In this document: positions 1 through 64,000 of the stretch, one piece after another | Layout of the letters: the number at the start of each line of letters is the position of its first letter | Position numbering within the stretch: position 1 is the first letter of the stretch | Assembly (NCBI GenBank): GCA_963675665.1 | Contig: OY776510.1 | Coordinates: 4,608,001-4,672,000 of the forward strand | Source: Spirochaetia bacterium | Lineage (GTDB): Bacteria; Spirochaetota; Spirochaetia; UBA9216 | Direction: 5' to 3' | DNA: 64,000 bases | Notes under the pieces: generated by a model | Seen by the model: only the letters and a program-made list of their open reading frames with translations | What the model was told of the DNA's origin: nothing | Databases searched by the model: none | Position numbers and translations under genes: made by a program

Positions 1-783
1 TCTGCCGTCATCACCTGAAAGGGTAATTTTCCTTGATTGAATATTAACATCGATAATCTTGAAAAGCGTCCCGTTTATTGTAATTCTGTATCCTACAGCG
101 GGCAGTTTCTTTTTTTCTTCCCTGTAGAAATCATACTCATATGACAGGCAGCATAAGAGTCTGCCGCACGGACCAGAAATCTTCATGGAATTCAGCGAAA
201 GGTTCTGCTCCTTTGCCATCTTGATTGATACCGATTGCAGCCTGTCGGTTACATTATGACAACAGTACTGTCTTCCGCAAACGGCAACACCGCCCAGCAC
301 CCGCGATTCGTCGCGAACACCAATCTGTCGCAGTTCGATTCTCATCTTGAAAATCGACACGAGATCTTTAACCAGAGCACGAAAATCCACCCTTGCATCA
401 GCTGTAAAAAAGAAAAGAATTTTGGATTCTTCAGGCAGATAATGCGCTGAAACAAGTTTCATATCCAGTTTATGTTCGGCAACTTTCTTTCTGCATGTCG
501 CTACAGCTTCTTTCTCTTTTATAAGATTGGCCTCGTAGGTTTCAATATCCTTTTCAGTTGCGACACGAACGAAGGTCTGCTGTTCACCGTCATTCTTTGC
601 AGCAGCGCAGCATGTAGTGCCCAGTATTCTGGCCATATCCTTGCCGTACCGGCTGGAGACAACAACATAATCATCAGTTTTTAAATCATTGATGTCTTTG
701 ATCTCTACAATATGTGTTTCGCTCGAATGAAGCATTTTCACTCTGAACATATTTTGTACTGCTTCAGCAGTTGCATTATCCAT
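1..783 (-). CDS. ricT: PSP1-domain protein (RicT/YaaT family), 3' end runs off the window
   Basis: Not in the ORF track. Manual translation from ATG at 783 is open to base 1 and contains RVDFRALVKDL, IELRQIGVRDE, CGRQYCC and ISGPCGRLLCCLSYE, the PSP1 Cys motifs. Confidence 0.9.
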   Translation of the reverse strand, partial: MDNATAEAVQNMFRVKMLHSSETHIVEIKDINDLKTDDYVVVSSRYGKDMARILGTTCCAAAKNDGEQQTFVRVATEKDIETYEANLIKEKEAVATCRKKVAEHKLDMKLVSAHYLPEESKILFFFTADARVDFRALVKDLVSIFKMRIELRQIGVRDESRVLGGVAVCGRQYCCHNVTDRLQSVSIKMAKEQNLSLNSMKISGPCGRLLCCLSYEYDFYREEKKKLPAVGYRITINGTLFKIIDVNIQSRKITLSGDDGR

Positions 784-816
784 ATTAAAAGTAACTCCTA
801 TAAAAACATGGTAATC

Positions 817-875
817 TATGGTTGATCTCTAAAACCGGAGTTTTTATAAACCTGCAGTTTTTAGAGGTCTCCATA
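817..875. repeat. Imperfect intergenic palindrome (REP/MITE-like)
   Basis: Arms TATGG-TT-GATCTCTAAAAC and GTTTTTAGAGGTC-T-CCATA flank a ~20-nt spacer. Confidence 0.6.
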
Positions 876-902
876 TGTCGTCATCAGCAAGCCCGGGAAG
901 AC

Positions 903-1403
903 TCAGCTTATCAAATCAACGAGAAGACCGTTGATCTCCTCAACTTTAGCCAGAAGATTTAACTGGCGGCCCTGATTCATAAGGATTCCCGCTGCGAGCT
1001 TATCGAGTTTATCATCAATCACACTGATGAGTGTATACCTTTTCTGCTTATTGGAGGGTTTAAAACGGTTAAATTTCGCACCTTCAATAGATTCAACCTT
1101 CACAGCCTGCTCAAGAACATAGTGAATAAAATTTCTGACCGATTTTTTATATAATTCAATAGAGCCCAGGGTCTGACTCGACAGAAGATTTTCGCCCTGC
1201 TGATGAACATCATCCAGCAAATCTTCAAGATCAGAATCTTCATCAAATGATTCAATTCCCCTTACGGCACCGGCTGTTAGGGTTTCAGACTCAACAAATG
1301 TTTCAAAAACCGAAGGGGCAGAGTCATTTTTTTTGACAGTTTTTTTATCTTTATCTGATTTTCTGTATCTGTTACCCGGGTCAAGAGAACCTATTCTGTC
1401 CAC
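903..1403 (-). CDS. YaaR / DUF327 family protein
   Basis: YKKSVRNFI, IDDKLDKLA and C-terminal EEINGLLVDL pattern; next to the PSP1/yaaT gene. Confidence 0.8.
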   Translation of the reverse strand: MDRIGSLDPGNRYRKSDKDKKTVKKNDSAPSVFETFVESETLTAGAVRGIESFDEDSDLEDLLDDVHQQGENLLSSQTLGSIELYKKSVRNFIHYVLEQAVKVESIEGAKFNRFKPSNKQKRYTLISVIDDKLDKLAAGILMNQGRQLNLLAKVEEINGLLVDLIS

Positions 1404-1837
1404 GACGGAACCGTCTCCATCTCCCGCGTTATTTCTTCTGAAGCAGCAAACGGCGTACTGAAACGGGCGGTTTTTGTTACCGGCTCGGGCTTTTCATCGG
1501 AGACAACACAGCTACCGTTAAAAATAACTCCGTCTTCAACAAGCAGACGCGGAGAGGTGATATTGCCTATAAGCATTCCGGTAGATAAAATAACCACCTT
1601 CTCGGAAGCCTTGATGTTTCCCTTTAGAATACCCCCGATTACAATTGTTCCGGCTGTAATTGAAGCTTCAGCTCTTCCGCTTTTACCGACGAGGACTTTT
1701 CCCCCGTTACTGATCGTACCTTTAAAATCTCCGTCTATTCTGAGCAGACCATTAATATTCAGATCGCCTGTTACCAGGCTGCCCTCACCTATAAGCGAAT
1801 TTATAAATGTCCCTTCTTCGGAAAGATAATTACTCAT
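1391..1837 (-). CDS. Bactofilin (polymer-forming cytoskeletal protein)
   Basis: NSLIGEG...GDL...LRIDG.F.G, GNI...L.VEDGVIFNG beta-helix pattern; downstream of an M23 gene. Confidence 0.9.
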   Translation of the reverse strand: MSNYLSEEGTFINSLIGEGSLVTGDLNINGLLRIDGDFKGTISNGGKVLVGKSGRAEASITAGTIVIGGILKGNIKASEKVVILSTGMLIGNITSPRLLVEDGVIFNGSCVVSDEKPEPVTKTARFSTPFAASEEITREMETVPSWTE

Positions 1838-1864
1838 TTTCGAACCCTTGTTTAAATCGAATTA

Positions 1865-2878
1865 TCAGTGTTTTCTTACATTAAGAAATTTTTCAGGGTC
1901 CACAACCTGTGAACCGATTCTAATTTCAAAGTGAAGATGCGGACCGGTAGACATACCGGTGCTGCCCATTGCTCCTACTACCTGGCCCTGGGTCACAACA
2001 TCTCCTTCATCGACGTAAACATCATTCAAATGTGCATACTTTGTAAGAAAACCGTAATTATGTCTTATAATAAAATAATTTCCGAACCCCAGCGGTTCAT
2101 AACCTCTTTCGACTACCTTGCCGTTTGCAGCAGCCAGAATCGGCTTGCCGAAACCGTAACCTATATCAATTCCCTTATGAAGATACCATGCGTGCGTAAA
2201 AGGATGTTCCGCGGGACCGAAATAATTTGTTATGCGGCCGTCTCCGCCGTCAACCGGCCACAGGGTCGGCATCTCGACAAGCAGGTCGCCCTGCGAATTA
2301 ATCAACTCGGTAATTTTACTGAACGATTCAACTGAATCTTCAAGATAGGCTGCAAGGTTTTGAAGTTCGCTTATCTCGCGCATTACTCCGGCTTCGGTTT
2401 CATTGGCGGAAATCAATGAAGAAAAATCACCGTCGGCAACGGTAGCCTGAATGTCCCGTTCATTGCTGATGTTCAGCGTTTTCATTGCATTATCAAGTGA
2501 TATCTCAAAATTTCTTGAAGCTCTCCTGAGTTCGGATACCTTGTCGAGGAGAAGATCAAGATTCTTTTCCGACTGCTCAAGTTCCGAGCTTTTATCCGTC
2601 AGTTGCTGCGAAACCCCCGACATTCTTGTTGTGTATATAAAAAAGGTACCGAGTACGGCAACCGTAATAATAAATATAAAGACAAGGGAAAAAACAGATA
2701 TTCTGAAATTAACGACCTTTTTTTCTGAGTGAGGTATCAGCATAATTGTAAATTTCTGACGGCCGCTGTTAAAGAAGACGGAGACGGTATTTGCCATACC
2801 GCTGAAAAGCTTTCTGAATGCTCTGCTTAGATTCTCAACAAGTTTATTTTCAAGTTTTTTATATCGTTCTGCTGACAA
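1865..2878 (-). CDS. Membrane-anchored M23 family metallopeptidase
   Basis: TM segment, coiled coil, HKGID, YAHL, STGPHLHFE motifs; TTG start with GGAGGAG RBS. Confidence 0.92.
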   Translation of the reverse strand: MSAERYKKLENKLVENLSRAFRKLFSGMANTVSVFFNSGRQKFTIMLIPHSEKKVVNFRISVFSLVFIFIITVAVLGTFFIYTTRMSGVSQQLTDKSSELEQSEKNLDLLLDKVSELRRASRNFEISLDNAMKTLNISNERDIQATVADGDFSSLISANETEAGVMREISELQNLAAYLEDSVESFSKITELINSQGDLLVEMPTLWPVDGGDGRITNYFGPAEHPFTHAWYLHKGIDIGYGFGKPILAAANGKVVERGYEPLGFGNYFIIRHNYGFLTKYAHLNDVYVDEGDVVTQGQVVGAMGSTGMSTGPHLHFEIRIGSQVVDPEKFLNVRKH

Positions 2879-2895
2879 ACCCTACTCCTCCGGTT

Positions 2896-2924
2896 ATTAT
2901 ATGGGATATTCCTTTTCATAGCAA
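2896..2924 (-). promoter_or_regulatory. sigma70-type promoter for the M23-bactofilin operon
   Basis: TTGCTA-N17-TATAAT just upstream of the RBS. Confidence 0.7.
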
Positions 2925-3044
2925 GAGAATATCGATAAAAACATTTAGCAAATAATCATTGACTGCATTGACTGTACGTGATAATTTTAAGTGGTCGAAT
3001 TGAAGTAAGTATCTAACGAAACAACAAATAAAGCAGGAAATCAT

Positions 3045-3818
3045 ATGAAACTTTTTGATACTCATGCGCATATAGGGCTTATTCATGAAGATCCTATTGA
3101 ACAGCTTATTATTACGCAGGAAGCCAGGCAGTCTGATGTAGAGCATATTATCAGTATCTGCAACAGTCTCGGAGACTTTGATTATGTTTATTCCAATCTT
3201 GAAACCGCTAGTCATATATATCATAGTATCGGCGTTTCTCCCTCGGAAGTTCAGAATCCGGGCGTAGATTGGGAAATGAAAATTATTGAAGGGACAAATC
3301 TCGACCGTGTTGTCGCCGTAGGCGAGATAGGGCTGGATTATTATCGCAAATTCGGAAACAGGGATTCCCAGGTTGAGCTTTTTATCCGCCAGCTGGAGCT
3401 GGCCGACAAGCTTGATAAACCTGTAATAATTCATAATCGAGAAGCCGGAGAGGATGTGCTCAGTATCCTGAGCGAGAAACTGCCGTCACGCGGAGGAATT
3501 CTCCATTGCTATTCCGAGAACTGGGAATATGCGCAGAAAGCGCTTGATCTGAATCTGTATATTTCTTTTGCCGGAAATGTAACCTACAGAAATGCGCGTA
3601 ATCTGCACGAAACTGCGGTAAATATGCCGCTTGACCGGATGCTTATTGAATCTGAAAGCCCGTTCATGGTTCCTTCCGCCTACCGCGGGAAAAGAAACAA
3701 ACCGGCATATCTGCATGCAACAGCCGAATTTCTGGCTGATCTCAGGGGTATAGATCTGGAAGAGCTTACTGAAACCCTGTATAACAACTCCATGAATTTT
3801 TTCGGAATAACCGATTGA
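3045..3818 (+). CDS. tatD: TatD family deoxyribonuclease
   Basis: DTHAH, VGEIGLDY, PVIIHNREA, LHCYS; ESESPF variant of ETDSP. Confidence 0.92.
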   Translation: MKLFDTHAHIGLIHEDPIEQLIITQEARQSDVEHIISICNSLGDFDYVYSNLETASHIYHSIGVSPSEVQNPGVDWEMKIIEGTNLDRVVAVGEIGLDYYRKFGNRDSQVELFIRQLELADKLDKPVIIHNREAGEDVLSILSEKLPSRGGILHCYSENWEYAQKALDLNLYISFAGNVTYRNARNLHETAVNMPLDRMLIESESPFMVPSAYRGKRNKPAYLHATAEFLADLRGIDLEELTETLYNNSMNFFGITD

Positions 3819-3825
3819 AAAGCTG

Positions 3826-4815
3826 ATGAACGGCTTTTTTCATGAAATTGAACTGCCCGGGGGTAAAATCCCGGGCAATATTTTTTTAGCCCCGGTCGCA
3901 GGTTTTTCAGATGCGGCATTCAGAAGCATATGTACCGAAACCGGTGCTTCGATGTGCTTTACCGAAATGGTTTCATGCGACGGGATTTTCTATAACGGAG
4001 AAAAAACCATCGCTCTGATGCAAAAAGCCGCAAACGAAAAACATTTTGCAGTTCAGGTATTTACATCTGATCCTGAAATGGCTCTGAAGACTGTTCCGGC
4101 CGTCTTTGAGTTTTCACCGGACGTAATTGACCTGAACTGCGGCTGCCCGGTTCCGAAGGTTGTAAAAAACGGCGCCGGTTCAGCGCTGATGAAAGATATC
4201 CCCAGGCTTAAAGAGATTGTAGCTGCGCTGTACGAAGGCGCATCAAAAGCGTCTTGTCAGCCGGCAGTCTCGGTTAAGATCCGATCCGGCTGGGACAACG
4301 GCAGCATAAATTATATAGAAGCCGCACTGGCTGCTGTTGATGCCGGAGCATCGATGATCAGCCTTCACGCACGCACCCGCGCACAGGGATACTCAGGCAG
4401 GGCGGACTGGAACCACATTAAAAAGCTTAAAGAAACTGTTCCGGTTCCGGTTATAGGTTCCGGAGACCTCTTTTCAGCGGAAGCCGCGCTTGCAATGTTT
4501 GAACAGACAAACTGCGACGGCATTATGTTTTCTCGCGGGGCCCTCGGCAACCCGTGGATATTCGAACAAACCCGGTATCTGCTTGAAACCGGGCGGGCCC
4601 TCCCGAAAATCGCCGACAGGAACAGAATATCGATCGCACTCAGGCATCTTCGGCTTGCAGTTGATTTTCACGGTGAAACAAGGGCCTGCAAAGAGATGAA
4701 AAAGCACCTGTGCTCATACACAAAAGGCACTGAAGGGGCAGCAACGCTCCGCAACAGGATTGTACACGCCTCTACCCTGGCCGAATATGAGGAAATACTC
4801 AAAACAGCCGGATAA
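3826..4815 (+). CDS. dusB: tRNA-dihydrouridine synthase DusB
   Basis: LAPVAG, DLNCGCPVPKV, GAGSALM, SVKIRSGWD, LHARTRAQGYSG. Confidence 0.92.
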   Translation: MNGFFHEIELPGGKIPGNIFLAPVAGFSDAAFRSICTETGASMCFTEMVSCDGIFYNGEKTIALMQKAANEKHFAVQVFTSDPEMALKTVPAVFEFSPDVIDLNCGCPVPKVVKNGAGSALMKDIPRLKEIVAALYEGASKASCQPAVSVKIRSGWDNGSINYIEAALAAVDAGASMISLHARTRAQGYSGRADWNHIKKLKETVPVPVIGSGDLFSAEAALAMFEQTNCDGIMFSRGALGNPWIFEQTRYLLETGRALPKIADRNRISIALRHLRLAVDFHGETRACKEMKKHLCSYTKGTEGAATLRNRIVHASTLAEYEEILKTAG

Positions 4816-4985
4816 TCCGGCAAAAGGTGAAATAACCGATTATCTTCAGACATATGGGTATAAAAGATTTTAATAATTGGAAATTTCAATTTCCAATTAT
4901 CCATAAAACATTAATCCATGAAGTATTTGCGTCAGCAAATACTTCATAAGGTACAGGTGAAATAACCAATTTCACCTGTACCTTA
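4807..4985. repeat. Cluster of perfect hairpins between dusB and purF
   Basis: GCCGGAT-A-ATCCGGC (4807-4821); 12-bp stem 4873-4900; 13-bp stem 4918-4947; 17-bp stem 4947-4985; direct repeat AGGTGAAATAACC at 4825 and 4955. Confidence 0.85.
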
Positions 4986-5020
4986 CTTTACAAGAACGCC
5001 GCGTTTTGATAATTTTTCAT

Positions 5021-6403
5021 GTGGACGAATCAAACGACAATCTTAAACATCATTGCGGAGTAGCGGGTTTTTATTCCGCAGAACCGTCGAATCTTCCTGA
5101 AAAACTGTTTTACAGTCTTTTCTCACTTCAGCACCGAGGCCAGGAGAGCGCCGGAATATCTTATCGCGAAAAAGGGAAAACCGTTACCTACAAGGATCTC
5201 GGCATGGTATCAACGGTTTTATCAAGATATCTTACGATTCAACGTATGGCAAACGCCGGAATCGGGCATGTCCGTTATTCAACCCGCGGCGGAAACAGGC
5301 TTGAAAACGCTCAGCCCATAGCTGTTACCTGTAACAAGGGTGATATTGCCCTTGCGCACAACGGAAATATATCGAACGCGGCAAAACTTCATGAAGAGCT
5401 GACCGAGGCCGGCTCGATTTTTCAATCGAGCTCCGATACCGAGCTGATACTGCATATGATATCGCTCAGCCGTAAACCAGATTTTTTCGAGGCATTCAGG
5501 GAAACTCTGGAGAGGCTTGAAGGCGCATTCAGCATGGTTCTGATACACGACGAAAGCCTGATTGTTGTACGTGACCCGCACGGATTCAGACCGCTTTATA
5601 TAGGAACAGCAGACGGCATAACAGCTGCAGCTTCTGAAACATGCGCACTTGAAACGCTTAATATCACTGATTACCGCCAGGTTGAACCCGGCGAAATAAT
5701 AGTCATAGACTCCGAAGGACAGCGAAGCACCTTTCTGCCTGCTTCGGGCAGAATAAGCCAGTGTATTTTTGAACTAATCTATTTTGCCCGGCCTGATTCC
5801 AGGGTTTTTGACGAATCAGTACACGGCACCAGGAAAAGAATGGGCGCTGCGCTTTGGGAATGTGATCCCGTTGAAGGCGATATAGTCATTCCGGTGCCTG
5901 ATTCCGGTAATAACGCTGCTATCGGGTACGCAAAAGCCTCCGGCATTCCCTTTGATCACGGCCTGACCAGAAATCACTATGCCGGTCGATCGTTTATAAT
6001 GCCGACGACGGCTCAGCGCGAACTTGCCGTCAGAATGAAACTTCATCCCATACGCGAAACAATAGCCGGAAAAAAAATAATACTGGTAGACGACTCCCTT
6101 GTAAGAGGGACAACCAGCAGGATACTGGTCAAAATGCTCAAGGATGCCGGGGCGGCGGAAGTACATCTGAGACTTTCTTCTCCGGAACTGAAATGGCCCT
6201 GTTTTTTCGGAATCGACATTCCGACGAGAGAAGAACTTATTTCCAACAGCAAAACACCCGAGCAGATAGCTGAATATATAGGAGCCGATTCTGTAATGTT
6301 TCTACCTTCAGAGCAGCTAAAAAAATGCGTAAAAACTCCCGGTGACTACTGTTATGCATGTTTTTGCGGGGATTATCCTTATGACAGGCTTTCATCCGTG
6401 TAA
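5021..6403 (+). CDS. purF: Amidophosphoribosyltransferase (Fe-S type with propeptide)
   Basis: CG after an 11-aa propeptide if started at GTG 5021 (ORF open from TTG 5006); LQHRGQESAG, VDDSLVRGTT, CYAC. Confidence 0.95.
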   Translation: MDESNDNLKHHCGVAGFYSAEPSNLPEKLFYSLFSLQHRGQESAGISYREKGKTVTYKDLGMVSTVLSRYLTIQRMANAGIGHVRYSTRGGNRLENAQPIAVTCNKGDIALAHNGNISNAAKLHEELTEAGSIFQSSSDTELILHMISLSRKPDFFEAFRETLERLEGAFSMVLIHDESLIVVRDPHGFRPLYIGTADGITAAASETCALETLNITDYRQVEPGEIIVIDSEGQRSTFLPASGRISQCIFELIYFARPDSRVFDESVHGTRKRMGAALWECDPVEGDIVIPVPDSGNNAAIGYAKASGIPFDHGLTRNHYAGRSFIMPTTAQRELAVRMKLHPIRETIAGKKIILVDDSLVRGTTSRILVKMLKDAGAAEVHLRLSSPELKWPCFFGIDIPTREELISNSKTPEQIAEYIGADSVMFLPSEQLKKCVKTPGDYCYACFCGDYPYDRLSSV

Positions 6404-6435
6404 TCCTGTCATTCAGCAACTGCCCTCCATGGCAG
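6381..6435 (+). repeat. Hairpin module over the purF stop (TCCG- and TCCA-loop hairpins)
   Basis: ATGACAGG-ctttCA-TCCG-TGtaat-CCTGTCAT, then CTGCC-c-TCCA-t-GGCAG. Confidence 0.7.
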
Positions 6436-6459
6436 AGATTTTCTAAAAGGAGAAAAATA

Positions 6460-7416
6460 ATGGATATCAAATCATACTCTGAAGCAGGGGTCGATATTGA
6501 AAAAGGCGACCGCTTTGCTTCATATATATCATCGATAAAATCCCCTGCTGTTTCGAACACCATAGGCGGGTTTGCCGGAGGTGTTGAGCTGGATATGAGC
6601 GGTTTTAAGAAACCGATTCTGTTGTCGGCAACAGACGGCGTCGGCACCAAACTTATTGTCGCCCAGAAACTGAAAAAATATGATACTTTAGGCATTGATC
6701 TTACCGCTATGTGCGTAAACGACCTTGCCGTCTGCGGCGCATGGCCGCTGAGCTTTCTTGACTATATAGGCTGCGGCAGCCTTAATGAAAACATAATGAA
6801 GGAAGTAATTAAAGGAATCGTCGACGGCTGTGAACAGGCTGAATGCATCCTGGCGGGCGGCGAAACCGCCGAGATGCCCGACATGTACGAAGGAGACGAC
6901 TTTGATCTGGCGGGCTTCTGCGTCGGAATTGTTGAAAAATCCGAAATGCTTCCGTTCACCGACAGGATAAAATCCGGAGATATCATTCTGGGCCTGCCGT
7001 CCTCAGGAATTCATTCAAACGGTCTGTCGCTTGCCCGCAAGGTTATTCCCGATACCGACAAGGCGTTGATGAACATGCTGCTTACACCCACAATTATTTA
7101 CGTCAGGGCCCTTAAAAGCCTGTTGTCAACCGGAAAAATACTCTCGGCGGCACATATTACCGGAGGCGGTCTTGAGAGCAACCTGAAACGGGTCCTTCCC
7201 GGCAGTCTTGAACCCGAGTTCAATTACAGCTGGCGCGTTCCGGAAATTTTTGATGTAATCAGAAAAAAAGGCGGTATAGATGATGCCGAAATGCGAAAAG
7301 TCTTCAATATGGGTATCGGAATTGCGATGATAGTACACCCTGAAGATGTTGACGCTGTTCTGTCACAGGCTGCTGTTTCAGAAATTAATATCTTTGAAGC
7401 AGGAAGGCTTTCTTAA
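6460..7416 (+). CDS. purM: Phosphoribosylformylglycinamidine cyclo-ligase (AIR synthetase)
   Basis: YSEAGVDI, TDGVGTK, GGETAEMP, SSGIHSNG, HITGGG, FNMGIG. Confidence 0.97.
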   Translation: MDIKSYSEAGVDIEKGDRFASYISSIKSPAVSNTIGGFAGGVELDMSGFKKPILLSATDGVGTKLIVAQKLKKYDTLGIDLTAMCVNDLAVCGAWPLSFLDYIGCGSLNENIMKEVIKGIVDGCEQAECILAGGETAEMPDMYEGDDFDLAGFCVGIVEKSEMLPFTDRIKSGDIILGLPSSGIHSNGLSLARKVIPDTDKALMNMLLTPTIIYVRALKSLLSTGKILSAAHITGGGLESNLKRVLPGSLEPEFNYSWRVPEIFDVIRKKGGIDDAEMRKVFNMGIGIAMIVHPEDVDAVLSQAAVSEINIFEAGRLS

Positions 7417-8000
7417 TGGCCAGACTTGCGGTTCTTGCCTCGGGAAGCGGTTCCAACTTTGAAGCAATAGCGGAAAAGATCTCCGGTTCAGAACATGAGA
7501 TTTGCTGCCTTGTCTGTGATAAAAAAGACGCGTACGCATTTAAAAGAGCTGAAAGATTCGGTATTAAATCACATTTTGTATCATATCCCGGACGGAAACG
7601 AGAAGATACCGAAAAAGAGATAACTGAAATCCTTGAAGCTGCCGGGACAGATCTTGTTGCCCTTGCCGGCTTTATGCGGCTTCTTACCCCGCAGCTTATT
7701 GATCATTTTCCGGGAAAAATTATCAACATTCACCCGTCACTGCTGCCCAAATACCCCGGAAAACACGGCATTTTAGACAGTTACAACTCCGAAGACACAG
7801 AACTGGGCATCACAATTCACAGGGTTGATTACGGTCTTGACACTGGGCCGATAATTATGCAAAAGTCTTTTAAAAGATGCGGAAAGGAAAGCATTGAGGA
7901 AATAGAATCAATGATTCACCAGCTTGAGCATCAAAGCTATCCTGATGTATTGCTGGAAATCCTTGGCGAAATTGATAATTTTCCTGATAGTTATAATTAG
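7416..8000 (+). CDS. purN: Phosphoribosylglycinamide formyltransferase
   Basis: SGSGSNFEAI, LAGFMRLL, NIHPSLLP, DTGPII; TAATG coupling to purM. Confidence 0.96.
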   Translation: MARLAVLASGSGSNFEAIAEKISGSEHEICCLVCDKKDAYAFKRAERFGIKSHFVSYPGRKREDTEKEITEILEAAGTDLVALAGFMRLLTPQLIDHFPGKIINIHPSLLPKYPGKHGILDSYNSEDTELGITIHRVDYGLDTGPIIMQKSFKRCGKESIEEIESMIHQLEHQSYPDVLLEILGEIDNFPDSYN

Positions 8001-8083
8001 CAGCCGCCAGGTTACTTGGAAAGCTCATTTAGCAAATATAAAATTTTTAAATATTATAATATTTTCATCACTGGAGGATTTTT

Positions 8084-9340
8084 TTGAAAGTTCTTATACT
8101 TGGATCAGGAGCCAGGGAACATGCCATCACCTGGAAATATTCAAAGAGTAAACGGATAACAGGTTTATATATTGCTCCCGGTAATGCCGGAACCGATGAA
8201 TTGGGAGTTAACCTGCCTGACGTTAATCCTGAAAATTCTGAACAGGTCATCAATGCCTGCACAAAATATAATATTTCCCACGTCTTTGTCGGCCCCGAAG
8301 CGCCGCTAGCCGCCGGCATAGTTGATGAATTGAATAAAGCCGGCATCCCTGCAATAGGGCCCCATAAAGCTGCTGCAAGGCTTGAGGGAAGCAAGATTTT
8401 CTCCAAGAATTTTATGAATAAGCATAACATCCCCACAGCAGAAGCCGTAATTTTTGATAAATCCGAGAAATTTGAAAAACACATCAGAAACCAGTCGGGT
8501 CCTGTTGTAATAAAAAAAGACGGCCTGGCCGCGGGTAAGGGCGTTCTTGTATCGGAAGATACTGAAGAACTTGCAGCTTTCGGAAAAGAAATTCTTAAAG
8601 ACGACAGCCTTCTCGTGGAAAAATGCCTTCAGGGCTATGAAGTGTCCATTTTCACTCTTACGGACGGTAAAAATTATAAACTGCTTCCTGTATGCGCTGA
8701 TTTCAAACGCGCCGGAGAAGGCGATACCGGTTTGAATACCGGAGGGATGGGCGCCATCTGCCCGGTCCCCTTTGTAAGCTCTTCAATACTTAACGGAATC
8801 GAAAACAAAATTGTAAAACCGACTTTTGCAGGAATGGAAAAAGATAAACTGAGCTTTATCGGTGTTCTCTATTTCGGAATAATGATGACTGTTGAAGGCC
8901 CGATGCTTCTTGAATATAATGTCCGCTTCGGAGATCCTGAAGCCCAGGTACTGATACCGCTGATAGACTCGGACTTCGGCAATGTTACCGAAGCAATGCT
9001 TAATCAGAACCTTGATGAATACAACCCCAGGGTATCGAACAATTCAGCCCTCGGCGTTGTTGTTGCGGCTGCAGGGTACCCTGCAGGTTATAAAAAAGGT
9101 ATTCCCGTAAAGCCCATCCCCTCCTACCCTGAAAAGGATGCATTAATCTTTCATGCTTCGACCATGGAAGATGAAAACGGAAGACTGCTTACAAACGGAG
9201 GAAGATGTTTTACCTGCGTAGGAATAGGCTCGAACAGCCTGAAAGCAAATGCAAGAGCTTACGAGGCCGTCAAGGGAATTAATTTTGAAGGAGCCTGGTA
9301 CAGGCGGGATATCGGTAAGAAATTCTTTACTAATGAGTAA
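8084..9340 (+). CDS. purD: Phosphoribosylamine--glycine ligase
   Basis: GSGAREHA, VGPEAPL, GLAAGKGV, NTGGMGA, EYNVRFGDPE; TTG start with GGAGG RBS. Confidence 0.97.
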   Translation: MKVLILGSGAREHAITWKYSKSKRITGLYIAPGNAGTDELGVNLPDVNPENSEQVINACTKYNISHVFVGPEAPLAAGIVDELNKAGIPAIGPHKAAARLEGSKIFSKNFMNKHNIPTAEAVIFDKSEKFEKHIRNQSGPVVIKKDGLAAGKGVLVSEDTEELAAFGKEILKDDSLLVEKCLQGYEVSIFTLTDGKNYKLLPVCADFKRAGEGDTGLNTGGMGAICPVPFVSSSILNGIENKIVKPTFAGMEKDKLSFIGVLYFGIMMTVEGPMLLEYNVRFGDPEAQVLIPLIDSDFGNVTEAMLNQNLDEYNPRVSNNSALGVVVAAAGYPAGYKKGIPVKPIPSYPEKDALIFHASTMEDENGRLLTNGGRCFTCVGIGSNSLKANARAYEAVKGINFEGAWYRRDIGKKFFTNE

Positions 9341-9422
9341 AAACAAAGCAGCATCCGTGCTGCTTTGTTTTTCTGAAGTTTGCTCTGCAAACTTCACCTA
9401 CACGGCTTGCCGTCCATGGCAA
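9339..9422 (+). repeat. Three-hairpin module between purD and purE
   Basis: 15-bp perfect stem with TCCG loop (9339-9372); 10-bp perfect stem with TCT loop (9374-9396); TTGCCG-TCCA-TGGCAA (9407-9422). Confidence 0.85.
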
Positions 9423-9434
9423 TGGAGAAAAACC

Positions 9435-9833
9435 ATGAAGGATATTTTATTTATTATAGGTTCGGAATCCGACAAAGCACAGGTTGAACCGGGAATTGCA
9501 CTTGCCGCCGAAAAAAGTCTCAGTTGCGACCTCGCAGTCTATTCGGCACATCGGAACCTTCCTGAACTGACGGATTTTCTTAAAAAAGAGGAAGACAACT
9601 ACAGGGTGATTATAACCGCAGCAGGTCTTTCAGCCGCCCTGCCCGGAGTTGTTGCGGCCATGGTTAAAAAACCGGTGCTCGGCATTCCGCTGGTTTCCGG
9701 CCACCTTGCCGGAATGGATGCCCTGCTTTCGATTCTCCAGCTTCCCAAAGGCATTCCGTGCGCAACAATGGGGATAGGCAAGCAGGGTGTTCTGAACGCC
9801 ATACACCTGGCGGAGCGCATCATCAACTGTTAG
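9435..9833 (+). CDS. purE: PurE (N5-CAIR mutase / AIR carboxylase family), short 132-aa form
   Basis: GSESD, SAHR, PVLGIP, DALLSILQLPKGIP; start moved to ATG 9435 (GGAG RBS); the ORF-track extension overlaps purD and the hairpins. Confidence 0.88.
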   Translation: MKDILFIIGSESDKAQVEPGIALAAEKSLSCDLAVYSAHRNLPELTDFLKKEEDNYRVIITAAGLSAALPGVVAAMVKKPVLGIPLVSGHLAGMDALLSILQLPKGIPCATMGIGKQGVLNAIHLAERIINC

Positions 9834-9891
9834 TCCCGCGAAGATAAAATACCATATCGGCTTGATAAACAGAACAAGAGGCAGCAGGCGG

Positions 9892-10674
9892 TTACGAAAC
9901 GGCTTGCTGTCTTTTTATTTCGTACAGAATTATTCCGGCGGCTACCGAGACATTGAGGGAATCTATATGGCCTTCGGAAGGAATACTAATCCCGGCATCA
10001 CATTTTTCGGAGACAAGTCTTGAGACGCCCTTCCCTTCGCTGCCCATTACTATCGCAGTTTTCCCGGTCAGTACCGACTTGTACAGGGGCGTCCCGGCCA
10101 TATCGGCGCTGTAAACCCAGAAACCGCTTTTCTTCAGATAATCCAAAGCCCGGGCAAGATTGTTAACCACAGCAGTATTGATAAAATTCACAGCTCCTGA
10201 AGATGTTCTTGCAACGGTATCGCTTTCCGAAGCTGAACGTCTTGTCCTGCTGACTACAAGATCAACTCCGAACTGGTCGGCGCTTCTTAGTATCGCCCCG
10301 TAATTATGGGGATCGGTAACTCCGTCAAGAATTACAACAATTGCATTTGCCGACTTTATCGAGTCTACCTTATCCTCAAAACTGATGCTCTCTTTACCCC
10401 CGGCGGAAAAACTTCTTTTCCCGGACTGCTGTCCGTCTTCGCTTCCGGAGGCTTTGCTTCCGAACAGCTGAAGAACAACACCGCGGGTATTTTCTCCGAA
10501 CCGTTTGGTCATTTCCGCCGGAGGGATGTTTACAACCTCTACTCCGGCTTTTTCAGCTGCAGTTTTTATTCTGTCGATCCGTGAACTTTTTCTCGACAGA
10601 TACAAACGTCCGGCATTTTTTCCGCTGCGCAGGGCTTCTTCAATTCCGTGCAGCCCGCTGATTATCTTTTCCAA
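9892..10674 (-). CDS. rlmB: 23S rRNA Gm2251 methyltransferase RlmB / TrmH family
   Basis: LDGVTDPHNYGAILRSA, GSEGKG, IDSLNVSVAAGI SPOUT motifs. Confidence 0.9.
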   Translation of the reverse strand: MEKIISGLHGIEEALRSGKNAGRLYLSRKSSRIDRIKTAAEKAGVEVVNIPPAEMTKRFGENTRGVVLQLFGSKASGSEDGQQSGKRSFSAGGKESISFEDKVDSIKSANAIVVILDGVTDPHNYGAILRSADQFGVDLVVSRTRRSASESDTVARTSSGAVNFINTAVVNNLARALDYLKKSGFWVYSADMAGTPLYKSVLTGKTAIVMGSEGKGVSRLVSEKCDAGISIPSEGHIDSLNVSVAAGIILYEIKRQQAVS

Positions 10675-10676
10675 TT

Positions 10677-11096
10677 CTATTCCCCGGTATAATCTTCAGT
10701 TATATCAATTTTACCGTCAAAATCGGTATCTTTTTCATATTTTTCAATATAGATACCGTCCAGGTAAACCCAGATATCGATTTTCTCATCATAATTCGTA
10801 TCGATTTCCCGCCGTTTCATCTTTCCCCGGGCATACATATAGAAATCGTCCATTTTCCCGTCATAATTAAAATCAAGGATCTCTTCTTTTTTATCCCCGT
10901 TCTCATCGTACCGGATAATATAATCCGCAACCCCGTCATAATTTCTGTCGATACTTACTTCGCTGATAGTCTGCCCGGAAATCTCCAGCCAGCGGTCAGG
11001 TTTTCCGTCTCCGTTGGTATCATCTCCGTTTTCCTGTGCTGTCGCCGGCATTATCGCAAGGACAAACATTGCCGTAATGAGTATAAATCTATGCAT
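10677..11096 (-). CDS. Small secreted protein with five Dx[DN]xD[GE] repeats (putative Ca-binding)
   Basis: Signal peptide; DTNGDGKPD, DRNYDGVAD, DFNYDGKMD, DTNYDEKID, DTDFDGKID at ~22-23 aa spacing. Confidence 0.75.
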   Translation of the reverse strand: MHRFILITAMFVLAIMPATAQENGDDTNGDGKPDRWLEISGQTISEVSIDRNYDGVADYIIRYDENGDKKEEILDFNYDGKMDDFYMYARGKMKRREIDTNYDEKIDIWVYLDGIYIEKYEKDTDFDGKIDITEDYTGE

Positions 11097-11175
11097 TTAC
11101 CATCCTTTACTGAGCTTTGTAATATTATCGGTATTTATCGGACGGACGTGAGTGTACCGTCACTGTCTGATCATT

Positions 11176-12300
11176 TTACAGATCAGACAGTGCTATGGGT
11201 TCCGGAGAATCTTCTTCTCCCTGTATGGACGCAAACTGCTTAAGAAGTTCTTTTGCCTTTGCATTCATCCGCTGGGGAGTTTCAACTATTAATTTTATAT
11301 ACATATCACCCTTTCGGCTGCTCTGCAGGTACGGTATGCCTTCATTTTTCAGCCTCAGCATTTTTCCCGTCTGTGCTCCCGGCGGTATTTTCAGTTTAAT
11401 CTTCTTGTCTTCAAGGTTTTTAACCTGAACTTCAGCACCGAGAGCAGCCTGAGTAAAAGATATCGGCAGCGCACAGTAAACATTATTACCGTCGCGCTCA
11501 AAATACTTATGGGGTTTAATTTTAATATATACGTAAAGATCGCCGCTGCGCCCTCCGTTATGTCCGGAATCACCCTGGCCGGGAATAGCAATTCTTTTTC
11601 CGTTTTCAATACCTGCGGGTATTTTAACTTTTATTTTCTGCTGCTTTCGTGTTAATCCGCTTCCGTGGCATGCCTTGCACGGGTCTTCAATTATATGGCC
11701 TTCACCGCCGCAGGTATGACATGGAGAGGCAATGGAGAAGAAGCCGGAATTCCTGCGTACCTGGCCAGTACCCTGACAGGTCGGGCAGGTTTTTCTGCCT
11801 GTTCCGGATGATGCACCGGTACCATTGCATGTTTTACAGGTGACGTCATGCGTATAACTGATTTCTGTTGATGTTCCGAACACAGCATCCTTAAACGATA
11901 TTTCAAGATTATAGCGAAGGTCAGAACCCCGGGGAACACCGCCGGTTGAACGTCTGCGCCCGCCGCCGCCTCCGCCGAAGAAAGAATCAAATATTCCCCC
12001 CATATCGCCGAAAATATCTTCAAAATCGTGAAAAACCGAAGAATAATCGTGCCCGCCGCCGGGGCTGTTTATTCCGTCTACTCCGGCGAAACCGAACTGG
12101 TCGTATGCCTTTCTTTTCTTCTCGTCGCTGAGTACTTCGTAGGCTTCCGTGGCTTCCTTGAATTTCTCTTCAGCTTCAGCATTTCCCGCATTCTTGTCAG
12201 GGTGGTATTGTATAGCCAGTTTCCTGTATGCTTTTTTGATGTCATCCTTGCCCGCGGTTTTTTCAACCCCAAGCACTTCATAATAATCTCGTTTAGCCAA
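11176..12300 (-). CDS. dnaJ: Chaperone DnaJ
   Basis: J domain with HPD, G/F region, four CxxCxGxG repeats. Confidence 0.98.
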
Positions 12301-12416
12301 CTTTCACACCTTACAGCTTTATTTCACATCAGTTTATCATAAAAGGCACAAAGCCTGCTACCAAAGCCGCGCCCTGTGCCTTTTTATTAATTTTTCAGTC
12401 TGCTGTTATAACACAG

Positions 12417-14366
12417 TTATTTTTTATCATCCTCATCGTCAACAACCTCAAAATCAACATCATCAACACTTCCGCTTGTCGGAGAATCCTGGCCCTCGCT
12501 GCCGCGGGCTCCGCCTGCGTCGCCGCCTTCAGCTCCGGCGGCACCTGCCTGCTGGGCCTGAGCGCCTGCTTCCTTGTAGATTTCTTCGGCCAGTTTATGA
12601 GAAGCTTCTTTCACAACCTCAATCTTGGCTTTCATCTGATTAATATCATTTGAAGATATTACCGATTTCAGTTCTTCAACCGCCGCATTGATTTTGCTTT
12701 TCTCATCATCCGACACTTTGTCGCCGTAATCTTTTAATGATTTCTCGGTTGCGTAAACCAGTGTTTCAGCTTCGTTTTTAACCTCGGCTTTTTCACGTTC
12801 TTTCTTGTCCGCCTCGGCATTAATCTCGGCCTCTTTAACCATCTTGTCTATTTCTGCTTCCGACAGGCCTGAAGATGATTCAATTCTTATCTTCTGTTCC
12901 TTGCCGGTTCCAAGGTCTTTCGCCGAAACATGGACTATACCGTTGGCATCAATATCAAATGCCACCTCAATCTGGGGAACGCCGCGTGGTGCAGGCGGGA
13001 TTCCCACAAGGTCGAAGTTTCCAAGCGTTCTGTTCTGGGCTGCCATCTCACGCTCTCCCTGAAGAACATGTATGGAAACCGCCGTCTGATTATCAGCTGC
13101 TGTCGAGAAAACCTGGCTCTTTCTGGTAGGAATTGTGGTATTGCGTTCAATCAGCTTTGTCGAAACACCGCCGAGCGTCTCAATTCCGAGAGACAGCGGA
13201 GTTACATCAAGCAGCAGAACATCCTTTACGTCTCCGCCGAGAATACCGCCCTGAATAGCCGCGCCCATTGCAACAACCTCGTCGGGATTGACTCCGCGAT
13301 TCGGTTCCTTGTTAAATATGCTCTTTACAATTTCCTGTACTGCCGGAATTCTTGTTGAACCGCCGACGAGAATAACTTCGTCAATTTCAGAAGCTGCAAT
13401 ACCGGCGTCCTTTATTGCATTCAGACAGGGCTGTTTTGTTCGCTGAACAAGATCCGCTGTCATCTGGTCGAACTGGGCCCTCGAAAGGTTATACTGAAGA
13501 TGTTTGGGCCCGGAAGCATCGGCAGTGATAAAAGGCAGATTGATATCAGTCGACTGACGTGAAGACAGCTCAATCTTGGCCTTTTCCGCTGATTCTTTGA
13601 GTCTCTGCAGGGCCATCTTGTCCTTGGACAGGTCGATAGACTGATCTTTCCTGAAACTGTCAACAAGCCAGTTAATAATTGCCTGATCAAAATTGTCTCC
13701 GCCGAGATGAGTATCGCCGTTAGTGGATTTTACTTCAAAAACCCCGTCGCCCAGCTCCAGAATGGATATGTCAAAGGTTCCGCCGCCAAGGTCATATACG
13801 GCAATTTTCTCTTCCTTGCTTTCGCGGCCGTTACCGTATGCAAGTGAAGCGGCAGTCGGTTCGTTAACAATCCGCTTTACATCAAGTCCCGCAATTCTTC
13901 CGGCATCTTTTGTTGCCTGTCTCTGGGCATCGTTAAAATATGCAGGAACAGTGATTACAGCCTCGGAAACTTCTTCTCCAAGATAGTCTTCAGCTGTTTT
14001 TTTCATCTTCTGCAGAACCGCCGCCGAAATTTCCGGAGGAGAGAAATGTTTTCCTCTCACATCTACTCTGAGATCTCCGCCGCTTCCTTCGACAACATTA
14101 TAAGGCACCATTTTTACTTCTTCAGGCACTTCTGCGTATTTATGTCCCATAAATCTCTTAATTGAGAAAATAGTATTTTCAGGGTTAGTAACCATCTGGT
14201 TTTTAGCAGGCTGACCTACAAGTCTTTCATCCTTGTCGGTAAAAGCTACTATTGAGGGGGTTGTTCTCTGCCCCTCCGAGTTTTGAATTACTACAGGTTC
14301 TCCGCCTTCCATTACAGCAACACATGAATTGGTTGTCCCGAGGTCAATACCGATAATTCTTCCCAT
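12417..14366 (-). CDS. dnaK: Chaperone DnaK
   Basis: [39 protein letters not shown]. Confidence 0.99.
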
Positions 14367-14393
14367 ATTATTTCTCCTTTCTAGGTTCTCTTC

Positions 14394-15035
14394 TTATTCG
14401 TTTATCTGCGCAGGCGGTTTACTTACCTTAACCTTGGCATGTCGTATTACTCTGTCATGAAGCGTATATCCCTTCATGAAATCTTCCAAAACCGTTTGAG
14501 CGTCGTATTCATCCGACTCTTCCATCATCAGCGCTTCATGCTTTTCCGGATCAAACGGCTGTCCTGCACTGTCAAAGCGCTTCAATCCCCAGTTGGATTC
14601 AAGCATCGTAATCATCTGCTTTTCAATCAGTTCTATTCCGGAATGAAAAGCCTGAAAATCTTTCGAATCTTCAGACGACTGAAGGGCCCGTTCAAAATCA
14701 TCAATAACGGATATTATATCCGTCAGAAGCGAAGAATTGGCGAATTTTATTGAATCTTCCTTTTCCCGAAGCATTCGCTTACGAAAATTCTCAAAATCAG
14801 CCTGTTTTCTGAGATACTGATCTTTCAGTTCTTCAATTTCCGCTTTAGCTTCAACAAGAGACTTTGCATAACCTTCAATCTCTTTCTTGAGCTTTTTGAT
14901 TTCCTTTTCGTCCCTGGTTTCTTTTGCAGGTTTTGATCCTTTCGATTTCTTCGAATCAGTCTTCTCTGCCGCTTTTTCTTCGGAAGCTGTTGTCTCGTTC
15001 TTCTCATCTTCCTTTGTATCTGTTTCTTCTGCCAT
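14394..15035 (-). CDS. grpE: Nucleotide exchange factor GrpE
   Basis: ADFENFRKR, FDPEKHEA, KGYTLHDRVIRHAKVKVS; ATG 15035 preferred (GAGG RBS). Confidence 0.96.
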   Translation of the reverse strand: MAEETDTKEDEKNETTASEEKAAEKTDSKKSKGSKPAKETRDEKEIKKLKKEIEGYAKSLVEAKAEIEELKDQYLRKQADFENFRKRMLREKEDSIKFANSSLLTDIISVIDDFERALQSSEDSKDFQAFHSGIELIEKQMITMLESNWGLKRFDSAGQPFDPEKHEALMMEESDEYDAQTVLEDFMKGYTLHDRVIRHAKVKVSKPPAQINE

Positions 15036-15122
15036 AACTTCCTCTAAGTACAATTTGAGCGAGATAGATAATGAATATCAAATCCTTGTGTATAAAATAA
15101 TAATGCAGGGGATAAGCGTCAA

Positions 15123-18100
15123 CTACTTTTTAGGTTGAAGTTCAAGTATAAGTTCCACTTCTCCCCTTGCAAGCTGTGTAGATTTGGCAATTTCCTCAAC
15201 CTTCCATCCCTGCCTGGCCAGCTTTATAACAACATCGCGCAATTCATGCGGCGGAGCCCCTGTGCCCCTGGTTTTGGTTGAAGATCCCTTTACCAGCGTT
15301 CCAAGCAGTTTCACCTGCTCCTGCGCCTGCTTGTTTACCTCTTCAAGCCGGGTCTCGGTACCGGCAAGCCATTCCCGTGCCTTCTGCATTCGCTCAATTC
15401 TTTCTTCAAGGTCGACCAGCGTAGAATCTATGGTTTCAATATGACCTATTACCGTATCTATCTGCTTCTTGTTCTTGGAAAGAAAATCTATCCGCCGCGT
15501 AAGCTCGTCAAGCCTCGAATTCAGAGGCATACTCTTCTCGGATATCACGCTTATCATATGATCAAGTTCGTTAAGCTGTTCGAAACCGCGGTCAACTCCG
15601 CTGATTGTTGAGTCGACCACCGCTTCCTTCTTCTGCAGACGCTCATAACGGCCCTCCACTTCCTTCTGCAGACCATCAAGCTCTCTGAGTTTCATCTGCA
15701 CTATCTGAAGGCTGTCATCAGCAGCTGTGACCTGATTAAGCCGGGCATCAATCGACTGCGATATACTCATAAGTCGATGAAAGTCGGAATCCAGTTCCTC
15801 AATTTTCCTGCGATCCGCGCTGAAGGCCGCCATTTTTGAGGAAACATCCTCCGCAAGTTTTTTAACTGTGAGAAATTTCTTCTCGGCTTCATGTATTTCG
15901 GCCGCCTGGGCAGTGACCCTGCTGATTTCCATCTGAAGGGCGTTTACACCCGTTTCCAGGGCCTCTTTCATTGAGTCAGCCCGTTCAAAAATCCTGGTCT
16001 GGGCGATAAAACTCTTCTGTTTGCCGTCTATTTCATTGAGCGTAAAGGAAAGCTCCCGGCTTTGTTCCTCGATTTTCTCATACATACGCTTGGCGGCAAG
16101 ATTGAAACCGTCGTTAATCTCGGCTGCCTTGTCATCGAAACCGCGCAGATGCTGATCCAGCTCGTTCTGAATATCACGGCTCCTGCGCTGAATGTCGCTG
16201 ACCAGGTTGTCGAAATCGTTGCGATGAGAGGCCATGGCTTCCCGTATTTCAGCCATACGCTCGGCGGCCTCGGCTTTCATCAGGGAGTACTGCTCCGACA
16301 TTGTATTTTCATTCTCGGACAGCTGCTGATTAACCCTCGCCTGCCAGAGTTCAATTTCTCCGGTCTGCGCTTCAATTTTCTGCTTAATCTTTTCACGATC
16401 TGCAATTACGTTTTCTTCAGCCTCACGCAAACCGGTTTCTGCCTCACGCATAAAACGGTTTATGTCGGCTTTAACAGTCGTACGTGTTTTTTCAATTTCG
16501 TTAAGCAGGAATGTTTCAAGCGATTCATTAGCCTCTGCAACTTCGGTATCAAGCTGTTCCTTCATACCGTCAATAACACCATCGATACTATTAAGCTTTC
16601 TCTTTATAACGCCTTCATAACTCTCGACATGCTGTTCATATTTACTGAATTCTCCGGATGTTTTATCCAGAAGACCGGAGATCTTCCTGTTCAGACCTTC
16701 ATTATAGGTGTTTTCCAGCTCTTCCCGGCCTGCAATTGAATCATTGGAAATCTGTTCAAGCCTGAAATCAATCGACTGCTGCCATTCAAGGAGCTGCTTT
16801 TCCATCAGTCCGCTCTTTTCTTTCAGGTCGTCAAAGAATTCATCCTCGAAATCCTTCAGCTTGACGGACACATTTTCATATGCACTGGCTTTGAGAGCAT
16901 CAAGGTCTTCTTCCAGCCCGGTCATGACATCCCGTGTCGCGGAGATATCGCCGTTAAGAGCGTCGCTGCTTTGTTTCCAGCGTACGTTCATATCATCCCT
17001 GATTTCTTCAAAGCCGGAATTAACTTCTACCACAGCTTTGTCTACCATCTGCTTCAGATTATTTTCAAGCAGATCAATATCGGATGTGATCTCCTCAATT
17101 CTTGTCAGTTTATAGGCAAGGTTCTCTTCAAATTCCGATAGCCTGGATTCCTTTTCATTAACGTTTGCAATCATTTTCTCAACGCGACTGAATACGTCAC
17201 CCTTTGTCCGCTCAACAAGCTTTCTGCTTTCTTCTTCTATTTCAGAAAGCATCTGTTCCGTTTTAGGTTTAAGAGCATCTACCCTGCTTTTTATATCGGC
17301 CTGGCCGTCTTCAAGTTCTTTCTGCAGTTTTGCACGCCATACGGTAATTTCAGACTGGCTTTCACCGAACGAGTTGTCAATTTCAGATCTGTATGAAAGA
17401 GAACCTTTCTTTAAATCTTCAAAAACATTATTGATTTGTTTTCTGGTGTCGCGGGAACGCTCTTCAATATAGGTCTTCAGCGCCGCAAAAACATCATCCT
17501 CAAGAAGTTTTGCCTTTTCGGCTGATTCTTTCAGATTCTGCTGGTAGGTTTCTTCCAAATTGTTGATATTATCCTTGAAAGAAACCAGTTTATTGCCCAG
17601 CAGCTCTCCGATTTCTTCCACATGGGTCCTGAATCGGCTTTCAGAACTGTCAAGACGCTTCTGAAGTTCATTACGTTTGTCTTCCGAAGCAGCAAGCATT
17701 GCATCAAGACTTACGTTGAAATCTTCATTAAGGGCCCGGAGCTTTCCGTCGGCATTATCAATTGATTCTTCAACCTTGTTTGAGATGTCCCGGAGAAATG
17801 TTTCGGCGGCTTTATCGCGTCTGGACTCAAGCGAATCAAGATGAGCCGTAAATTCCTCGACCCTGTCGCTGCCCATGGCAATTCCGTCAAGAACAACCGC
17901 AGCCTGGCGTTCAACTTCGGAAAACAGCTCAATACGTAGTTTCTCAAATTCTTTTTCATTCTTTACGGCAAATTCTTCATTTATCTGGGGGATTACTTTT
18001 TCAATCTGAACTATACGCGTCTGGGCATCCTTCAGACGCTTGCCTACCTTGTCTACAAACTCAGATTCCTGATGCAGTCGTTTAAGGTTCTCGTCAACCT

Positions 18101-18440
18101 TCCCGGTCATACCGACCAGTTCATTTATGGCTTTATCGTATTCTGTAATACGCAAATTGATTGCGTCTATCTCGGCGGCCTTGTTGCTGAAACCTTCCTC
18201 AATGGCTGATATCCTTTTCAGAACTTCCTTGCCGGTTTTCTGATGAACATCAATCTCTATTGCAAGGTTTTTCATTTCCTGCGTCTTCTGATCTACAAAT
18301 ACTTCGATATTGCCGGTAACTTTATCAGAATACCTTCGCACTTTGTCGAGCGAACGGTTATTCCGATCCAGCTGCCTGTAAAGCGCGAGAATAATTAATA
18401 CTATTAATATGGTTATTATATTTCCGATTGAGAATAACAT
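15123..18440 (-). CDS. Large spirochaete coiled-coil protein (SpiroCoCo-like): N-terminal TM, long coiled coil, C-terminal HTH-like motif
   Basis: N-terminal hydrophobic helix then YRQLDRNNRSLDKVRRY; ~1000 aa heptad-rich; C-term GWKVEEIAKSTQLARGEVELILEL. Confidence 0.75.
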   Translation of the reverse strand: MLFSIGNIITILIVLIILALYRQLDRNNRSLDKVRRYSDKVTGNIEVFVDQKTQEMKNLAIEIDVHQKTGKEVLKRISAIEEGFSNKAAEIDAINLRITEYDKAINELVGMTGKVDENLKRLHQESEFVDKVGKRLKDAQTRIVQIEKVIPQINEEFAVKNEKEFEKLRIELFSEVERQAAVVLDGIAMGSDRVEEFTAHLDSLESRRDKAAETFLRDISNKVEESIDNADGKLRALNEDFNVSLDAMLAASEDKRNELQKRLDSSESRFRTHVEEIGELLGNKLVSFKDNINNLEETYQQNLKESAEKAKLLEDDVFAALKTYIEERSRDTRKQINNVFEDLKKGSLSYRSEIDNSFGESQSEITVWRAKLQKELEDGQADIKSRVDALKPKTEQMLSEIEEESRKLVERTKGDVFSRVEKMIANVNEKESRLSEFEENLAYKLTRIEEITSDIDLLENNLKQMVDKAVVEVNSGFEEIRDDMNVRWKQSSDALNGDISATRDVMTGLEEDLDALKASAYENVSVKLKDFEDEFFDDLKEKSGLMEKQLLEWQQSIDFRLEQISNDSIAGREELENTYNEGLNRKISGLLDKTSGEFSKYEQHVESYEGVIKRKLNSIDGVIDGMKEQLDTEVAEANESLETFLLNEIEKTRTTVKADINRFMREAETGLREAEENVIADREKIKQKIEAQTGEIELWQARVNQQLSENENTMSEQYSLMKAEAAERMAEIREAMASHRNDFDNLVSDIQRRSRDIQNELDQHLRGFDDKAAEINDGFNLAAKRMYEKIEEQSRELSFTLNEIDGKQKSFIAQTRIFERADSMKEALETGVNALQMEISRVTAQAAEIHEAEKKFLTVKKLAEDVSSKMAAFSADRRKIEELDSDFHRLMSISQSIDARLNQVTAADDSLQIVQMKLRELDGLQKEVEGRYERLQKKEAVVDSTISGVDRGFEQLNELDHMISVISEKSMPLNSRLDELTRRIDFLSKNKKQIDTVIGHIETIDSTLVDLEERIERMQKAREWLAGTETRLEEVNKQAQEQVKLLGTLVKGSSTKTRGTGAPPHELRDVVIKLARQGWKVEEIAKSTQLARGEVELILELQPKK

Positions 18441-18582
18441 AGCCCCCCCAGTTTATTGCTATATATCTCGAAAAGAATCCTGCAAGCGAACAGAGATCCC
18501 CTATATTACATATTCTAACAGTTTATCAGACTTGTCAATATTTTTCCAGTAATCCGTGCATCGGTCGTGAACAGGCCGGTTG

Positions 18583-19239
18583 TTACGGCTGCAGGGTCCT
18601 GATATATTTGAATAAATCCCTGTAACGGCTGAAGGTAAAATCGGCAACACTGTCTTTTATTTCGCGAACGGAAAGATGGGCCGTAGTCATGCCGACGGCA
18701 GCAGCCCCCAGAACGTCCTTGCTGTAGGAATTGCCTACATAAAGGATTTCTTCCGGCTTAAGCTTCAACCGTCTTGCCAGTTCGAGAAACGGCTCAGGAT
18801 GAGGCTTCAGATAGCCCGTGCTTTCCGATGTAAATGAACAGTCCCAGTCTTCCAGACCTAGAAATTTCAGCTTGTTCTGAACCGGAAAATCAGACAGCAC
18901 ACCCAGCTTGTAACCTTTTTCCCGAAGTTCGAGAAGCCCTTCCTTCAGCCCGGACAACGGCTTTATTATCCGGAACCGGTTTTCCCAGTCTTCATACAAT
19001 TTTGTCTCAATAACAAGACGGGCTTTTACTTCATCGATTCCCATCGATTTGGAAACCAGGCGCGCCTGCATCTTTCGGTAGTTGGTTATGGGGCGGATAT
19101 CCCTGATTAATGACCTTGCCCTGCTGTAATGCCAGACCAGACGCGGGTGCTTAATAAAAGATGGAATAGTGCAGAGATACATAAAAGCATTGTTGTACAG
19201 AGTTCCGTCGATGTCGAACCCGATCCCTTTGATTACCAT
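18583..19239 (-). CDS. HAD-superfamily hydrolase
   Basis: FDIDGTLY motif I, KPHPEPF, YVGNSYSKDV. Confidence 0.88.
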   Translation of the reverse strand: MVIKGIGFDIDGTLYNNAFMYLCTIPSFIKHPRLVWHYSRARSLIRDIRPITNYRKMQARLVSKSMGIDEVKARLVIETKLYEDWENRFRIIKPLSGLKEGLLELREKGYKLGVLSDFPVQNKLKFLGLEDWDCSFTSESTGYLKPHPEPFLELARRLKLKPEEILYVGNSYSKDVLGAAAVGMTTAHLSVREIKDSVADFTFSRYRDLFKYIRTLQP

Positions 19240-19249
19240 GCGGCATATA

Positions 19250-20254
19250 TTACTTTATTTCTATTACATATGTAAGAGTAGCGCGCACTTTTTTATCGGT
19301 TAATGATTCGGATTCGGCAAAAACCCAGCGGCGCAGAGCTGCCTGTACAGCTGTGTCTATACGCGAATTTGTGGAAGATTTTTTAAGAACAATTCCGCTT
19401 ATAACGCCGTCCGGATCAATATCGAACTCAATAACAACAGTATACCTGGGAATACCGGCTTTTTTAACGTCTTCAGGGATTTCAGGCGGCGGGTAAACCA
19501 GCAGTTCACGGCTCAGCGAAGGGTCCCTGAATTCAAGCGTTGTGCCCCGCCCGGAAAAACTGTTCTGCACTGCTGAAGAAGGCCTGACTTGTGCATTTTC
19601 ATCAAAGTTGTCGGAATTCGATACTGCAGTTCCGGCTGCGAGACTCTCGTCGAGGCTGCTGAACATACCGGAATCTATCAGCGGCTGATTTGTCTGTTCC
19701 GGGGCGGAAGAACTGCTGACAGTTCCGGGTTCCGGCGCCGGGGCATCGGATAAAACGACTTTTGAACCGTCCGTCGCCCCAGTCGCGGCCCAGGTGTCGG
19801 GCCTGTCGGTTTCAGGCGCCACAGGGTCATCTCCGAACGCCTGACGGGCATTTACAGCAGAGGTATCGTCACGGTTCCGTTTTATTGACGCCAGGAAGTC
19901 GTCGTCCACCGACGGGGCCGTGTTTACAGCCGATACCGGGGCTGCAACAGGAACCGCCGAAGGCCGGGCTTTCGGAACAGGGGCGGGCTCGGGCTCGGGA
20001 AGCGGCACTTTATCCGGCAGTTCCTCAGCCGCGGGAGGAGCTGTCTGTTCGGAAAAATTATCAACCGGTTCCGACTCTTTTTCCGGCGGCGTCACAGGAG
20101 GCTGCGGAACCAGACTGACCTCTACCGTCAGCGGCCCGAATTCGGAAGACGGCTCAAAATTCAAACTGTGCATGCCGGTCAGTATCAGAATTACAAGATG
20201 GAGCACCAATGCAGCGCCGAGGCTGATATAAAACCGTTTGCGGTCTTCATTCAT
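19250..20254 (-). CDS. TonB/TolA-like energy transducer
   Basis: N-terminal TM with His (ALVLHL), Pro-rich linker (PEPEPAPVPK), TonB_C-like end (YPPPEIP...V.IEFDIDPDG...SS....D.A...ALRRWVF). Confidence 0.82.
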   Translation of the reverse strand: MNEDRKRFYISLGAALVLHLVILILTGMHSLNFEPSSEFGPLTVEVSLVPQPPVTPPEKESEPVDNFSEQTAPPAAEELPDKVPLPEPEPAPVPKARPSAVPVAAPVSAVNTAPSVDDDFLASIKRNRDDTSAVNARQAFGDDPVAPETDRPDTWAATGATDGSKVVLSDAPAPEPGTVSSSSAPEQTNQPLIDSGMFSSLDESLAAGTAVSNSDNFDENAQVRPSSAVQNSFSGRGTTLEFRDPSLSRELLVYPPPEIPEDVKKAGIPRYTVVIEFDIDPDGVISGIVLKKSSTNSRIDTAVQAALRRWVFAESESLTDKKVRATLTYVIEIK

Positions 20255-20664
20255 TATTTCTCAGAGTCCCTCATCCTTAAATTTACCCCGTCAAAACGGT
20301 TATGTCTGAGCAAATCAAGAATTTCTACCAACAGCTCATAGGAAACAGCCTGATCTCCTTCAATTACGACAGCCGTAAGAGCTTCCTTTTCTTCATCGCT
20401 TATCAACTGCAGCGCGGTTCCAAGAGTATCAAGGCTGTACACATCCTTGTTAAGGTAGATCTCGTCTTCCGACACCACGGAAACAACCATATTGGTCATC
20501 GTCACGGATTCGGCAGTTGTCGATTCCGGCAGAACAATAGGGATACCCGGAGTCTGCAGAAAAGTACTTGAAACCATAAAAAAGATAACGAGCTGAAAAA
20601 CTACGTCTATCATCGGAACCATATCAGCCCTTACCGATGGGGTCAGGCGCCGTCTAAAATGCAT
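20254..20664 (-). CDS. exbD: ExbD/TolR family protein
   Basis: DMVPMIDVVFQLVIFFMV TM motif with the conserved Asp. Confidence 0.9.
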   Translation of the reverse strand: MHFRRRLTPSVRADMVPMIDVVFQLVIFFMVSSTFLQTPGIPIVLPESTTAESVTMTNMVVSVVSEDEIYLNKDVYSLDTLGTALQLISDEEKEALTAVVIEGDQAVSYELLVEILDLLRHNRFDGVNLRMRDSEK

Positions 20665-21271
20665 TATCCTTTCCTTTCAGCATCAAAACCAGCTCGTTTA
20701 CGGAGTTTTCCATTCGCAAAATTATATGGTTGACCCTTTCTACAAGATGGTTATAGAAAACCGTCGCCGGAATGGAAACTATCAGTCCTGCTGCCGTAGT
20801 CAGCAACGCTTCCGAGATTCCCGACGCGAGCAATGTCGGGTCTCCGACAGCTCCTGCAGTCCCGAGGACACCGAAAGCCTCAATGTTTCCGGTTACGGTA
20901 CCAAGCAGCCCGAGCAGCGGAGCAATATGCGCGATTGTACCGAGAGGAGACAAAAACTTTTCCAGCCTGGGAACTTCCAGGTTGGCCGCGCCCATTATCG
21001 CGTCTTTTATTTCAGACTGGGAGTAAAATCTGTGTTCTATTCCCACCTTAAGCAGGTTTGAAATAGGAGAAGGATCATTCTCACAAATGGCTATAGCCTC
21101 GTAAAAATGGTTCTGCTCCAGGGCTCCCCGGATATTATCCAGAACCTTTTCTTCGTCGGATCTGATTCTTCTGAAAAACAGCATTCGTTCAATTATTATT
21201 GCGGCAGCGGCAATAGAGAGCGCTATGATGAAAATCATCACAAACCCGCCTTTTGCTATCAAGTTAAACAT
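20654..21271 (-). CDS. exbB: MotA/TolQ/ExbB proton channel protein
   Basis: APLLGLLGTVTG and GISEALLTTAAGL motifs. Confidence 0.92.
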   Translation of the reverse strand: MFNLIAKGGFVMIFIIALSIAAAAIIIERMLFFRRIRSDEEKVLDNIRGALEQNHFYEAIAICENDPSPISNLLKVGIEHRFYSQSEIKDAIMGAANLEVPRLEKFLSPLGTIAHIAPLLGLLGTVTGNIEAFGVLGTAGAVGDPTLLASGISEALLTTAAGLIVSIPATVFYNHLVERVNHIILRMENSVNELVLMLKGKDNAF

Positions 21272-21288
21272 CTTTCCTCCTGTACCAA

Positions 21289-22977
21289 CTAAAGGGATAT
21301 TTTTATTTTAGCCTGCAGCCTTGTTCCCATATCAAGATATTCGCCCCAGACAGCCCTACCTTCGGACAAAGCGCCGGCGGCAAGGTCCTTTCCGGATAAC
21401 GAAAAAATAAAACCGTCGGAGATTCTAAGATACCCTTCAAGACCGATATACGGAACCCAATAGGTACTGTACCAAATTTGTTCGGGATCATAAATACGCA
21501 GTTCTACATCTCCGGTAATCCCCATATTTCTGTCTCTGGAAGTCAGCTCTACCGATGTATCAACAAGATGCCTCGGTTTATACCAGTCCATCTGCTCAAG
21601 CAGCTGCCCGCTCCAGCCGGCATTGACTGAAAGAACGTCGGAAACCTTCCAATACACCTTTGCCGATGTACCGAGGCAAACCGTACTTCCCGCCGAAACG
21701 GAATAAAACCCGGACAGCGCCGACGGCGTCGGTTTTAATGCATTTTCGTAAACCGAAAAATCTGCAGAGTACCGCACGATCAGGCTGTCGGTAATATTCC
21801 AGCGTATGCCGCCCTCGCCGAACCATCCGCTTGTCAGCGGGATTGAACCCATACTGGCTGCAGCTTCAGGCCCGCCTGCGGCCGGGTAAACATCCCAAAG
21901 CTCTGCACGGTCACGGAAAAACGCCCTGAACCCGCCGCTTAACGAATAATCGAAGGTTGAAGACGTTCCGGAAAGCGCCACGCTGAACGGGAAATAAACT
22001 TTCTGCCAGTTGTCCCAGAACACATCAGCTTCCGCCGATATTCTGAAAACGGGCGCGGGTTCTGCGGAAAACAACAGTCCGCCGCCCAGACTCTGTGAAA
22101 TACCGCCTCCGTTCAGAAAACTTTCAAGCCCGTAATTGATTTTTACCCCGGCCTGTAGAGCTTCCGTTCCGTAAAGAAATTCAGCTTCAGGAGCAAGCGA
22201 CCAGGAGTAGAATCCCAGCGGATCATCGACTGCATTCAGCTGCATTCCCAGCGCCCGCGCGTCAAGAATGCCGGTGAGTGAAATTTTCTCTGCCGGAGTC
22301 CAGGCTATATCGGTATTTAACCCGGGAATTCGTCGCGTCAGGGCGGTATACTCCCCGGCCTTTCCCTGAAGCCCGTTTTCATATTCGTTGTATGTAATAA
22401 ACATATCGCCGGAAAGCTGATCCGTACTGTAATTAAGTTCGGCTTCAATCAGCTCTTCTCTTGCCGAATAACCTTTGCCGGCTTCACTGCCGGCAAAACC
22501 GTCGTAACTGTCGTGAAAATATCTGAGCCTGAATCCGGGCTGCTCTCCTATGTGATAGAGGTTGATATCACCCGTAATATTCGCCGAAGTCCCGACCCCG
22601 ATAGTACTCTCGCTGAAAAATGAACTCTCCGGCGACCGGCCGGTCCCGTAATAAGATGCAGGAGCTGCAGAACCGTCAACAGCAAATGCAGCAGTAGGGA
22701 TTTCAATCTCATCGGGCTGGGGCAGTTGCAGTTCGATTGACGAAAGCATAACCTCATCTTCATCCGGTATAACTGCATTTATCTCTTCAATGGTCAAATC
22801 CTCGATCTCAAGATACATTTCCGGCAGGATAATCTCGGTTTCGGTCGGTTCAACAGGACCTGAGCGAAGATCCGCCTGGGGTTTTTCATCTTCTGCAAAA
22901 ACAGTCTGTGCAGTCGAAAACAACATAAAAATCATCAGGCTTGTTGCCAATGGTCTTTTAATGTAAGCAGATATCAT
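21289..22977 (-). CDS. Putative outer-membrane beta-barrel protein with acidic N-terminal extension
   Basis: Signal peptide, acidic/Pro-rich ~90-aa segment, then many amphipathic aromatic-rich strands; ends in alternating LQAKIKISL. Confidence 0.6.
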   Translation of the reverse strand: MISAYIKRPLATSLMIFMLFSTAQTVFAEDEKPQADLRSGPVEPTETEIILPEMYLEIEDLTIEEINAVIPDEDEVMLSSIELQLPQPDEIEIPTAAFAVDGSAAPASYYGTGRSPESSFFSESTIGVGTSANITGDINLYHIGEQPGFRLRYFHDSYDGFAGSEAGKGYSAREELIEAELNYSTDQLSGDMFITYNEYENGLQGKAGEYTALTRRIPGLNTDIAWTPAEKISLTGILDARALGMQLNAVDDPLGFYSWSLAPEAEFLYGTEALQAGVKINYGLESFLNGGGISQSLGGGLLFSAEPAPVFRISAEADVFWDNWQKVYFPFSVALSGTSSTFDYSLSGGFRAFFRDRAELWDVYPAAGGPEAAASMGSIPLTSGWFGEGGIRWNITDSLIVRYSADFSVYENALKPTPSALSGFYSVSAGSTVCLGTSAKVYWKVSDVLSVNAGWSGQLLEQMDWYKPRHLVDTSVELTSRDRNMGITGDVELRIYDPEQIWYSTYWVPYIGLEGYLRISDGFIFSLSGKDLAAGALSEGRAVWGEYLDMGTRLQAKIKISL

Positions 22978-25859
22978 TATTCGGCCCCCTTCAAAAGTTT
23001 GCCGGCTTCAATTGCCCATTCAGTGTCCGGGTAATACTCCCTGAGGCGTTTTATCAGTTTTTCAGCGTCGGCTTTACTGCCGGCAAGTACGGCTGTGTCT
23101 GCAGCACGGTACAGGGCCCTTGCCGAAGAATCCTTGTCGGACGGGTTTATACCAGCCGCTTCAAGAAAATATTTTACGGCTTCTGGATAATTGTTCTGTC
23201 TGTAATAATATTCGCCGATGTAATACTGCGCATCCGCGGCAGCTTCAGGATCTTCATCGGTATGCTCCGCTATCTGGCGCAGCATCGATAACGCGGGCTT
23301 AAGATCGGAGCCGCCCATTGAGATATATAAAGCCGACAGCTCTATCATCGCCCTGCGCCCTTCCGGACTGCCTGCACCGCCTTCCCGTGTGATAATTACA
23401 TTCAGTTCAGCTTCCCGTTCCGAAAGGCCGCTGATAAGAAGTCTCAATTTCTCCGATTCATCAGCCGCAACAGCAGCCCGCTCGGTTCCGGGATATTCGA
23501 GACGGCACCGTTCATACAATCCAAGTGCTGTGCTGTAGTCTCCCGCGTTTGAATAGGTCTCAGCCGTTTTCAGCATGGCCGGAGCCCTGAAAACAGAGTC
23601 GCGATAGTTATCAATAATATTTTCCCACAGCAGCACCGCTCCGAAATCTTCATCATTGCCCTTCAGCGACATACCGCCCCAATACAGGGCAGCGTCGAAC
23701 ATTTTGCTGTTCGGATAATTTCGCCGAAAGGTATAAAATGCCGACGCCGCTTCCGCAAATTTTCCGTCATCGTAGAAAAGCTCGCCCCGGCGGAACATTC
23801 CCTCTTCAGCAAGCAGGCCTCCATACCTGCGGAACAGGTACTCATAATCAGCAGCAGCCTGTTCCGTATCGCCCATAAGGGCATACAGGGCAGCTTTCTC
23901 AAAAAGAGCGTCATCGGCAAGGGCCGAGTCTTCATTGTCCCGGGTAATTTCAGCAAAGATATTGGCAGCCTCACGGTAACGCTCCAGAGCTGCGAGATTT
24001 TTGGCATACATGAACCAGCCCTTTTTACCGTTGTCTTTTTCAAGTCCGCTGTAATCAAGAAAGAATGCCGATGATTTTTCATAATTACCGGTTATATATT
24101 CACACCACCCGGCAAGGTAAGCCGCTTCAACAGAGGCCCCGGATTCCGGGTAACTGTCTATCAATTCTTCAAATGCGGACGACGCCCTGCCGTATTCCGC
24201 GTTTCGGTAGTATGCCCATCCGGTGTAGAAAAGTGCATAGGGATAAATTTCTGCAAGTCCGAAGTCTGCCGCGTTAACCGGGTTAATTAACAGCAGTTCA
24301 TCAATTGCGCGTTTATAATCCGAGAGCGCAATAGCGGATAATCCGCTTATATATGAACTGAGCAGATATGCCTTTGTATAATTTTCCCGGACTTCCGGAC
24401 GCCATTTAAACTCAACAGAATCGTCCAGAATCCGCTTGTACTGATCCAGTAAGAATCTGAGCCTGAATAAATCAAGTTCCGCGTTAACATCATCGGGTTT
24501 ATAACCCAGGTAACGTTCAAGTTTATCTGCGGCTTTACCATAGTCGCCTTTCTTTTTCAGAAGAGTGGATTCAAGACGCAGCAGCGATGAAGTACGCTCT
24601 CCCCTGCTGTCTGCGGAATATGCCCGCGCAACCCATTCCAGCGCCTCATCATATCTCCCGCCGCGGTAACAGATAAATGATTTAAGATAAGCTGCTTCAT
24701 AAAAGAACCCGGTTCCGGAATAATCTTTGAAAAAATCATCCAGCCGCCTTTCACCATTACTGTAATTCTGAGCATTTGTATAAAGTTCGGCAAGACGCAC
24801 AAGAATCTCTGCGCGGCGGCTGTCGGATTTGCCCAGATAAATCTCAAGTATCTCGGCTGCTCTTCTGCTGTTCCCGTTCTGCTCGAGGAGTTTCGAATAA
24901 TAAAGGGGCACCAGTCCGTCGAACTCGGAAGGCGACGACGTATCCCATATTGCCAGGAAATATTTTTCAGCGGTTTTATAATCACCTGAATTATAAGAAG
25001 CTATTCCTATACGCATGCGGAAATCCCCAAGGATATCCGGCCTGTCCCCGAGGGTCTTTTCAGCATCATCAAGCAGTCCTGACAGGCTTTCGTCCCTTCC
25101 TGTCCTTCGATAAATGGTAAATAATCTCTGCCAGGCTACACTCATGCGCGGATCATCAAGTTCAGTCAGCTCTGAATATAATTCTTCGGCTCCGGCAAGA
25201 TCATCGGTCATATATTTGGCCTCGGCCTCATGAAGCATTAGCTGGTTTCGGTACTCAGGTAAAAATGATTCTCCAGGCTGATTATCTGCAAGTTCAAGTA
25301 CACTGTCGTACTTTCCCTGTTTCAGATAAAGCGAAGATAACAGGGCATTTATATAACCGTCATCGGAAAAATCATCACGGTCAAGAAGAAGTTCAAGCGA
25401 ATAAGCAGCATCGGATAAACGTCCCATTTTATCATAGCTCATTGCCCTGTACAGATATGCTTCGGACACCAGCTTTCCGGTGCCGGAACGGATATACTCG
25501 TCAAAAAACTCTGCGGCAGCTTTATAATCTTCCGAGACAAGTGAAATTCTTCCCTGCCAGAACGGAACCATCCCGATATATGATGTAGAAGAGTATGTCT
25601 TTTTTATCTCGGAAAACAGTTTCAAAGATTCATCGGTCCGGCCAAGCTGGTATAAGCTGACGGCTCTTTTAAACTGCGCATCAGGCACTTCAGGTGAAAT
25701 CCTGTTTTCAGCTACGAATCTGGTATACAAATCCAGGGCTGCGGAGAAATTTCCACTGTTATACCGGCCTTCAGCTTCGAGAAAAAGTTCCCGATCCGCT
25801 CCGAAACCGGAAAAGACCCAAACAGTAATAAAAAGCAGTAATACTATAATTCTTTTCAT
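22977..25859 (-). CDS. Large periplasmic tetratricopeptide-repeat protein
   Basis: Sec signal peptide; repeated A.Y..G..Y....Y..A...F..L...YP TPR units throughout. Confidence 0.9.
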   Translation of the reverse strand: MKRIIVLLLFITVWVFSGFGADRELFLEAEGRYNSGNFSAALDLYTRFVAENRISPEVPDAQFKRAVSLYQLGRTDESLKLFSEIKKTYSSTSYIGMVPFWQGRISLVSEDYKAAAEFFDEYIRSGTGKLVSEAYLYRAMSYDKMGRLSDAAYSLELLLDRDDFSDDGYINALLSSLYLKQGKYDSVLELADNQPGESFLPEYRNQLMLHEAEAKYMTDDLAGAEELYSELTELDDPRMSVAWQRLFTIYRRTGRDESLSGLLDDAEKTLGDRPDILGDFRMRIGIASYNSGDYKTAEKYFLAIWDTSSPSEFDGLVPLYYSKLLEQNGNSRRAAEILEIYLGKSDSRRAEILVRLAELYTNAQNYSNGERRLDDFFKDYSGTGFFYEAAYLKSFICYRGGRYDEALEWVARAYSADSRGERTSSLLRLESTLLKKKGDYGKAADKLERYLGYKPDDVNAELDLFRLRFLLDQYKRILDDSVEFKWRPEVRENYTKAYLLSSYISGLSAIALSDYKRAIDELLLINPVNAADFGLAEIYPYALFYTGWAYYRNAEYGRASSAFEELIDSYPESGASVEAAYLAGWCEYITGNYEKSSAFFLDYSGLEKDNGKKGWFMYAKNLAALERYREAANIFAEITRDNEDSALADDALFEKAALYALMGDTEQAAADYEYLFRRYGGLLAEEGMFRRGELFYDDGKFAEAASAFYTFRRNYPNSKMFDAALYWGGMSLKGNDEDFGAVLLWENIIDNYRDSVFRAPAMLKTAETYSNAGDYSTALGLYERCRLEYPGTERAAVAADESEKLRLLISGLSEREAELNVIITREGGAGSPEGRRAMIELSALYISMGGSDLKPALSMLRQIAEHTDEDPEAAADAQYYIGEYYYRQNNYPEAVKYFLEAAGINPSDKDSSARALYRAADTAVLAGSKADAEKLIKRLREYYPDTEWAIEAGKLLKGAE

Positions 25860-25868
25860 ATCCTTGAT

Positions 25869-25897
25869 AGGATATACCCAGTAAAGCTAATTATCAA
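25869..25897 (-). promoter_or_regulatory. sigma70-type promoter for the TPR-barrel-ExbBD-TonB operon
   Basis: TTGATA-N17-TATCCT about 10 nt before the ATG. Confidence 0.5.
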
Positions 25898-25901
25898 TAT
25901 T

Positions 25902-27182
25902 TCATCGCCTGAAATAACTGCCGGCACCCAAATCCGGTGTTTTTCTCAATTCCGGCAGCCTGAAACCCGCATCAACCCTGATTCTGACAAGATGGACATG
26001 GGCACCTTTAAAACTGTCTGCAAGGATCTCCGAATTGGACTCGGTATTTCTTTCAAATACAATATCGCTGTATCCGTTTTCTTTATCGAGCATCGGTATC
26101 AGAACTGCTGTATGTATATGCTGCCTCAACACCGGGGCGGTTCCCCAGGGGATATTAACAGAAGCAAGATAGATATATTCCGGTTCGGTTACGGCGAGGT
26201 AATACATCAGAAGTTTCAGTTCTTCTATCGGGAAGCCCACATCTTCAACATAATCAGCCCAGGGCAGATCTTTTACGTCGGCCGATTTATAGTCCGAATC
26301 TTCAGGGTGTTCGATGCCGGCGATTTTAACAGCAATATTTCTATTCCAGTCAAGTCCGAAATACGGATCACGATCATCTTCATGTCTCAGGCTCCATCTG
26401 TTTCCCCTCTGATCCGTTTGTTTGCTCTTCAGTTCCGCAACCGAAAGATAACCTCCGGTTTCCGCATAATTTATTCCGTCGGCAACCCATTTCACAAAAC
26501 CGGAACAATTAAACCCGCCCTGATCTTCAGGCTGGGGAGACAAGTCTTCGATAAACACCCAGGTTCCGTCTGCATCCAGGGCTCCGTCGTCAACATCGTA
26601 CATGAGCGGCAGGTTCTGTCTGATTTCATCGGAAAGCTTCATTTTTTGCTCAAATAAAAAGAAATCCGTCTCGGGAAAAATCATTGGCCAGTCTATAATA
26701 CCGGATGTCGAGTCAATAATCTCGGCAAATGATTCCGTAAGGGCTTCAGCAAAGCTGAAAGGCAAATTTATATCGGAATAAATTATCTTGCCGTAGAGAA
26801 TTATCTCCATTACTGCCCTGTCGTCCATCGGGAAAATCCGCGCATAGCATTCCGTATGGTTTTTAAGAAAGACTTTAATCTGTATAAATTTCCCGTCTGA
26901 AAGATTTCGTTTGATTATATAGGAACCTTTGCTGAAAACAGGAAATTTCCCGTCGGATTCATTGATAAAACACAGGTAAAAAGCATCATTCTGAAGCTTA
27001 ACCTGGAAGGAAACTTCTGAACCGTCAAGAATCTGCTCTACAGTTCGATCCCGGGCTTCAAGAACATCGCCGGTCGGGGCGGTTATCATTTCACGCAGCT
27101 GCACTCTGGCTTCGGAATTATCGGGAAAGGCAAAAACACTTGCAGGGAGACAGATTAATATGCACAGTAAAGTCCATTTCAC
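25902..27182 (-). CDS. Exported protein with NlpC/P60-like (papain-fold) Cys/His motifs
   Basis: Signal peptide; GGFNCSGFVKWVADG and downstream RQHIHTAVL. Confidence 0.6.
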   Translation of the reverse strand: MKWTLLCILICLPASVFAFPDNSEARVQLREMITAPTGDVLEARDRTVEQILDGSEVSFQVKLQNDAFYLCFINESDGKFPVFSKGSYIIKRNLSDGKFIQIKVFLKNHTECYARIFPMDDRAVMEIILYGKIIYSDINLPFSFAEALTESFAEIIDSTSGIIDWPMIFPETDFFLFEQKMKLSDEIRQNLPLMYDVDDGALDADGTWVFIEDLSPQPEDQGGFNCSGFVKWVADGINYAETGGYLSVAELKSKQTDQRGNRWSLRHEDDRDPYFGLDWNRNIAVKIAGIEHPEDSDYKSADVKDLPWADYVEDVGFPIEELKLLMYYLAVTEPEYIYLASVNIPWGTAPVLRQHIHTAVLIPMLDKENGYSDIVFERNTESNSEILADSFKGAHVHLVRIRVDAGFRLPELRKTPDLGAGSYFRR

Positions 27183-27195
27183 AATTTGATTATCG

Positions 27196-27516
27196 TCAAT
27201 TTTTTTTCATTTCATCAATTTTAAGTGAGAGATTCAGGAGTGTTTCCCTTAAAGCCTGAACCGAAGCTTTTACATCGACCTTATCCTGAGACAGTTCTGA
27301 CCACAGTTTCTGCTTTGCGCCTTCAATCGTATATTTTTCATCATGAAGAAGATGCTTGATTCTGAAAAGAGTATTCGCATCATTTCTTGAATAAAGCCGT
27401 TTCCCGCTGCGGTCTTTGCGCGGATTAACTATTTCGAATTCCTGCTCCCAGTATCGCAGAACATGAGGTTTGACTCCGAGGAGCCTGCACATTTCCCCTA
27501 TCGACAACAGTTCCAT
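27196..27516 (-). CDS. MerR-family HTH regulator
   Basis: SIGEMCRLLGVKPHVLRYWEQEF...R.YS...YTIEGAK. Confidence 0.9.
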   Translation of the reverse strand: MELLSIGEMCRLLGVKPHVLRYWEQEFEIVNPRKDRSGKRLYSRNDANTLFRIKHLLHDEKYTIEGAKQKLWSELSQDKVDVKASVQALRETLLNLSLKIDEMKKN

Positions 27517-27528
27517 TCTATAACCGGT

Positions 27529-28866
27529 TTAATCCCTCAATTCCATTGTAATGGGTACAGACGGCATTCCGAAATCAGCCCTGATCATTTTCAAAATATA
27601 GCGCTGGTATGATTCCGGGAAATTCTTTTTATTGTTAACAAACATAAGGAACTTTATCGGCGCCGCGCTGACCTGCGTCATGTATTTTATCTTGTAACGT
27701 CCTTTCTTTGACCGGGGAGGTTCGTTCTCTTCCGTCCAGTAGGCAAGGTGCTCATTCAGAGTCGAGGTTTCAACCCTCTTGCCCAGCTGATGTTTAACCT
27801 TAAGCACAGTGTCGAGTAAATCTTCGACCCCTTTACTGTTTAAAGCTGAAAGCGGAATAATCGGAGCAAAACCAAGAATAGGAAAAAGAAAACGTACCCT
27901 GTCGGAAACGGCTTCAAAAGCATTTGGGATTTTAGCCTGCAGATCCCATTTATTGAGCACTATAATAACACCCTTTCCTTTTCTGACAATCAGGCCGGCT
28001 ATTTTTTTATCCTGATCCGAAAGACCTTCAATAGAATCAATCATCAGCAGAACTACATCCGATTCATCTATACTTTTTATTGCCCGGTTTACAGAATAAT
28101 ATTCAACAGCCTCATTGACCTTTTTTTTCCGTCTGATTCCTGCGGTGTCAAGGACCCTGAATTCATGATCCTTGTACGTAAAGAACCCTTCGACAATATC
28201 CCGTGTGGTTCCGGGTATATCTGATACTATCGACGAGTTTTTTTTTGTCAGCAGGTTTGTCAGGGTAGATTTACCGGTATTGGGTTTTCCCAGAATTGCA
28301 ATATTAATCCAGGCAGGCGCCTCTTCTTCAGAGGGGACGCTTCCGATGTCCTTTACCCTCTCATAAACAGCCTCGATAAAATCGCCGTAACCGTAACCGT
28401 GAGTAGCTGAAATGGGATATATTTTATCAAAACCGAGAGAATAAAAATTCCAGATCTCATCTTCCTTTTCAGGTCCGTCAACCTTGTTCACCACAAGCAT
28501 GAGCTTGTCGGAATAGGGCCGCATCTCTTCAATAAAAATCTCATCCTCTGAAGTTATATTTTTAAGATCAAGAACCAGTACGACAAGATCAGCTTCAGCC
28601 ACAACCTCCAGACTTCTGGCAACAACCAGATTATCAAGAGCTTCCTGGTCCAGTTTATATCCGCCGGTATCAATAAATTTTATCTCTTTATCGTTAATAT
28701 CGGCAGTACCTTCAACAGGGTCCCTGGTAACCCCGGGAGTCGGATCCGTAATTGCCTTTCGTGATCTTATTATTCGGTTAAAAAGCGTCGATTTGCCCAC
28801 ATTGGGGCGTCCGGCTATCGCCACTATCGGCAATTTACTGTTGTTTAAGGTATTCAAACCGCTCAT
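27529..28866 (-). CDS. der: Ribosome biogenesis GTPase Der (EngA)
   Basis: Two G domains (GRPNVGKST, GKPNTGKST; DTGG, DTAG; NKVD, NKWD); start uncertain, overlaps ptsI end. Confidence 0.96.
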   Translation of the reverse strand: MSGLNTLNNSKLPIVAIAGRPNVGKSTLFNRIIRSRKAITDPTPGVTRDPVEGTADINDKEIKFIDTGGYKLDQEALDNLVVARSLEVVAEADLVVLVLDLKNITSEDEIFIEEMRPYSDKLMLVVNKVDGPEKEDEIWNFYSLGFDKIYPISATHGYGYGDFIEAVYERVKDIGSVPSEEEAPAWINIAILGKPNTGKSTLTNLLTKKNSSIVSDIPGTTRDIVEGFFTYKDHEFRVLDTAGIRRKKKVNEAVEYYSVNRAIKSIDESDVVLLMIDSIEGLSDQDKKIAGLIVRKGKGVIIVLNKWDLQAKIPNAFEAVSDRVRFLFPILGFAPIIPLSALNSKGVEDLLDTVLKVKHQLGKRVETSTLNEHLAYWTEENEPPRSKKGRYKIKYMTQVSAAPIKFLMFVNNKKNFPESYQRYILKMIRADFGMPSVPITMELRD

Positions 28867-30580
28867 TCATCCATCCTCTGGTAAACTGGTCTATCTCTTT
28901 GTAGGATTTCATTTCAAAAATCATACCGACAAGCTCCTCGGCCTCTGTCATTGAAACAGACCTTATAATGTTCTTGATTTCCGGTATGCTGAACGAACTC
29001 ATACTGAAGACATCCAGTCCTAATCCGAGAAGAATGACGGCAGCATACGGGTCACCGGCCATTTCTCCGCACATTGCGACAGGAATACTTTGAGAATGCG
29101 CACCCTCAATAATCATTTTCAGAAGTCTTAATACTCCCGGATGAAACGGCTCATACAGGTATGCAATTTTTTCATTGCCTCTGTCAACCGCAATAGTGTA
29201 CTGTATCAGGTCATTCGTGCCGATAGAGAAAAACTTTACCTTTCTGGCCAGAATATCAGCCGTCAGGGCCGCTGACGGCACTTCAATCATTATTCCCAGA
29301 GGTATATTATGTTCGAATTCAACCCCTTCCTTGTCCAGTTCGATTCGGACCAGTTCGTAAAATTCCAGCACCTGCTCAAGTTCTTCAACCCCTGATATCA
29401 TGGGAAACATGATTCTCAGGTTCCCGTACACCGAAGCCCGAAGCAATGCCCTGAGCTGAGTTTCAAAAACGTCTTTCCTTGTCATACAGAAGCGGATTGA
29501 ACGCCATCCGAGAATGGGATTGGTTTCTTCAAAATACGCTGTTCCCGGCAGGATTTTGTCTCCGCCGAGATCTATTGTTCTTATGGTAACGGGCCTGTCT
29601 CCCATTGACATAAGGACCCGTTTGTATGCCTGATACTGCTCTTCCTCGGAAGCAAACTCTCCCGGCTGTATAAAAAAGAATTCGGACCTGTAAAGGCCTA
29701 TACCGTCAGCCCCGTGAGAAAGAGCTGAATCTGTTTCTTCCGGAATCTCAATATTGGCTTTCAGCAGGATCTTTCGGCCGTCCCTTGTCTCTGCAGCCAG
29801 CTGATTAAGGTTGAGAAGTTCTATCTCCTTTTTCTGCCATACGGTAAGCTTTTTCCGGTAAAATTCCAGAGTCTCTTCATCCGGCTGTACTATTACAGTG
29901 CCTCTTGAACCGTCTATAATTATCTGATCGCCGTTTTTGACCTCAGCGGTTATATTTCTCAACCCAAGAACAGCAGGTATCTCAAAAGCCCGGGCAAGTA
30001 TTGCCGTATGAGAAGTTTTTCCACCGGCATCCGTGGCAATCCCCTTGACCATTCTTTTATCCATGGTCAGAGTATCCGAAGGCAGCAGTTCATGCGCGAT
30101 AAGGATTACTTCTTCGGTTAAATCGGTAAGATCAACTCTTTTCTTGTAAAGCAGATTACCCAGTACTCTTCTGGCTACATCACGAATGTCAAAAATTCTT
30201 TCTTTTAAATACTCATCTGTTGCGCCCTTCAAAAGCTCCATATAGGCTTTAAAAGTTTCATAAAGCGCCCATTCAGCATTACAGAATTCTTTCGAAATTT
30301 TAATTTTAATCTGTTCAGACAATTCCGGATCTTCAAGCATCAGAATATGGGCATCAAGGAAACCGGCCTCATTCAGACTGTTTTCTACATGAAGGGAATT
30401 TCTCAGCTGAATAAGTTCTTCTTTTGTCTTTTTTACAGCAACTTCAAGTCTTGCCAGTTCTCCACTGACTTCTTCAGGTTTAAGCCTGTATTCCGGTACC
30501 CTCAGATATTCATCAAGATGAAAGAAAACTTTTCCGATTACAATACCCTGAGAGGCGGAAATTCCATGCAATTTTTTCAT
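28835..30580 (-). CDS. ptsI: PTS enzyme I
   Basis: GGKTSHTAILAR phospho-His, GIGLYRSEF, SIGTNDLIQY, MCGEMAGD. Confidence 0.96.
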   Translation of the reverse strand: MKKLHGISASQGIVIGKVFFHLDEYLRVPEYRLKPEEVSGELARLEVAVKKTKEELIQLRNSLHVENSLNEAGFLDAHILMLEDPELSEQIKIKISKEFCNAEWALYETFKAYMELLKGATDEYLKERIFDIRDVARRVLGNLLYKKRVDLTDLTEEVILIAHELLPSDTLTMDKRMVKGIATDAGGKTSHTAILARAFEIPAVLGLRNITAEVKNGDQIIIDGSRGTVIVQPDEETLEFYRKKLTVWQKKEIELLNLNQLAAETRDGRKILLKANIEIPEETDSALSHGADGIGLYRSEFFFIQPGEFASEEEQYQAYKRVLMSMGDRPVTIRTIDLGGDKILPGTAYFEETNPILGWRSIRFCMTRKDVFETQLRALLRASVYGNLRIMFPMISGVEELEQVLEFYELVRIELDKEGVEFEHNIPLGIMIEVPSAALTADILARKVKFFSIGTNDLIQYTIAVDRGNEKIAYLYEPFHPGVLRLLKMIIEGAHSQSIPVAMCGEMAGDPYAAVILLGLGLDVFSMSSFSIPEIKNIIRSVSMTEAEELVGMIFEMKSYKEIDQFTRGWMNERFEYLKQQ

Positions 30581-30589
30581 TACGTTCTA

Positions 30590-30618
30590 ACTATAAAGCA
30601 TTTAATACACGCCGTCAA
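30590..30618 (-). promoter_or_regulatory. sigma70-type promoter of ptsI
   Basis: TTGACG-N17-TATAGT, 9 nt before the ATG. Confidence 0.65.
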
Positions 30619-30710
30619 ATATTCAAATTAAATCTTTGATTCAATTAATCCGGGCTTTTCGGCGGAATATACCCGTCAAATAATAAAGTATTAATGATTG
30701 AATCTTGAAC

Positions 30711-30737
30711 TAAAAACACGTCTTAAATTGCCGATAA
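30711..30737 (+). promoter_or_regulatory. sigma28 (FliA)-type promoter
   Basis: Exact TAAA-N15-GCCGATAA, 7 nt upstream of the GerMN ATG. Confidence 0.75.
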
Positions 30738-30744
30738 GGTCAGT

Positions 30745-31536
30745 ATGGCGCGCTCAAAAAAAAATAAAACATCCATCGGTTGTCTTTTCTGGATAGCCTT
30801 AATTCTGCTTGTACTTGTTATTTTCCTCTTTAACAGGGAAACAATTCAGAAAGTACTCGATGAAACCGGCTTTCTTGAAGTTGTACGCAATAATGATGAA
30901 GAATCAGAACCTGAAGTAGAACAGATTATAATACCTGAAGAGACCGAAAGCGAGGAGGCACCTGCTGCTCCTGAAGGAACAGCCGTTGAAGGAAATGAAA
31001 CACCGGAATCAGAGCGGACGGACGAAACAGTAGTCGCGCTTGAAGTTGAACCGGAGAAGCCGGAAAGTGTAGAGACTCCGTCGGACGAACCTGAACAAAA
31101 TCGTAAAGTGCGGCGCTCAAAGATGTACTTTATCCAGATAAATGATGACGGAGAGATTGGTCTTAAAAGCATTGTAAGACCGGTATATTATATCGATTCG
31201 CCGCTGACGGAAACCATAAAAACCCTTCTTGACGGCCTTTCAAGTTCAGAACTTAATATGGGACTAATCAGTCTTATTCCGGAGCAGACAGAACTTTTAT
31301 CCATAAACCTTAAAAACGGAACAGCATATCTGAATTTTTCAGACAGCTTCAGATTCAATTCCTTCGGTGTAGAAGGCTATAATGCACAGCTGAAACAAAT
31401 CGTCTATACTGTAACTGAATTCGCCAATATTGAATCTGTTCAGATTCTGATTGAAGGCTCCATTATCGATTATATGGGTCCGGAAGGCGGATATATCGGC
31501 AAACCTATATCCAGGAACACGTTTACAGAGCAGTAA
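30745..31536 (+). CDS. GerMN-domain membrane protein
   Basis: N-terminal TM, acidic linker, then LL.G.S..E...G.ISLIP..T.LLS......AYLNFS..F...QIVYTVTEF..IESVQILIEG. Confidence 0.85.
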   Translation: MARSKKNKTSIGCLFWIALILLVLVIFLFNRETIQKVLDETGFLEVVRNNDEESEPEVEQIIIPEETESEEAPAAPEGTAVEGNETPESERTDETVVALEVEPEKPESVETPSDEPEQNRKVRRSKMYFIQINDDGEIGLKSIVRPVYYIDSPLTETIKTLLDGLSSSELNMGLISLIPEQTELLSINLKNGTAYLNFSDSFRFNSFGVEGYNAQLKQIVYTVTEFANIESVQILIEGSIIDYMGPEGGYIGKPISRNTFTEQ

Positions 31537-31596
31537 CCTGATTGACAGAAGTAAAACCGCAATATCCTTACAATTGCGGCCGAACCTCCGTCAGTC

Positions 31597-31899
31597 TCAG
31601 GTATAATAATCTACAGCCTGCCGGGCCTCGGCAGCCGTTTTAATTATCTTCCCAACTTCCTGGTGCATCGGATGTATTTGATATGCATCAAGATCCGCCT
31701 GAGAATCAAACCCGGTATAAAGAAAGAGGTCCCAGGTTGAACCGGGCATATCAATACCGATACCGACTTCTATGTCTTTTAATTCCTCGATTATCCCTTC
31801 CAGCGCTTCAAGTCTTTCTTTAATAAGAATCGCGTTTTCAGCCTTGTTTCGGCCATCGGCATTATCCTTTAATTTCCACATAACTACATGTTTTAACAT
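31597..31899 (-). CDS. Dabb (stress-responsive A/B barrel) protein
   Basis: MLKHVVMWKLK...L..Y..HP.H...VDY. Confidence 0.88.
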   Translation of the reverse strand: MLKHVVMWKLKDNADGRNKAENAILIKERLEALEGIIEELKDIEVGIGIDMPGSTWDLFLYTGFDSQADLDAYQIHPMHQEVGKIIKTAAEARQAVDYYT

Positions 31900-32690
31900 A
31901 AATTTCTCCCTAAAAATGATTCTATAACCCTGCTATTACCGGACTCTTCATTCTGATCACTCAGATGCAATTTAAACAGAAATTCTGTGTTTCCTTTCCC
32001 GCCTTTTATTGGTGACTCCAGCACTGCTTCAAGTTTAACGCCGTCCTCAGCCAAGCCCGCAGCCGTTTGCCGGAGAACCGCAACAAGCAGCAGCCTGTCC
32101 CGTATAATACCGTCAAAGCCTTCTGTTTCCGATAGTTCAAACTGCGGTTTAATCAGAGCGATCAGAAGATTGGCTTTCGTCAACTTAAGAATATGTGAAG
32201 CAGCGCCCCTTATCGATCGAAAAGATAAATCGGCTACCGCAAAATCCGGTCGGGGGTCAAGCGATACAACAGACATAACATTGGTCTTTTCAAGCACATT
32301 AACACGGCAGTCGGTTCGCAGTCTGTAATCAAGCTGATTATAACCGACATCAATCGAATGGACCTTTGCCGCACCATAGTACAGCAAACAGTCGGTAAAC
32401 CCCCCGGTAGAAGCCCCGGCATCAATGACCGTTTTATCTTTAACATCTATTCTCCATTCCAGAACAGCATGTTCAAGCTTTTCTCCGCCTCTTGAAACCC
32501 ATTTTCGGGATTGTATTTCTATTGTTGCACCAGGAATAACCATTCGCCCGGGTTCGCGAATTGTCTCCCTGTTAACCTTCACCTCACCGCACATTATCAT
32601 CGAATATAATTCCTTCTCGGTGTATTCACCATACCGGTTAGAGAGAATTCTGATTAATGGTTCTTTTTTAGGCTTGCGCTCTGTCTTCAT
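31893..32690 (-). CDS. tlyA: TlyA family rRNA methyltransferase
   Basis: S4-like N-terminus, VSRGGEKL, DAGASTGGFTDCLL, LIKPQFE, GNTEF. Confidence 0.93.
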   Translation of the reverse strand: MKTERKPKKEPLIRILSNRYGEYTEKELYSMIMCGEVKVNRETIREPGRMVIPGATIEIQSRKWVSRGGEKLEHAVLEWRIDVKDKTVIDAGASTGGFTDCLLYYGAAKVHSIDVGYNQLDYRLRTDCRVNVLEKTNVMSVVSLDPRPDFAVADLSFRSIRGAASHILKLTKANLLIALIKPQFELSETEGFDGIIRDRLLLVAVLRQTAAGLAEDGVKLEAVLESPIKGGKGNTEFLFKLHLSDQNEESGNSRVIESFLGRNLC

Positions 32691-32695
32691 TCCCG

Positions 32696-33490
32696 TTACA
32701 GGCTTTTTTCGTTTATTCGCTGTATATTTAAAGTTTTACCGTTATTTTTATCAATCGTCAGCAGAACGCCGTTCATTGTAGCAGGTATATCCTCTATTTC
32801 CATTTTAAGCGGCATCTGTGTCTGCTGTCTTTTTATTGCAGTATCGCTGTTAGAACCAATGACACCGGCTTCAGGTCCTGTCATACCTATATCAGTTATA
32901 TATGCGGTTCCGTTTTCCAGAATACGCTCATCACCGGTTTGTATATGGGTGTGAGTTCCTGTAACAGAAGAAACCTGTCCGTCAAGATAAATAGCCAGGG
33001 CTTCTTTCTCTTCAACATTTTCAGCATGGAAATCGACAATTATTATATCTGTTTCCTTCTTAAGTTTTCTTACTTCTTCCTTTCCTACGCTAAACGGACA
33101 ATCCAGATTTGACATATCTACACGTCCCTGCAAATTTAAAAAAGCAACTTTTGTTCCCTTTACATCAACAATACATGAACCGTGTCCGGGGGCCTTTTTG
33201 GGGTAATTGGCAGGCCTCAGTAATTCCGGTTTTGATTCAAGCATCGGAAAAATTTCCTTTTTCTGCCAGACATGGTTGCCGGTAGTTATTACATCTGCTC
33301 CGCTTGAAAAAATCATCTGCGCATTTTCGGGCAGAATGCCGAAACCGTCTGCAGCATTCTCGCCGTTTACCATAACTACATCGGCTTTATATTTTTTAAC
33401 GAGTTTTTTTATTCCTATAAAAACAGCCCTGCAGCCTGGCTGACCAATTATGTCACCAAGAAGCAGGGCATTTATCGTATCAGACATCAT
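32696..33490 (-). CDS. ymdB: YmdB-like metallophosphoesterase
   Basis: GDIIG, NGENAA, TTGNH, DFHAE, GTHTHIQT, DIGMTG; follows rny. Confidence 0.92.
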   Translation of the reverse strand: MMSDTINALLLGDIIGQPGCRAVFIGIKKLVKKYKADVVMVNGENAADGFGILPENAQMIFSSGADVITTGNHVWQKKEIFPMLESKPELLRPANYPKKAPGHGSCIVDVKGTKVAFLNLQGRVDMSNLDCPFSVGKEEVRKLKKETDIIIVDFHAENVEEKEALAIYLDGQVSSVTGTHTHIQTGDERILENGTAYITDIGMTGPEAGVIGSNSDTAIKRQQTQMPLKMEIEDIPATMNGVLLTIDKNNGKTLNIQRINEKSL

Positions 33491-33494
33491 TCCG

Positions 33495-35024
33495 TTATCT
33501 TGCGTACTCGGTCACTCTGGTTTCCCGGATAATAGTAACTTTTATACGTCCCGGGTACCTCAGCTCATCCTCTATACGCTTGGCAATATCCTTTGCAAGT
33601 ATTTTTGAGTCATCATCACTTACAGCTTCGTTATTTACCATAATTCTTAATTCACGACCAGCCTGAATCGCAAAAGCCTTTGAAACACCTTCGAAATCTT
33701 CAGCAATATTTTCAAGGTTCTCAAGGCGTTTGATGTAATTATTCAGCGTTTCACGTCTTGCGCCCGGTCTTGATGCTGATATCGCATCTGCAACCTGTAC
33801 TATCACAGCTTCGATTGTCTGAGGCTCCACATCATTGTGATGTGCAATTATGGCATTAACAACCCGAGGGTCTTCACCCATCTTTTTCGCCAGGCCTGAA
33901 CCCAACTCAGCATGGTTTTCATCGCCTTCGCTCTCAATACCTTTGCCGATATCATGCAGCAAAGCAGCTCTTTTGGCAATTTCCCTGTCCGCACCAATTT
34001 CAGCAGCAATCATGCCGGCTATTACAGCTACTTCCTTTGAGTGATCAAGCACATTCTGTGCATAACTGGTTCTGTAGCGAAGCCTTCCGAGAGCACGGAC
34101 TCCATCCTGCGGAATATTATGAATACCCAGGTCAAAAACAACCTTTTCACCTTCTTCAATGATGGTTTGATTTATCTCTTTGGTTACTTTGTTAACAACC
34201 TCTTCGATTCTTGCCGGATGTATTCTTCCGTCCGAAATCAACCTCTCAAGAGCCACTCTTGCTATCTCTTTTCTTACAGGATCAAAACATGAGATAACCA
34301 CTGCTTCGGGAGTATCATCTATAATGATATCCACCCCGGTCAGAGTTTCAAGAGAACGAATATTTCGTCCCTCACGGCCGATAATCCGGCCTTTCATCTC
34401 ATCATTCGGCAGGTTTACCGATGTAATAGTTACATCAGAACTTACTTCCGTGGCCAAACGCTGAATTGTGCCCATTATTATGCTGCGAGCTTTTTTATCC
34501 GCATTTTTCTGGGCTTCCTGTTCTACTTTATTAACAAGAACAAGAGCATCCTTTTTAGCCTCACTCTCCATAGATTTTATTATTAAATCTTTGGCTTCAT
34601 CACCGGTGATACCGGCAATTTTTTCGAGCTCAGCCTTCCAGCGCTCCTCTTCTTTTTCGAGATAATTTTCTTTTTCTCTTAACTTATCCTCTCGCCCGAC
34701 AATAGCACGTTCCTGATTCTCCAGTGCTGCTGACTTTCTGTCTAGATTTTCTTCTCTTTGTAACGACCTTCTTTCAAGTCTCTGAATTTCATTCCTTCTT
34801 TCTCTGAGCTCCTTTTCCTGTTGAGCTCTTTCTTTAAGCAGTTCGTCTTTCGTCTCCAGCAATAACTCTCGTTTTTTTGCTTCAGCTTCCTTAACTGCAT
34901 CCTGATTCAAACGTGCAGCTTTCTGCTCCGACGAAGACAACTGAAATCTGGCATAAAGCCATCTTATTATCCAACCTAGAACTATTCCAACGAGAGGAAG
35001 AATTATCAACTTAAAATCAAGCAT
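33495..35024 (-). CDS. rny: Ribonuclease Y
   Basis: TM, coiled coil, KH (MKGRIIGREGRNIR), HD domain (LLHDIGK), ADAISASRPGAR. Confidence 0.97.
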   Translation of the reverse strand: MLDFKLIILPLVGIVLGWIIRWLYARFQLSSSEQKAARLNQDAVKEAEAKKRELLLETKDELLKERAQQEKELRERRNEIQRLERRSLQREENLDRKSAALENQERAIVGREDKLREKENYLEKEEERWKAELEKIAGITGDEAKDLIIKSMESEAKKDALVLVNKVEQEAQKNADKKARSIIMGTIQRLATEVSSDVTITSVNLPNDEMKGRIIGREGRNIRSLETLTGVDIIIDDTPEAVVISCFDPVRKEIARVALERLISDGRIHPARIEEVVNKVTKEINQTIIEEGEKVVFDLGIHNIPQDGVRALGRLRYRTSYAQNVLDHSKEVAVIAGMIAAEIGADREIAKRAALLHDIGKGIESEGDENHAELGSGLAKKMGEDPRVVNAIIAHHNDVEPQTIEAVIVQVADAISASRPGARRETLNNYIKRLENLENIAEDFEGVSKAFAIQAGRELRIMVNNEAVSDDDSKILAKDIAKRIEDELRYPGRIKVTIIRETRVTEYAR

Positions 35025-35056
35025 AATCTTCCTCCATTATACGTCTTACCTGTTGA

Positions 35057-35085
35057 ATTATATTTAAAGAACTTGTATTGGTCAA
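35057..35085 (-). promoter_or_regulatory. sigma70-type promoter of rny-ymdB-tlyA
   Basis: TTGACC-N17-TATAAT. Confidence 0.8.
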
Positions 35086-35090
35086 GCAAG

Positions 35091-38000
35091 TTATTTTATT
35101 AAAACTCTAATATAATCGGTAAGCTTTTTATCAGCCGTTTTCAAACCGGCAAAAAGATACGCATTCTGTTCCTGGAATTTTACAGGAATATAAAGATAAC
35201 CGCTAAAATGTACTCTATCCTCCTTTTTTATCCGATCATCTATACTTACAATTCCCGACTCACTTCCCTTGACAAACAGAAACGTTTTTTTATCAATAAT
35301 CTGTGTAAAAAATGGTTCATCCATTTTAAAAGCCATGAGGTTACGGCCTCTTGAATCCATTCCTACAGAATATTCCACTTTTACCTTATTACCCTGCGTT
35401 GTTATTATAGCAGCGCATAATGCATTAACTTTCTGTGAAACTCTTAATAAAGACTTGGATATTCCGGTAATATTCATATTGTATTCATTAAGGAAAAGAT
35501 CGTAATCCAAACCGCTATCCGAAAGAAGATTCGAAGATTTATATTCCTTCTTTCCGTAATCTTCATCTGTTTCTGCCGTACTAATATTTAAATCAAGCAG
35601 ATTAACCTCTCTGTCTGAAAATATTGATTTTATTTCACCGCTATCTTCAGAAGCTTTCCCAATAACTGCGTCTACAAGCTCTTTAAAATTCTCATTTTTA
35701 GGCCCGGAACCGGATATTGTATCCTCGGAGATATAAAATATTCCATCCTCTTCCTTAATACTGTCGCCAATATTTTTTGTAAATTCGCCAATAACATCTT
35801 CAAGTGTTAATATTTCAATTCTATCGTTATAAACGTTATTCAGCTCATTAAGAAAATCACGTTCCTCAGGAGACAAGTTGATTGCTACAGCTTCCTGCTC
35901 TTTTTCCGGAACTTTCTTTTCTTTTTTGGTTTCCGAAGATGCAACATCTTTAGTTAAAGGTTCCAGTGGTTGTACCTCGACAGCTATTGACGGCCGCCCT
36001 TCCTTAATTGCCTTATAGTCAATATTATAATTATATTTTTTATAGTATAACGCGGATTTACTATCCCTGACCGGGCTCTCAATCTCTATTACTATTCCCA
36101 CCTCACTTTCAGAATCATCTTCGAAGAGTTCAAGCTCTTCGACTTCCTCGAGAACTTCCTCGGAAGGTATTTCCTCAACTTTACCTCCCAACTCAGAAGA
36201 TGATTCCTCAAGTTCCTCAAGTTCCTCAAGTTCCTCAAGTTCCTCAAGTTCCTCAAGTTCCTCAAGTTCCTCAAGTTCCTCAAGTTCCTCAAGTTCCTCA
36301 AGTTCCTCAAGTTCCTCAAGCTCCTCAAGCTCGTCAAGTTCCTCTAGTTCCTCAAGTTCTTCTGCTACTTCCAGGAGTTCAACTGGCGACTCACTTTCCA
36401 CTTCCTCAAGCTCGTCAAGTTCTTCAAGTTCCTCAAGCTCCTCTGTTACTTCCAGAAGTTCAACTGGCGACTCACTTTCCACTTCCTCAAGCTCATCAAG
36501 TTCTTCAAGTTCACCAGAAAAGTCCTCGTCTAATTCCTCAAGTGTTTCAATCTCTTCATAATCCTCAGACACATCATTTTCTGCAACGGTTTCTATCTCA
36601 AATTCATCGTCAAAAACAGCAATATCGCCAACAGCATTCTGCTCCTTAAACATCTCTTCAAGATTAAAAGGTTCACTACCAAGGATATCTTTATCAGGAT
36701 AAATCTCTCTCAACTTCTCCTGCAGGCTTGTTTCTTCAGGTTTTTCTATATCATTTTCAATTGTTATAGTGAATTCTTCATCAAATTCTTTTACAAATAT
36801 ATGGTCAACCCGTATTCCGGTTTCTATTCTTTCTTCTTTCACGACGAGTTTCTCGGGAAATTCTTTCTCATCTTCTTCGAGCTCGGCGACTTCTTCAAAG
36901 TCGCTTACTTCTTCGAGCTCTTCGACTTCACTGAGTTCCTCAGCTTCACCTAGCTCTTCTACTTCTTCAAGCTCCTCTACCTCTTCAACTTCTTCTAAAC
37001 TCTCCGCAGGAGAGTATTCTTCGAGCTCTTCAGCTTCTTCAAGCTCTTCAGCTTCTTCTATTGCTTCAACTTCATCAAGCTCTTCTAAACTCTCCACAGG
37101 AGAGTATTCTTCTACGTCCTCAAGCTCGGCGACTTCTTCAAAGTCGCTTACTTCTTCGAGCTCTTCGACTTCACTGAGTTCCTCAGCTTCACCTATCTCT
37201 TCAACTTCATCAAGCTCTTCTAAACTCTCCGCAGGAGAGTATTCTTCAAGCTCTTCTGCTTCCTCAAGCTCGGCGACTTCTTCTATTGCTTCAACTTCTT
37301 CTAATTCTTCAGCTTCTTCGAGCTCTTCAACTTCTTCGAGTTCGGCGACTTCTTCAAGCTCTTCTGCTTCTTCTAGTGCCTCAACTTCATCAAGCTCTTC
37401 AACTTCTTCTAATTCTTCAACTTCTTCAAGCTCTTCAGCTTCTTCTAATTCTTCAACTTCCTCAAGCTCTTCTAAACTCTCCGCAGGAGAGTATTCTTCG
37501 AGCTCTTCTGCTTCTTCTAGTGCCTCAACTTCATCAAGCTCTTCTAAACTCTCCGCAGGAGAGTATTCTTCGAGTGCTTCTAAACTCTCCACAGTAGAGT
37601 ATTCTTCTACCTTTTCAAAATCAGTTTCTTCTTTTGGAAAATCTGCTTTCTTTATCTTTTCAACCCGGCTTAATTCTGCTCCATCAGCATTTATTATAAA
37701 ATTTCCTTTCGAGATTGCCTTTTGTATGATGTTCTCAATGTTCTTTAAATCAAGCTGTTGAACAGGTTCTTTTAAACTCTTTTCACTCAGTATGTTTAGT
37801 ATCTCTTCCCAATTTTTGTCCAATAATTGGTTATATTCCTCATTTTCAGCTATTTTACCAAGACCTTTTTTAATTTCCTTATTGATTTCCTGCTTATGCA
37901 GCCGGATATTGTCACTGACGGCTTTCCAGTTTAATTCATCTCTTTTACTTATAAATTCTTTTAGAAAACTTACTTGAAGAGTTTTTATTCTGTCAGCCAT

Positions 38001-38948
38001 AATTGTATCGGTATCCTGTCGGATATTCAGAATAAGAAACACTATCAGGAACAGAGTAATACCGAATGAAGCAATAAGCAGGTATTTCAGACCGTTAGTT
38101 AAAACAAATTCAGATTCATTAATTTTTAGACCGCTATACCCATAATGTTCATTCTTAGAACAGAAAATATATACATTTTCTCCGTCTATATTTAACGGAA
38201 GCATAAAAGTATCTTCCGAAAGCTCTCCATACTGCTTATCAATTTCAGATAATATAGAAACTGAGACATTATCAAGATTTATAATGTAGCCATTATTGAC
38301 AATTTGAAGTGTATTACCAAGTTCAAGAACAGAACTTCTCACAAGATACTGAAATAACTCTTTTACCGAAGTGTAAAAAAGAGCGTACCCTTTTATTCTT
38401 TCAAGATTATCATAAACCGGAAAAATATAAATAATCCTGCTATTATCTGCATCCAGCTTTATTTTACCGTTTTTATCAAGTTCACTTTCCAACCCTGAAA
38501 CATCCATCCCTTCAGTTGCAGAATCATAGTTGGTATATACTTTTTTATATTGTGAATCTTCCTTAAGATCGCTATCTAATGAACTGTAATGTATTTTAGA
38601 TTCGGAGTCTATCAGACGTACAAAAAGAAGGCCTCTTGCTTCCTTTTTTATTGTATTAAACAGATTTTCAGTGTTAAAGATATCTTCCTGGCTAAGATTC
38701 GGCAGAAAATTCCTGGATAGAGAACTGGTGTCATAAATAATTTTAAAGGTGTCAAGATTTTGTTTATGGTATAAATCTATATTCTTTGCTAATACAGATG
38801 ATTCTTTTTCATTAAACTGGCTGACACGAGTATGATAAAAGGTTGCTTCTATATAATCAAATAATCCGGAGAATGAAATAAAAATGAATACCGCAAATAT
38901 TATCACACTAATCAACAAACTCAGTGCAATTTTAAATCCTGATTTCAT
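35091..38948 (-). CDS. 1285-aa membrane protein: TM, periplasmic domain, TM, Glu-rich repeat tether, C-terminal globular domain
   Basis: Single open ORF; hydrophobic helices near aa 5-28 and aa 287-307; ~500 aa dominated by E/L/V/A repeats. Confidence 0.85.
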   Translation of the reverse strand: MKSGFKIALSLLISVIIFAVFIFISFSGLFDYIEATFYHTRVSQFNEKESSVLAKNIDLYHKQNLDTFKIIYDTSSLSRNFLPNLSQEDIFNTENLFNTIKKEARGLLFVRLIDSESKIHYSSLDSDLKEDSQYKKVYTNYDSATEGMDVSGLESELDKNGKIKLDADNSRIIYIFPVYDNLERIKGYALFYTSVKELFQYLVRSSVLELGNTLQIVNNGYIINLDNVSVSILSEIDKQYGELSEDTFMLPLNIDGENVYIFCSKNEHYGYSGLKINESEFVLTNGLKYLLIASFGITLFLIVFLILNIRQDTDTIMADRIKTLQVSFLKEFISKRDELNWKAVSDNIRLHKQEINKEIKKGLGKIAENEEYNQLLDKNWEEILNILSEKSLKEPVQQLDLKNIENIIQKAISKGNFIINADGAELSRVEKIKKADFPKEETDFEKVEEYSTVESLEALEEYSPAESLEELDEVEALEEAEELEEYSPAESLEELEEVEELEEAEELEEVEELEEVEELDEVEALEEAEELEEVAELEEVEELEEAEELEEVEAIEEVAELEEAEELEEYSPAESLEELDEVEEIGEAEELSEVEELEEVSDFEEVAELEDVEEYSPVESLEELDEVEAIEEAEELEEAEELEEYSPAESLEEVEEVEELEEVEELGEAEELSEVEELEEVSDFEEVAELEEDEKEFPEKLVVKEERIETGIRVDHIFVKEFDEEFTITIENDIEKPEETSLQEKLREIYPDKDILGSEPFNLEEMFKEQNAVGDIAVFDDEFEIETVAENDVSEDYEEIETLEELDEDFSGELEELDELEEVESESPVELLEVTEELEELEELDELEEVESESPVELLEVAEELEELEELDELEELEELEELEELEELEELEELEELEELEELEELEELEELEESSSELGGKVEEIPSEEVLEEVEELELFEDDSESEVGIVIEIESPVRDSKSALYYKKYNYNIDYKAIKEGRPSIAVEVQPLEPLTKDVASSETKKEKKVPEKEQEAVAINLSPEERDFLNELNNVYNDRIEILTLEDVIGEFTKNIGDSIKEEDGIFYISEDTISGSGPKNENFKELVDAVIGKASEDSGEIKSIFSDREVNLLDLNISTAETDEDYGKKEYKSSNLLSDSGLDYDLFLNEYNMNITGISKSLLRVSQKVNALCAAIITTQGNKVKVEYSVGMDSRGRNLMAFKMDEPFFTQIIDKKTFLFVKGSESGIVSIDDRIKKEDRVHFSGYLYIPVKFQEQNAYLFAGLKTADKKLTDYIRVLIK
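36204..36320. repeat. Perfect 9-bp tandem repeat (TTCCTCAAG)x13 encoding (LEE)n
   Basis: 13 exact copies counted, then degenerate copies and an 81-bp duplication (ACTGGCGAC at 36382 and 36463). Confidence 0.95.
36870..37605. repeat. Degenerate coding repeat block (EEAEEL/EEVEEL units punctuated by EEYS[PT][AV]ESLE)
   Basis: Six YS[PT][AV]ES motifs; GEAEELSEVEELEEVSDFEEVAELE occurs twice, 243 bp apart. Confidence 0.85.
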
Positions 38949-39024
38949 TAAAACCTTTTATCTCCCAGCTTTATATATAGCATGTTTCAAATGTTTTTCT
39001 CTGACAACATTGCTATTCCTTATA

Positions 39025-39051
39025 TTTTCGGCACTTATGAAACATCTTTGA
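39025..39051 (-). promoter_or_regulatory. sigma28-like promoter for the acidic repeat protein
   Basis: TCAA-N15-GCCGAAAA directly downstream of the rplQ terminator. Confidence 0.5.
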
Positions 39052-39062
39052 AGCCATATTAT

Positions 39063-39090
39063 AAAAAAAGAGGGTGCTTTACACCCTCTT
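39063..39090 (-). terminator. Intrinsic terminator of the alpha operon
   Basis: AAGAGGGTG-taaag-CACCCTCTT running into a T tract. Confidence 0.85.
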
Positions 39091-39122
39091 CTTACTTAAG
39101 AAAAGCTTATTTATTATAACCG

Positions 39123-39716
39123 TTATTCCTCAACATCGTTCTTTTCTTCAGACGGTTCTTCAGATTCTTCTGTCGAATCTTCCACCACAGCGTCTGCTGA
39201 AACCTCTTCAGCTTCAACAGCTTCTTTCTTATCTTCCGCTTCAGGCTTCGCCTCTTCAGTAACTTCTTCTTTTGCATCAGCCTTTTCAGGTTCAACTTTC
39301 TTAGTTTCAGCTTTTGCAGGTTTAGCCTTTTTCTTCGAAGACTTCTTTCCGCTTTCAACTTCATCAAAAACAAGTTCAAGAATTACCATCTCTGCGGCGT
39401 CACCTTTTCTGAACCCTGTTTTTAGAATTCTTGTATATCCGCCAGGCCTGTTCTTATTGGCAGGTCCTATTTCGGTAAAAAGCTTATTCAGAACCTCTGC
39501 ATCCTTAATGTCTTTATTGACAATTCTTCTATTATGCACTGAATCAACCTTGGCTCTTGTAATCATTTTTTCGGCTGTCTTTCTGATTTCAAGCGCTTTT
39601 GCCTTTGTAGTATTGATTCTTTCATATCTGAATAGAGAGGTTACCATATTTCTTGTCATTGCTACTCTGTGGCTTGTTTTTCTGCTTAGCTTGTTAAAAC
39701 CAACCCTATTATGCAT
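39123..39716 (-). CDS. rplQ: 50S ribosomal protein L17 with Lys/Glu-rich C-terminal tail
   Basis: [27 protein letters not shown]. Confidence 0.96.
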
Positions 39717-40761
39717 CTTCTTCTTCCTTCTTTGACTGTAATTTACGCGAAGTTTTAAGCACGCTATAATCGGTCATGCCTAGGCTTAAACCCCACTCAC
39801 TCAATTTTTCTTTGATTTCAAGAAGAGATTTCTTACCGAAATTCCTTGTTTTGGCTATTTCATCCTCACTTCTTCTTGTAAGATCACCGATGGTTTTGAT
39901 GTTCGCATTTTTAAGACAATTACTTGAACGAACCGACAGTTCAAGTTCTTCAACAGGAGTATCAAGAATCGTTTTGATACGTTCCTCTTCTTCGTCGACT
40001 TCTTCATCACCACCGATACTGTCTTCATCAAAGTTTATAAAAATAGTGAAATGATCCTTAGCGATTTTGGCGGCTTCAGCTACTGCATCTTCCGGTGATA
40101 TTGTACCATCCGTTTCTACTTCAAGTACCAGCTTGTCATAATCATTTCTCTGCCCGATTCTTGTATTCTCAATTTCATAGCTTACTCTGAGAACAGGTGA
40201 GAATACGGAATCAATTGCAATAGTACCGATTATTTCAATATATTTCTCGTTAATCTCGGCAGGAATATATCCCCTTCCAAGGTCAATCTGAACTTCAATA
40301 TCAAGATTCGCATTTTCCATCATTGTTGCAATCTTGAGATCTTCGTTAAAAATTTCAATCTCTTCATCAACTTTAAATGAAGCTCCGGTTATTTCACCGG
40401 CACCCTTCAGATCAATATTGATGATTTTCTGCTCAACATCTTCAGGTAATTTTATTTTTAACGCTTTAAGATTATTTATAACTTCAGGGGTATCTTCAAC
40501 AACCTCGGGAATTGATTCAAATTCGCTTGAGATCATATGAGGGTTACCTTCCTCATCGTAACTCGTAATCTTAATTGCAGAAACAGCATATCCCTGTATT
40601 GATGAAAGAAGAACTCTCCTAAGAGTATTTCCGATTGTTGTACCGTACCCTCTTTCAAACGGATAAGCAGTAAATTTACCTACATTACTGCTTATCTCAC
40701 TGTGCTCAAAAGATATACCTTTCGGCTTCTTAAATCCTTTTAAAAGATTTTTTCGCGCCAT
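39709..40761 (-). CDS. rpoA: RNA polymerase alpha subunit
   Basis: [41 protein letters not shown]; start at ATG 40761. Confidence 0.98.
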
Positions 40762-40777
40762 GTGTACTCCCTGTTTT

Positions 40778-41413
40778 TTATCTTGAATAGAGCTCAACGA
40801 TAAGCTGTTCGTTCAGATCTGCAAGATCAGCTACATCGCTTCTGAGCGGTATCGCTTTAACTGTTCCCTTCATTGCATCAGGATCAATTTCGATCCACGG
40901 GTAAACACCGGATTTGGTGTATTCCTTAAGGCTCTCTTTGATAACAACCATATTCTTGCTGTTTTCTTTCACTTCAATTACATCGCCTTCCCGAACGATA
41001 TAAGAAGATATTGTTACCTTTTTTCCGTTAACCTTAATATGTCCGTGAGACACCAGCTGCCTGGCCTGATTTCTTGATGAAGCAAATCTCATACGGTAAA
41101 CGATATTATCAAGCCTTCTTTCCAGAAGACAGATAAGATTTTCACCGGTTTTCCCTTTCATGCTGTCTGCTTTTGAGAAGAAAATCTTGAACTGCTTTTC
41201 AAGCATTCCATATGTTCTTTTAAGTTTCTGTTTCTCTCTTAACTGCAGCCCGTAATCCGAAACTTTTCCAGCCCTGGTTCTCGGACCCTTTCCGGGAGGA
41301 TTTCTCTTCTTTGTTATAGGGCATTTCGAACCTTTACATCGGTCGCCTTTAAGATATAGTCTCTTCTTTTCAGCACGGCAAAGCCTGCACTGAGGTCCTG
41401 TATTTCTTGCCAT
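40778..41413 (-). CDS. rpsD: 30S ribosomal protein S4
   Basis: [28 protein letters not shown]. Confidence 0.98.
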
Positions 41414-41423
41414 GATATTCTCC

Positions 41424-41804
41424 TTATACCCTTCTGCTCTTTCTCGGTCTGCATCCGTTATGCGGAATAGGCGTCATATCAACAATGCCTTTAACCCACA
41501 ATCCCAGATTACCAAGAGAACGTATAGCGGACTCACGGCCGACACCCGGACCTTTTACATAAACATGTACTGATTGCAGCCCGTAATCCATTGCTTTCTT
41601 GGCAGCAGTTTCTGCTGTTGTCTGTGCAGCATATGGAGTAGACTTCTTGGCTCCCCTGAATCCCAGACCGCCTGCGCTTGCCCATGAAACAGCGTTACCG
41701 TTCAAATCAGTTATTGTAACTATTGTATTATTGAAGGTAGCCTGAATATAGACATTTCCTTCGTGAACCGTCTTCTTCTCTTTCTTTTTCTTAACCTTAG
41801 CCAA
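41424..41804 (-). CDS. rpsK: 30S ribosomal protein S11
   Basis: [23 protein letters not shown]. Confidence 0.98.
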
Positions 41805-41821
41805 TGCTTTCTACCTCCGGC

Positions 41822-42196
41822 CTATTTAGTTGCTTTTTTCTTTCCGGCAACAGTTTTCTTCTTGCCCTTTCTTGTACGTGCATTGGTTTTAGTCCTCTGT
41901 CCCCGTACCGGCAAGCCTCTTCTGTGTCTGAGACCCCTGTAACAGCCGATATCCATCAGCCTTTTAATGTTAAGCGCATTCTCAGTTCTCAGCCGTCCTT
42001 CGACCTTATATTCATTATCAAGTATCTGTCGAAGCTTGGCAACATCATCACTTGATAGATCATTCATTCTGCTTTCCGGATCAACCTTCAATTTTTCGCA
42101 GATTTCAACAGCTGTTGTCTGGCCGATCCCGTATATATAGGTTAAAGCGATCTTAATTTGTTTATTAGGAAGGTCTACACCTGAAATTCGTGCCAT
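41822..42196 (-). CDS. rpsM: 30S ribosomal protein S13
   Basis: [24 protein letters not shown]. Confidence 0.98.
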
Positions 42197-42206
42197 AAAT
42201 ATCCCC

Positions 42207-42320
42207 CTACTTCTGTCTCTGTTTATGTTTTGGGTTTGTACAGATAATTCTCAATACACCCCGTCTTCTTATAACCTTGCATTTATCACACATGGGTTTA
42301 ACACTTGCTCTTACTTTCAT
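42207..42320 (-). CDS. rpmJ: 50S ribosomal protein L36 (Zn-ribbon form)
   Basis: Not in the ORF track; manual translation [37 protein letters not shown]. Confidence 0.97.
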
Positions 42321-42330
42321 TTGTCACCCC

Positions 42331-43653
42331 TTAGAGATTCCTCGATTTAATTTTGCCTTTCTTAACAAAGCCTTCCTGATGATGCATTCTTAGATGACCT
42401 TCAATTTGCGACATTGTATCCAGATCGACTCCTACCATAATCAGAAGTGATGTACCTCCAAGCAACATTGCCGCGGATGCAGGGAAGTGAAACACAGCCT
42501 GAACGATGGTCGGAATAATTGCTATGAAAGCGAGAAAAATGGCGCCGGGTAAAATTATTCTGGTGAGAATCTTATTCAGATATTCTTCCAGTTTGTCTGA
42601 TCTTACTCCCGGAATCGAACCGCCGTTTTCTCTAATCTGTCTTGCTATTTCCATCGGGTTCAGTGTAGCCTGAGTGTAAAAATATGCAAAAAAGATAATC
42701 AATAGCGTATATATTATCAAATATGCCGGACCGCTCGGTCTCAGCCAATATGAAAAATCACCCAGCCATTTAATACTCTTGCCTAAATTGCTGCTTATCT
42801 GTAACAGGAAAGTAAGTATCGATGATGCAAAAATTACAGGTATAACGCCTGAAGGATTGATTTTAAAGGGAATGTATGTGCTCTGTGCACCGTACATCTT
42901 TCTTCCTACAACCCGCTTCGCATAATGAACAGGTATTTTACGCTGCCCCTGCTGTTCATAAACAACCAGTGCAACTACCGCCACAAACATTGCAAGTACA
43001 ATAATTACAAATACAGGGTTTAAAGCATCTTCTCTTACCGCACGTATAATAGATGCAAAAGCATTGGGCATTCTTGCTACAATACCTGCAAAGATTATCA
43101 GAGATATTCCGTTTCCTACTCCACGCTGAGTTATCTGCTCGCCCATCCACATCAGAAAAACAGTGCCCGATGTTACGGTGAGCATTGCAATAAATGTGTA
43201 CGGCAGTTTTGCCATGGCTATTGCATCAGGTATCTGATCAGCATAAACAGTAACTACATATGACTGAATAAGACATACAAGCACCGTACCGTATCTAACG
43301 TATTTCTGAATTTTCTTTCTTCCGCCGTCTTCTTCCGATATCTTCTTCAAAAAAGGAAACACCATCAGAAGCAGCTGCATTATGATCGACATGGAGATAT
43401 AAGGCATTATTCCCAACATAAATATCGAGAAATTCTTAAATCCGCCACCTGAAAAGAAATCGATATATTCTGTAATTCCTATTGCGTTTGCACCTTCCTG
43501 AGCCATGAAATACAGTTTGAGAGCATTGAGATTAATACCGGGAATAGGTATTGCAACGCCAAGTCTGTAAATCACGAGCATAAGTACAGTAAAAAGGATC
43601 CGATCCCGCAGATCCTTTATTCGCATCATATCAGCAAGCTTATTACCAGCCAT
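42331..43653 (-). CDS. secY: Preprotein translocase SecY
   Basis: LGIMPYI, GEQIT.RGVGNGISLIIF, GVIPVIFA, GGTSLLI. Confidence 0.98.
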   Translation of the reverse strand: MAGNKLADMMRIKDLRDRILFTVLMLVIYRLGVAIPIPGINLNALKLYFMAQEGANAIGITEYIDFFSGGGFKNFSIFMLGIMPYISMSIIMQLLLMVFPFLKKISEEDGGRKKIQKYVRYGTVLVCLIQSYVVTVYADQIPDAIAMAKLPYTFIAMLTVTSGTVFLMWMGEQITQRGVGNGISLIIFAGIVARMPNAFASIIRAVREDALNPVFVIIVLAMFVAVVALVVYEQQGQRKIPVHYAKRVVGRKMYGAQSTYIPFKINPSGVIPVIFASSILTFLLQISSNLGKSIKWLGDFSYWLRPSGPAYLIIYTLLIIFFAYFYTQATLNPMEIARQIRENGGSIPGVRSDKLEEYLNKILTRIILPGAIFLAFIAIIPTIVQAVFHFPASAAMLLGGTSLLIMVGVDLDTMSQIEGHLRMHHQEGFVKKGKIKSRNL

Positions 43654-43654
43654 T

Positions 43655-44101
43655 CTAACCTTCTTTGACTACAATATTACCACCGGCTTTTTCGATCTTT
43701 TCTTTTGCACCGGCAGATACTTTTTCTACGTCAACTGTTAACTTTTTGGTGAGTTCTCCGTCACCGAGGATTTTAACTTTAACGTTTTTGCCTTTAACAA
43801 CACCCTTCTCTTTAAGGGTTTCAAGGCTCACGGTTTCACCATCAGTGTATTTTAATTCAATCTCCCGAAGGTTTACAGCTTTATATTCAACCTTAAACGG
43901 ATAGTTGGAAAAACCTCTTCGTGCAATCCGCCTGTAAAGAGGCATCTGGCCGCCTTCAAATCCGGGTCGAACACCACCGCCTGAACGTGCGTTCTGACCG
44001 TTTGAACCTCTTCCGCTTGTTCCACCCCGTGTTGATCCGTTTCCGCGACCTACAACTCGTTTCTTTTTAACCGCGCCGTCCGGCACTCTTAATTCGTCCA
44101 T
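43655..44101 (-). CDS. rplO: 50S ribosomal protein L15
   Basis: GFEGGQMPLYRR. Confidence 0.97.
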   Translation of the reverse strand: MDELRVPDGAVKKKRVVGRGNGSTRGGTSGRGSNGQNARSGGGVRPGFEGGQMPLYRRIARRGFSNYPFKVEYKAVNLREIELKYTDGETVSLETLKEKGVVKGKNVKVKILGDGELTKKLTVDVEKVSAGAKEKIEKAGGNIVVKEG

Positions 44102-44103
44102 AA

Positions 44104-44301
44104 TCAGCTAATCTCCTCAACTTTTACAAGATGTGAGACGGTATTAATCATACCAAGAATTGCAGGATTGGAATCCTTGACAACCGACTGATGCATCTTT
44201 CTCAAACCAAGGGCCTTTAAAGTTGCTCTCTGGTTTGGTTTTCTGCCTATTCCGCTTCTTACAAGCTCTATTTTAACCTGTTTAGTTTTACTCTTGGCCA
44301 T
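44104..44301 (-). CDS. rpmD: 50S ribosomal protein L30
   Basis: LVRS.IGR....[18 protein letters not shown]. Confidence 0.95.
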
Positions 44302-44303
44302 TA

Positions 44304-44801
44304 TTAACCCCACATATCGACAAGAGTTTTTCCCCTGCCTTTTGCAATTTCTCTGGCGCTCATCATATTCTCAAGACCGTTAAAAACAGCTTTTGTTATA
44401 TTCATCGTGTTTTTGGAACCGAGTGATTTACTGAGAATATTATTGATTCCGCATACTTCCATCACGGCACGTACTGGCCCGCCGGCAATAATTCCGGTTC
44501 CCGGAGCAGCCGGCTTCAGAAGTACTCTTGCACTCTTGTACTCGCCTACATATTCATGAGGAACAGTACTGTTTTTCACAGGAACGGTGATCATACTCTT
44601 TTTAGCCTTCTCAACGGACTTTCTGATGGCTTCTGAAACATCATTTGCCTTTCCAAATCCGTAACCTACTCTGCCGTTCTGATCGCCTACGACAACAAGA
44701 GCCGAGAAAGAAAATCTTCTACCACCTTTAACAACCTTTGCAACCCTGTTGAGTTTTACAAGTTTCTCAACATATTCTTTATCGTTTGCAGTTTCCAACA
44801 T
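44304..44801 (-). CDS. rpsE: 30S ribosomal protein S5
   Basis: [15 protein letters not shown]. Confidence 0.98.
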
Positions 44802-44808
44802 CTTCCTC

Positions 44809-45168
44809 CTAAATGGTTATACCCGACTTGCGCGCACCGTCAGCAATAGCTTTAACTTTACCGTGATAGATATAACCATTTCTATCAAATACAACGTTAG
44901 TTATCTTTTTCTCTTTAAGACGTGTACCGATAAGTTCACCCAGCTTTGAAGCACCTTCAACATTGGACGGAATAGTCCTGTTTTCTTTCTCCAGATTATT
45001 TGCATAAGCGATTGTTTTACCGCTTTGATCATCGATGACCTGGATATAAAGATGCCGTGAGCTTTTGTAAACACTCATTCTCGGTCTTTCCGGAGTTCCC
45101 TGAACAGTTTTCCGAACGTGTTTCTTTCTTCTTACTCTTCGGTTTGCTTTCTCTATAAGCTTCTTCAT
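44809..45168 (-). CDS. rplR: 50S ribosomal protein L18
   Basis: RPRMSV, FDRNGYIYHG. Confidence 0.97.
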   Translation of the reverse strand: MKKLIEKANRRVRRKKHVRKTVQGTPERPRMSVYKSSRHLYIQVIDDQSGKTIAYANNLEKENRTIPSNVEGASKLGELIGTRLKEKKITNVVFDRNGYIYHGKVKAIADGARKSGITI

Positions 45169-45177
45169 ACAACTACC

Positions 45178-45723
45178 CTACTTAATACCTGACTTACCAA
45201 TTTTGCGTCTGATATTTTCATCTTCATACCTGATTCCTTTACCTTTATACGGCTCGGGCGGTCTCAAAGATCTTATTTCAGCGCTTACCTGACCTACTCT
45301 CTGCTTGTTGATTCCGGAAACAACAATTTTGTTGCCACCCTTTCCTTCAACTACAATGGTAATACCGTCCTCAATAAAATAATCGATAGGCTGTGAATAA
45401 CCCAGATTAAGAGTGAGAATGTCGTTATTAACCTCGGCCCTGTAACCAACACCGTTAATAATAAGGCTTTTTGAATATCCCTGAGATACTCCAATAACCA
45501 TGTTGTTTATAAGCGATCTGTAAAGACCGTGATACGAATGTGCGGCCTTTGTATCTTTTTTAGCGCTTACAGTAACTTCATTTTCTTCAACTTTAATATC
45601 TACATCCGGCTTATAATCCTGCTCAAGTTTTCCCTTAGGGCCTTCAACAGCGATCATGTCTTCAGTAACTGCAACCTTGACTCCCTGAGGAATCACTACT
45701 GGTAATTTTCCTATTCGAGACAT
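45178..45723 (-). CDS. rplF: 50S ribosomal protein L6
   Basis: MSRIGK, PEPYKGKGIRY. Confidence 0.98.
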   Translation of the reverse strand: MSRIGKLPVVIPQGVKVAVTEDMIAVEGPKGKLEQDYKPDVDIKVEENEVTVSAKKDTKAAHSYHGLYRSLINNMVIGVSQGYSKSLIINGVGYRAEVNNDILTLNLGYSQPIDYFIEDGITIVVEGKGGNKIVVSGINKQRVGQVSAEIRSLRPPEPYKGKGIRYEDENIRRKIGKSGIK

Positions 45724-45738
45724 TTTGTTTCCCCTATC

Positions 45739-46137
45739 CTACCAAACTGAGCAAATCAGCTCTCCGCCGACCTTTTTTTCAGCGGCTTTCTTTCCGGTCG
45801 TAACACCCGCAGATGTGGATACTATCAATGTACCGAATCCGTTAAAGATTCTGGGCATCTTTTTATAGCTTGAATATATCCTTCTACCAGGTTTTGATAT
45901 TTTCTGAATACCATGAATAATCGGCTGATCTTCTTCAGCATACTTTAAAAATATTCTGATATAGTTAATACCGTCTATTGTGGTTTTCTTAAAATTCTTA
46001 ACATATCCCTCGTTCTTCAAAATTTTCACTATTTCCAGTTTTAATTTTGAAGTCGGAATATCAACCCTATCAAATCGCGCACTATTCGCGTTTCTTATTT
46101 TCGTTAACATATCAGCTACAGGATCTGAAACTGCCAT
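45739..46137 (-). CDS. rpsH: 30S ribosomal protein S8
   Basis: [27 protein letters not shown]. Confidence 0.98.
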
Positions 46138-46147
46138 ATTATTCTCC

Positions 46148-46333
46148 CTACCAGCTGGATTTAGTTACGCCCGGGATTAAACCTTCACTGGCGTACTTTC
46201 TGAAACAAACTCTACACATCTTAAACTTCCGCATATAGCCTCTCGGTCTGCCACAGATCTGACATCTGTTCACTTTACGTGTACTATACTTCGGAGTCCG
46301 GTTAGCTTTTACAATCATAGATTTTTTAGCCAT
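46148..46333 (-). CDS. rpsN: 30S ribosomal protein S14 type Z
   Basis: [21 protein letters not shown]. Confidence 0.97.
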
Positions 46334-46344
46334 AATTACTACTC

Positions 46345-46899
46345 CTATTTTCTGAAAGGCATGCCGAGCTTCTGCAAAAGGCTCTTGGCTTCCTGATCCG
46401 TCTTAGCGGTTGTAACAATAGCGATATTCAATCCGCTGACCCTTTCAATCTTGTCATAATCGATTTCAGGAAAAATTATCTGCTCTGTAATGCCAAGAGC
46501 GTAATTTCCGTTACCATCAAATGCGTTAGGGTTAGTGCCTCTGAAGTCCTTTACACGGGGAAGTGCAACACTGGTCAGTCTTTCAAAAAATTCCCACATG
46601 TATGCTCCACGCAAAGTTACCTTGGCGCCGATCTCCATTCCTTCACGCAGCTTAAAGTTTGATATTGATTTTCTTGCCTTCGTCTTAACAGCTTTCTGGC
46701 CTGTAATCAGCTCCATTTCCTGAACAGCTGACTCAAGAAATTTCTTGTTTGCAATTGCGTCTCCGCACCCTACACTGACAACAATTTTCTCAATACTTGG
46801 AATCTGCATGGGGGACTTATATCCGAATTCTTCCTGAAGCTCTTTGAAAACTTTCTCAGTATAGAACTTCTTCATTGTAGGTACGTATACTGCTGCCAT
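46345..46899 (-). CDS. rplE: 50S ribosomal protein L5
   Basis: [20 protein letters not shown]; start 46899 coupled to rplX stop. Confidence 0.97.
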
Positions 46900-47210
46900 T
46901 AGATTGTATCCCCGCATTTCTTACAAATTCTTTTTTTCTCTTTCCCGTCAACCTTGAACCCAACTCTGGTAGGACCGCATTTCTTGCATACTACCATTAC
47001 ATTTGATGCATCCATGGCTGCTTCTATACTTATAATTCCGCCTTTTTCATTCTGGCTTTTGGCTTTCTGGGCCTTCTTTACTATGTTTATACCCTGAACG
47101 ATAACACGGGCTTTTTCTCTGTCTACTTTAACAACCTTTCCGGTTTTTCCTTTATCTTTGCCGCAAACAACCTTAACGGTATCGTCCTTCTTAATCTTAT
47201 ATTTTACCAT
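46899..47210 (-). CDS. rplX: 50S ribosomal protein L24
   Basis: KOW motif GKDKGKTG. Confidence 0.97.
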
Positions 47211-47222
47211 CAGTAAACTCCT

Positions 47223-47591
47223 TTAAAGAACTTCCGGCGCGAGCGAAACGATCTTCATGAAGCCTTCTTCACGAAGCTCTCTTGCTACAGGGCCGAAAAT
47301 TCTCTTTCCTTTCGGAGCCTGGTTGGCATCTACAATAACACAGGCATTGTCATCAAATCTGATATATGTACCGTCGGGTCTCCGATATTCCTTGCTGGTT
47401 CTTACTATTACCGCCTTCTGTACATCACCTTTTTTGATGGCTGCATTAGGCAGAGCGTCTTTTACTGCTACTACGATGATGTCGCCGATTCCGGCTGTCA
47501 TTTTATGACTTCCGCCGAGAACCTTAATACACTGCACCCTCTTAGCACCGCTGTTATCTGCCACATTCAGATACGTTTGCATCTGGATCAT
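47223..47591 (-). CDS. rplN: 50S ribosomal protein L14
   Basis: [25 protein letters not shown]. Confidence 0.99.
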
Positions 47592-47681
47592 ATTACAACT
47601 CCTTCAAGCATGCCCGATCAGATATCTCTACCGGCATACTCAATTTCCAATAATGAGCAGACTTCCTGCTCATTAGAACAA

Positions 47682-47963
47682 TTATTTTGCTCTCTCGACT
47701 ATCTCAACAAGACGCCAGCATTTATCTTTGCTGACCGGTCTGCATTCTATTACTCGAACTGTATCTCCGATATTAGCGTCATTCTTTTCATCGTGAGCTT
47801 TTATCTTTTTGCTTCTCGCAAGATACTTTTTATACAGTCGGTGGAGTTTTCTGGTACTTACCTTGACAACGATTGTTTTTTCCATTTTGTCGCTGACCAC
47901 AACTCCTGTGTATGTCTTGTTATATCCCTTGGTCTTTTCTACCGCTTTAGTATCCACTATCAT
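47682..47963 (-). CDS. rpsQ: 30S ribosomal protein S17
   Basis: [22 protein letters not shown]; true start may be GTG 47957. Confidence 0.97.
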
Positions 47964-47971
47964 CTCCTGCC

Positions 47972-48172
47972 TTAAGCCTTACGAATTCCGAGCGCATACT
48001 CGTGAATGATCGTATTGAGTCTGGCGATCTGTCGTCTGACAGTTCTGATTTCGATAGGACTTTCAACATGACCAAGCACTTTGCTGAACCTTTTGTCCAT
48101 GTGTTTCTTTTTAAGTTCTTCACGTTTGTTAAGAAGTTCTTCGTATGTCAAATCGCTAAATGAATTTTTCAT
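47972..48172 (-). CDS. rpmC: 50S ribosomal protein L29
   Basis: [13 protein letters not shown]; position in the S10 cluster. Confidence 0.95.
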
Positions 48173-48174
48173 AA

Positions 48175-48594
48175 CTATTCACGACCCCTTCTTTCAGCAA
48201 ATTTCACTTTGATCGGCAGTTTATTTCCTGCAAGCCTCATTGCTTCGTTGGCAAGTTCAGGACTTACGCCCGACATTTCAAACATCACGGTTCCGGGTTT
48301 AACTTCTGCAACCCAGTATTCCGGATTACCTTTACCTTTTCCCATCCTGGTTTCAGCGGGTTTCTTTGTATAAGGTATGTCAGGGAAAATCCTGATCCAG
48401 ACTTTACCGCCTCTCTTGATATGCCTTGTCATTGCAATACGCGCAGCTTCAATCTGCCTGTTGGTTATCCATTTATTTTCCAGAGAAACCAGACCGTAGT
48501 CGCCGAAGGCAATTGTGTTACCTCTCTGCGCGACACCCCGGAGTACACCGCCTCTCTGTCTCTTCCTGTATTTCGTTCTTTTAGGACTAAGCAT
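48175..48594 (-). CDS. rplP: 50S ribosomal protein L16
   Basis: [17 protein letters not shown]. Confidence 0.98.
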
Positions 48595-48599
48595 CTCGA

Positions 48600-49301
48600 T
48601 TAACTCCTTGCAGAGGATTTATCTCTCTGTTTTTTAACGAGAAGACCCGCATCCTCTTTCCGGTCTCTTTTATAAACCTCTCCGGTAAATACCCAGACCT
48701 TAACGCCTATAACTCCAAAGGTTGTATCGGCTTCTGCAAAACCGTAGTCGATATTTGCCCTTAGAGTATGAAGAGGAACCCGGCCAGCCTTATACTGTTC
48801 CATTCTGGACATTTCGGCCCCGCCGAGTCTTCCTGATATCTTAACCTTAATTCCCTGAATACCAGTCTTCATAGCGTTGTTAACAGCCATTTTTAGAGTT
48901 CTTCTGAAAGCAGATCTGGATTTAAGCTGTCTGGCAATATTCAGAGCAATAATCTGTGCATCGCTTTCAGGCTGTTTAATCTCTTTTATCTTTATCTGAA
49001 TTTTCTTTCCTGCAATAGTCTGCAGTCTGTTTCCAATCTTTTCAATATTAGAACCCTTGGCGCCGATTATAATACCGGGCCTTGATGTCTGAATAACAAC
49101 TGTTATTCTCTGGGGATGTCTGATTATCTCTATATCAGAAATATCCGCACCTTTGGTTTCAGGACAGTTTAAAAGAGTCTTCCTGATTACCAGGTCTTCA
49201 TGCAGTGTGTCTGCATACTCTCTCGGGTCCACATACCATTTGGATTTCCAGGTTTTGTTTATACCGATTCGTAAACCTATAGGATTAACTTTCTGACCCA
49301 T
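48600..49301 (-). CDS. rpsC: 30S ribosomal protein S3
   Basis: [27 protein letters not shown]. Confidence 0.98.
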
Positions 49302-49667
49302 TTATTCCCCCACACTCGCAATTTCATCTACAACAACTGTTATATGACTCATTCTTTTTAAAAGAATGTCTCTCCTGCCCCGACCTCTTGCCCAGACTCT
49401 TTTCATGCGCGGACCGTCATCGATCATCAGAATCTTGATATAGAGCATTTCCTCATCAAGATTTTTATTCTGAAAAAGCGCATTAGCCGCTGCAGACTGT
49501 ATAGTCTTTCGAAGATAAACAGCGCCTTTCTGAGGGAGGCTTTCAAGTATAGCAACCGCCTCAGTATAAGGCTTGTTTCTGACTATATTAGCCACTCTTC
49601 TGAGTTTCGTAGGAGCAATCATCAAATGTGTAGATTTTGCTTTGTATCCTTTTTTTGCGTCCATCAC
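49302..49667 (-). CDS. rplV: 50S ribosomal protein L22
   Basis: SAAANA, RGRGR, SHITVV. Confidence 0.97.
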   Translation of the reverse strand: MMDAKKGYKAKSTHLMIAPTKLRRVANIVRNKPYTEAVAILESLPQKGAVYLRKTIQSAAANALFQNKNLDEEMLYIKILMIDDGPRMKRVWARGRGRRDILLKRMSHITVVVDEIASVGE

Positions 49668-49672
49668 TATAC

Positions 49673-49954
49673 CTATCTCTTACCAGCTTTCTTATCCGAA
49701 CCTGAATGACCTCTGTAAAATCTTGTAGGCGCGAACTCGCCGAGCTTGTGTCCTACAAGGTTTTCGGTAACGTATACCGGCACCCAGGTTTTTCCGTTAT
49801 ATACAGAAACTGTAAAACCAACCATTTCAGGAATGATAGTTGATGATCTCGAAAAAGTTTTTACCATCTTCTTGTCACCAGCTTTCGCCATTTCAACGAT
49901 TCTCTTATACAGTTTTCTCTCAATAAAAGGACCTTTCTTTATTGACCTAGCCAC
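49673..49954 (-). CDS. rpsS: 30S ribosomal protein S19
   Basis: [19 protein letters not shown]. Confidence 0.98.
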
Positions 49955-49965
49955 TATCTATACTC

Positions 49966-50790
49966 CTACTTCCGCTTCTTAACAATAAACTTGCTGGAAG
50001 ACTTGCTCTTCTTTCGTGTCTTGTATCCCTTGGTAGGAACACCCCATGGTGTTACAGGATGACGACCTCCCGAGGTCTTGCCTTCACCGCCTCCGTGCGG
50101 ATGGTCATGAGGATTCATGACAACACCTCGTACTTTCGGCCTTTTGCCCAACCAGCGGGATCTTCCTGCTTTTCCAAGTGTAACATTCATATGATCTTCA
50201 TTACCGACTTCACCAAGTGTTGCCGAACATTTCTTGAAAATCATTCTCATTTCACCGGAAGGAAGTTTCAGAGTTACATAATCGCCGTCTTTGGCAACAA
50301 CTGAAGCTCCAAGTCCTGCAGCCCGAACAAGCTGACCACCGCGTCCAAGTTCAAGTTCAACATTATGCACAGTCATTCCGAGCGGTATGTTTTCAAGCGG
50401 AAGAGTGTTGCCTATCTCAATAGGCGAATTCGGTCCGCTGATTATTTCATTGCCTACCTGAAGACCTTTCGGTGCGAGAACATAACGTTTTTCACCGTCC
50501 GCGTAATTTACAAGAGCTATGTTGGCAGTTCTGTTCGGATCATACTCAATGGTAGCGACCTTTCCGGGAATACCGTATTTATCTCTCTTGAAATCAATTA
50601 TTCTGTATTTTCTTTTATGTCCGCCGCCGCGTCTTCTGACGGCTATTCTTCCACCTGCACCGCGTCCCGCATTTTTGTTGAGCCCTACAGTCAAAGACTT
50701 TTCAGAATCTGTTGTAGTAATCTCGTCAAAAGTCAGTCCGGTCTTGTATCTGAGACTCGGTGTTCTAGGATTATACTTCTTAATTCCCAC
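49966..50790 (-). CDS. rplB: 50S ribosomal protein L2
   Basis: [19 protein letters not shown]. Confidence 0.99.
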
Positions 50791-50804
50791 TTCAGCCCCC
50801 TAAC

Positions 50805-51107
50805 CTACACGCCTTCAACCGAATCGATCTTGTCGCCGGCTTTCAGTGTGATTATAGCTTTCTTCCAGGGAGTTGTTTTACCGTAGCGCATACCTGATTT
50901 TGTCCTTGCCATTCTCGGCTTGGATTTTACATTAACGATATTGCAGGCTACAGGCTGAACATTAAAAAGTTCTTTCACTGCTCCCATTATCTGAATCTTG
51001 TTTGCGCGGGGATCAACTTTAAATACATACTTTCTGCTTTCTCCGTCACGCATTTCGTTTGTTTTTTCCGTCAGAACAGGCTCAATAAGTATTCCGATTG
51101 CTTCCAT
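50805..51107 (-). CDS. rplW: 50S ribosomal protein L23
   Basis: PVLTEK, ANKIQI, WKKAIITL. Confidence 0.96.
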   Translation of the reverse strand: MEAIGILIEPVLTEKTNEMRDGESRKYVFKVDPRANKIQIMGAVKELFNVQPVACNIVNVKSKPRMARTKSGMRYGKTTPWKKAIITLKAGDKIDSVEGV

Positions 51108-51109
51108 AA

Positions 51110-51745
51110 TTATTCAGCCTCCCCTTTTCCGTAGAAATCATTTAGATTTCCGGCAGCAGTCTCAAGAACCAGAATCTTCTTTCCGTAAAAAAGATCATGA
51201 GCATTGAGCCTGTTATAAGAAAGAATGCTCAAACCGGGAATATTCCGGCCGGCTCTTCTTACCATTGCGTCGTCATCCTTAAGGATAACAACGGCCCTTC
51301 CTTCTACAGATAAACTCTTAAGTATATTTACAAGATCCCTTGTTTTTCCGGATTCAATACTGAAGTCTTCAACAACAACAAGCGAATCATTCTGAGCCTT
51401 AAGGCTAAGAATTGATTTCATTGCAGCTCTTTTCATCTTCTTCGGCATTGAATAGGAATAGTCACGCGGTTTCGGACCGAATACGGTTCCTCCGCCAACC
51501 CATACCGGAGATTTCTTTGAACCTGATCTTGCATGACCGGTACCTTTCTGGCTCCAGGGTTTTGCTCCGCTTCCTCTTACTTCAGATCTTGTCTTTGTGC
51601 ATGCTGTTCCGACACGACGGTTTGCAAGTTCATTTCTGATAGCATAGTAGATCGAACCCTCGCTAACCTCTTTGCCGAATACATCATCACTAAGAGTTAT
51701 ATCTTTTATCTCTTCGCCACTTATCGAAAAGACCTTTGCTTTCAT
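51110..51745 (-). CDS. rplD: 50S ribosomal protein L4
   Basis: KPWSQKGTGHAR, GGGTVFGPKPR. Confidence 0.98.
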   Translation of the reverse strand: MKAKVFSISGEEIKDITLSDDVFGKEVSEGSIYYAIRNELANRRVGTACTKTRSEVRGSGAKPWSQKGTGHARSGSKKSPVWVGGGTVFGPKPRDYSYSMPKKMKRAAMKSILSLKAQNDSLVVVEDFSIESGKTRDLVNILKSLSVEGRAVVILKDDDAMVRRAGRNIPGLSILSYNRLNAHDLFYGKKILVLETAAGNLNDFYGKGEAE

Positions 51746-51759
51746 ATTCTCACCCTTTA

Positions 51760-52380
51760 CTATTTCTTCTTGGCACGTCGTACGAGCACTACACTGTCGC
51801 GTGTTCCCGGAACTGCACCTTTAACAAGAATAATCTGCTTTTCTGCATCAACCCTGACTATTTTCAGGTTCTGCACCGTTTTTCGCTCGCCGCCCATTCT
51901 ACCAGGCATCTTTGTGCCTTTAATCACCCTGGAAGGCCAGGCAGCCATACCAGTCGAACCGTTTGCCCTGTGAAATTTTGAACCGTGGGTTTTTCTTCCA
52001 CCGCCGAAGCCGTGTCTTTTCATAACACCCTGGTAACCTTTACCCTTTGTAGTACCTATTACGTCTACAAATCTGAGTTCTTCAAATAATTCCACACCGT
52101 ATTTCTGACCAATTTCCGTATCGAGATCGAAATCTCTCATTTCATACAGAAACCGTTTCGGTTCAACTCCTTCAGGAAACTGTCCGCCGTAAGGTTTTGT
52201 TACCTTAGCAGCTTTTTTGTCGACTGTTCCCAATACACAGGCTTCATATCCGTCTTTCTCGACGCTTCTTTTACCAACTACAACATTGTCTTCAAATTTT
52301 ATAACAGTTACAGGGGTCATTGCGCCCTGCTCATCATAAACCTGTGTCATGCCGACTTTCTTGCCGATTAGCCCTAACAT
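51760..52380 (-). CDS. rplC: 50S ribosomal protein L3
   Basis: GKKVGMTQ, KGKGYQGVMKRHGF, VKGAVPG. Confidence 0.98.
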   Translation of the reverse strand: MLGLIGKKVGMTQVYDEQGAMTPVTVIKFEDNVVVGKRSVEKDGYEACVLGTVDKKAAKVTKPYGGQFPEGVEPKRFLYEMRDFDLDTEIGQKYGVELFEELRFVDVIGTTKGKGYQGVMKRHGFGGGRKTHGSKFHRANGSTGMAAWPSRVIKGTKMPGRMGGERKTVQNLKIVRVDAEKQIILVKGAVPGTRDSVVLVRRAKKK

Positions 52381-52411
52381 CGTATACCTCAAATAAAAAC
52401 TAAAATTGTCG

Positions 52412-52723
52412 TTACTGCTTAATCTCTACATCAACGCCAGCGGGAAGCTCTAATGTCATTAAAGCGTCCATGACTTTTGAAGTAGGGTCTAAAATGTCAA
52501 TCAGTCTCTTATGTGTTCTCATCTCAAACTGCTCTCTGGACTTCTTGTTAACATGAGGAGACCTCAGAACAGTGTATTTATTAATCCGTGTGGGTAGCGG
52601 GATCGGTCCTGCAACTTTTGAACCGGCCTTTCCTACTGTCTGTACGATTGACTTTGCACTCTGATCAACAAGTTCTACGTCGAACCCTCTCAATCTCACT
52701 CGGATCCTATCATTTTTGGCCAT
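52412..52723 (-). CDS. rpsJ: 30S ribosomal protein S10
   Basis: [21 protein letters not shown]. Confidence 0.98.
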
Positions 52724-52735
52724 TATTCCTCCTGA

Positions 52736-52764
52736 CAATAAAGTCCCGGCTGTAAAGCCAGGAC
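52736..52764 (-). terminator. Terminator-like hairpin between tuf and rpsJ
   Basis: GTCCTGGCT-ttac-AGCCGGGAC (one G-U pair) followed by TTTATT. Confidence 0.55.
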
Positions 52765-52778
52765 CAATGTCTATTCAA

Positions 52779-53963
52779 TTACTCGATAATTTCAGTTACC
52801 TGACCACTGGCAACTGTTCTTCCACCCTCACGGATAGCAAATCTGAGACCTTTCTCCATAGCGATCGGATGTATGAGTTCAATCTCGAGCTCAACATGAT
52901 CACCAGGCATAACCATCTGCTTGTCGGCAGGAAGATTAACTGTTCCGGTAATATCGGTAGTTCTGAAATAGAACTGAGGTCTGTAACCGGAGAAGAACGG
53001 CGAATGACGACCACCCTCTTCCTTGGAGAGTACGTATGTTGCACCCTGAAACTTAACGTGCGGAGTAATTGTTCCGGGTTTAGCAAGAACCTGGCCTCTT
53101 TCTACTTCTTTCTTGTCGGTACCTCTGAGAAGAGCGCCGATGTTATCACCAGCCTGACCTTCATCAAGAAGCTTGTTAAACATCTCAACACCGGTACATG
53201 TAGTCTTGGCAGTCGCCTTGATACCTACAATTTCGATTTCGTCGCCAACATGAACAACACCTCTTTCAATACGACCGGTAACTACAGTACCACGGCCCTG
53301 AATAGAGAAAATATCTTCAATCGGCATAAGGAAAGGTTTGTCAACATCTCGTTCCGGAACAGGAAAATATGTATCCATTGCATCAAGAAGTTCCTGGATA
53401 CATGCAGTCTTCTCGGGATCATCAGGATTTGACATTGCTTCAAAGGCGGAACCCTTGATAAAAGGACAATCTGACGGGAATTCATAAAATTCAAGAATTT
53501 CCTGAACCTCAACTTCAACGAGTTCAACAAGTTCCGGATCCGCAAGGTCCATCTTGTTCAGAAAAACAATAAGCTTGGGCACTCCAACCTGTCTTGCAAG
53601 AAGGATATGCTCTCTTGTCTGAGGCTCGGGACCAGAATCAGCGGCAACCAGAATAATAGCACCGTCCATCTGTGCAGCACCGGTTATCATGTTCTTGATA
53701 TAGTCGGCGTGACCCGGACAGTCAACATGAGCATAGTGTCTTGTTGCTGTTTCGTACTCAATATGACGTGTATTAATGGTTATTCCTCTGGCTTTTTCTT
53801 CCGGAGCGTTATCAATGTCATCATAGTTCATGACTTTACCACCCTGCTTCATTGAGCAGTACATGGAAATTGCGGCAGTAAGTGTCGTCTTACCATGGTC
53901 AACGTGTCCGATAGTTCCTACGTTAACATGATCCTTAGTTCTAGAAAACTTTTCTTTAGCCAT
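52779..53963 (-). CDS. tuf: Elongation factor Tu
   Basis: [34 protein letters not shown]. Confidence 0.99.
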
Positions 53964-54276
53964 TTATTCCTCCTTACTACGATCCTAATGGCTCAAAAAA
54001 TTGTATGACAATGCAGCGTAACCGTGCCGGCAAACTGCCGCTTTTAGGCCACTCTTCATGTTGTCAACAATATATTAGCAATATTCAGGATAAACCTGTC
54101 TTTTTCAGCCAAACTTCACCTGTATAACTGTATGTGAAAAGATAGTAAAGTAATCGGCCATGAGTTAAAACTGACAGCTAAGAACAGAACCACCTTACCA
54201 CCCTAATGACAGCTCAGAAGGACGATTGGTTTGGCAAAATCACCGGACTGAAATTCGATCAGTCCTACAAACAAGC

Positions 54277-54305
54277 ACTATAATTAAAATAGGCTTTTAA
54301 GTCAA
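54277..54305 (-). promoter_or_regulatory. sigma70-type promoter upstream of tuf
   Basis: TTGACT-N17-TATAGT about 310 nt before the tuf ATG. Confidence 0.7.
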
Positions 54306-54352
54306 GCATTGTGCCCGCCGGGATATTTTCTCAGCGGAAAAAAACAAAAAAA

Positions 54353-54832
<480 letters not shown>

Positions 54833-55207
54833 TTACGCCTTCGGTCTCTTGGTACCGTATTTTGAACGGCCCTGCCTGCGGTCATCTACACCAAGCGTAT
54901 CCTTGGCTCCTCTAACGATATGATAACGTACACCCGGAAGATCCTTAACCCTGCCTCCGCGTAAAAGCACTACAGAGTGCTCCTGAAGATTATGACCAAC
55001 ACCCGGAATGTAGGCCGTAACCTCAATCCCGTTTGAAAGTCTTACTCTCGCAACCTTACGCAAAGCCGAATTCGGCTTCTTAGGAGTTACGGTCATCACA
55101 CGGGTACAAACCCCTCTTTTCTGAGGGCAGGCATCAAGAGCAGGTGCTGTAGTTTTCTTGTTAACCTGCTTTCTGCCTTTTCTTACAAGTTGATTTATTG
55201 TAGGCAT
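54833..55207 (-). CDS. rpsL: 30S ribosomal protein S12
   Basis: [26 protein letters not shown]. Confidence 0.99.
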
Positions 55208-55251
55208 TTACGTGTAATACTCCCTAATTCCACTATTATTTTGTGAGCTTG

Positions 55252-55280
55252 ACTCTAACAGTCAGTCTGAAAAAAGTCAA
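55252..55280 (-). promoter_or_regulatory. sigma70-type promoter of rpsL
   Basis: TTGACT-N17-TAGAGT with TGn extension, lying within the GCTTGACT/AGTCAAGC inverted repeat. Confidence 0.6.
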
Positions 55281-55296
55281 GCCCGCGTAAATCTGA

Positions 55297-55480
55297 CCGA
55301 CGAATCATGATTCAAGCTCCGTCGGCCGACTTCATAAAGAAGTCTAATTTCTTGACAGAAATTTAATTTCCTTTCGGAAATTTAATATACGATGCATCGG
55401 CAGTTTAAATCCGGGAACCTTCGGTTCTAACGGACTCAGCATGAACTGCCGCATCAACACCGTTTCCCAAAAGAAACAGT
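55297..55480 (-). other. Six back-to-back hairpins in the rpoC-rpsL spacer
   Basis: Stems at 55297-55325, 55328-55344, 55346-55363, 55365-55382, 55391-55455, 55459-55480. Confidence 0.65.
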
Positions 55481-55500
55481 TTATTCTCTCTGCCGGTACC

Positions 55501-58500
55501 CTATTCAGCACCGTCATCGTCGGCCGAATCACCGCGACCTCTGCCGGAATCGTTAAAAATACCGGCTTCCGACAACGCCTGTTCTATTCCGGTCCCGGCG
55601 AACGAAAGCTTCTGCTCGTCGGGATTATCCCGTCCCTCAGCTTCTTCAGCCGCTTTCTCAGCTTTCCGAAGCTCAAGAATTTTCTGTATGGAGGCATCAA
55701 GATCTTCACTTGTATCGTCATACAGCCTTACATTCTTGTAGGCCCTCATTCCCGTACCGGCCGGTATCGGGTGACCGATTACTACGTTTTCCTTAAGTCC
55801 CCGCAGATTATCAACGCTTCCGGCTATCGCAGCATTCGTAAGAACCTTTGTGGTTTCCTGAAAGGAAGCAGCCGAAAGGAATGAGTCAATATTCAGCGAA
55901 GCCCTTGTAATACCAAGCAGCAACGGTCTGGCCACGGCAGGCTGTCCGCCTTCACGCATAACCTTTCGATTTTCGGAATGGAATTTATACTTGTCGACCT
56001 GCTGACCATAAATAAAGTTGGTATCTCCGACCTGACGAATCTCAACCTTTCTCATCATCTGGCGTACTATTACGCCGATATGTTTATCGTTAATTACTAC
56101 GCCCTGCATTCGGTAAACTTCCTGAACCTCGTCAACAAGATAAGACTGAAGTTCGTTTTCACCAAGAATATCGAGAATATCATGCGGATCAACCGCGCCG
56201 TCGCAGAGAAGTTCACCTGCCTCAACAAGGTCACCGTCCCTGACAAGAAGATGCTTGCCCATCGGTACAAGATGTTTGTAAACAGTAGCATCATCGCCGT
56301 CAGTTTCAGCAAAATCATCCTGAATTTCAACGACCCGCTTTCCTTTTATTATACCTTTCAAATGAATGGTCCCGCTTATTTTTGCCAGAACTGTCGGGTT
56401 TTTCGGTCTTCTGGCTTCAAAAAGTTCACCGACACGGGGCAGACCACCGGTTATATCCTTTGTTTTTACGGATTCCTTGAGAAGCTTAGCGAGTGTTTTA
56501 CCAACGCTTACCTTATCGCCGTCATCAACATTAAGATAGGCATTTCCCGGCAGATAATACGTTGCGATTTCTTCACCATTCTTCCCGACTATCTGAAGCA
56601 TCGGCTGGAGGGTTTCAAGGGCATGTTCGGTAATTTTTTTGTCTACATTACCCGTATCCTCGTTAATTTCCTCTTTAAGGGTGGTGCCGAGAATAATATC
56701 CTTGTACTTAACGGTACCCTCAACCTCGGCAATTATCGGTTCGGAGAATGGGTCGAATACGGCAATTGAATCATCAGCCGGAACAACCGTTCCCACGCCG
56801 ACCATCAGCTTGGCTCCGGTGCGGATATCAATCTTCTGATCCTGTGCTACAAGGACAACTTCATTGTCAAGAACTGAAACAAAGCCTATTTCCTCAGCCT
56901 TCAGAACGTCCGATCCCTGTTTAACAAGATCGTCACCCGGGACAACCTTCAGTCCGTCTTCCACAAGAACCTTTCCGCCTTTCGCGTATGGTATTCTCTG
57001 AAGAACCTTTGCCAGTATTACATTTCCCTTTCTGGTATACAACACGTCGCCGTTTTCAAGCTTGACTGTTGTTCCGTTTATTTCTTTGATAAGAGTCGGG
57101 TAATGCAGGTAAGTCCTGTTTTCTTCGCTTACTTTTGTAGCGGCTCCACCTATATGGAAAGTTCTCATCGTCAACTGCGTACCGGGCTGGCCGATTGACT
57201 GTGCAGCTATGATTCCTACAGCCTCACCTATTTCAACTGTTCTGTTGTTTGCAAGGTTTCGGCCGTAACACTTTCGGCATACTCCATGTTCGGCTTCACA
57301 GGTAAGAACCGTTCTTATCCTTACGCTTTCAACACCGGCGTCTTCAATGGCAATTGCAATATCGTCAGTTATCTCTTCGTTAACATCAACCATAATTTCA
57401 CCGGTTATCGGATGTTTTACGCGCTCAAGTGTAAAACGGCCGACAATTCGATCGGACAGGGATTCTACAACTTCTTCGCCGTCCTTTATGGCCCTGATTT
57501 CTATACCGTTGATGGTCCCGCAGTCGTCATCATTAATAACGACATCCTGTGCAATATCAACAAGCCGCCTTGTCAGGTATCCCGCATCTGCGGTTTTCAG
57601 CGCAGTATCGGCAAGACCCTTTCGGGCACCGTTTGTCGAGATAAAAAACTCGATAATCGAAAGGCCTTCCTTAAAATTGGACCGGATCGGAAGCTCAATA
57701 ATATCTCCCGAAGGTTTGGCCATAAGACCTCGCATACCTGCAAGCTGCCTGATCTGTGTCCGGCTTCCCCGTGCTCCCGAGTCGGCCATCATGTATACGG
57801 GGTTAAATCCGTCCCGATCCTGCTTCAGTGTTTTCATCAGTACGTTTGTAAGATCCTCATTGGTCTTACTCCACACCTCAACAACCCTGTTGTACCGTTC
57901 TTCAGTTGTTATATGACCCTGAATATACTGTTCCTGGATGGTCAGAACCTCCGAATTGGCAGATTCAATCATTTTCTTCTTGTCGGCCGGTATTACGATA
58001 TCCTGCATACTGATTGTAGCGCCGAAAACGGTCGCATATTTAAATCCGGTATCCTTGATTGCATCAAGCATATTTACCGTTATCGACGGACCGTGCTTTT
58101 TGATAGTGGCCGCGATAAGGGTACGAAGCTCCTTGTCGCCTAGCGACCAGTTAACATATTCTATCTCTTCCGGCATGGCCTTGTTGAATATTACCCGGCC
58201 GGCGGTTGTATCAATATATTCGCCGTCAATCTTTACCTTGCATAAAGCCTGATAATCTACGGCTCCCGCATCCTGGGCGAGAATAATCTCATCTCCGGAC
58301 CCGAACCACTTCCCTTCGCCGTGCGCTCCGGGCCTGGCCCTTGTCAGGTAGTTGATTCCCAGAACCATATCCTGCGACGGGAACACAATCGGGCTTCCGC
58401 TTGCAGGGTTAAGCAGGTTGTTGACCGACAGCATAAGCGTCCAGCACTCAATCTGCGCAGCCTGGGTCAGCGGAACATGAACGGCCATCTGGTCGCCGTC

Positions 58501-59850
58501 GAAGTCGGCATTATATGCGTGACAAACAAGCGGGTGCAGCTTTATGGCCTTTCCCTGAACAAGAACCGGCTCAAAAGCCTGGATACCGAGCCTGTGCAGG
58601 GTAGGAGCCCTGTTCAGCAGTACCGGATGCTCCCGAACTACCTCGTCAAGAACTGCCCATACTTCAGGTGTTTCCTGCTCAACAAGGTTCTTGGCCTTTT
58701 TAATATTATAAACAACGTCTTTTTCGACGAGCTTTTTCATTATAAACGGTTTGTACAGCTCAAGCGCCATCTTGGTCGGAAGGCCGCATTGATGCATTCT
58801 CAGGCTCGGTCCTACTACAATAACCGAACGGCCGGAATAGTCTACGCGCTTTCCGAGAAGGTTCTGTCTGAATCGTCCCTGTTTACCTTTAAGAAAATCC
58901 GAAAGTGATTTGAGCGGTCTGTTTGAAGCGCCCTTAACAACCCTTTTCTTCTTTGAATTATCAAAAAGCGCGTCTACAGCTTCCTGAAGCATTCTTTTTT
59001 CATTTCTTATTATGATATCGGGAGCATTAAGAGCCATCAGCCTCTTAAGCCTGTTGTTTCTGTTTATCACACGCCTGTATAAATCATTCAGGTCGGAAGT
59101 TGCAAAACGTCCGCCGTCAAGCTGTACCATCGGGCGCAGTTCCGGCGGTATTACCGGGATAACATCCAGAATCATCCACTCGGGTTTGTTTTTTGAATCA
59201 CGGAAGTTTTCTACAATCTCTATACGCTTTAAAAGCCGTTTATCAGCTTTTGCTCCTTTTTCAACCATCTTTGCTCTCAGCTCGACAGACAGAACATCAA
59301 GGTCGATTCGTTCAAGAAGGGTCCTTATAGCCTCGGCACCTATACCGGCGGAAAAACTCATACCGTAACGTTCACGGGCGGTATTATATTCCTCTTCAGT
59401 AAGAAGCTCCATTTTCTTCAGATCGGTGTCACCCGGATCAATAACTATATATTTTTCATAATACAAAATAGATCTGAGCGCAGCAACCGTAAGGTCAAGA
59501 AGAAGACCCATCCGGGAAGGAACAGAGCGGTAATACCATATATGCGATACAGGTGATGCCAGCTCAATATGCCCCATTCTTTCTCGTCTGACCTTGAAAT
59601 GGGTAACCTCTACACCACAGCGATCACAAATAACGCCCTTATAGCGAATAGACTTGAACTTGCCGCAGTAACATTCCCATTCCTTTGTGGTTCCGAATAT
59701 CCTTTCGCAGAACAGGCCGTCTTTTTCCGGCCTTAGCGTACGATAATTGATAGTCTCCGGCTTTTTTACTTCGCCGTAAGACCACGCCCTTATCTGCTCA
59801 GGCGACGCCAGCATTATCTGTATATGATCAAAATCCTGTATTTCTCTCAT
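55501..59850 (-). CDS. rpoC: RNA polymerase beta' subunit
   Basis: NADFDGDQM catalytic motif, Zn-finger Cys residues, SAASFQET. Confidence 0.99.
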
Positions 59851-59870
59851 TTTTTCTCCCTTAATGTCTC

Positions 59871-59981
59871 CCCGTCAAAAGCTGCCCGGCAGCTTAGATG
59901 ACTGGGTAAACAGAGTGAAGAACGTAAAGCAGAGCTTTGCGTTCTTCTGAGTAACATAGGACACGGATGTCCAATGTTACT
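59871..59981 (-). repeat. Three-hairpin module between rpoB and rpoC
   Basis: Minus strand: 14-bp stem with TCCG loop (59950-59981), 14-bp stem with TCT loop (59917-59947), each with one mismatch; AAGCTGCC-g-GGCAGCTT (59879-59895). Confidence 0.85.
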
Positions 59982-62900
59982 AAAACTGACTTCCCTGCCG
60001 GGTTATCAACTCTTCGTCCCTTTCCGTCAGCGGAACACGCTTTCCCTTCGAATCATAGATGGTTAAATCAAGCGCAAGACCTCTGAGTTCCTGAACAAGA
60101 ACATTGAAAGATTCAGGCACGCCGGCGCTTGATGCAGGCTCGCCCTTCACGATGCTTTCATATATCTTGGCCCTTCCTGCCATATCATCTGATTTAATTG
60201 TTAGCAGTTCCTGAAGCGTGTTGGCCGCGCCGTATGCTTCAAGCGCCCAGACTTCCATTTCTCCAAGTCGCTGACCGCCGAACTGAGCCTTACCGCCAAG
60301 AGGTTGCTGGGTTACAAGCGAGTATGGTCCGGTTGAACGGGCATGCATTTTGTCGTCAACAAGATGATGAAGTTTAAGCATGTAAACCATACCGCAGAAT
60401 ACATCATTCTCAAACGGAACACCGGTACGGCCGTCGCGCAGCATTGTCTTGGAAGAAACCGGCAGACCCGCTTCCACGAGCTTTGCTTCAATCTGCTCAT
60501 TTGATGCTGACTGGAAAACCGGAGTTGAGTACCATTCACCAAGTTTTGCACCGGCCCAACCCAGCTCTGTTTCCAGTATCTGACCAAGGTTCATTCGGGA
60601 AGGAACACCAAGCGGGTTCAGACAGATATCAAGCGGAGTTCCGTCAGCCATATAAGGCATATCCTCTTCAGGAAGAACCCGTGCTACAACACCCTTGTTT
60701 CCATGACGCCCGGCCATCTTGTCGCCTTCTCTCAGCTTTCTTTTTGTTGCTATCAATACCTTTACAACTTCATCAACGCCCGGAGAAAGATCATCTCCCT
60801 CGGAACGTCTTAGTCTCTGCACATCGATAACAGTGCCTTCCACACCGTGAGGAAGACGCAGCGAAGTGTCGCGCACTTCTTTTGCCTTCTCACCGAAAAT
60901 TGAATTCAGAAGCTTGAATTCCGGTGTGGTTTCAGTTTCCGACTTCGGAGTAACCTTGCCGACAAGAATATAACCCGACCCGACCTTTGCGCCGACCCGG
61001 ATAATCCCTTCTTCATCAAGCTGATCAAGGGCTTTTTCATTTACATTCGGAATATCCCGCGTAAGTTTCTCGGGACCAAGCTTGGTTTCCCTGACATCTA
61101 CGCTGAATTCCTTTATATGAATAGAGGTAAAAATATCCTCTTTTACAACCTTTTCAGATATAAGAATAGCGTCCTCGTAGTTATAACCGTTCCAGGGAAC
61201 AAATCCCAAAAGAACGTTTCTTCCAAGCGCAAGCTCACCCTGATATGTTGCGGGTCCGTCCGCCAGGACAGCTCCATCACCCACTTTCTGACCGACACTG
61301 ACAAGAGGACGCTGGTTAAAACAGGTGTCCTGGTTTGTCCGCTGGTATTTCAGAAGTGTATATTCGTCGACTTCGTTCGGAGACGCGGCGTTATCCGGTT
61401 TTATAATAACCTTCCGGGAGGTTACATAGATAACCTCTCCTGCGCGTTTTGCCTTTGCAAGCACTCCCGAATCATAGGCTGTTTTGCCCTCCATTCCTGT
61501 TCCGACAATCGGCGGTTCCGGAAAAACCAGAGGTACAGCCTGACGCTGCATGTTCGAACCCATCAGCGCACGGTTGGCATCATCATGTTCCAGGAACGGA
61601 ATCAGGGATGTTGCAACCGAAATAACCTGCTTGGGCGATACATCCATATACTGAATTTCTTCAGGGGCCTTTGCAACATAATCTCCTGCTTTTCTTACGG
61701 ATACAAGCTCATCCCTGAAGCGCCCTTTAGCATCTATTCGTGCATTACCCTGAGCTACGAAGTATTTCTCTTCATCCATTGCGGACAGGTATTCAACCTC
61801 ATCGGTTGCTTTTCCTTTCACAACCTTTCGGTAAGGTGTTTCGAGGAAACCGTAATCATTAACACGGGTGTAATTTGCAAGAGAAACTATAAGACCGATA
61901 TTCGGGCCTTCCGGCGTTTCAATCGGACACATTCTTCCGTAATGGGTATAGTGTACATCACGAACCTCGAATCCGGCCCTGTCCCTTGACAGACCTCCGG
62001 GCCCAAGCGCATTCAGCCGCCTTTTATGAGTCAGTTCTGACAACGGATTTACCTGATCCATGAACTGGGACAGCTGGGACGAGCCGAAGAATTCCTTGAC
62101 AGCGGCAACAATCGGTTTGATGGAGATAAGATCCTGCGGTTTTACAGTATCAGTTTCCTTCATCTGCATGCGTTCCTTGGCTATACGTTCCATTCTTGTA
62201 AATGCGGTTTTCAGCTGGTTTGCAAGAAGCTCGCCTACAGAACGGACACGCCTGTTTCCAAGATGATCAATATCGTCTACATTGGACTCGCCTATATATA
62301 CCTTGATAAGAAAAGCCATTGTATTAACAATGTCCTCTCTTGTCAGAATAGACTCTTCAAGCGGTTCTGGATAATCAAACTTCTTGTTCAGTTTATAACG
62401 CCCTACACGACCAAGATCATATCTTCTTGTGGAGAAAAACATTGTTTCAAGATCTTTCTGTGCGCTTTCTATTGTTATAGGTTCTCCGGGCATCAGGACC
62501 GAATAAACAGAGATAATTGCATCATCCCTGGTCGGCTCGTCTATCCCGGGCTCGTCTCTGGTAAATTTTGAATCTTCCCGCTCAAAACAGTTAAGTATTA
62601 TCTGCGAATGAAGCGAATCGGGGTTACTGTCGTCAATTACATCAACCTCTGAAACTCCGGAATGATGCAGCTCGTCTACATCATGGGGATGAAGTTTTTC
62701 ACCTGCACGATAAAGCTTTTTGGTTTCGCCTTCCGCTTCAATATATACAGCGCGGGCAAGAACCTTGCCGAACAGCCCCTCTTTGACTTCTTTATCATCG
62801 GAAACTGCCATTTTAACGGGTTTGTAGAAAATATCTATTATTTCTTCCCGTGTTTTATAGCCTAAAGCTCTCAGAAACAAAGTGCCGAGAATTCTCTTTT

Positions 62901-63480
62901 TCCTGTCAATCTTTGCGTATATAAGCTCTTTCTTCTGATCTATTTCAAATTCAAGCCATGACCCTCTGTACGGGATAATCCTTGATGAATAAACTCCCTT
63001 TTCATGGGAGAAAATAACACCCGGGGACCGGTGAATCTGGCTGACAACTACGCGCTCGGCGCCGTTTATTATAAATGTTCCCCTTTCAGTCATCAGGGGA
63101 ATATCGCCGATATAGATATCTTTTTGCCTGATCTCGCCCGACTCAGTAAAAAGCAGATTTATTCTTGCCTTTATGGGAACAGCATAGCTTATTCCCTTCT
63201 GCTTGCATTCCGCTTCAGAAAACTTCATGTTTTCTTCATCCAGAAAATACCTGTCATATTCAAGAATCATATCGCCGTTTGGACTTTCTATCGGAAAAAT
63301 CGCCTGAAATACTTCCTCCAGCCCCATGTTTTCCGGAAGCTGCTTATTGCCCACCAGTTCACGCTGAAGAAATTTCTCATACGATGAAAGTTGAATACCA
63401 ACCAGATTCGGAAGATCCAGAACCTCGTAATACTCCATTCCTAAATATGTTCTCTCTATGGTTTTGCCGTTATTAAGCAT
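59980..63480 (-). CDS. rpoB: RNA polymerase beta subunit
   Basis: [38 protein letters not shown]; ATG 63480 fits the GGAGG RBS (ORF open from 63486). Confidence 0.99.
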
Positions 63481-63608
63481 CACCACCTCCCTGATTTTGG
63501 AAAGCTAATCAAATTCCGCATCCATTTTCAACGGTTTCGGAATTTGATTTCTGGACATTTTCACAACTTTAACAATTATGAAAATCTCCATATTCGTCCT
63601 TTAAATGC

Positions 63609-63640
63609 AACAAAACCCACCGGGAGCGCAGTCCCGGTGG
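63609..63640 (-). terminator. Terminator/attenuator between rplL and rpoB
   Basis: CCACCGGGA-ctgcgc-TCCCGGTGG followed by GTTTTGTT. Confidence 0.7.
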
Positions 63641-63677
63641 ATACTAGAGTCATTTTTCTGTTAAGTTCCGCAGTCGA

Positions 63678-64000
63678 CTATTTAATTTCAACAACGGCGC
63701 CGGCAGCCTCAAGTTTTTCCTTCATCGAAGCAGCTTCTTCTTTTGAAACTCCTTCTTTGAGGGCTGATTCTCCGCCTTCTACAAGCTCTTTGGCTTCTTT
63801 AAGGCCGAGACCTGTAATACCGCGAACTTCCTTGATTACAGGTATCTTCTGTCCGTCTGCAAAACCCTTCAGAACTACGTCAAACTCTGTCTGTTCTTCA
63901 ACAGCTTCAGCTACGGCAGCACCGGGTGCTGCAGCAACTGCTACAGGAGCTGCAGCGGTAACACCAAATTTCTCTTCCATGTCAGAAATGAGCTCTGAAA
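63678..64000 (-). CDS. rplL: 50S ribosomal protein L7/L12, 5' end outside the window
   Basis: [30 protein letters not shown]; frame continues to the window edge (SELISDM). Confidence 0.97.

Follow-up and report, generated by a model that had tools for sequence, protein, structure and literature searches.

What kind of element places the same set of hairpins on the stop codons of unrelated genes? The question is raised by a 64-kb stretch of spirochaete DNA (below, the window means the whole of it), for which a sequence-only reading had described a hairpin module with conserved loops and junctions but different stems after purD and rpoB, and a shorter copy at purF. The sequences quoted in that reading were all found where it had placed them. 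Genes concerned are purF, purM, purN, purD, purE, rpoB and rpoC; the window also contains genes for RNase Y and YmdB. The modules after purD (copy 1) and rpoB (copy 2) are made up as follows.

9339–9422, + strand: copy 1, whole module, after purD
9338–9340, + strand: purD stop codon TAA, whose bases 2 and 3 are the first bases of copy 1 hairpin 1
9339–9372, + strand: copy 1 hairpin 1, 15 perfect pairs, TCCG loop closed by CA/TG
9374–9396, + strand: copy 1 hairpin 2, 10 perfect pairs, stem base GAAG/CTTC, TCT loop closed by GC/GC
9407–9422, + strand: copy 1 hairpin 3, 5 pairs, TCCAT inside the loop
59981–59879, − strand: copy 2, whole module, after rpoB
59982–59980, − strand: rpoB stop codon TAG, at whose second base copy 2 hairpin 1 begins
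59981–59950, − strand: copy 2 hairpin 1, 13 pairs and one T.T mismatch, TCCG loop
59947–59917, − strand: copy 2 hairpin 2, 13 pairs and one C.A mismatch, stem base GAAG/CTTC, TCT loop closed by GC/GC
59879–59895, − strand: copy 2 third hairpin, 7 pairs, CGG loop, followed by TTTT

Both modules thus begin where had been claimed, on base 2 of the stop codon (TAA for purD, TAG for rpoB). Hairpins 1 and 2 are adjoining units of 32–39 and 23–31 nt, respectively, located in spacers at gene ends. Copies 1 and 2 have in common CATCCGTG, TGTTNNTCNGAAG in register, GCTCTGC and CTTCAC. The predicted folds, of −38.6 kcal/mol for copy 1 (z −6.0) and −53.9 kcal/mol for copy 2 (z −6.1), were each equalled by 0 of 200 shuffled sequences. 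The third hairpin of copy 2 stands at the hairpin 3 position with a different sequence, and the rpoC ATG lies at 59850. Comparison with relatives places the C-terminal end of purD at its ancestral position.

Recurrence was then compared with chance. A gapped pattern of 21 specified bases, spanning both hairpins and their junction, had two matches in the window and none in 100 shuffles, which bears out the sharing of loops and junctions between copies 1 and 2. Taken alone, CATCCGTG occurs four times against 1.19 expected, a number reached in 3 of 100 shuffles; three of these occurrences lie within the copies named by the sequence-only reading. The ending that it had ascribed to both pur copies, TGCCNTCCATGGCA, is found twice (6421–6434 and 9408–9421) against 0.07 expected. 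Perfect hairpins with 10 or more pairs number seven in the window, versus 0.24 in 100 shuffles (largest count 2), and five of them fall in the two pur spacers. When 15 pairs of hairpin 1 were compared, nine were invariant, five had changed on both sides, one was unpaired and none had changed on one side only; the stems do differ and yet stay paired. When the spacers after purD and rpoB were aligned locally, 10 of 1000 shuffles did as well, a weak plain similarity that agrees with the earlier description of a structure-defined element nearly invisible to similarity search. A descriptor scan of the window for hairpins with TCCG, TCCA, CGGA or TGGA loops gave the known copies as its only strong matches.

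One way to account for the likeness is that these are independent, ordinary terminator or attenuator hairpins, made alike by favoured UNCG-type tetraloops, of which UCCG is one, and by A/T-rich stem bases. Hairpin 1 of copy 1 does resemble an intrinsic terminator, its GC-rich top being preceded by an A-run in the 5′ arm and followed by a T-run in the 3′ arm, and the TTTT after the third hairpin of copy 2 and the lack of enrichment of GCTCTGC by itself in the window (7 occurrences, 6.37 expected) go in the same direction. However, a T-run is lacking in hairpin 1 of copy 2, a terminator scan of 59600–60200 returned 0 terminator-like sites, and full termination in the rpoB–rpoC spacer would be expected to shut off an essential gene. 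Independent origins also sit badly with the holding of all 21 specified bases in one register across two hairpins and a junction, and with the make-up of a further copy, described below. We regard this explanation as extremely unlikely.

Two further copies flank this picture, one partial and one inverted.

6381–6412, + strand: copy 3, hairpin-1-like structure, 8 pairs on the outside and 4 pairs plus 2 mismatches further in, CATCCGTG at the top
6420–6435, + strand: copy 3 hairpin 3, with the TGCCNTCCATGGCA core as in copy 1
4947–4985, − strand: copy 4, hairpin-1-like, 17 perfect pairs, 5-nt loop, beginning with TA
4918–4947, − strand: copy 4, hairpin-2-like, 13 perfect pairs, different 4-nt loop
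4873–4900, − strand: copy 4 third hairpin, 12 pairs without mismatch, set 17 nt beyond hairpin 2

Copy 3 is the shorter purF copy of the sequence-only reading, and only part of that claim stood. Hairpins 1 and 3 do recur there; hairpin 2 is missing, and hairpin 1 overlaps the last codons of purF, with CATCCGTG forming part of them and the stop codon TAA (6401–6403) lying in the 3′ arm of the imperfect hairpin-1-like structure. The folding signal is weak, since the predicted fold (−21.4 kcal/mol, z −1.7) was matched by 11 of 200 shuffles. In all 17 relatives compared (79–89% identity) the residue after the conserved YP of PurF is V or I, and the tail encoded by hairpin 1 was found in none of the 17; on this protein comparison, the tail is lineage-specific.

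Copy 4 was overlooked by the sequence-only reading. It occupies 4873–4985 on the − strand, upstream of purF and inverted relative to the flanking dusB and purF, and was recovered with a covariance model, R1, in which hairpin 2 of copy 1 was carried misaligned because its structural alignment by MAFFT had failed. With filters off, R1 gave 28.9 bits to copy 4 (4915–4985, − strand) and 20.7 bits to copy 3 (6379–6428). Controls reached no more than 18.7 bits over 96 kb (filters off) and, in unrelated DNA totalling 819 kb, 19.3 bits (default filters), so that the search for further copies proposed earlier did produce one in the window, at 28.9 bits against at most 19.3. Hairpin 2 of copy 4 repeats the arm of copy 1, keeping its TGAAG..GC / GC..CTTCA frame but with 2 pairs inserted, which independent terminators would hardly produce. 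Its third hairpin is at the hairpin 3 position and unrelated in sequence.

In the window there are therefore at least three complete copies besides the partial one, and their make-up is modular. Hairpin 2, missing from the purF copy, is 10, 13 or 14 pairs long in the other three, and the sequence of hairpin 3 is the same in two copies and different in the other two. The heads of the four copies read GTAA, TTAG, TTAT and GTAA, the A being paired in the stem. The claim of conserved loops holds for copies 1 to 3, where they are identical, but not for copy 4, whose loops are unlike theirs. Similarly, with respect to orientation, three of the four copies lie on the coding strand of their genes, as the sequence-only reading had it, and copy 4 is inverted. 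GC skew in the window tracks the coding strand and is uninformative on the direction of replication. The five perfect hairpins contain 67 Watson-Crick pairs and not a single G-U.

Searches were extended beyond the window. The pattern CATCCGTGN{5,20}TCNGAAGN{1,12}GCTCTGC was run against a collection of 185,579 representative genomes, among which the source genome is not included. It returned 49 single stretches from unrelated taxa, against about 52 computed for chance (192 combinations of gap lengths on both strands of 596 Gb, with the four bases taken as equally frequent). None of the 49 was module-like, the best R1 score being 19.3 bits, and the contiguous pairs counted from the loops were at most 5 for hairpin 1 and at most 6 for hairpin 2. 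By our own reading this last measure gives copy 2 only 5 and 5, and the covariance model is for that reason the better judge. In blastn against plasmids, copy 1 had four matches of 32–33 nt (E 0.06–0.8) and copy 2 none.

The described element that comes nearest to the module is the TD-1/TD-2 motif pair of Treponema denticola. As presented in the passages of Weinberg et al. 2007 that deal with them (PMC1950547), the two motifs have 28 and 36 copies and no known function, their stems covary and are of variable length or modular, and the motifs are in part reverse complements of each other; TD-1 is usually in a 5′ regulatory position, with 2 exceptions among 29 copies, and TD-2 is suggested to be a non-coding RNA. 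A literature search found no paper after 2007 naming either. The present module is likewise a multi-copy, multi-hairpin spirochaete module, and its copies show the same covariation with stems of variable length or modular make-up. When the opposite strand of copy 1 was set by eye against the TD-2 consensus (the model itself gives copy 1 no score), the same order of three hairpins was seen: a short first hairpin with closing gcc/ggc and loop AUGGA, a second of 10–11 pairs beginning GA..UUUGC, and a last of 14–15 pairs with an identical top, gcACGGAUgc. Also by eye, the agreement of copy 2 with the consensus is limited to hairpins 2 and 3, the middle hairpin is missing from copy 3, and in copy 4 the order is preserved while the loops are not. 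Differences lie in the linkers and in the hairpin 2 loop, which are unlike those of TD-2, and in the host, which is not a Treponema; its purD product is 75–85% identical to proteins from MAGs labelled ‘Spirochaetales bacterium’ and 61% identical to that of Spirochaeta cellobiosiphila.

The Rfam models gave a less clear picture. At gathering level the window had 0 matches. Below threshold, copy 2 matched TD-2 (RF03162, clan CL00124) over the full model, 1–98, at 22.6 bits (E 0.12; gathering score 48.7 bits), on the + strand, antisense to rpoBC, a score within the noise of a scan in which spurious hairpin matches reach 25.1 bits (Plasmid_RNAIII). Copies 1, 3 and 4 matched neither TD model at E up to 10, nor did the TD-1 model match any copy. 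The idea that the module might belong to a described Rfam family is thus met by one sub-threshold match and by nothing in the other three copies. This match being the only one, each module might be argued to encode a small TD-2-type antisense RNA, made from the strand opposite purD/purE or rpoB/rpoC. TD-2 has been proposed as a non-coding RNA (PMC1950547), and the C.A mismatch in hairpin 2 of copy 2 becomes a G.U pair on the antisense, + strand (model row 59916–59947). On the other hand, copy 1 contains a G.U pair in its hairpin 3 that would favour the coding strand, copy 4 is oriented the opposite way, and a scan with the sigma-70 consensus found no promoter-like antisense site beside copies 1 or 2. 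Together with the low TD-2 score, this makes antisense genes very unlikely.

More attention is due to an RNA function on the coding strand. The module could be a dedicated cis-acting RNA, comparable to TD-1, that forms part of the 5′ leader of whichever cistron follows (purE, rpoC, purM), with loops read by a protein or an RNA and with hairpin 3 tuning translation. Three of the four copies lie on the coding strand directly 5′ of a cistron of the same operon, a position for which TD-1 offers a precedent in the pages cited above (PMC1950547), and copies 1 to 3 combine identical loops and closing pairs with differing stems. In addition, the ribosome-binding site UGGAG has its complement in the hairpin 3 loop, UCCA (in the purF copy, CUCCA). 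In copy 1, hairpin 3 ends 1 nt before the GGAG of purE, whose ATG is at 9435, and the minimum-energy fold makes use of the alternative pairing between this loop and UGGAG. Several observations point the other way: copy 4 is inverted and has different loops, the genes concerned, for purine synthesis and for RNA polymerase, are not related, the lack of G-U among the 67 perfect pairs would be unusual for an RNA selected for its fold alone, 17 of 17 close relatives lack the hairpin-1-encoded tail of purF, and the Rfam TD-1 model is silent on every copy. We consider a leader RNA possible, but clearly not the leading candidate.

Palindromic repeats of the REP/BIME type were considered in the same manner. 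In the sections of Di Nocera et al. 2013 that concern them (PMC3733652), these include GTAG- and CGTC-tagged super-families associated with RAYT nucleases, and REP termini can supply the TAG stop of a flanking gene. The present units resemble REP/BIME in being palindromes of 20–40 nt in gene-end spacers, often in tandem and in both orientations, and in having ends able to provide the stop codon of the flanking gene. They differ from them in lacking the unpaired GTAG or CGTC tag, and in having conserved loops with variable stem interiors where typical REPs have the reverse. A 2010 paper by Nunvar et al. reportedly deals with REP elements and RAYT nucleases. In the present 64-kb window no RAYT gene was found, and the nuclease gene flanked by copies for which the sequence-only reading had proposed to look did not turn up there: 0 of the 62 ORFs match a RAYT, IS200-type, transposase or HUH family, 6 of the 62 having no family at the thresholds used. 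Inspection of the four copies by eye gave no consistent pattern of target-site duplication, TA included, or of terminal inverted repeats.

Integron attC sites were a further candidate. These are imperfect palindromes with variable stems, recognised by their structure and placed just after the stop codons of cassettes, with core sites RYYYAAC / GTTRRRY. The identity was rejected on three grounds: the hosts are core genes (purD, rpoB) and not cassettes, the outer bases of copies 1 and 2 do not fit the core sites, and no integrase is present among the window ORFs.

On balance, we lean towards the module being a member of a small family of non-coding palindromic repeats, of the REP/BIME and TD-1/TD-2 type. 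A REP-like DNA repeat, co-transcribed inside operons, is favoured by the absence of G-U, the inverted copy and the lineage-specific purF tail. The shared orientation of three of the four copies and the identical loops of copies 1 to 3 speak against it, in that a dedicated RNA function would fit them as well. The module is real, but it is not a new class of element; most likely it is one of the palindromic intergenic repeats, a class already known. The novelty seen by the sequence-only reading is accordingly lost, as TD-1/TD-2 share these properties and REPs supplying stop codons are already in print, to judge from the relevant parts of the two sources (PMC1950547, PMC3733652).

Such a repeat family would be built from up to three independent hairpins, each of which may be present, absent or swapped. 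Its copies lie in gene-end spacers, their first bases, TA, coinciding with the stop codon or replacing it. Maintenance or spread would probably take place at the DNA level, either through an enzyme that reads hairpins or from master copies that are duplicated. Because the module is transcribed inside the pur and rpoBC operons, a secondary action of the hairpins on mRNA can be imagined, and they could serve as barriers to 3′ exonucleases or as processing points between cistrons. The stoichiometry signal in the RNA suggested by the sequence-only reading may also exist. Since hairpin 1 begins inside the stop codon, it may also act as a brake on terminating ribosomes; E. coli REPs at 15 nt or less from the stop stall ribosomes, as related in the part of PMC12306157 that cites Liang 2015.

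A bolder proposal, which we think unlikely, is that of a spirochaete-wide system of the TD type, in which a dedicated protein would read the AUCCGU, UCU and UCCAU loops and set modules on the TA of stop codons. Were this true, operons would be punctuated, even between rpoB and rpoC, and the relative output of neighbouring cistrons would be set in this way. The finding of the module in a distant, free-living spirochaete, on the stops of purD, purF and rpoB, provides concrete and essential loci for tests, which could discriminate between selfish DNA, mRNA punctuation and brakes on terminating ribosomes. There is also a lesson for annotation: a repeat can supply the last codons of a gene and its stop, as exemplified by purF.

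The 64,000-nt window has a G+C content of 44%. dusB and purF-purM-purN-purD-purE lie on its + strand, and from 9892 on the genes are almost throughout on the − strand: rlmB, dnaJ-dnaK-grpE, an ExbB/ExbD cluster, RNase Y and YmdB, then ribosomal protein clusters, rpsL-rpsG, rpoC and rpoB. The best named relatives of purD were 'Spirochaetales bacterium' MAG proteins (75-85% identity), with Spirochaeta cellobiosiphila at 61%, so the host is a free-living spirochaete, not Treponema. The longest purF ORF starts at TTG 5006 (region 5006-5023); an identical database protein of 460 aa is 5 residues shorter, which would place the start at GTG 5021. Two large ORFs, at 35091-38948 and 15123-18440 (1285 and 1105 aa), had no Pfam match (E up to 1e-8), the first lying in a stretch of just 37-39% G+C with strongly negative GC skew.

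The sequence-only reading had described a structure-defined module of hairpins recurring on stop codons. All the sequences it quoted were found in the window, and the hairpins are as follows.

Copy 1, +, fills the purD-purE spacer
9339-9372, +, hairpin 1, 15 perfect pairs, loop TCCG
9374-9396, +, hairpin 2, 10 perfect pairs, loop TCT
9407-9422, +, hairpin 3, ending 1 nt ahead of the purE GGAG
Copy 2, −, fills the rpoB-rpoC spacer
59981-59950, −, hairpin 1, one T.T mismatch
59947-59917, −, hairpin 2, one C.A mismatch
59895-59879, −, third hairpin, then TTTT
Copy 3, +, at the end of purF
6381-6412, +, hairpin-1-like stem, top CATCCGTG as in copies 1 and 2, two mismatches
6420-6435, +, hairpin 3, repeating TGCCNTCCATGGCA of copy 1
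Copy 4, −, 4873-4985, dusB-purF spacer, three perfect hairpins of 12, 13 and 17 pairs

In copies 1 and 2 alike, the hairpin 1 stem opens on base 2 of the stop codon. Common to the two are CATCCGTG, GCTCTGC, CTTCAC and, in one register, the junction TGTTNNTCNGAAG; a pattern with 21 of the shared bases specified matched twice in the window and never in 100 shuffles. Both fold far better than shuffled sequence (z −6.0 and −6.1; 0 of 200 shuffles equally good). Local alignment of the two spacers was weak, 10 of 1000 shuffles reaching its level, which bears out the earlier prediction that the module would largely escape similarity searches. Among the 15 pairs of hairpin 1 in a MAFFT alignment, 9 were invariant, 5 changed on both sides, 1 was unpaired and none changed on one side only, a count that comes from just two sequences with a weak shuffle control (the observed value was equalled or exceeded in 18 of 500 shuffles).

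Scanning a representative-genome collection with the 21-base pattern returned 49 single stretches from unrelated taxa, about 52 being computed for chance, and the double hairpin was in none of the 49. Since the pattern occurs twice in the window yet the source genome was not among the matches, that genome must be missing from the collection or differ there. A plasmid search for copies of the module gave nothing useful.

The shorter purF copy claimed earlier turned out to be a partial one. Its CATCCGTG top and its hairpin 3 are present, TGCCNTCCATGGCA being matched twice against 0.07 expected; hairpin 2 is missing, the stem is imperfect and the fold is unremarkable (z −1.7; 11 of 200 shuffles equally good). 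The hairpin-1-like stem codes for the last codons of purF, and its 3′ arm holds the stop TAA. The encoded tail YDRLSSV was absent from all 17 relatives compared (79-89% identity), in every one of which V or I follows a conserved YP. This absence lends modest support to a DNA-level repeat, modest because the tails vary among these relatives anyway.

Copy 4 had escaped the first reading. Its region folds with z −12.6, and it is inverted with respect to dusB and purF. On the − strand its plan is that of the other copies: the long hairpin starting TA comes first, the second follows directly and has copy 1's TGAAG..GC / GC..CTTCA frame with two extra pairs, and the third lies 17 nt beyond. Its loops are unlike those of copies 1 to 3. 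A covariance model built from copies 1 and 2 was run over the window with filters off. It scored its training copies at 88.3 and 77.8 bits, their opposite strands also matching, and beyond them gave 28.9 bits at 4915-4985 (−) and 20.7 bits for the purF copy. In controls the best score was 18.7 bits over 96 kb from unrelated genomes (filters off) and 19.3 bits over 819 kb (default filters). We conclude that the description as a recurring structural module was right, and that the recurrence is real and beyond chance.

Perfect hairpins with 10 or more pairs number 7 in the window, 5 of them in the two pur spacers; the mean over 100 mononucleotide shuffles was 0.24 and the maximum 2. Other hairpins touch gene ends. 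At 11161-11192, a perfect 12-pair hairpin of sequence unrelated to the module carries the dnaJ stop TAA (11178-11176, −) within its loop of 8 nt, and its 5′ arm codes for the last dnaJ codons; at 4807-4821, the dusB stop TAA forms the 3-nt loop of a GC-rich hairpin with 6 pairs. A perfect stem of 6 pairs or more lay over the stop, or at most 3 nt after it, at 4 of 59 gene ends, against a rough chance estimate of about 2. The hairpin at 63617-63640, after rplL and upstream of rpoB (9 GC-rich pairs, then a T-rich run), is probably the usual attenuator of the rplL/rpoB operon; two more long hairpins lie beyond it in that spacer. Two long spacers are strongly folded, 53964-54352 (389 nt, rpsG-tuf, −111 kcal/mol; fusA is absent between these genes) and 55208-55500 (293 nt, rpoC-rpsL, −102 kcal/mol), and neither matched an Rfam family at gathering score.

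Is the module a repeat of the DNA or an element of the RNA? The five perfect hairpins comprise 67 Watson-Crick pairs and no G-U pair, and the imperfect ones have mismatches instead of wobbles, which favours a DNA-level repeat. So do the inversion of one copy in four, the modular use of hairpins and the position of copy 1: purD ends at its ancestral residue, and the copy therefore sits exactly at the old stop codon. The main rival, which we consider rather improbable, is a dedicated cis-regulatory RNA. It would account for three of the four copies lying on the coding strand within operons, for the identical loops of copies 1 to 3, and for the complementarity of the hairpin 3 loop to the adjoining ribosome-binding site.

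At gathering scores, no Rfam family matched in the window. With E-value thresholds on short spacers, copy 2 matched TD-2 (RF03162), grouped with TD-1 in clan CL00124; the alignment spans model positions 1-98, the whole length, and lies on the + strand, antisense to rpoBC. The match scored 22.6 bits (gathering 48.7), inseparable from noise by score since spurious matches to the perfect hairpins of the dusB-purF spacer reached 25.1 bits (Plasmid_RNAIII) and 22.9 bits (a plastid 3′ UTR family). For copies 1, 3 and 4, neither TD model matched at E up to 10. The lead is nevertheless worth keeping: in an unscored comparison by eye, the TD-2 consensus resembles copy 1 read on its opposite strand, and copy 1 had not contributed to the detection of TD-2. 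Each has first a short gcc/ggc-closed hairpin whose loop, AUGGA, is the reverse complement of TCCAT in hairpin 3, then one of 10-11 pairs starting with GA and running into UUUGC, and last one of 14-15 pairs; the top of this last hairpin, gcACGGAUgc, is identical and corresponds to the CATCCGTG region in reverse complement. Hairpin order and orientation agree. The passages of Weinberg et al. 2007 (PMC1950547) on these motifs report 28 representatives of TD-1 and 36 of TD-2, at that time in Treponema denticola only, covarying stems that are modular or vary in length, seven TD-1 copies overlapping reverse complements of TD-2 copies, a usual 5′ regulatory position for TD-1, and no known function. 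These published properties are those met in the module. Our literature search found no later paper naming the motifs.

The second close comparison is with REP elements, palindromic intergenic repeats. According to a passage of PMC3733652, the ends of GTAG-tagged REPs often provide flanking genes with their TAG stop; ribosome stalling at E. coli REPs at most 15 nt from a stop is reported in PMC12306157, citing Liang et al. 2015. The module differs in lacking the unpaired GTAG or CGTC tag that defines REPs, since its four heads read GTAA, TTAG, TTAT and GTAA with the A paired. No transposase or HUH gene was found among the 62 ORFs scanned in the window, 6 of which were assigned to no family at the thresholds applied.

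The best reading, in which we have moderate confidence, is a REP/TD-like family of palindromic repeats whose copies are co-transcribed within operons. In operon transcripts the hairpins would probably serve as points of stabilisation or processing, with a hairpin at the stop codon probably acting as a brake. The RNase Y gene adjoins the YmdB gene (32696-35024), a possible processing route for structured intra-operon spacers. The module is a known kind of element in a host where it was previously undescribed, not a new class. Some interest comes from the exactness with which it is set on stop codons in essential genes, and from the TD motifs still being without a known function.
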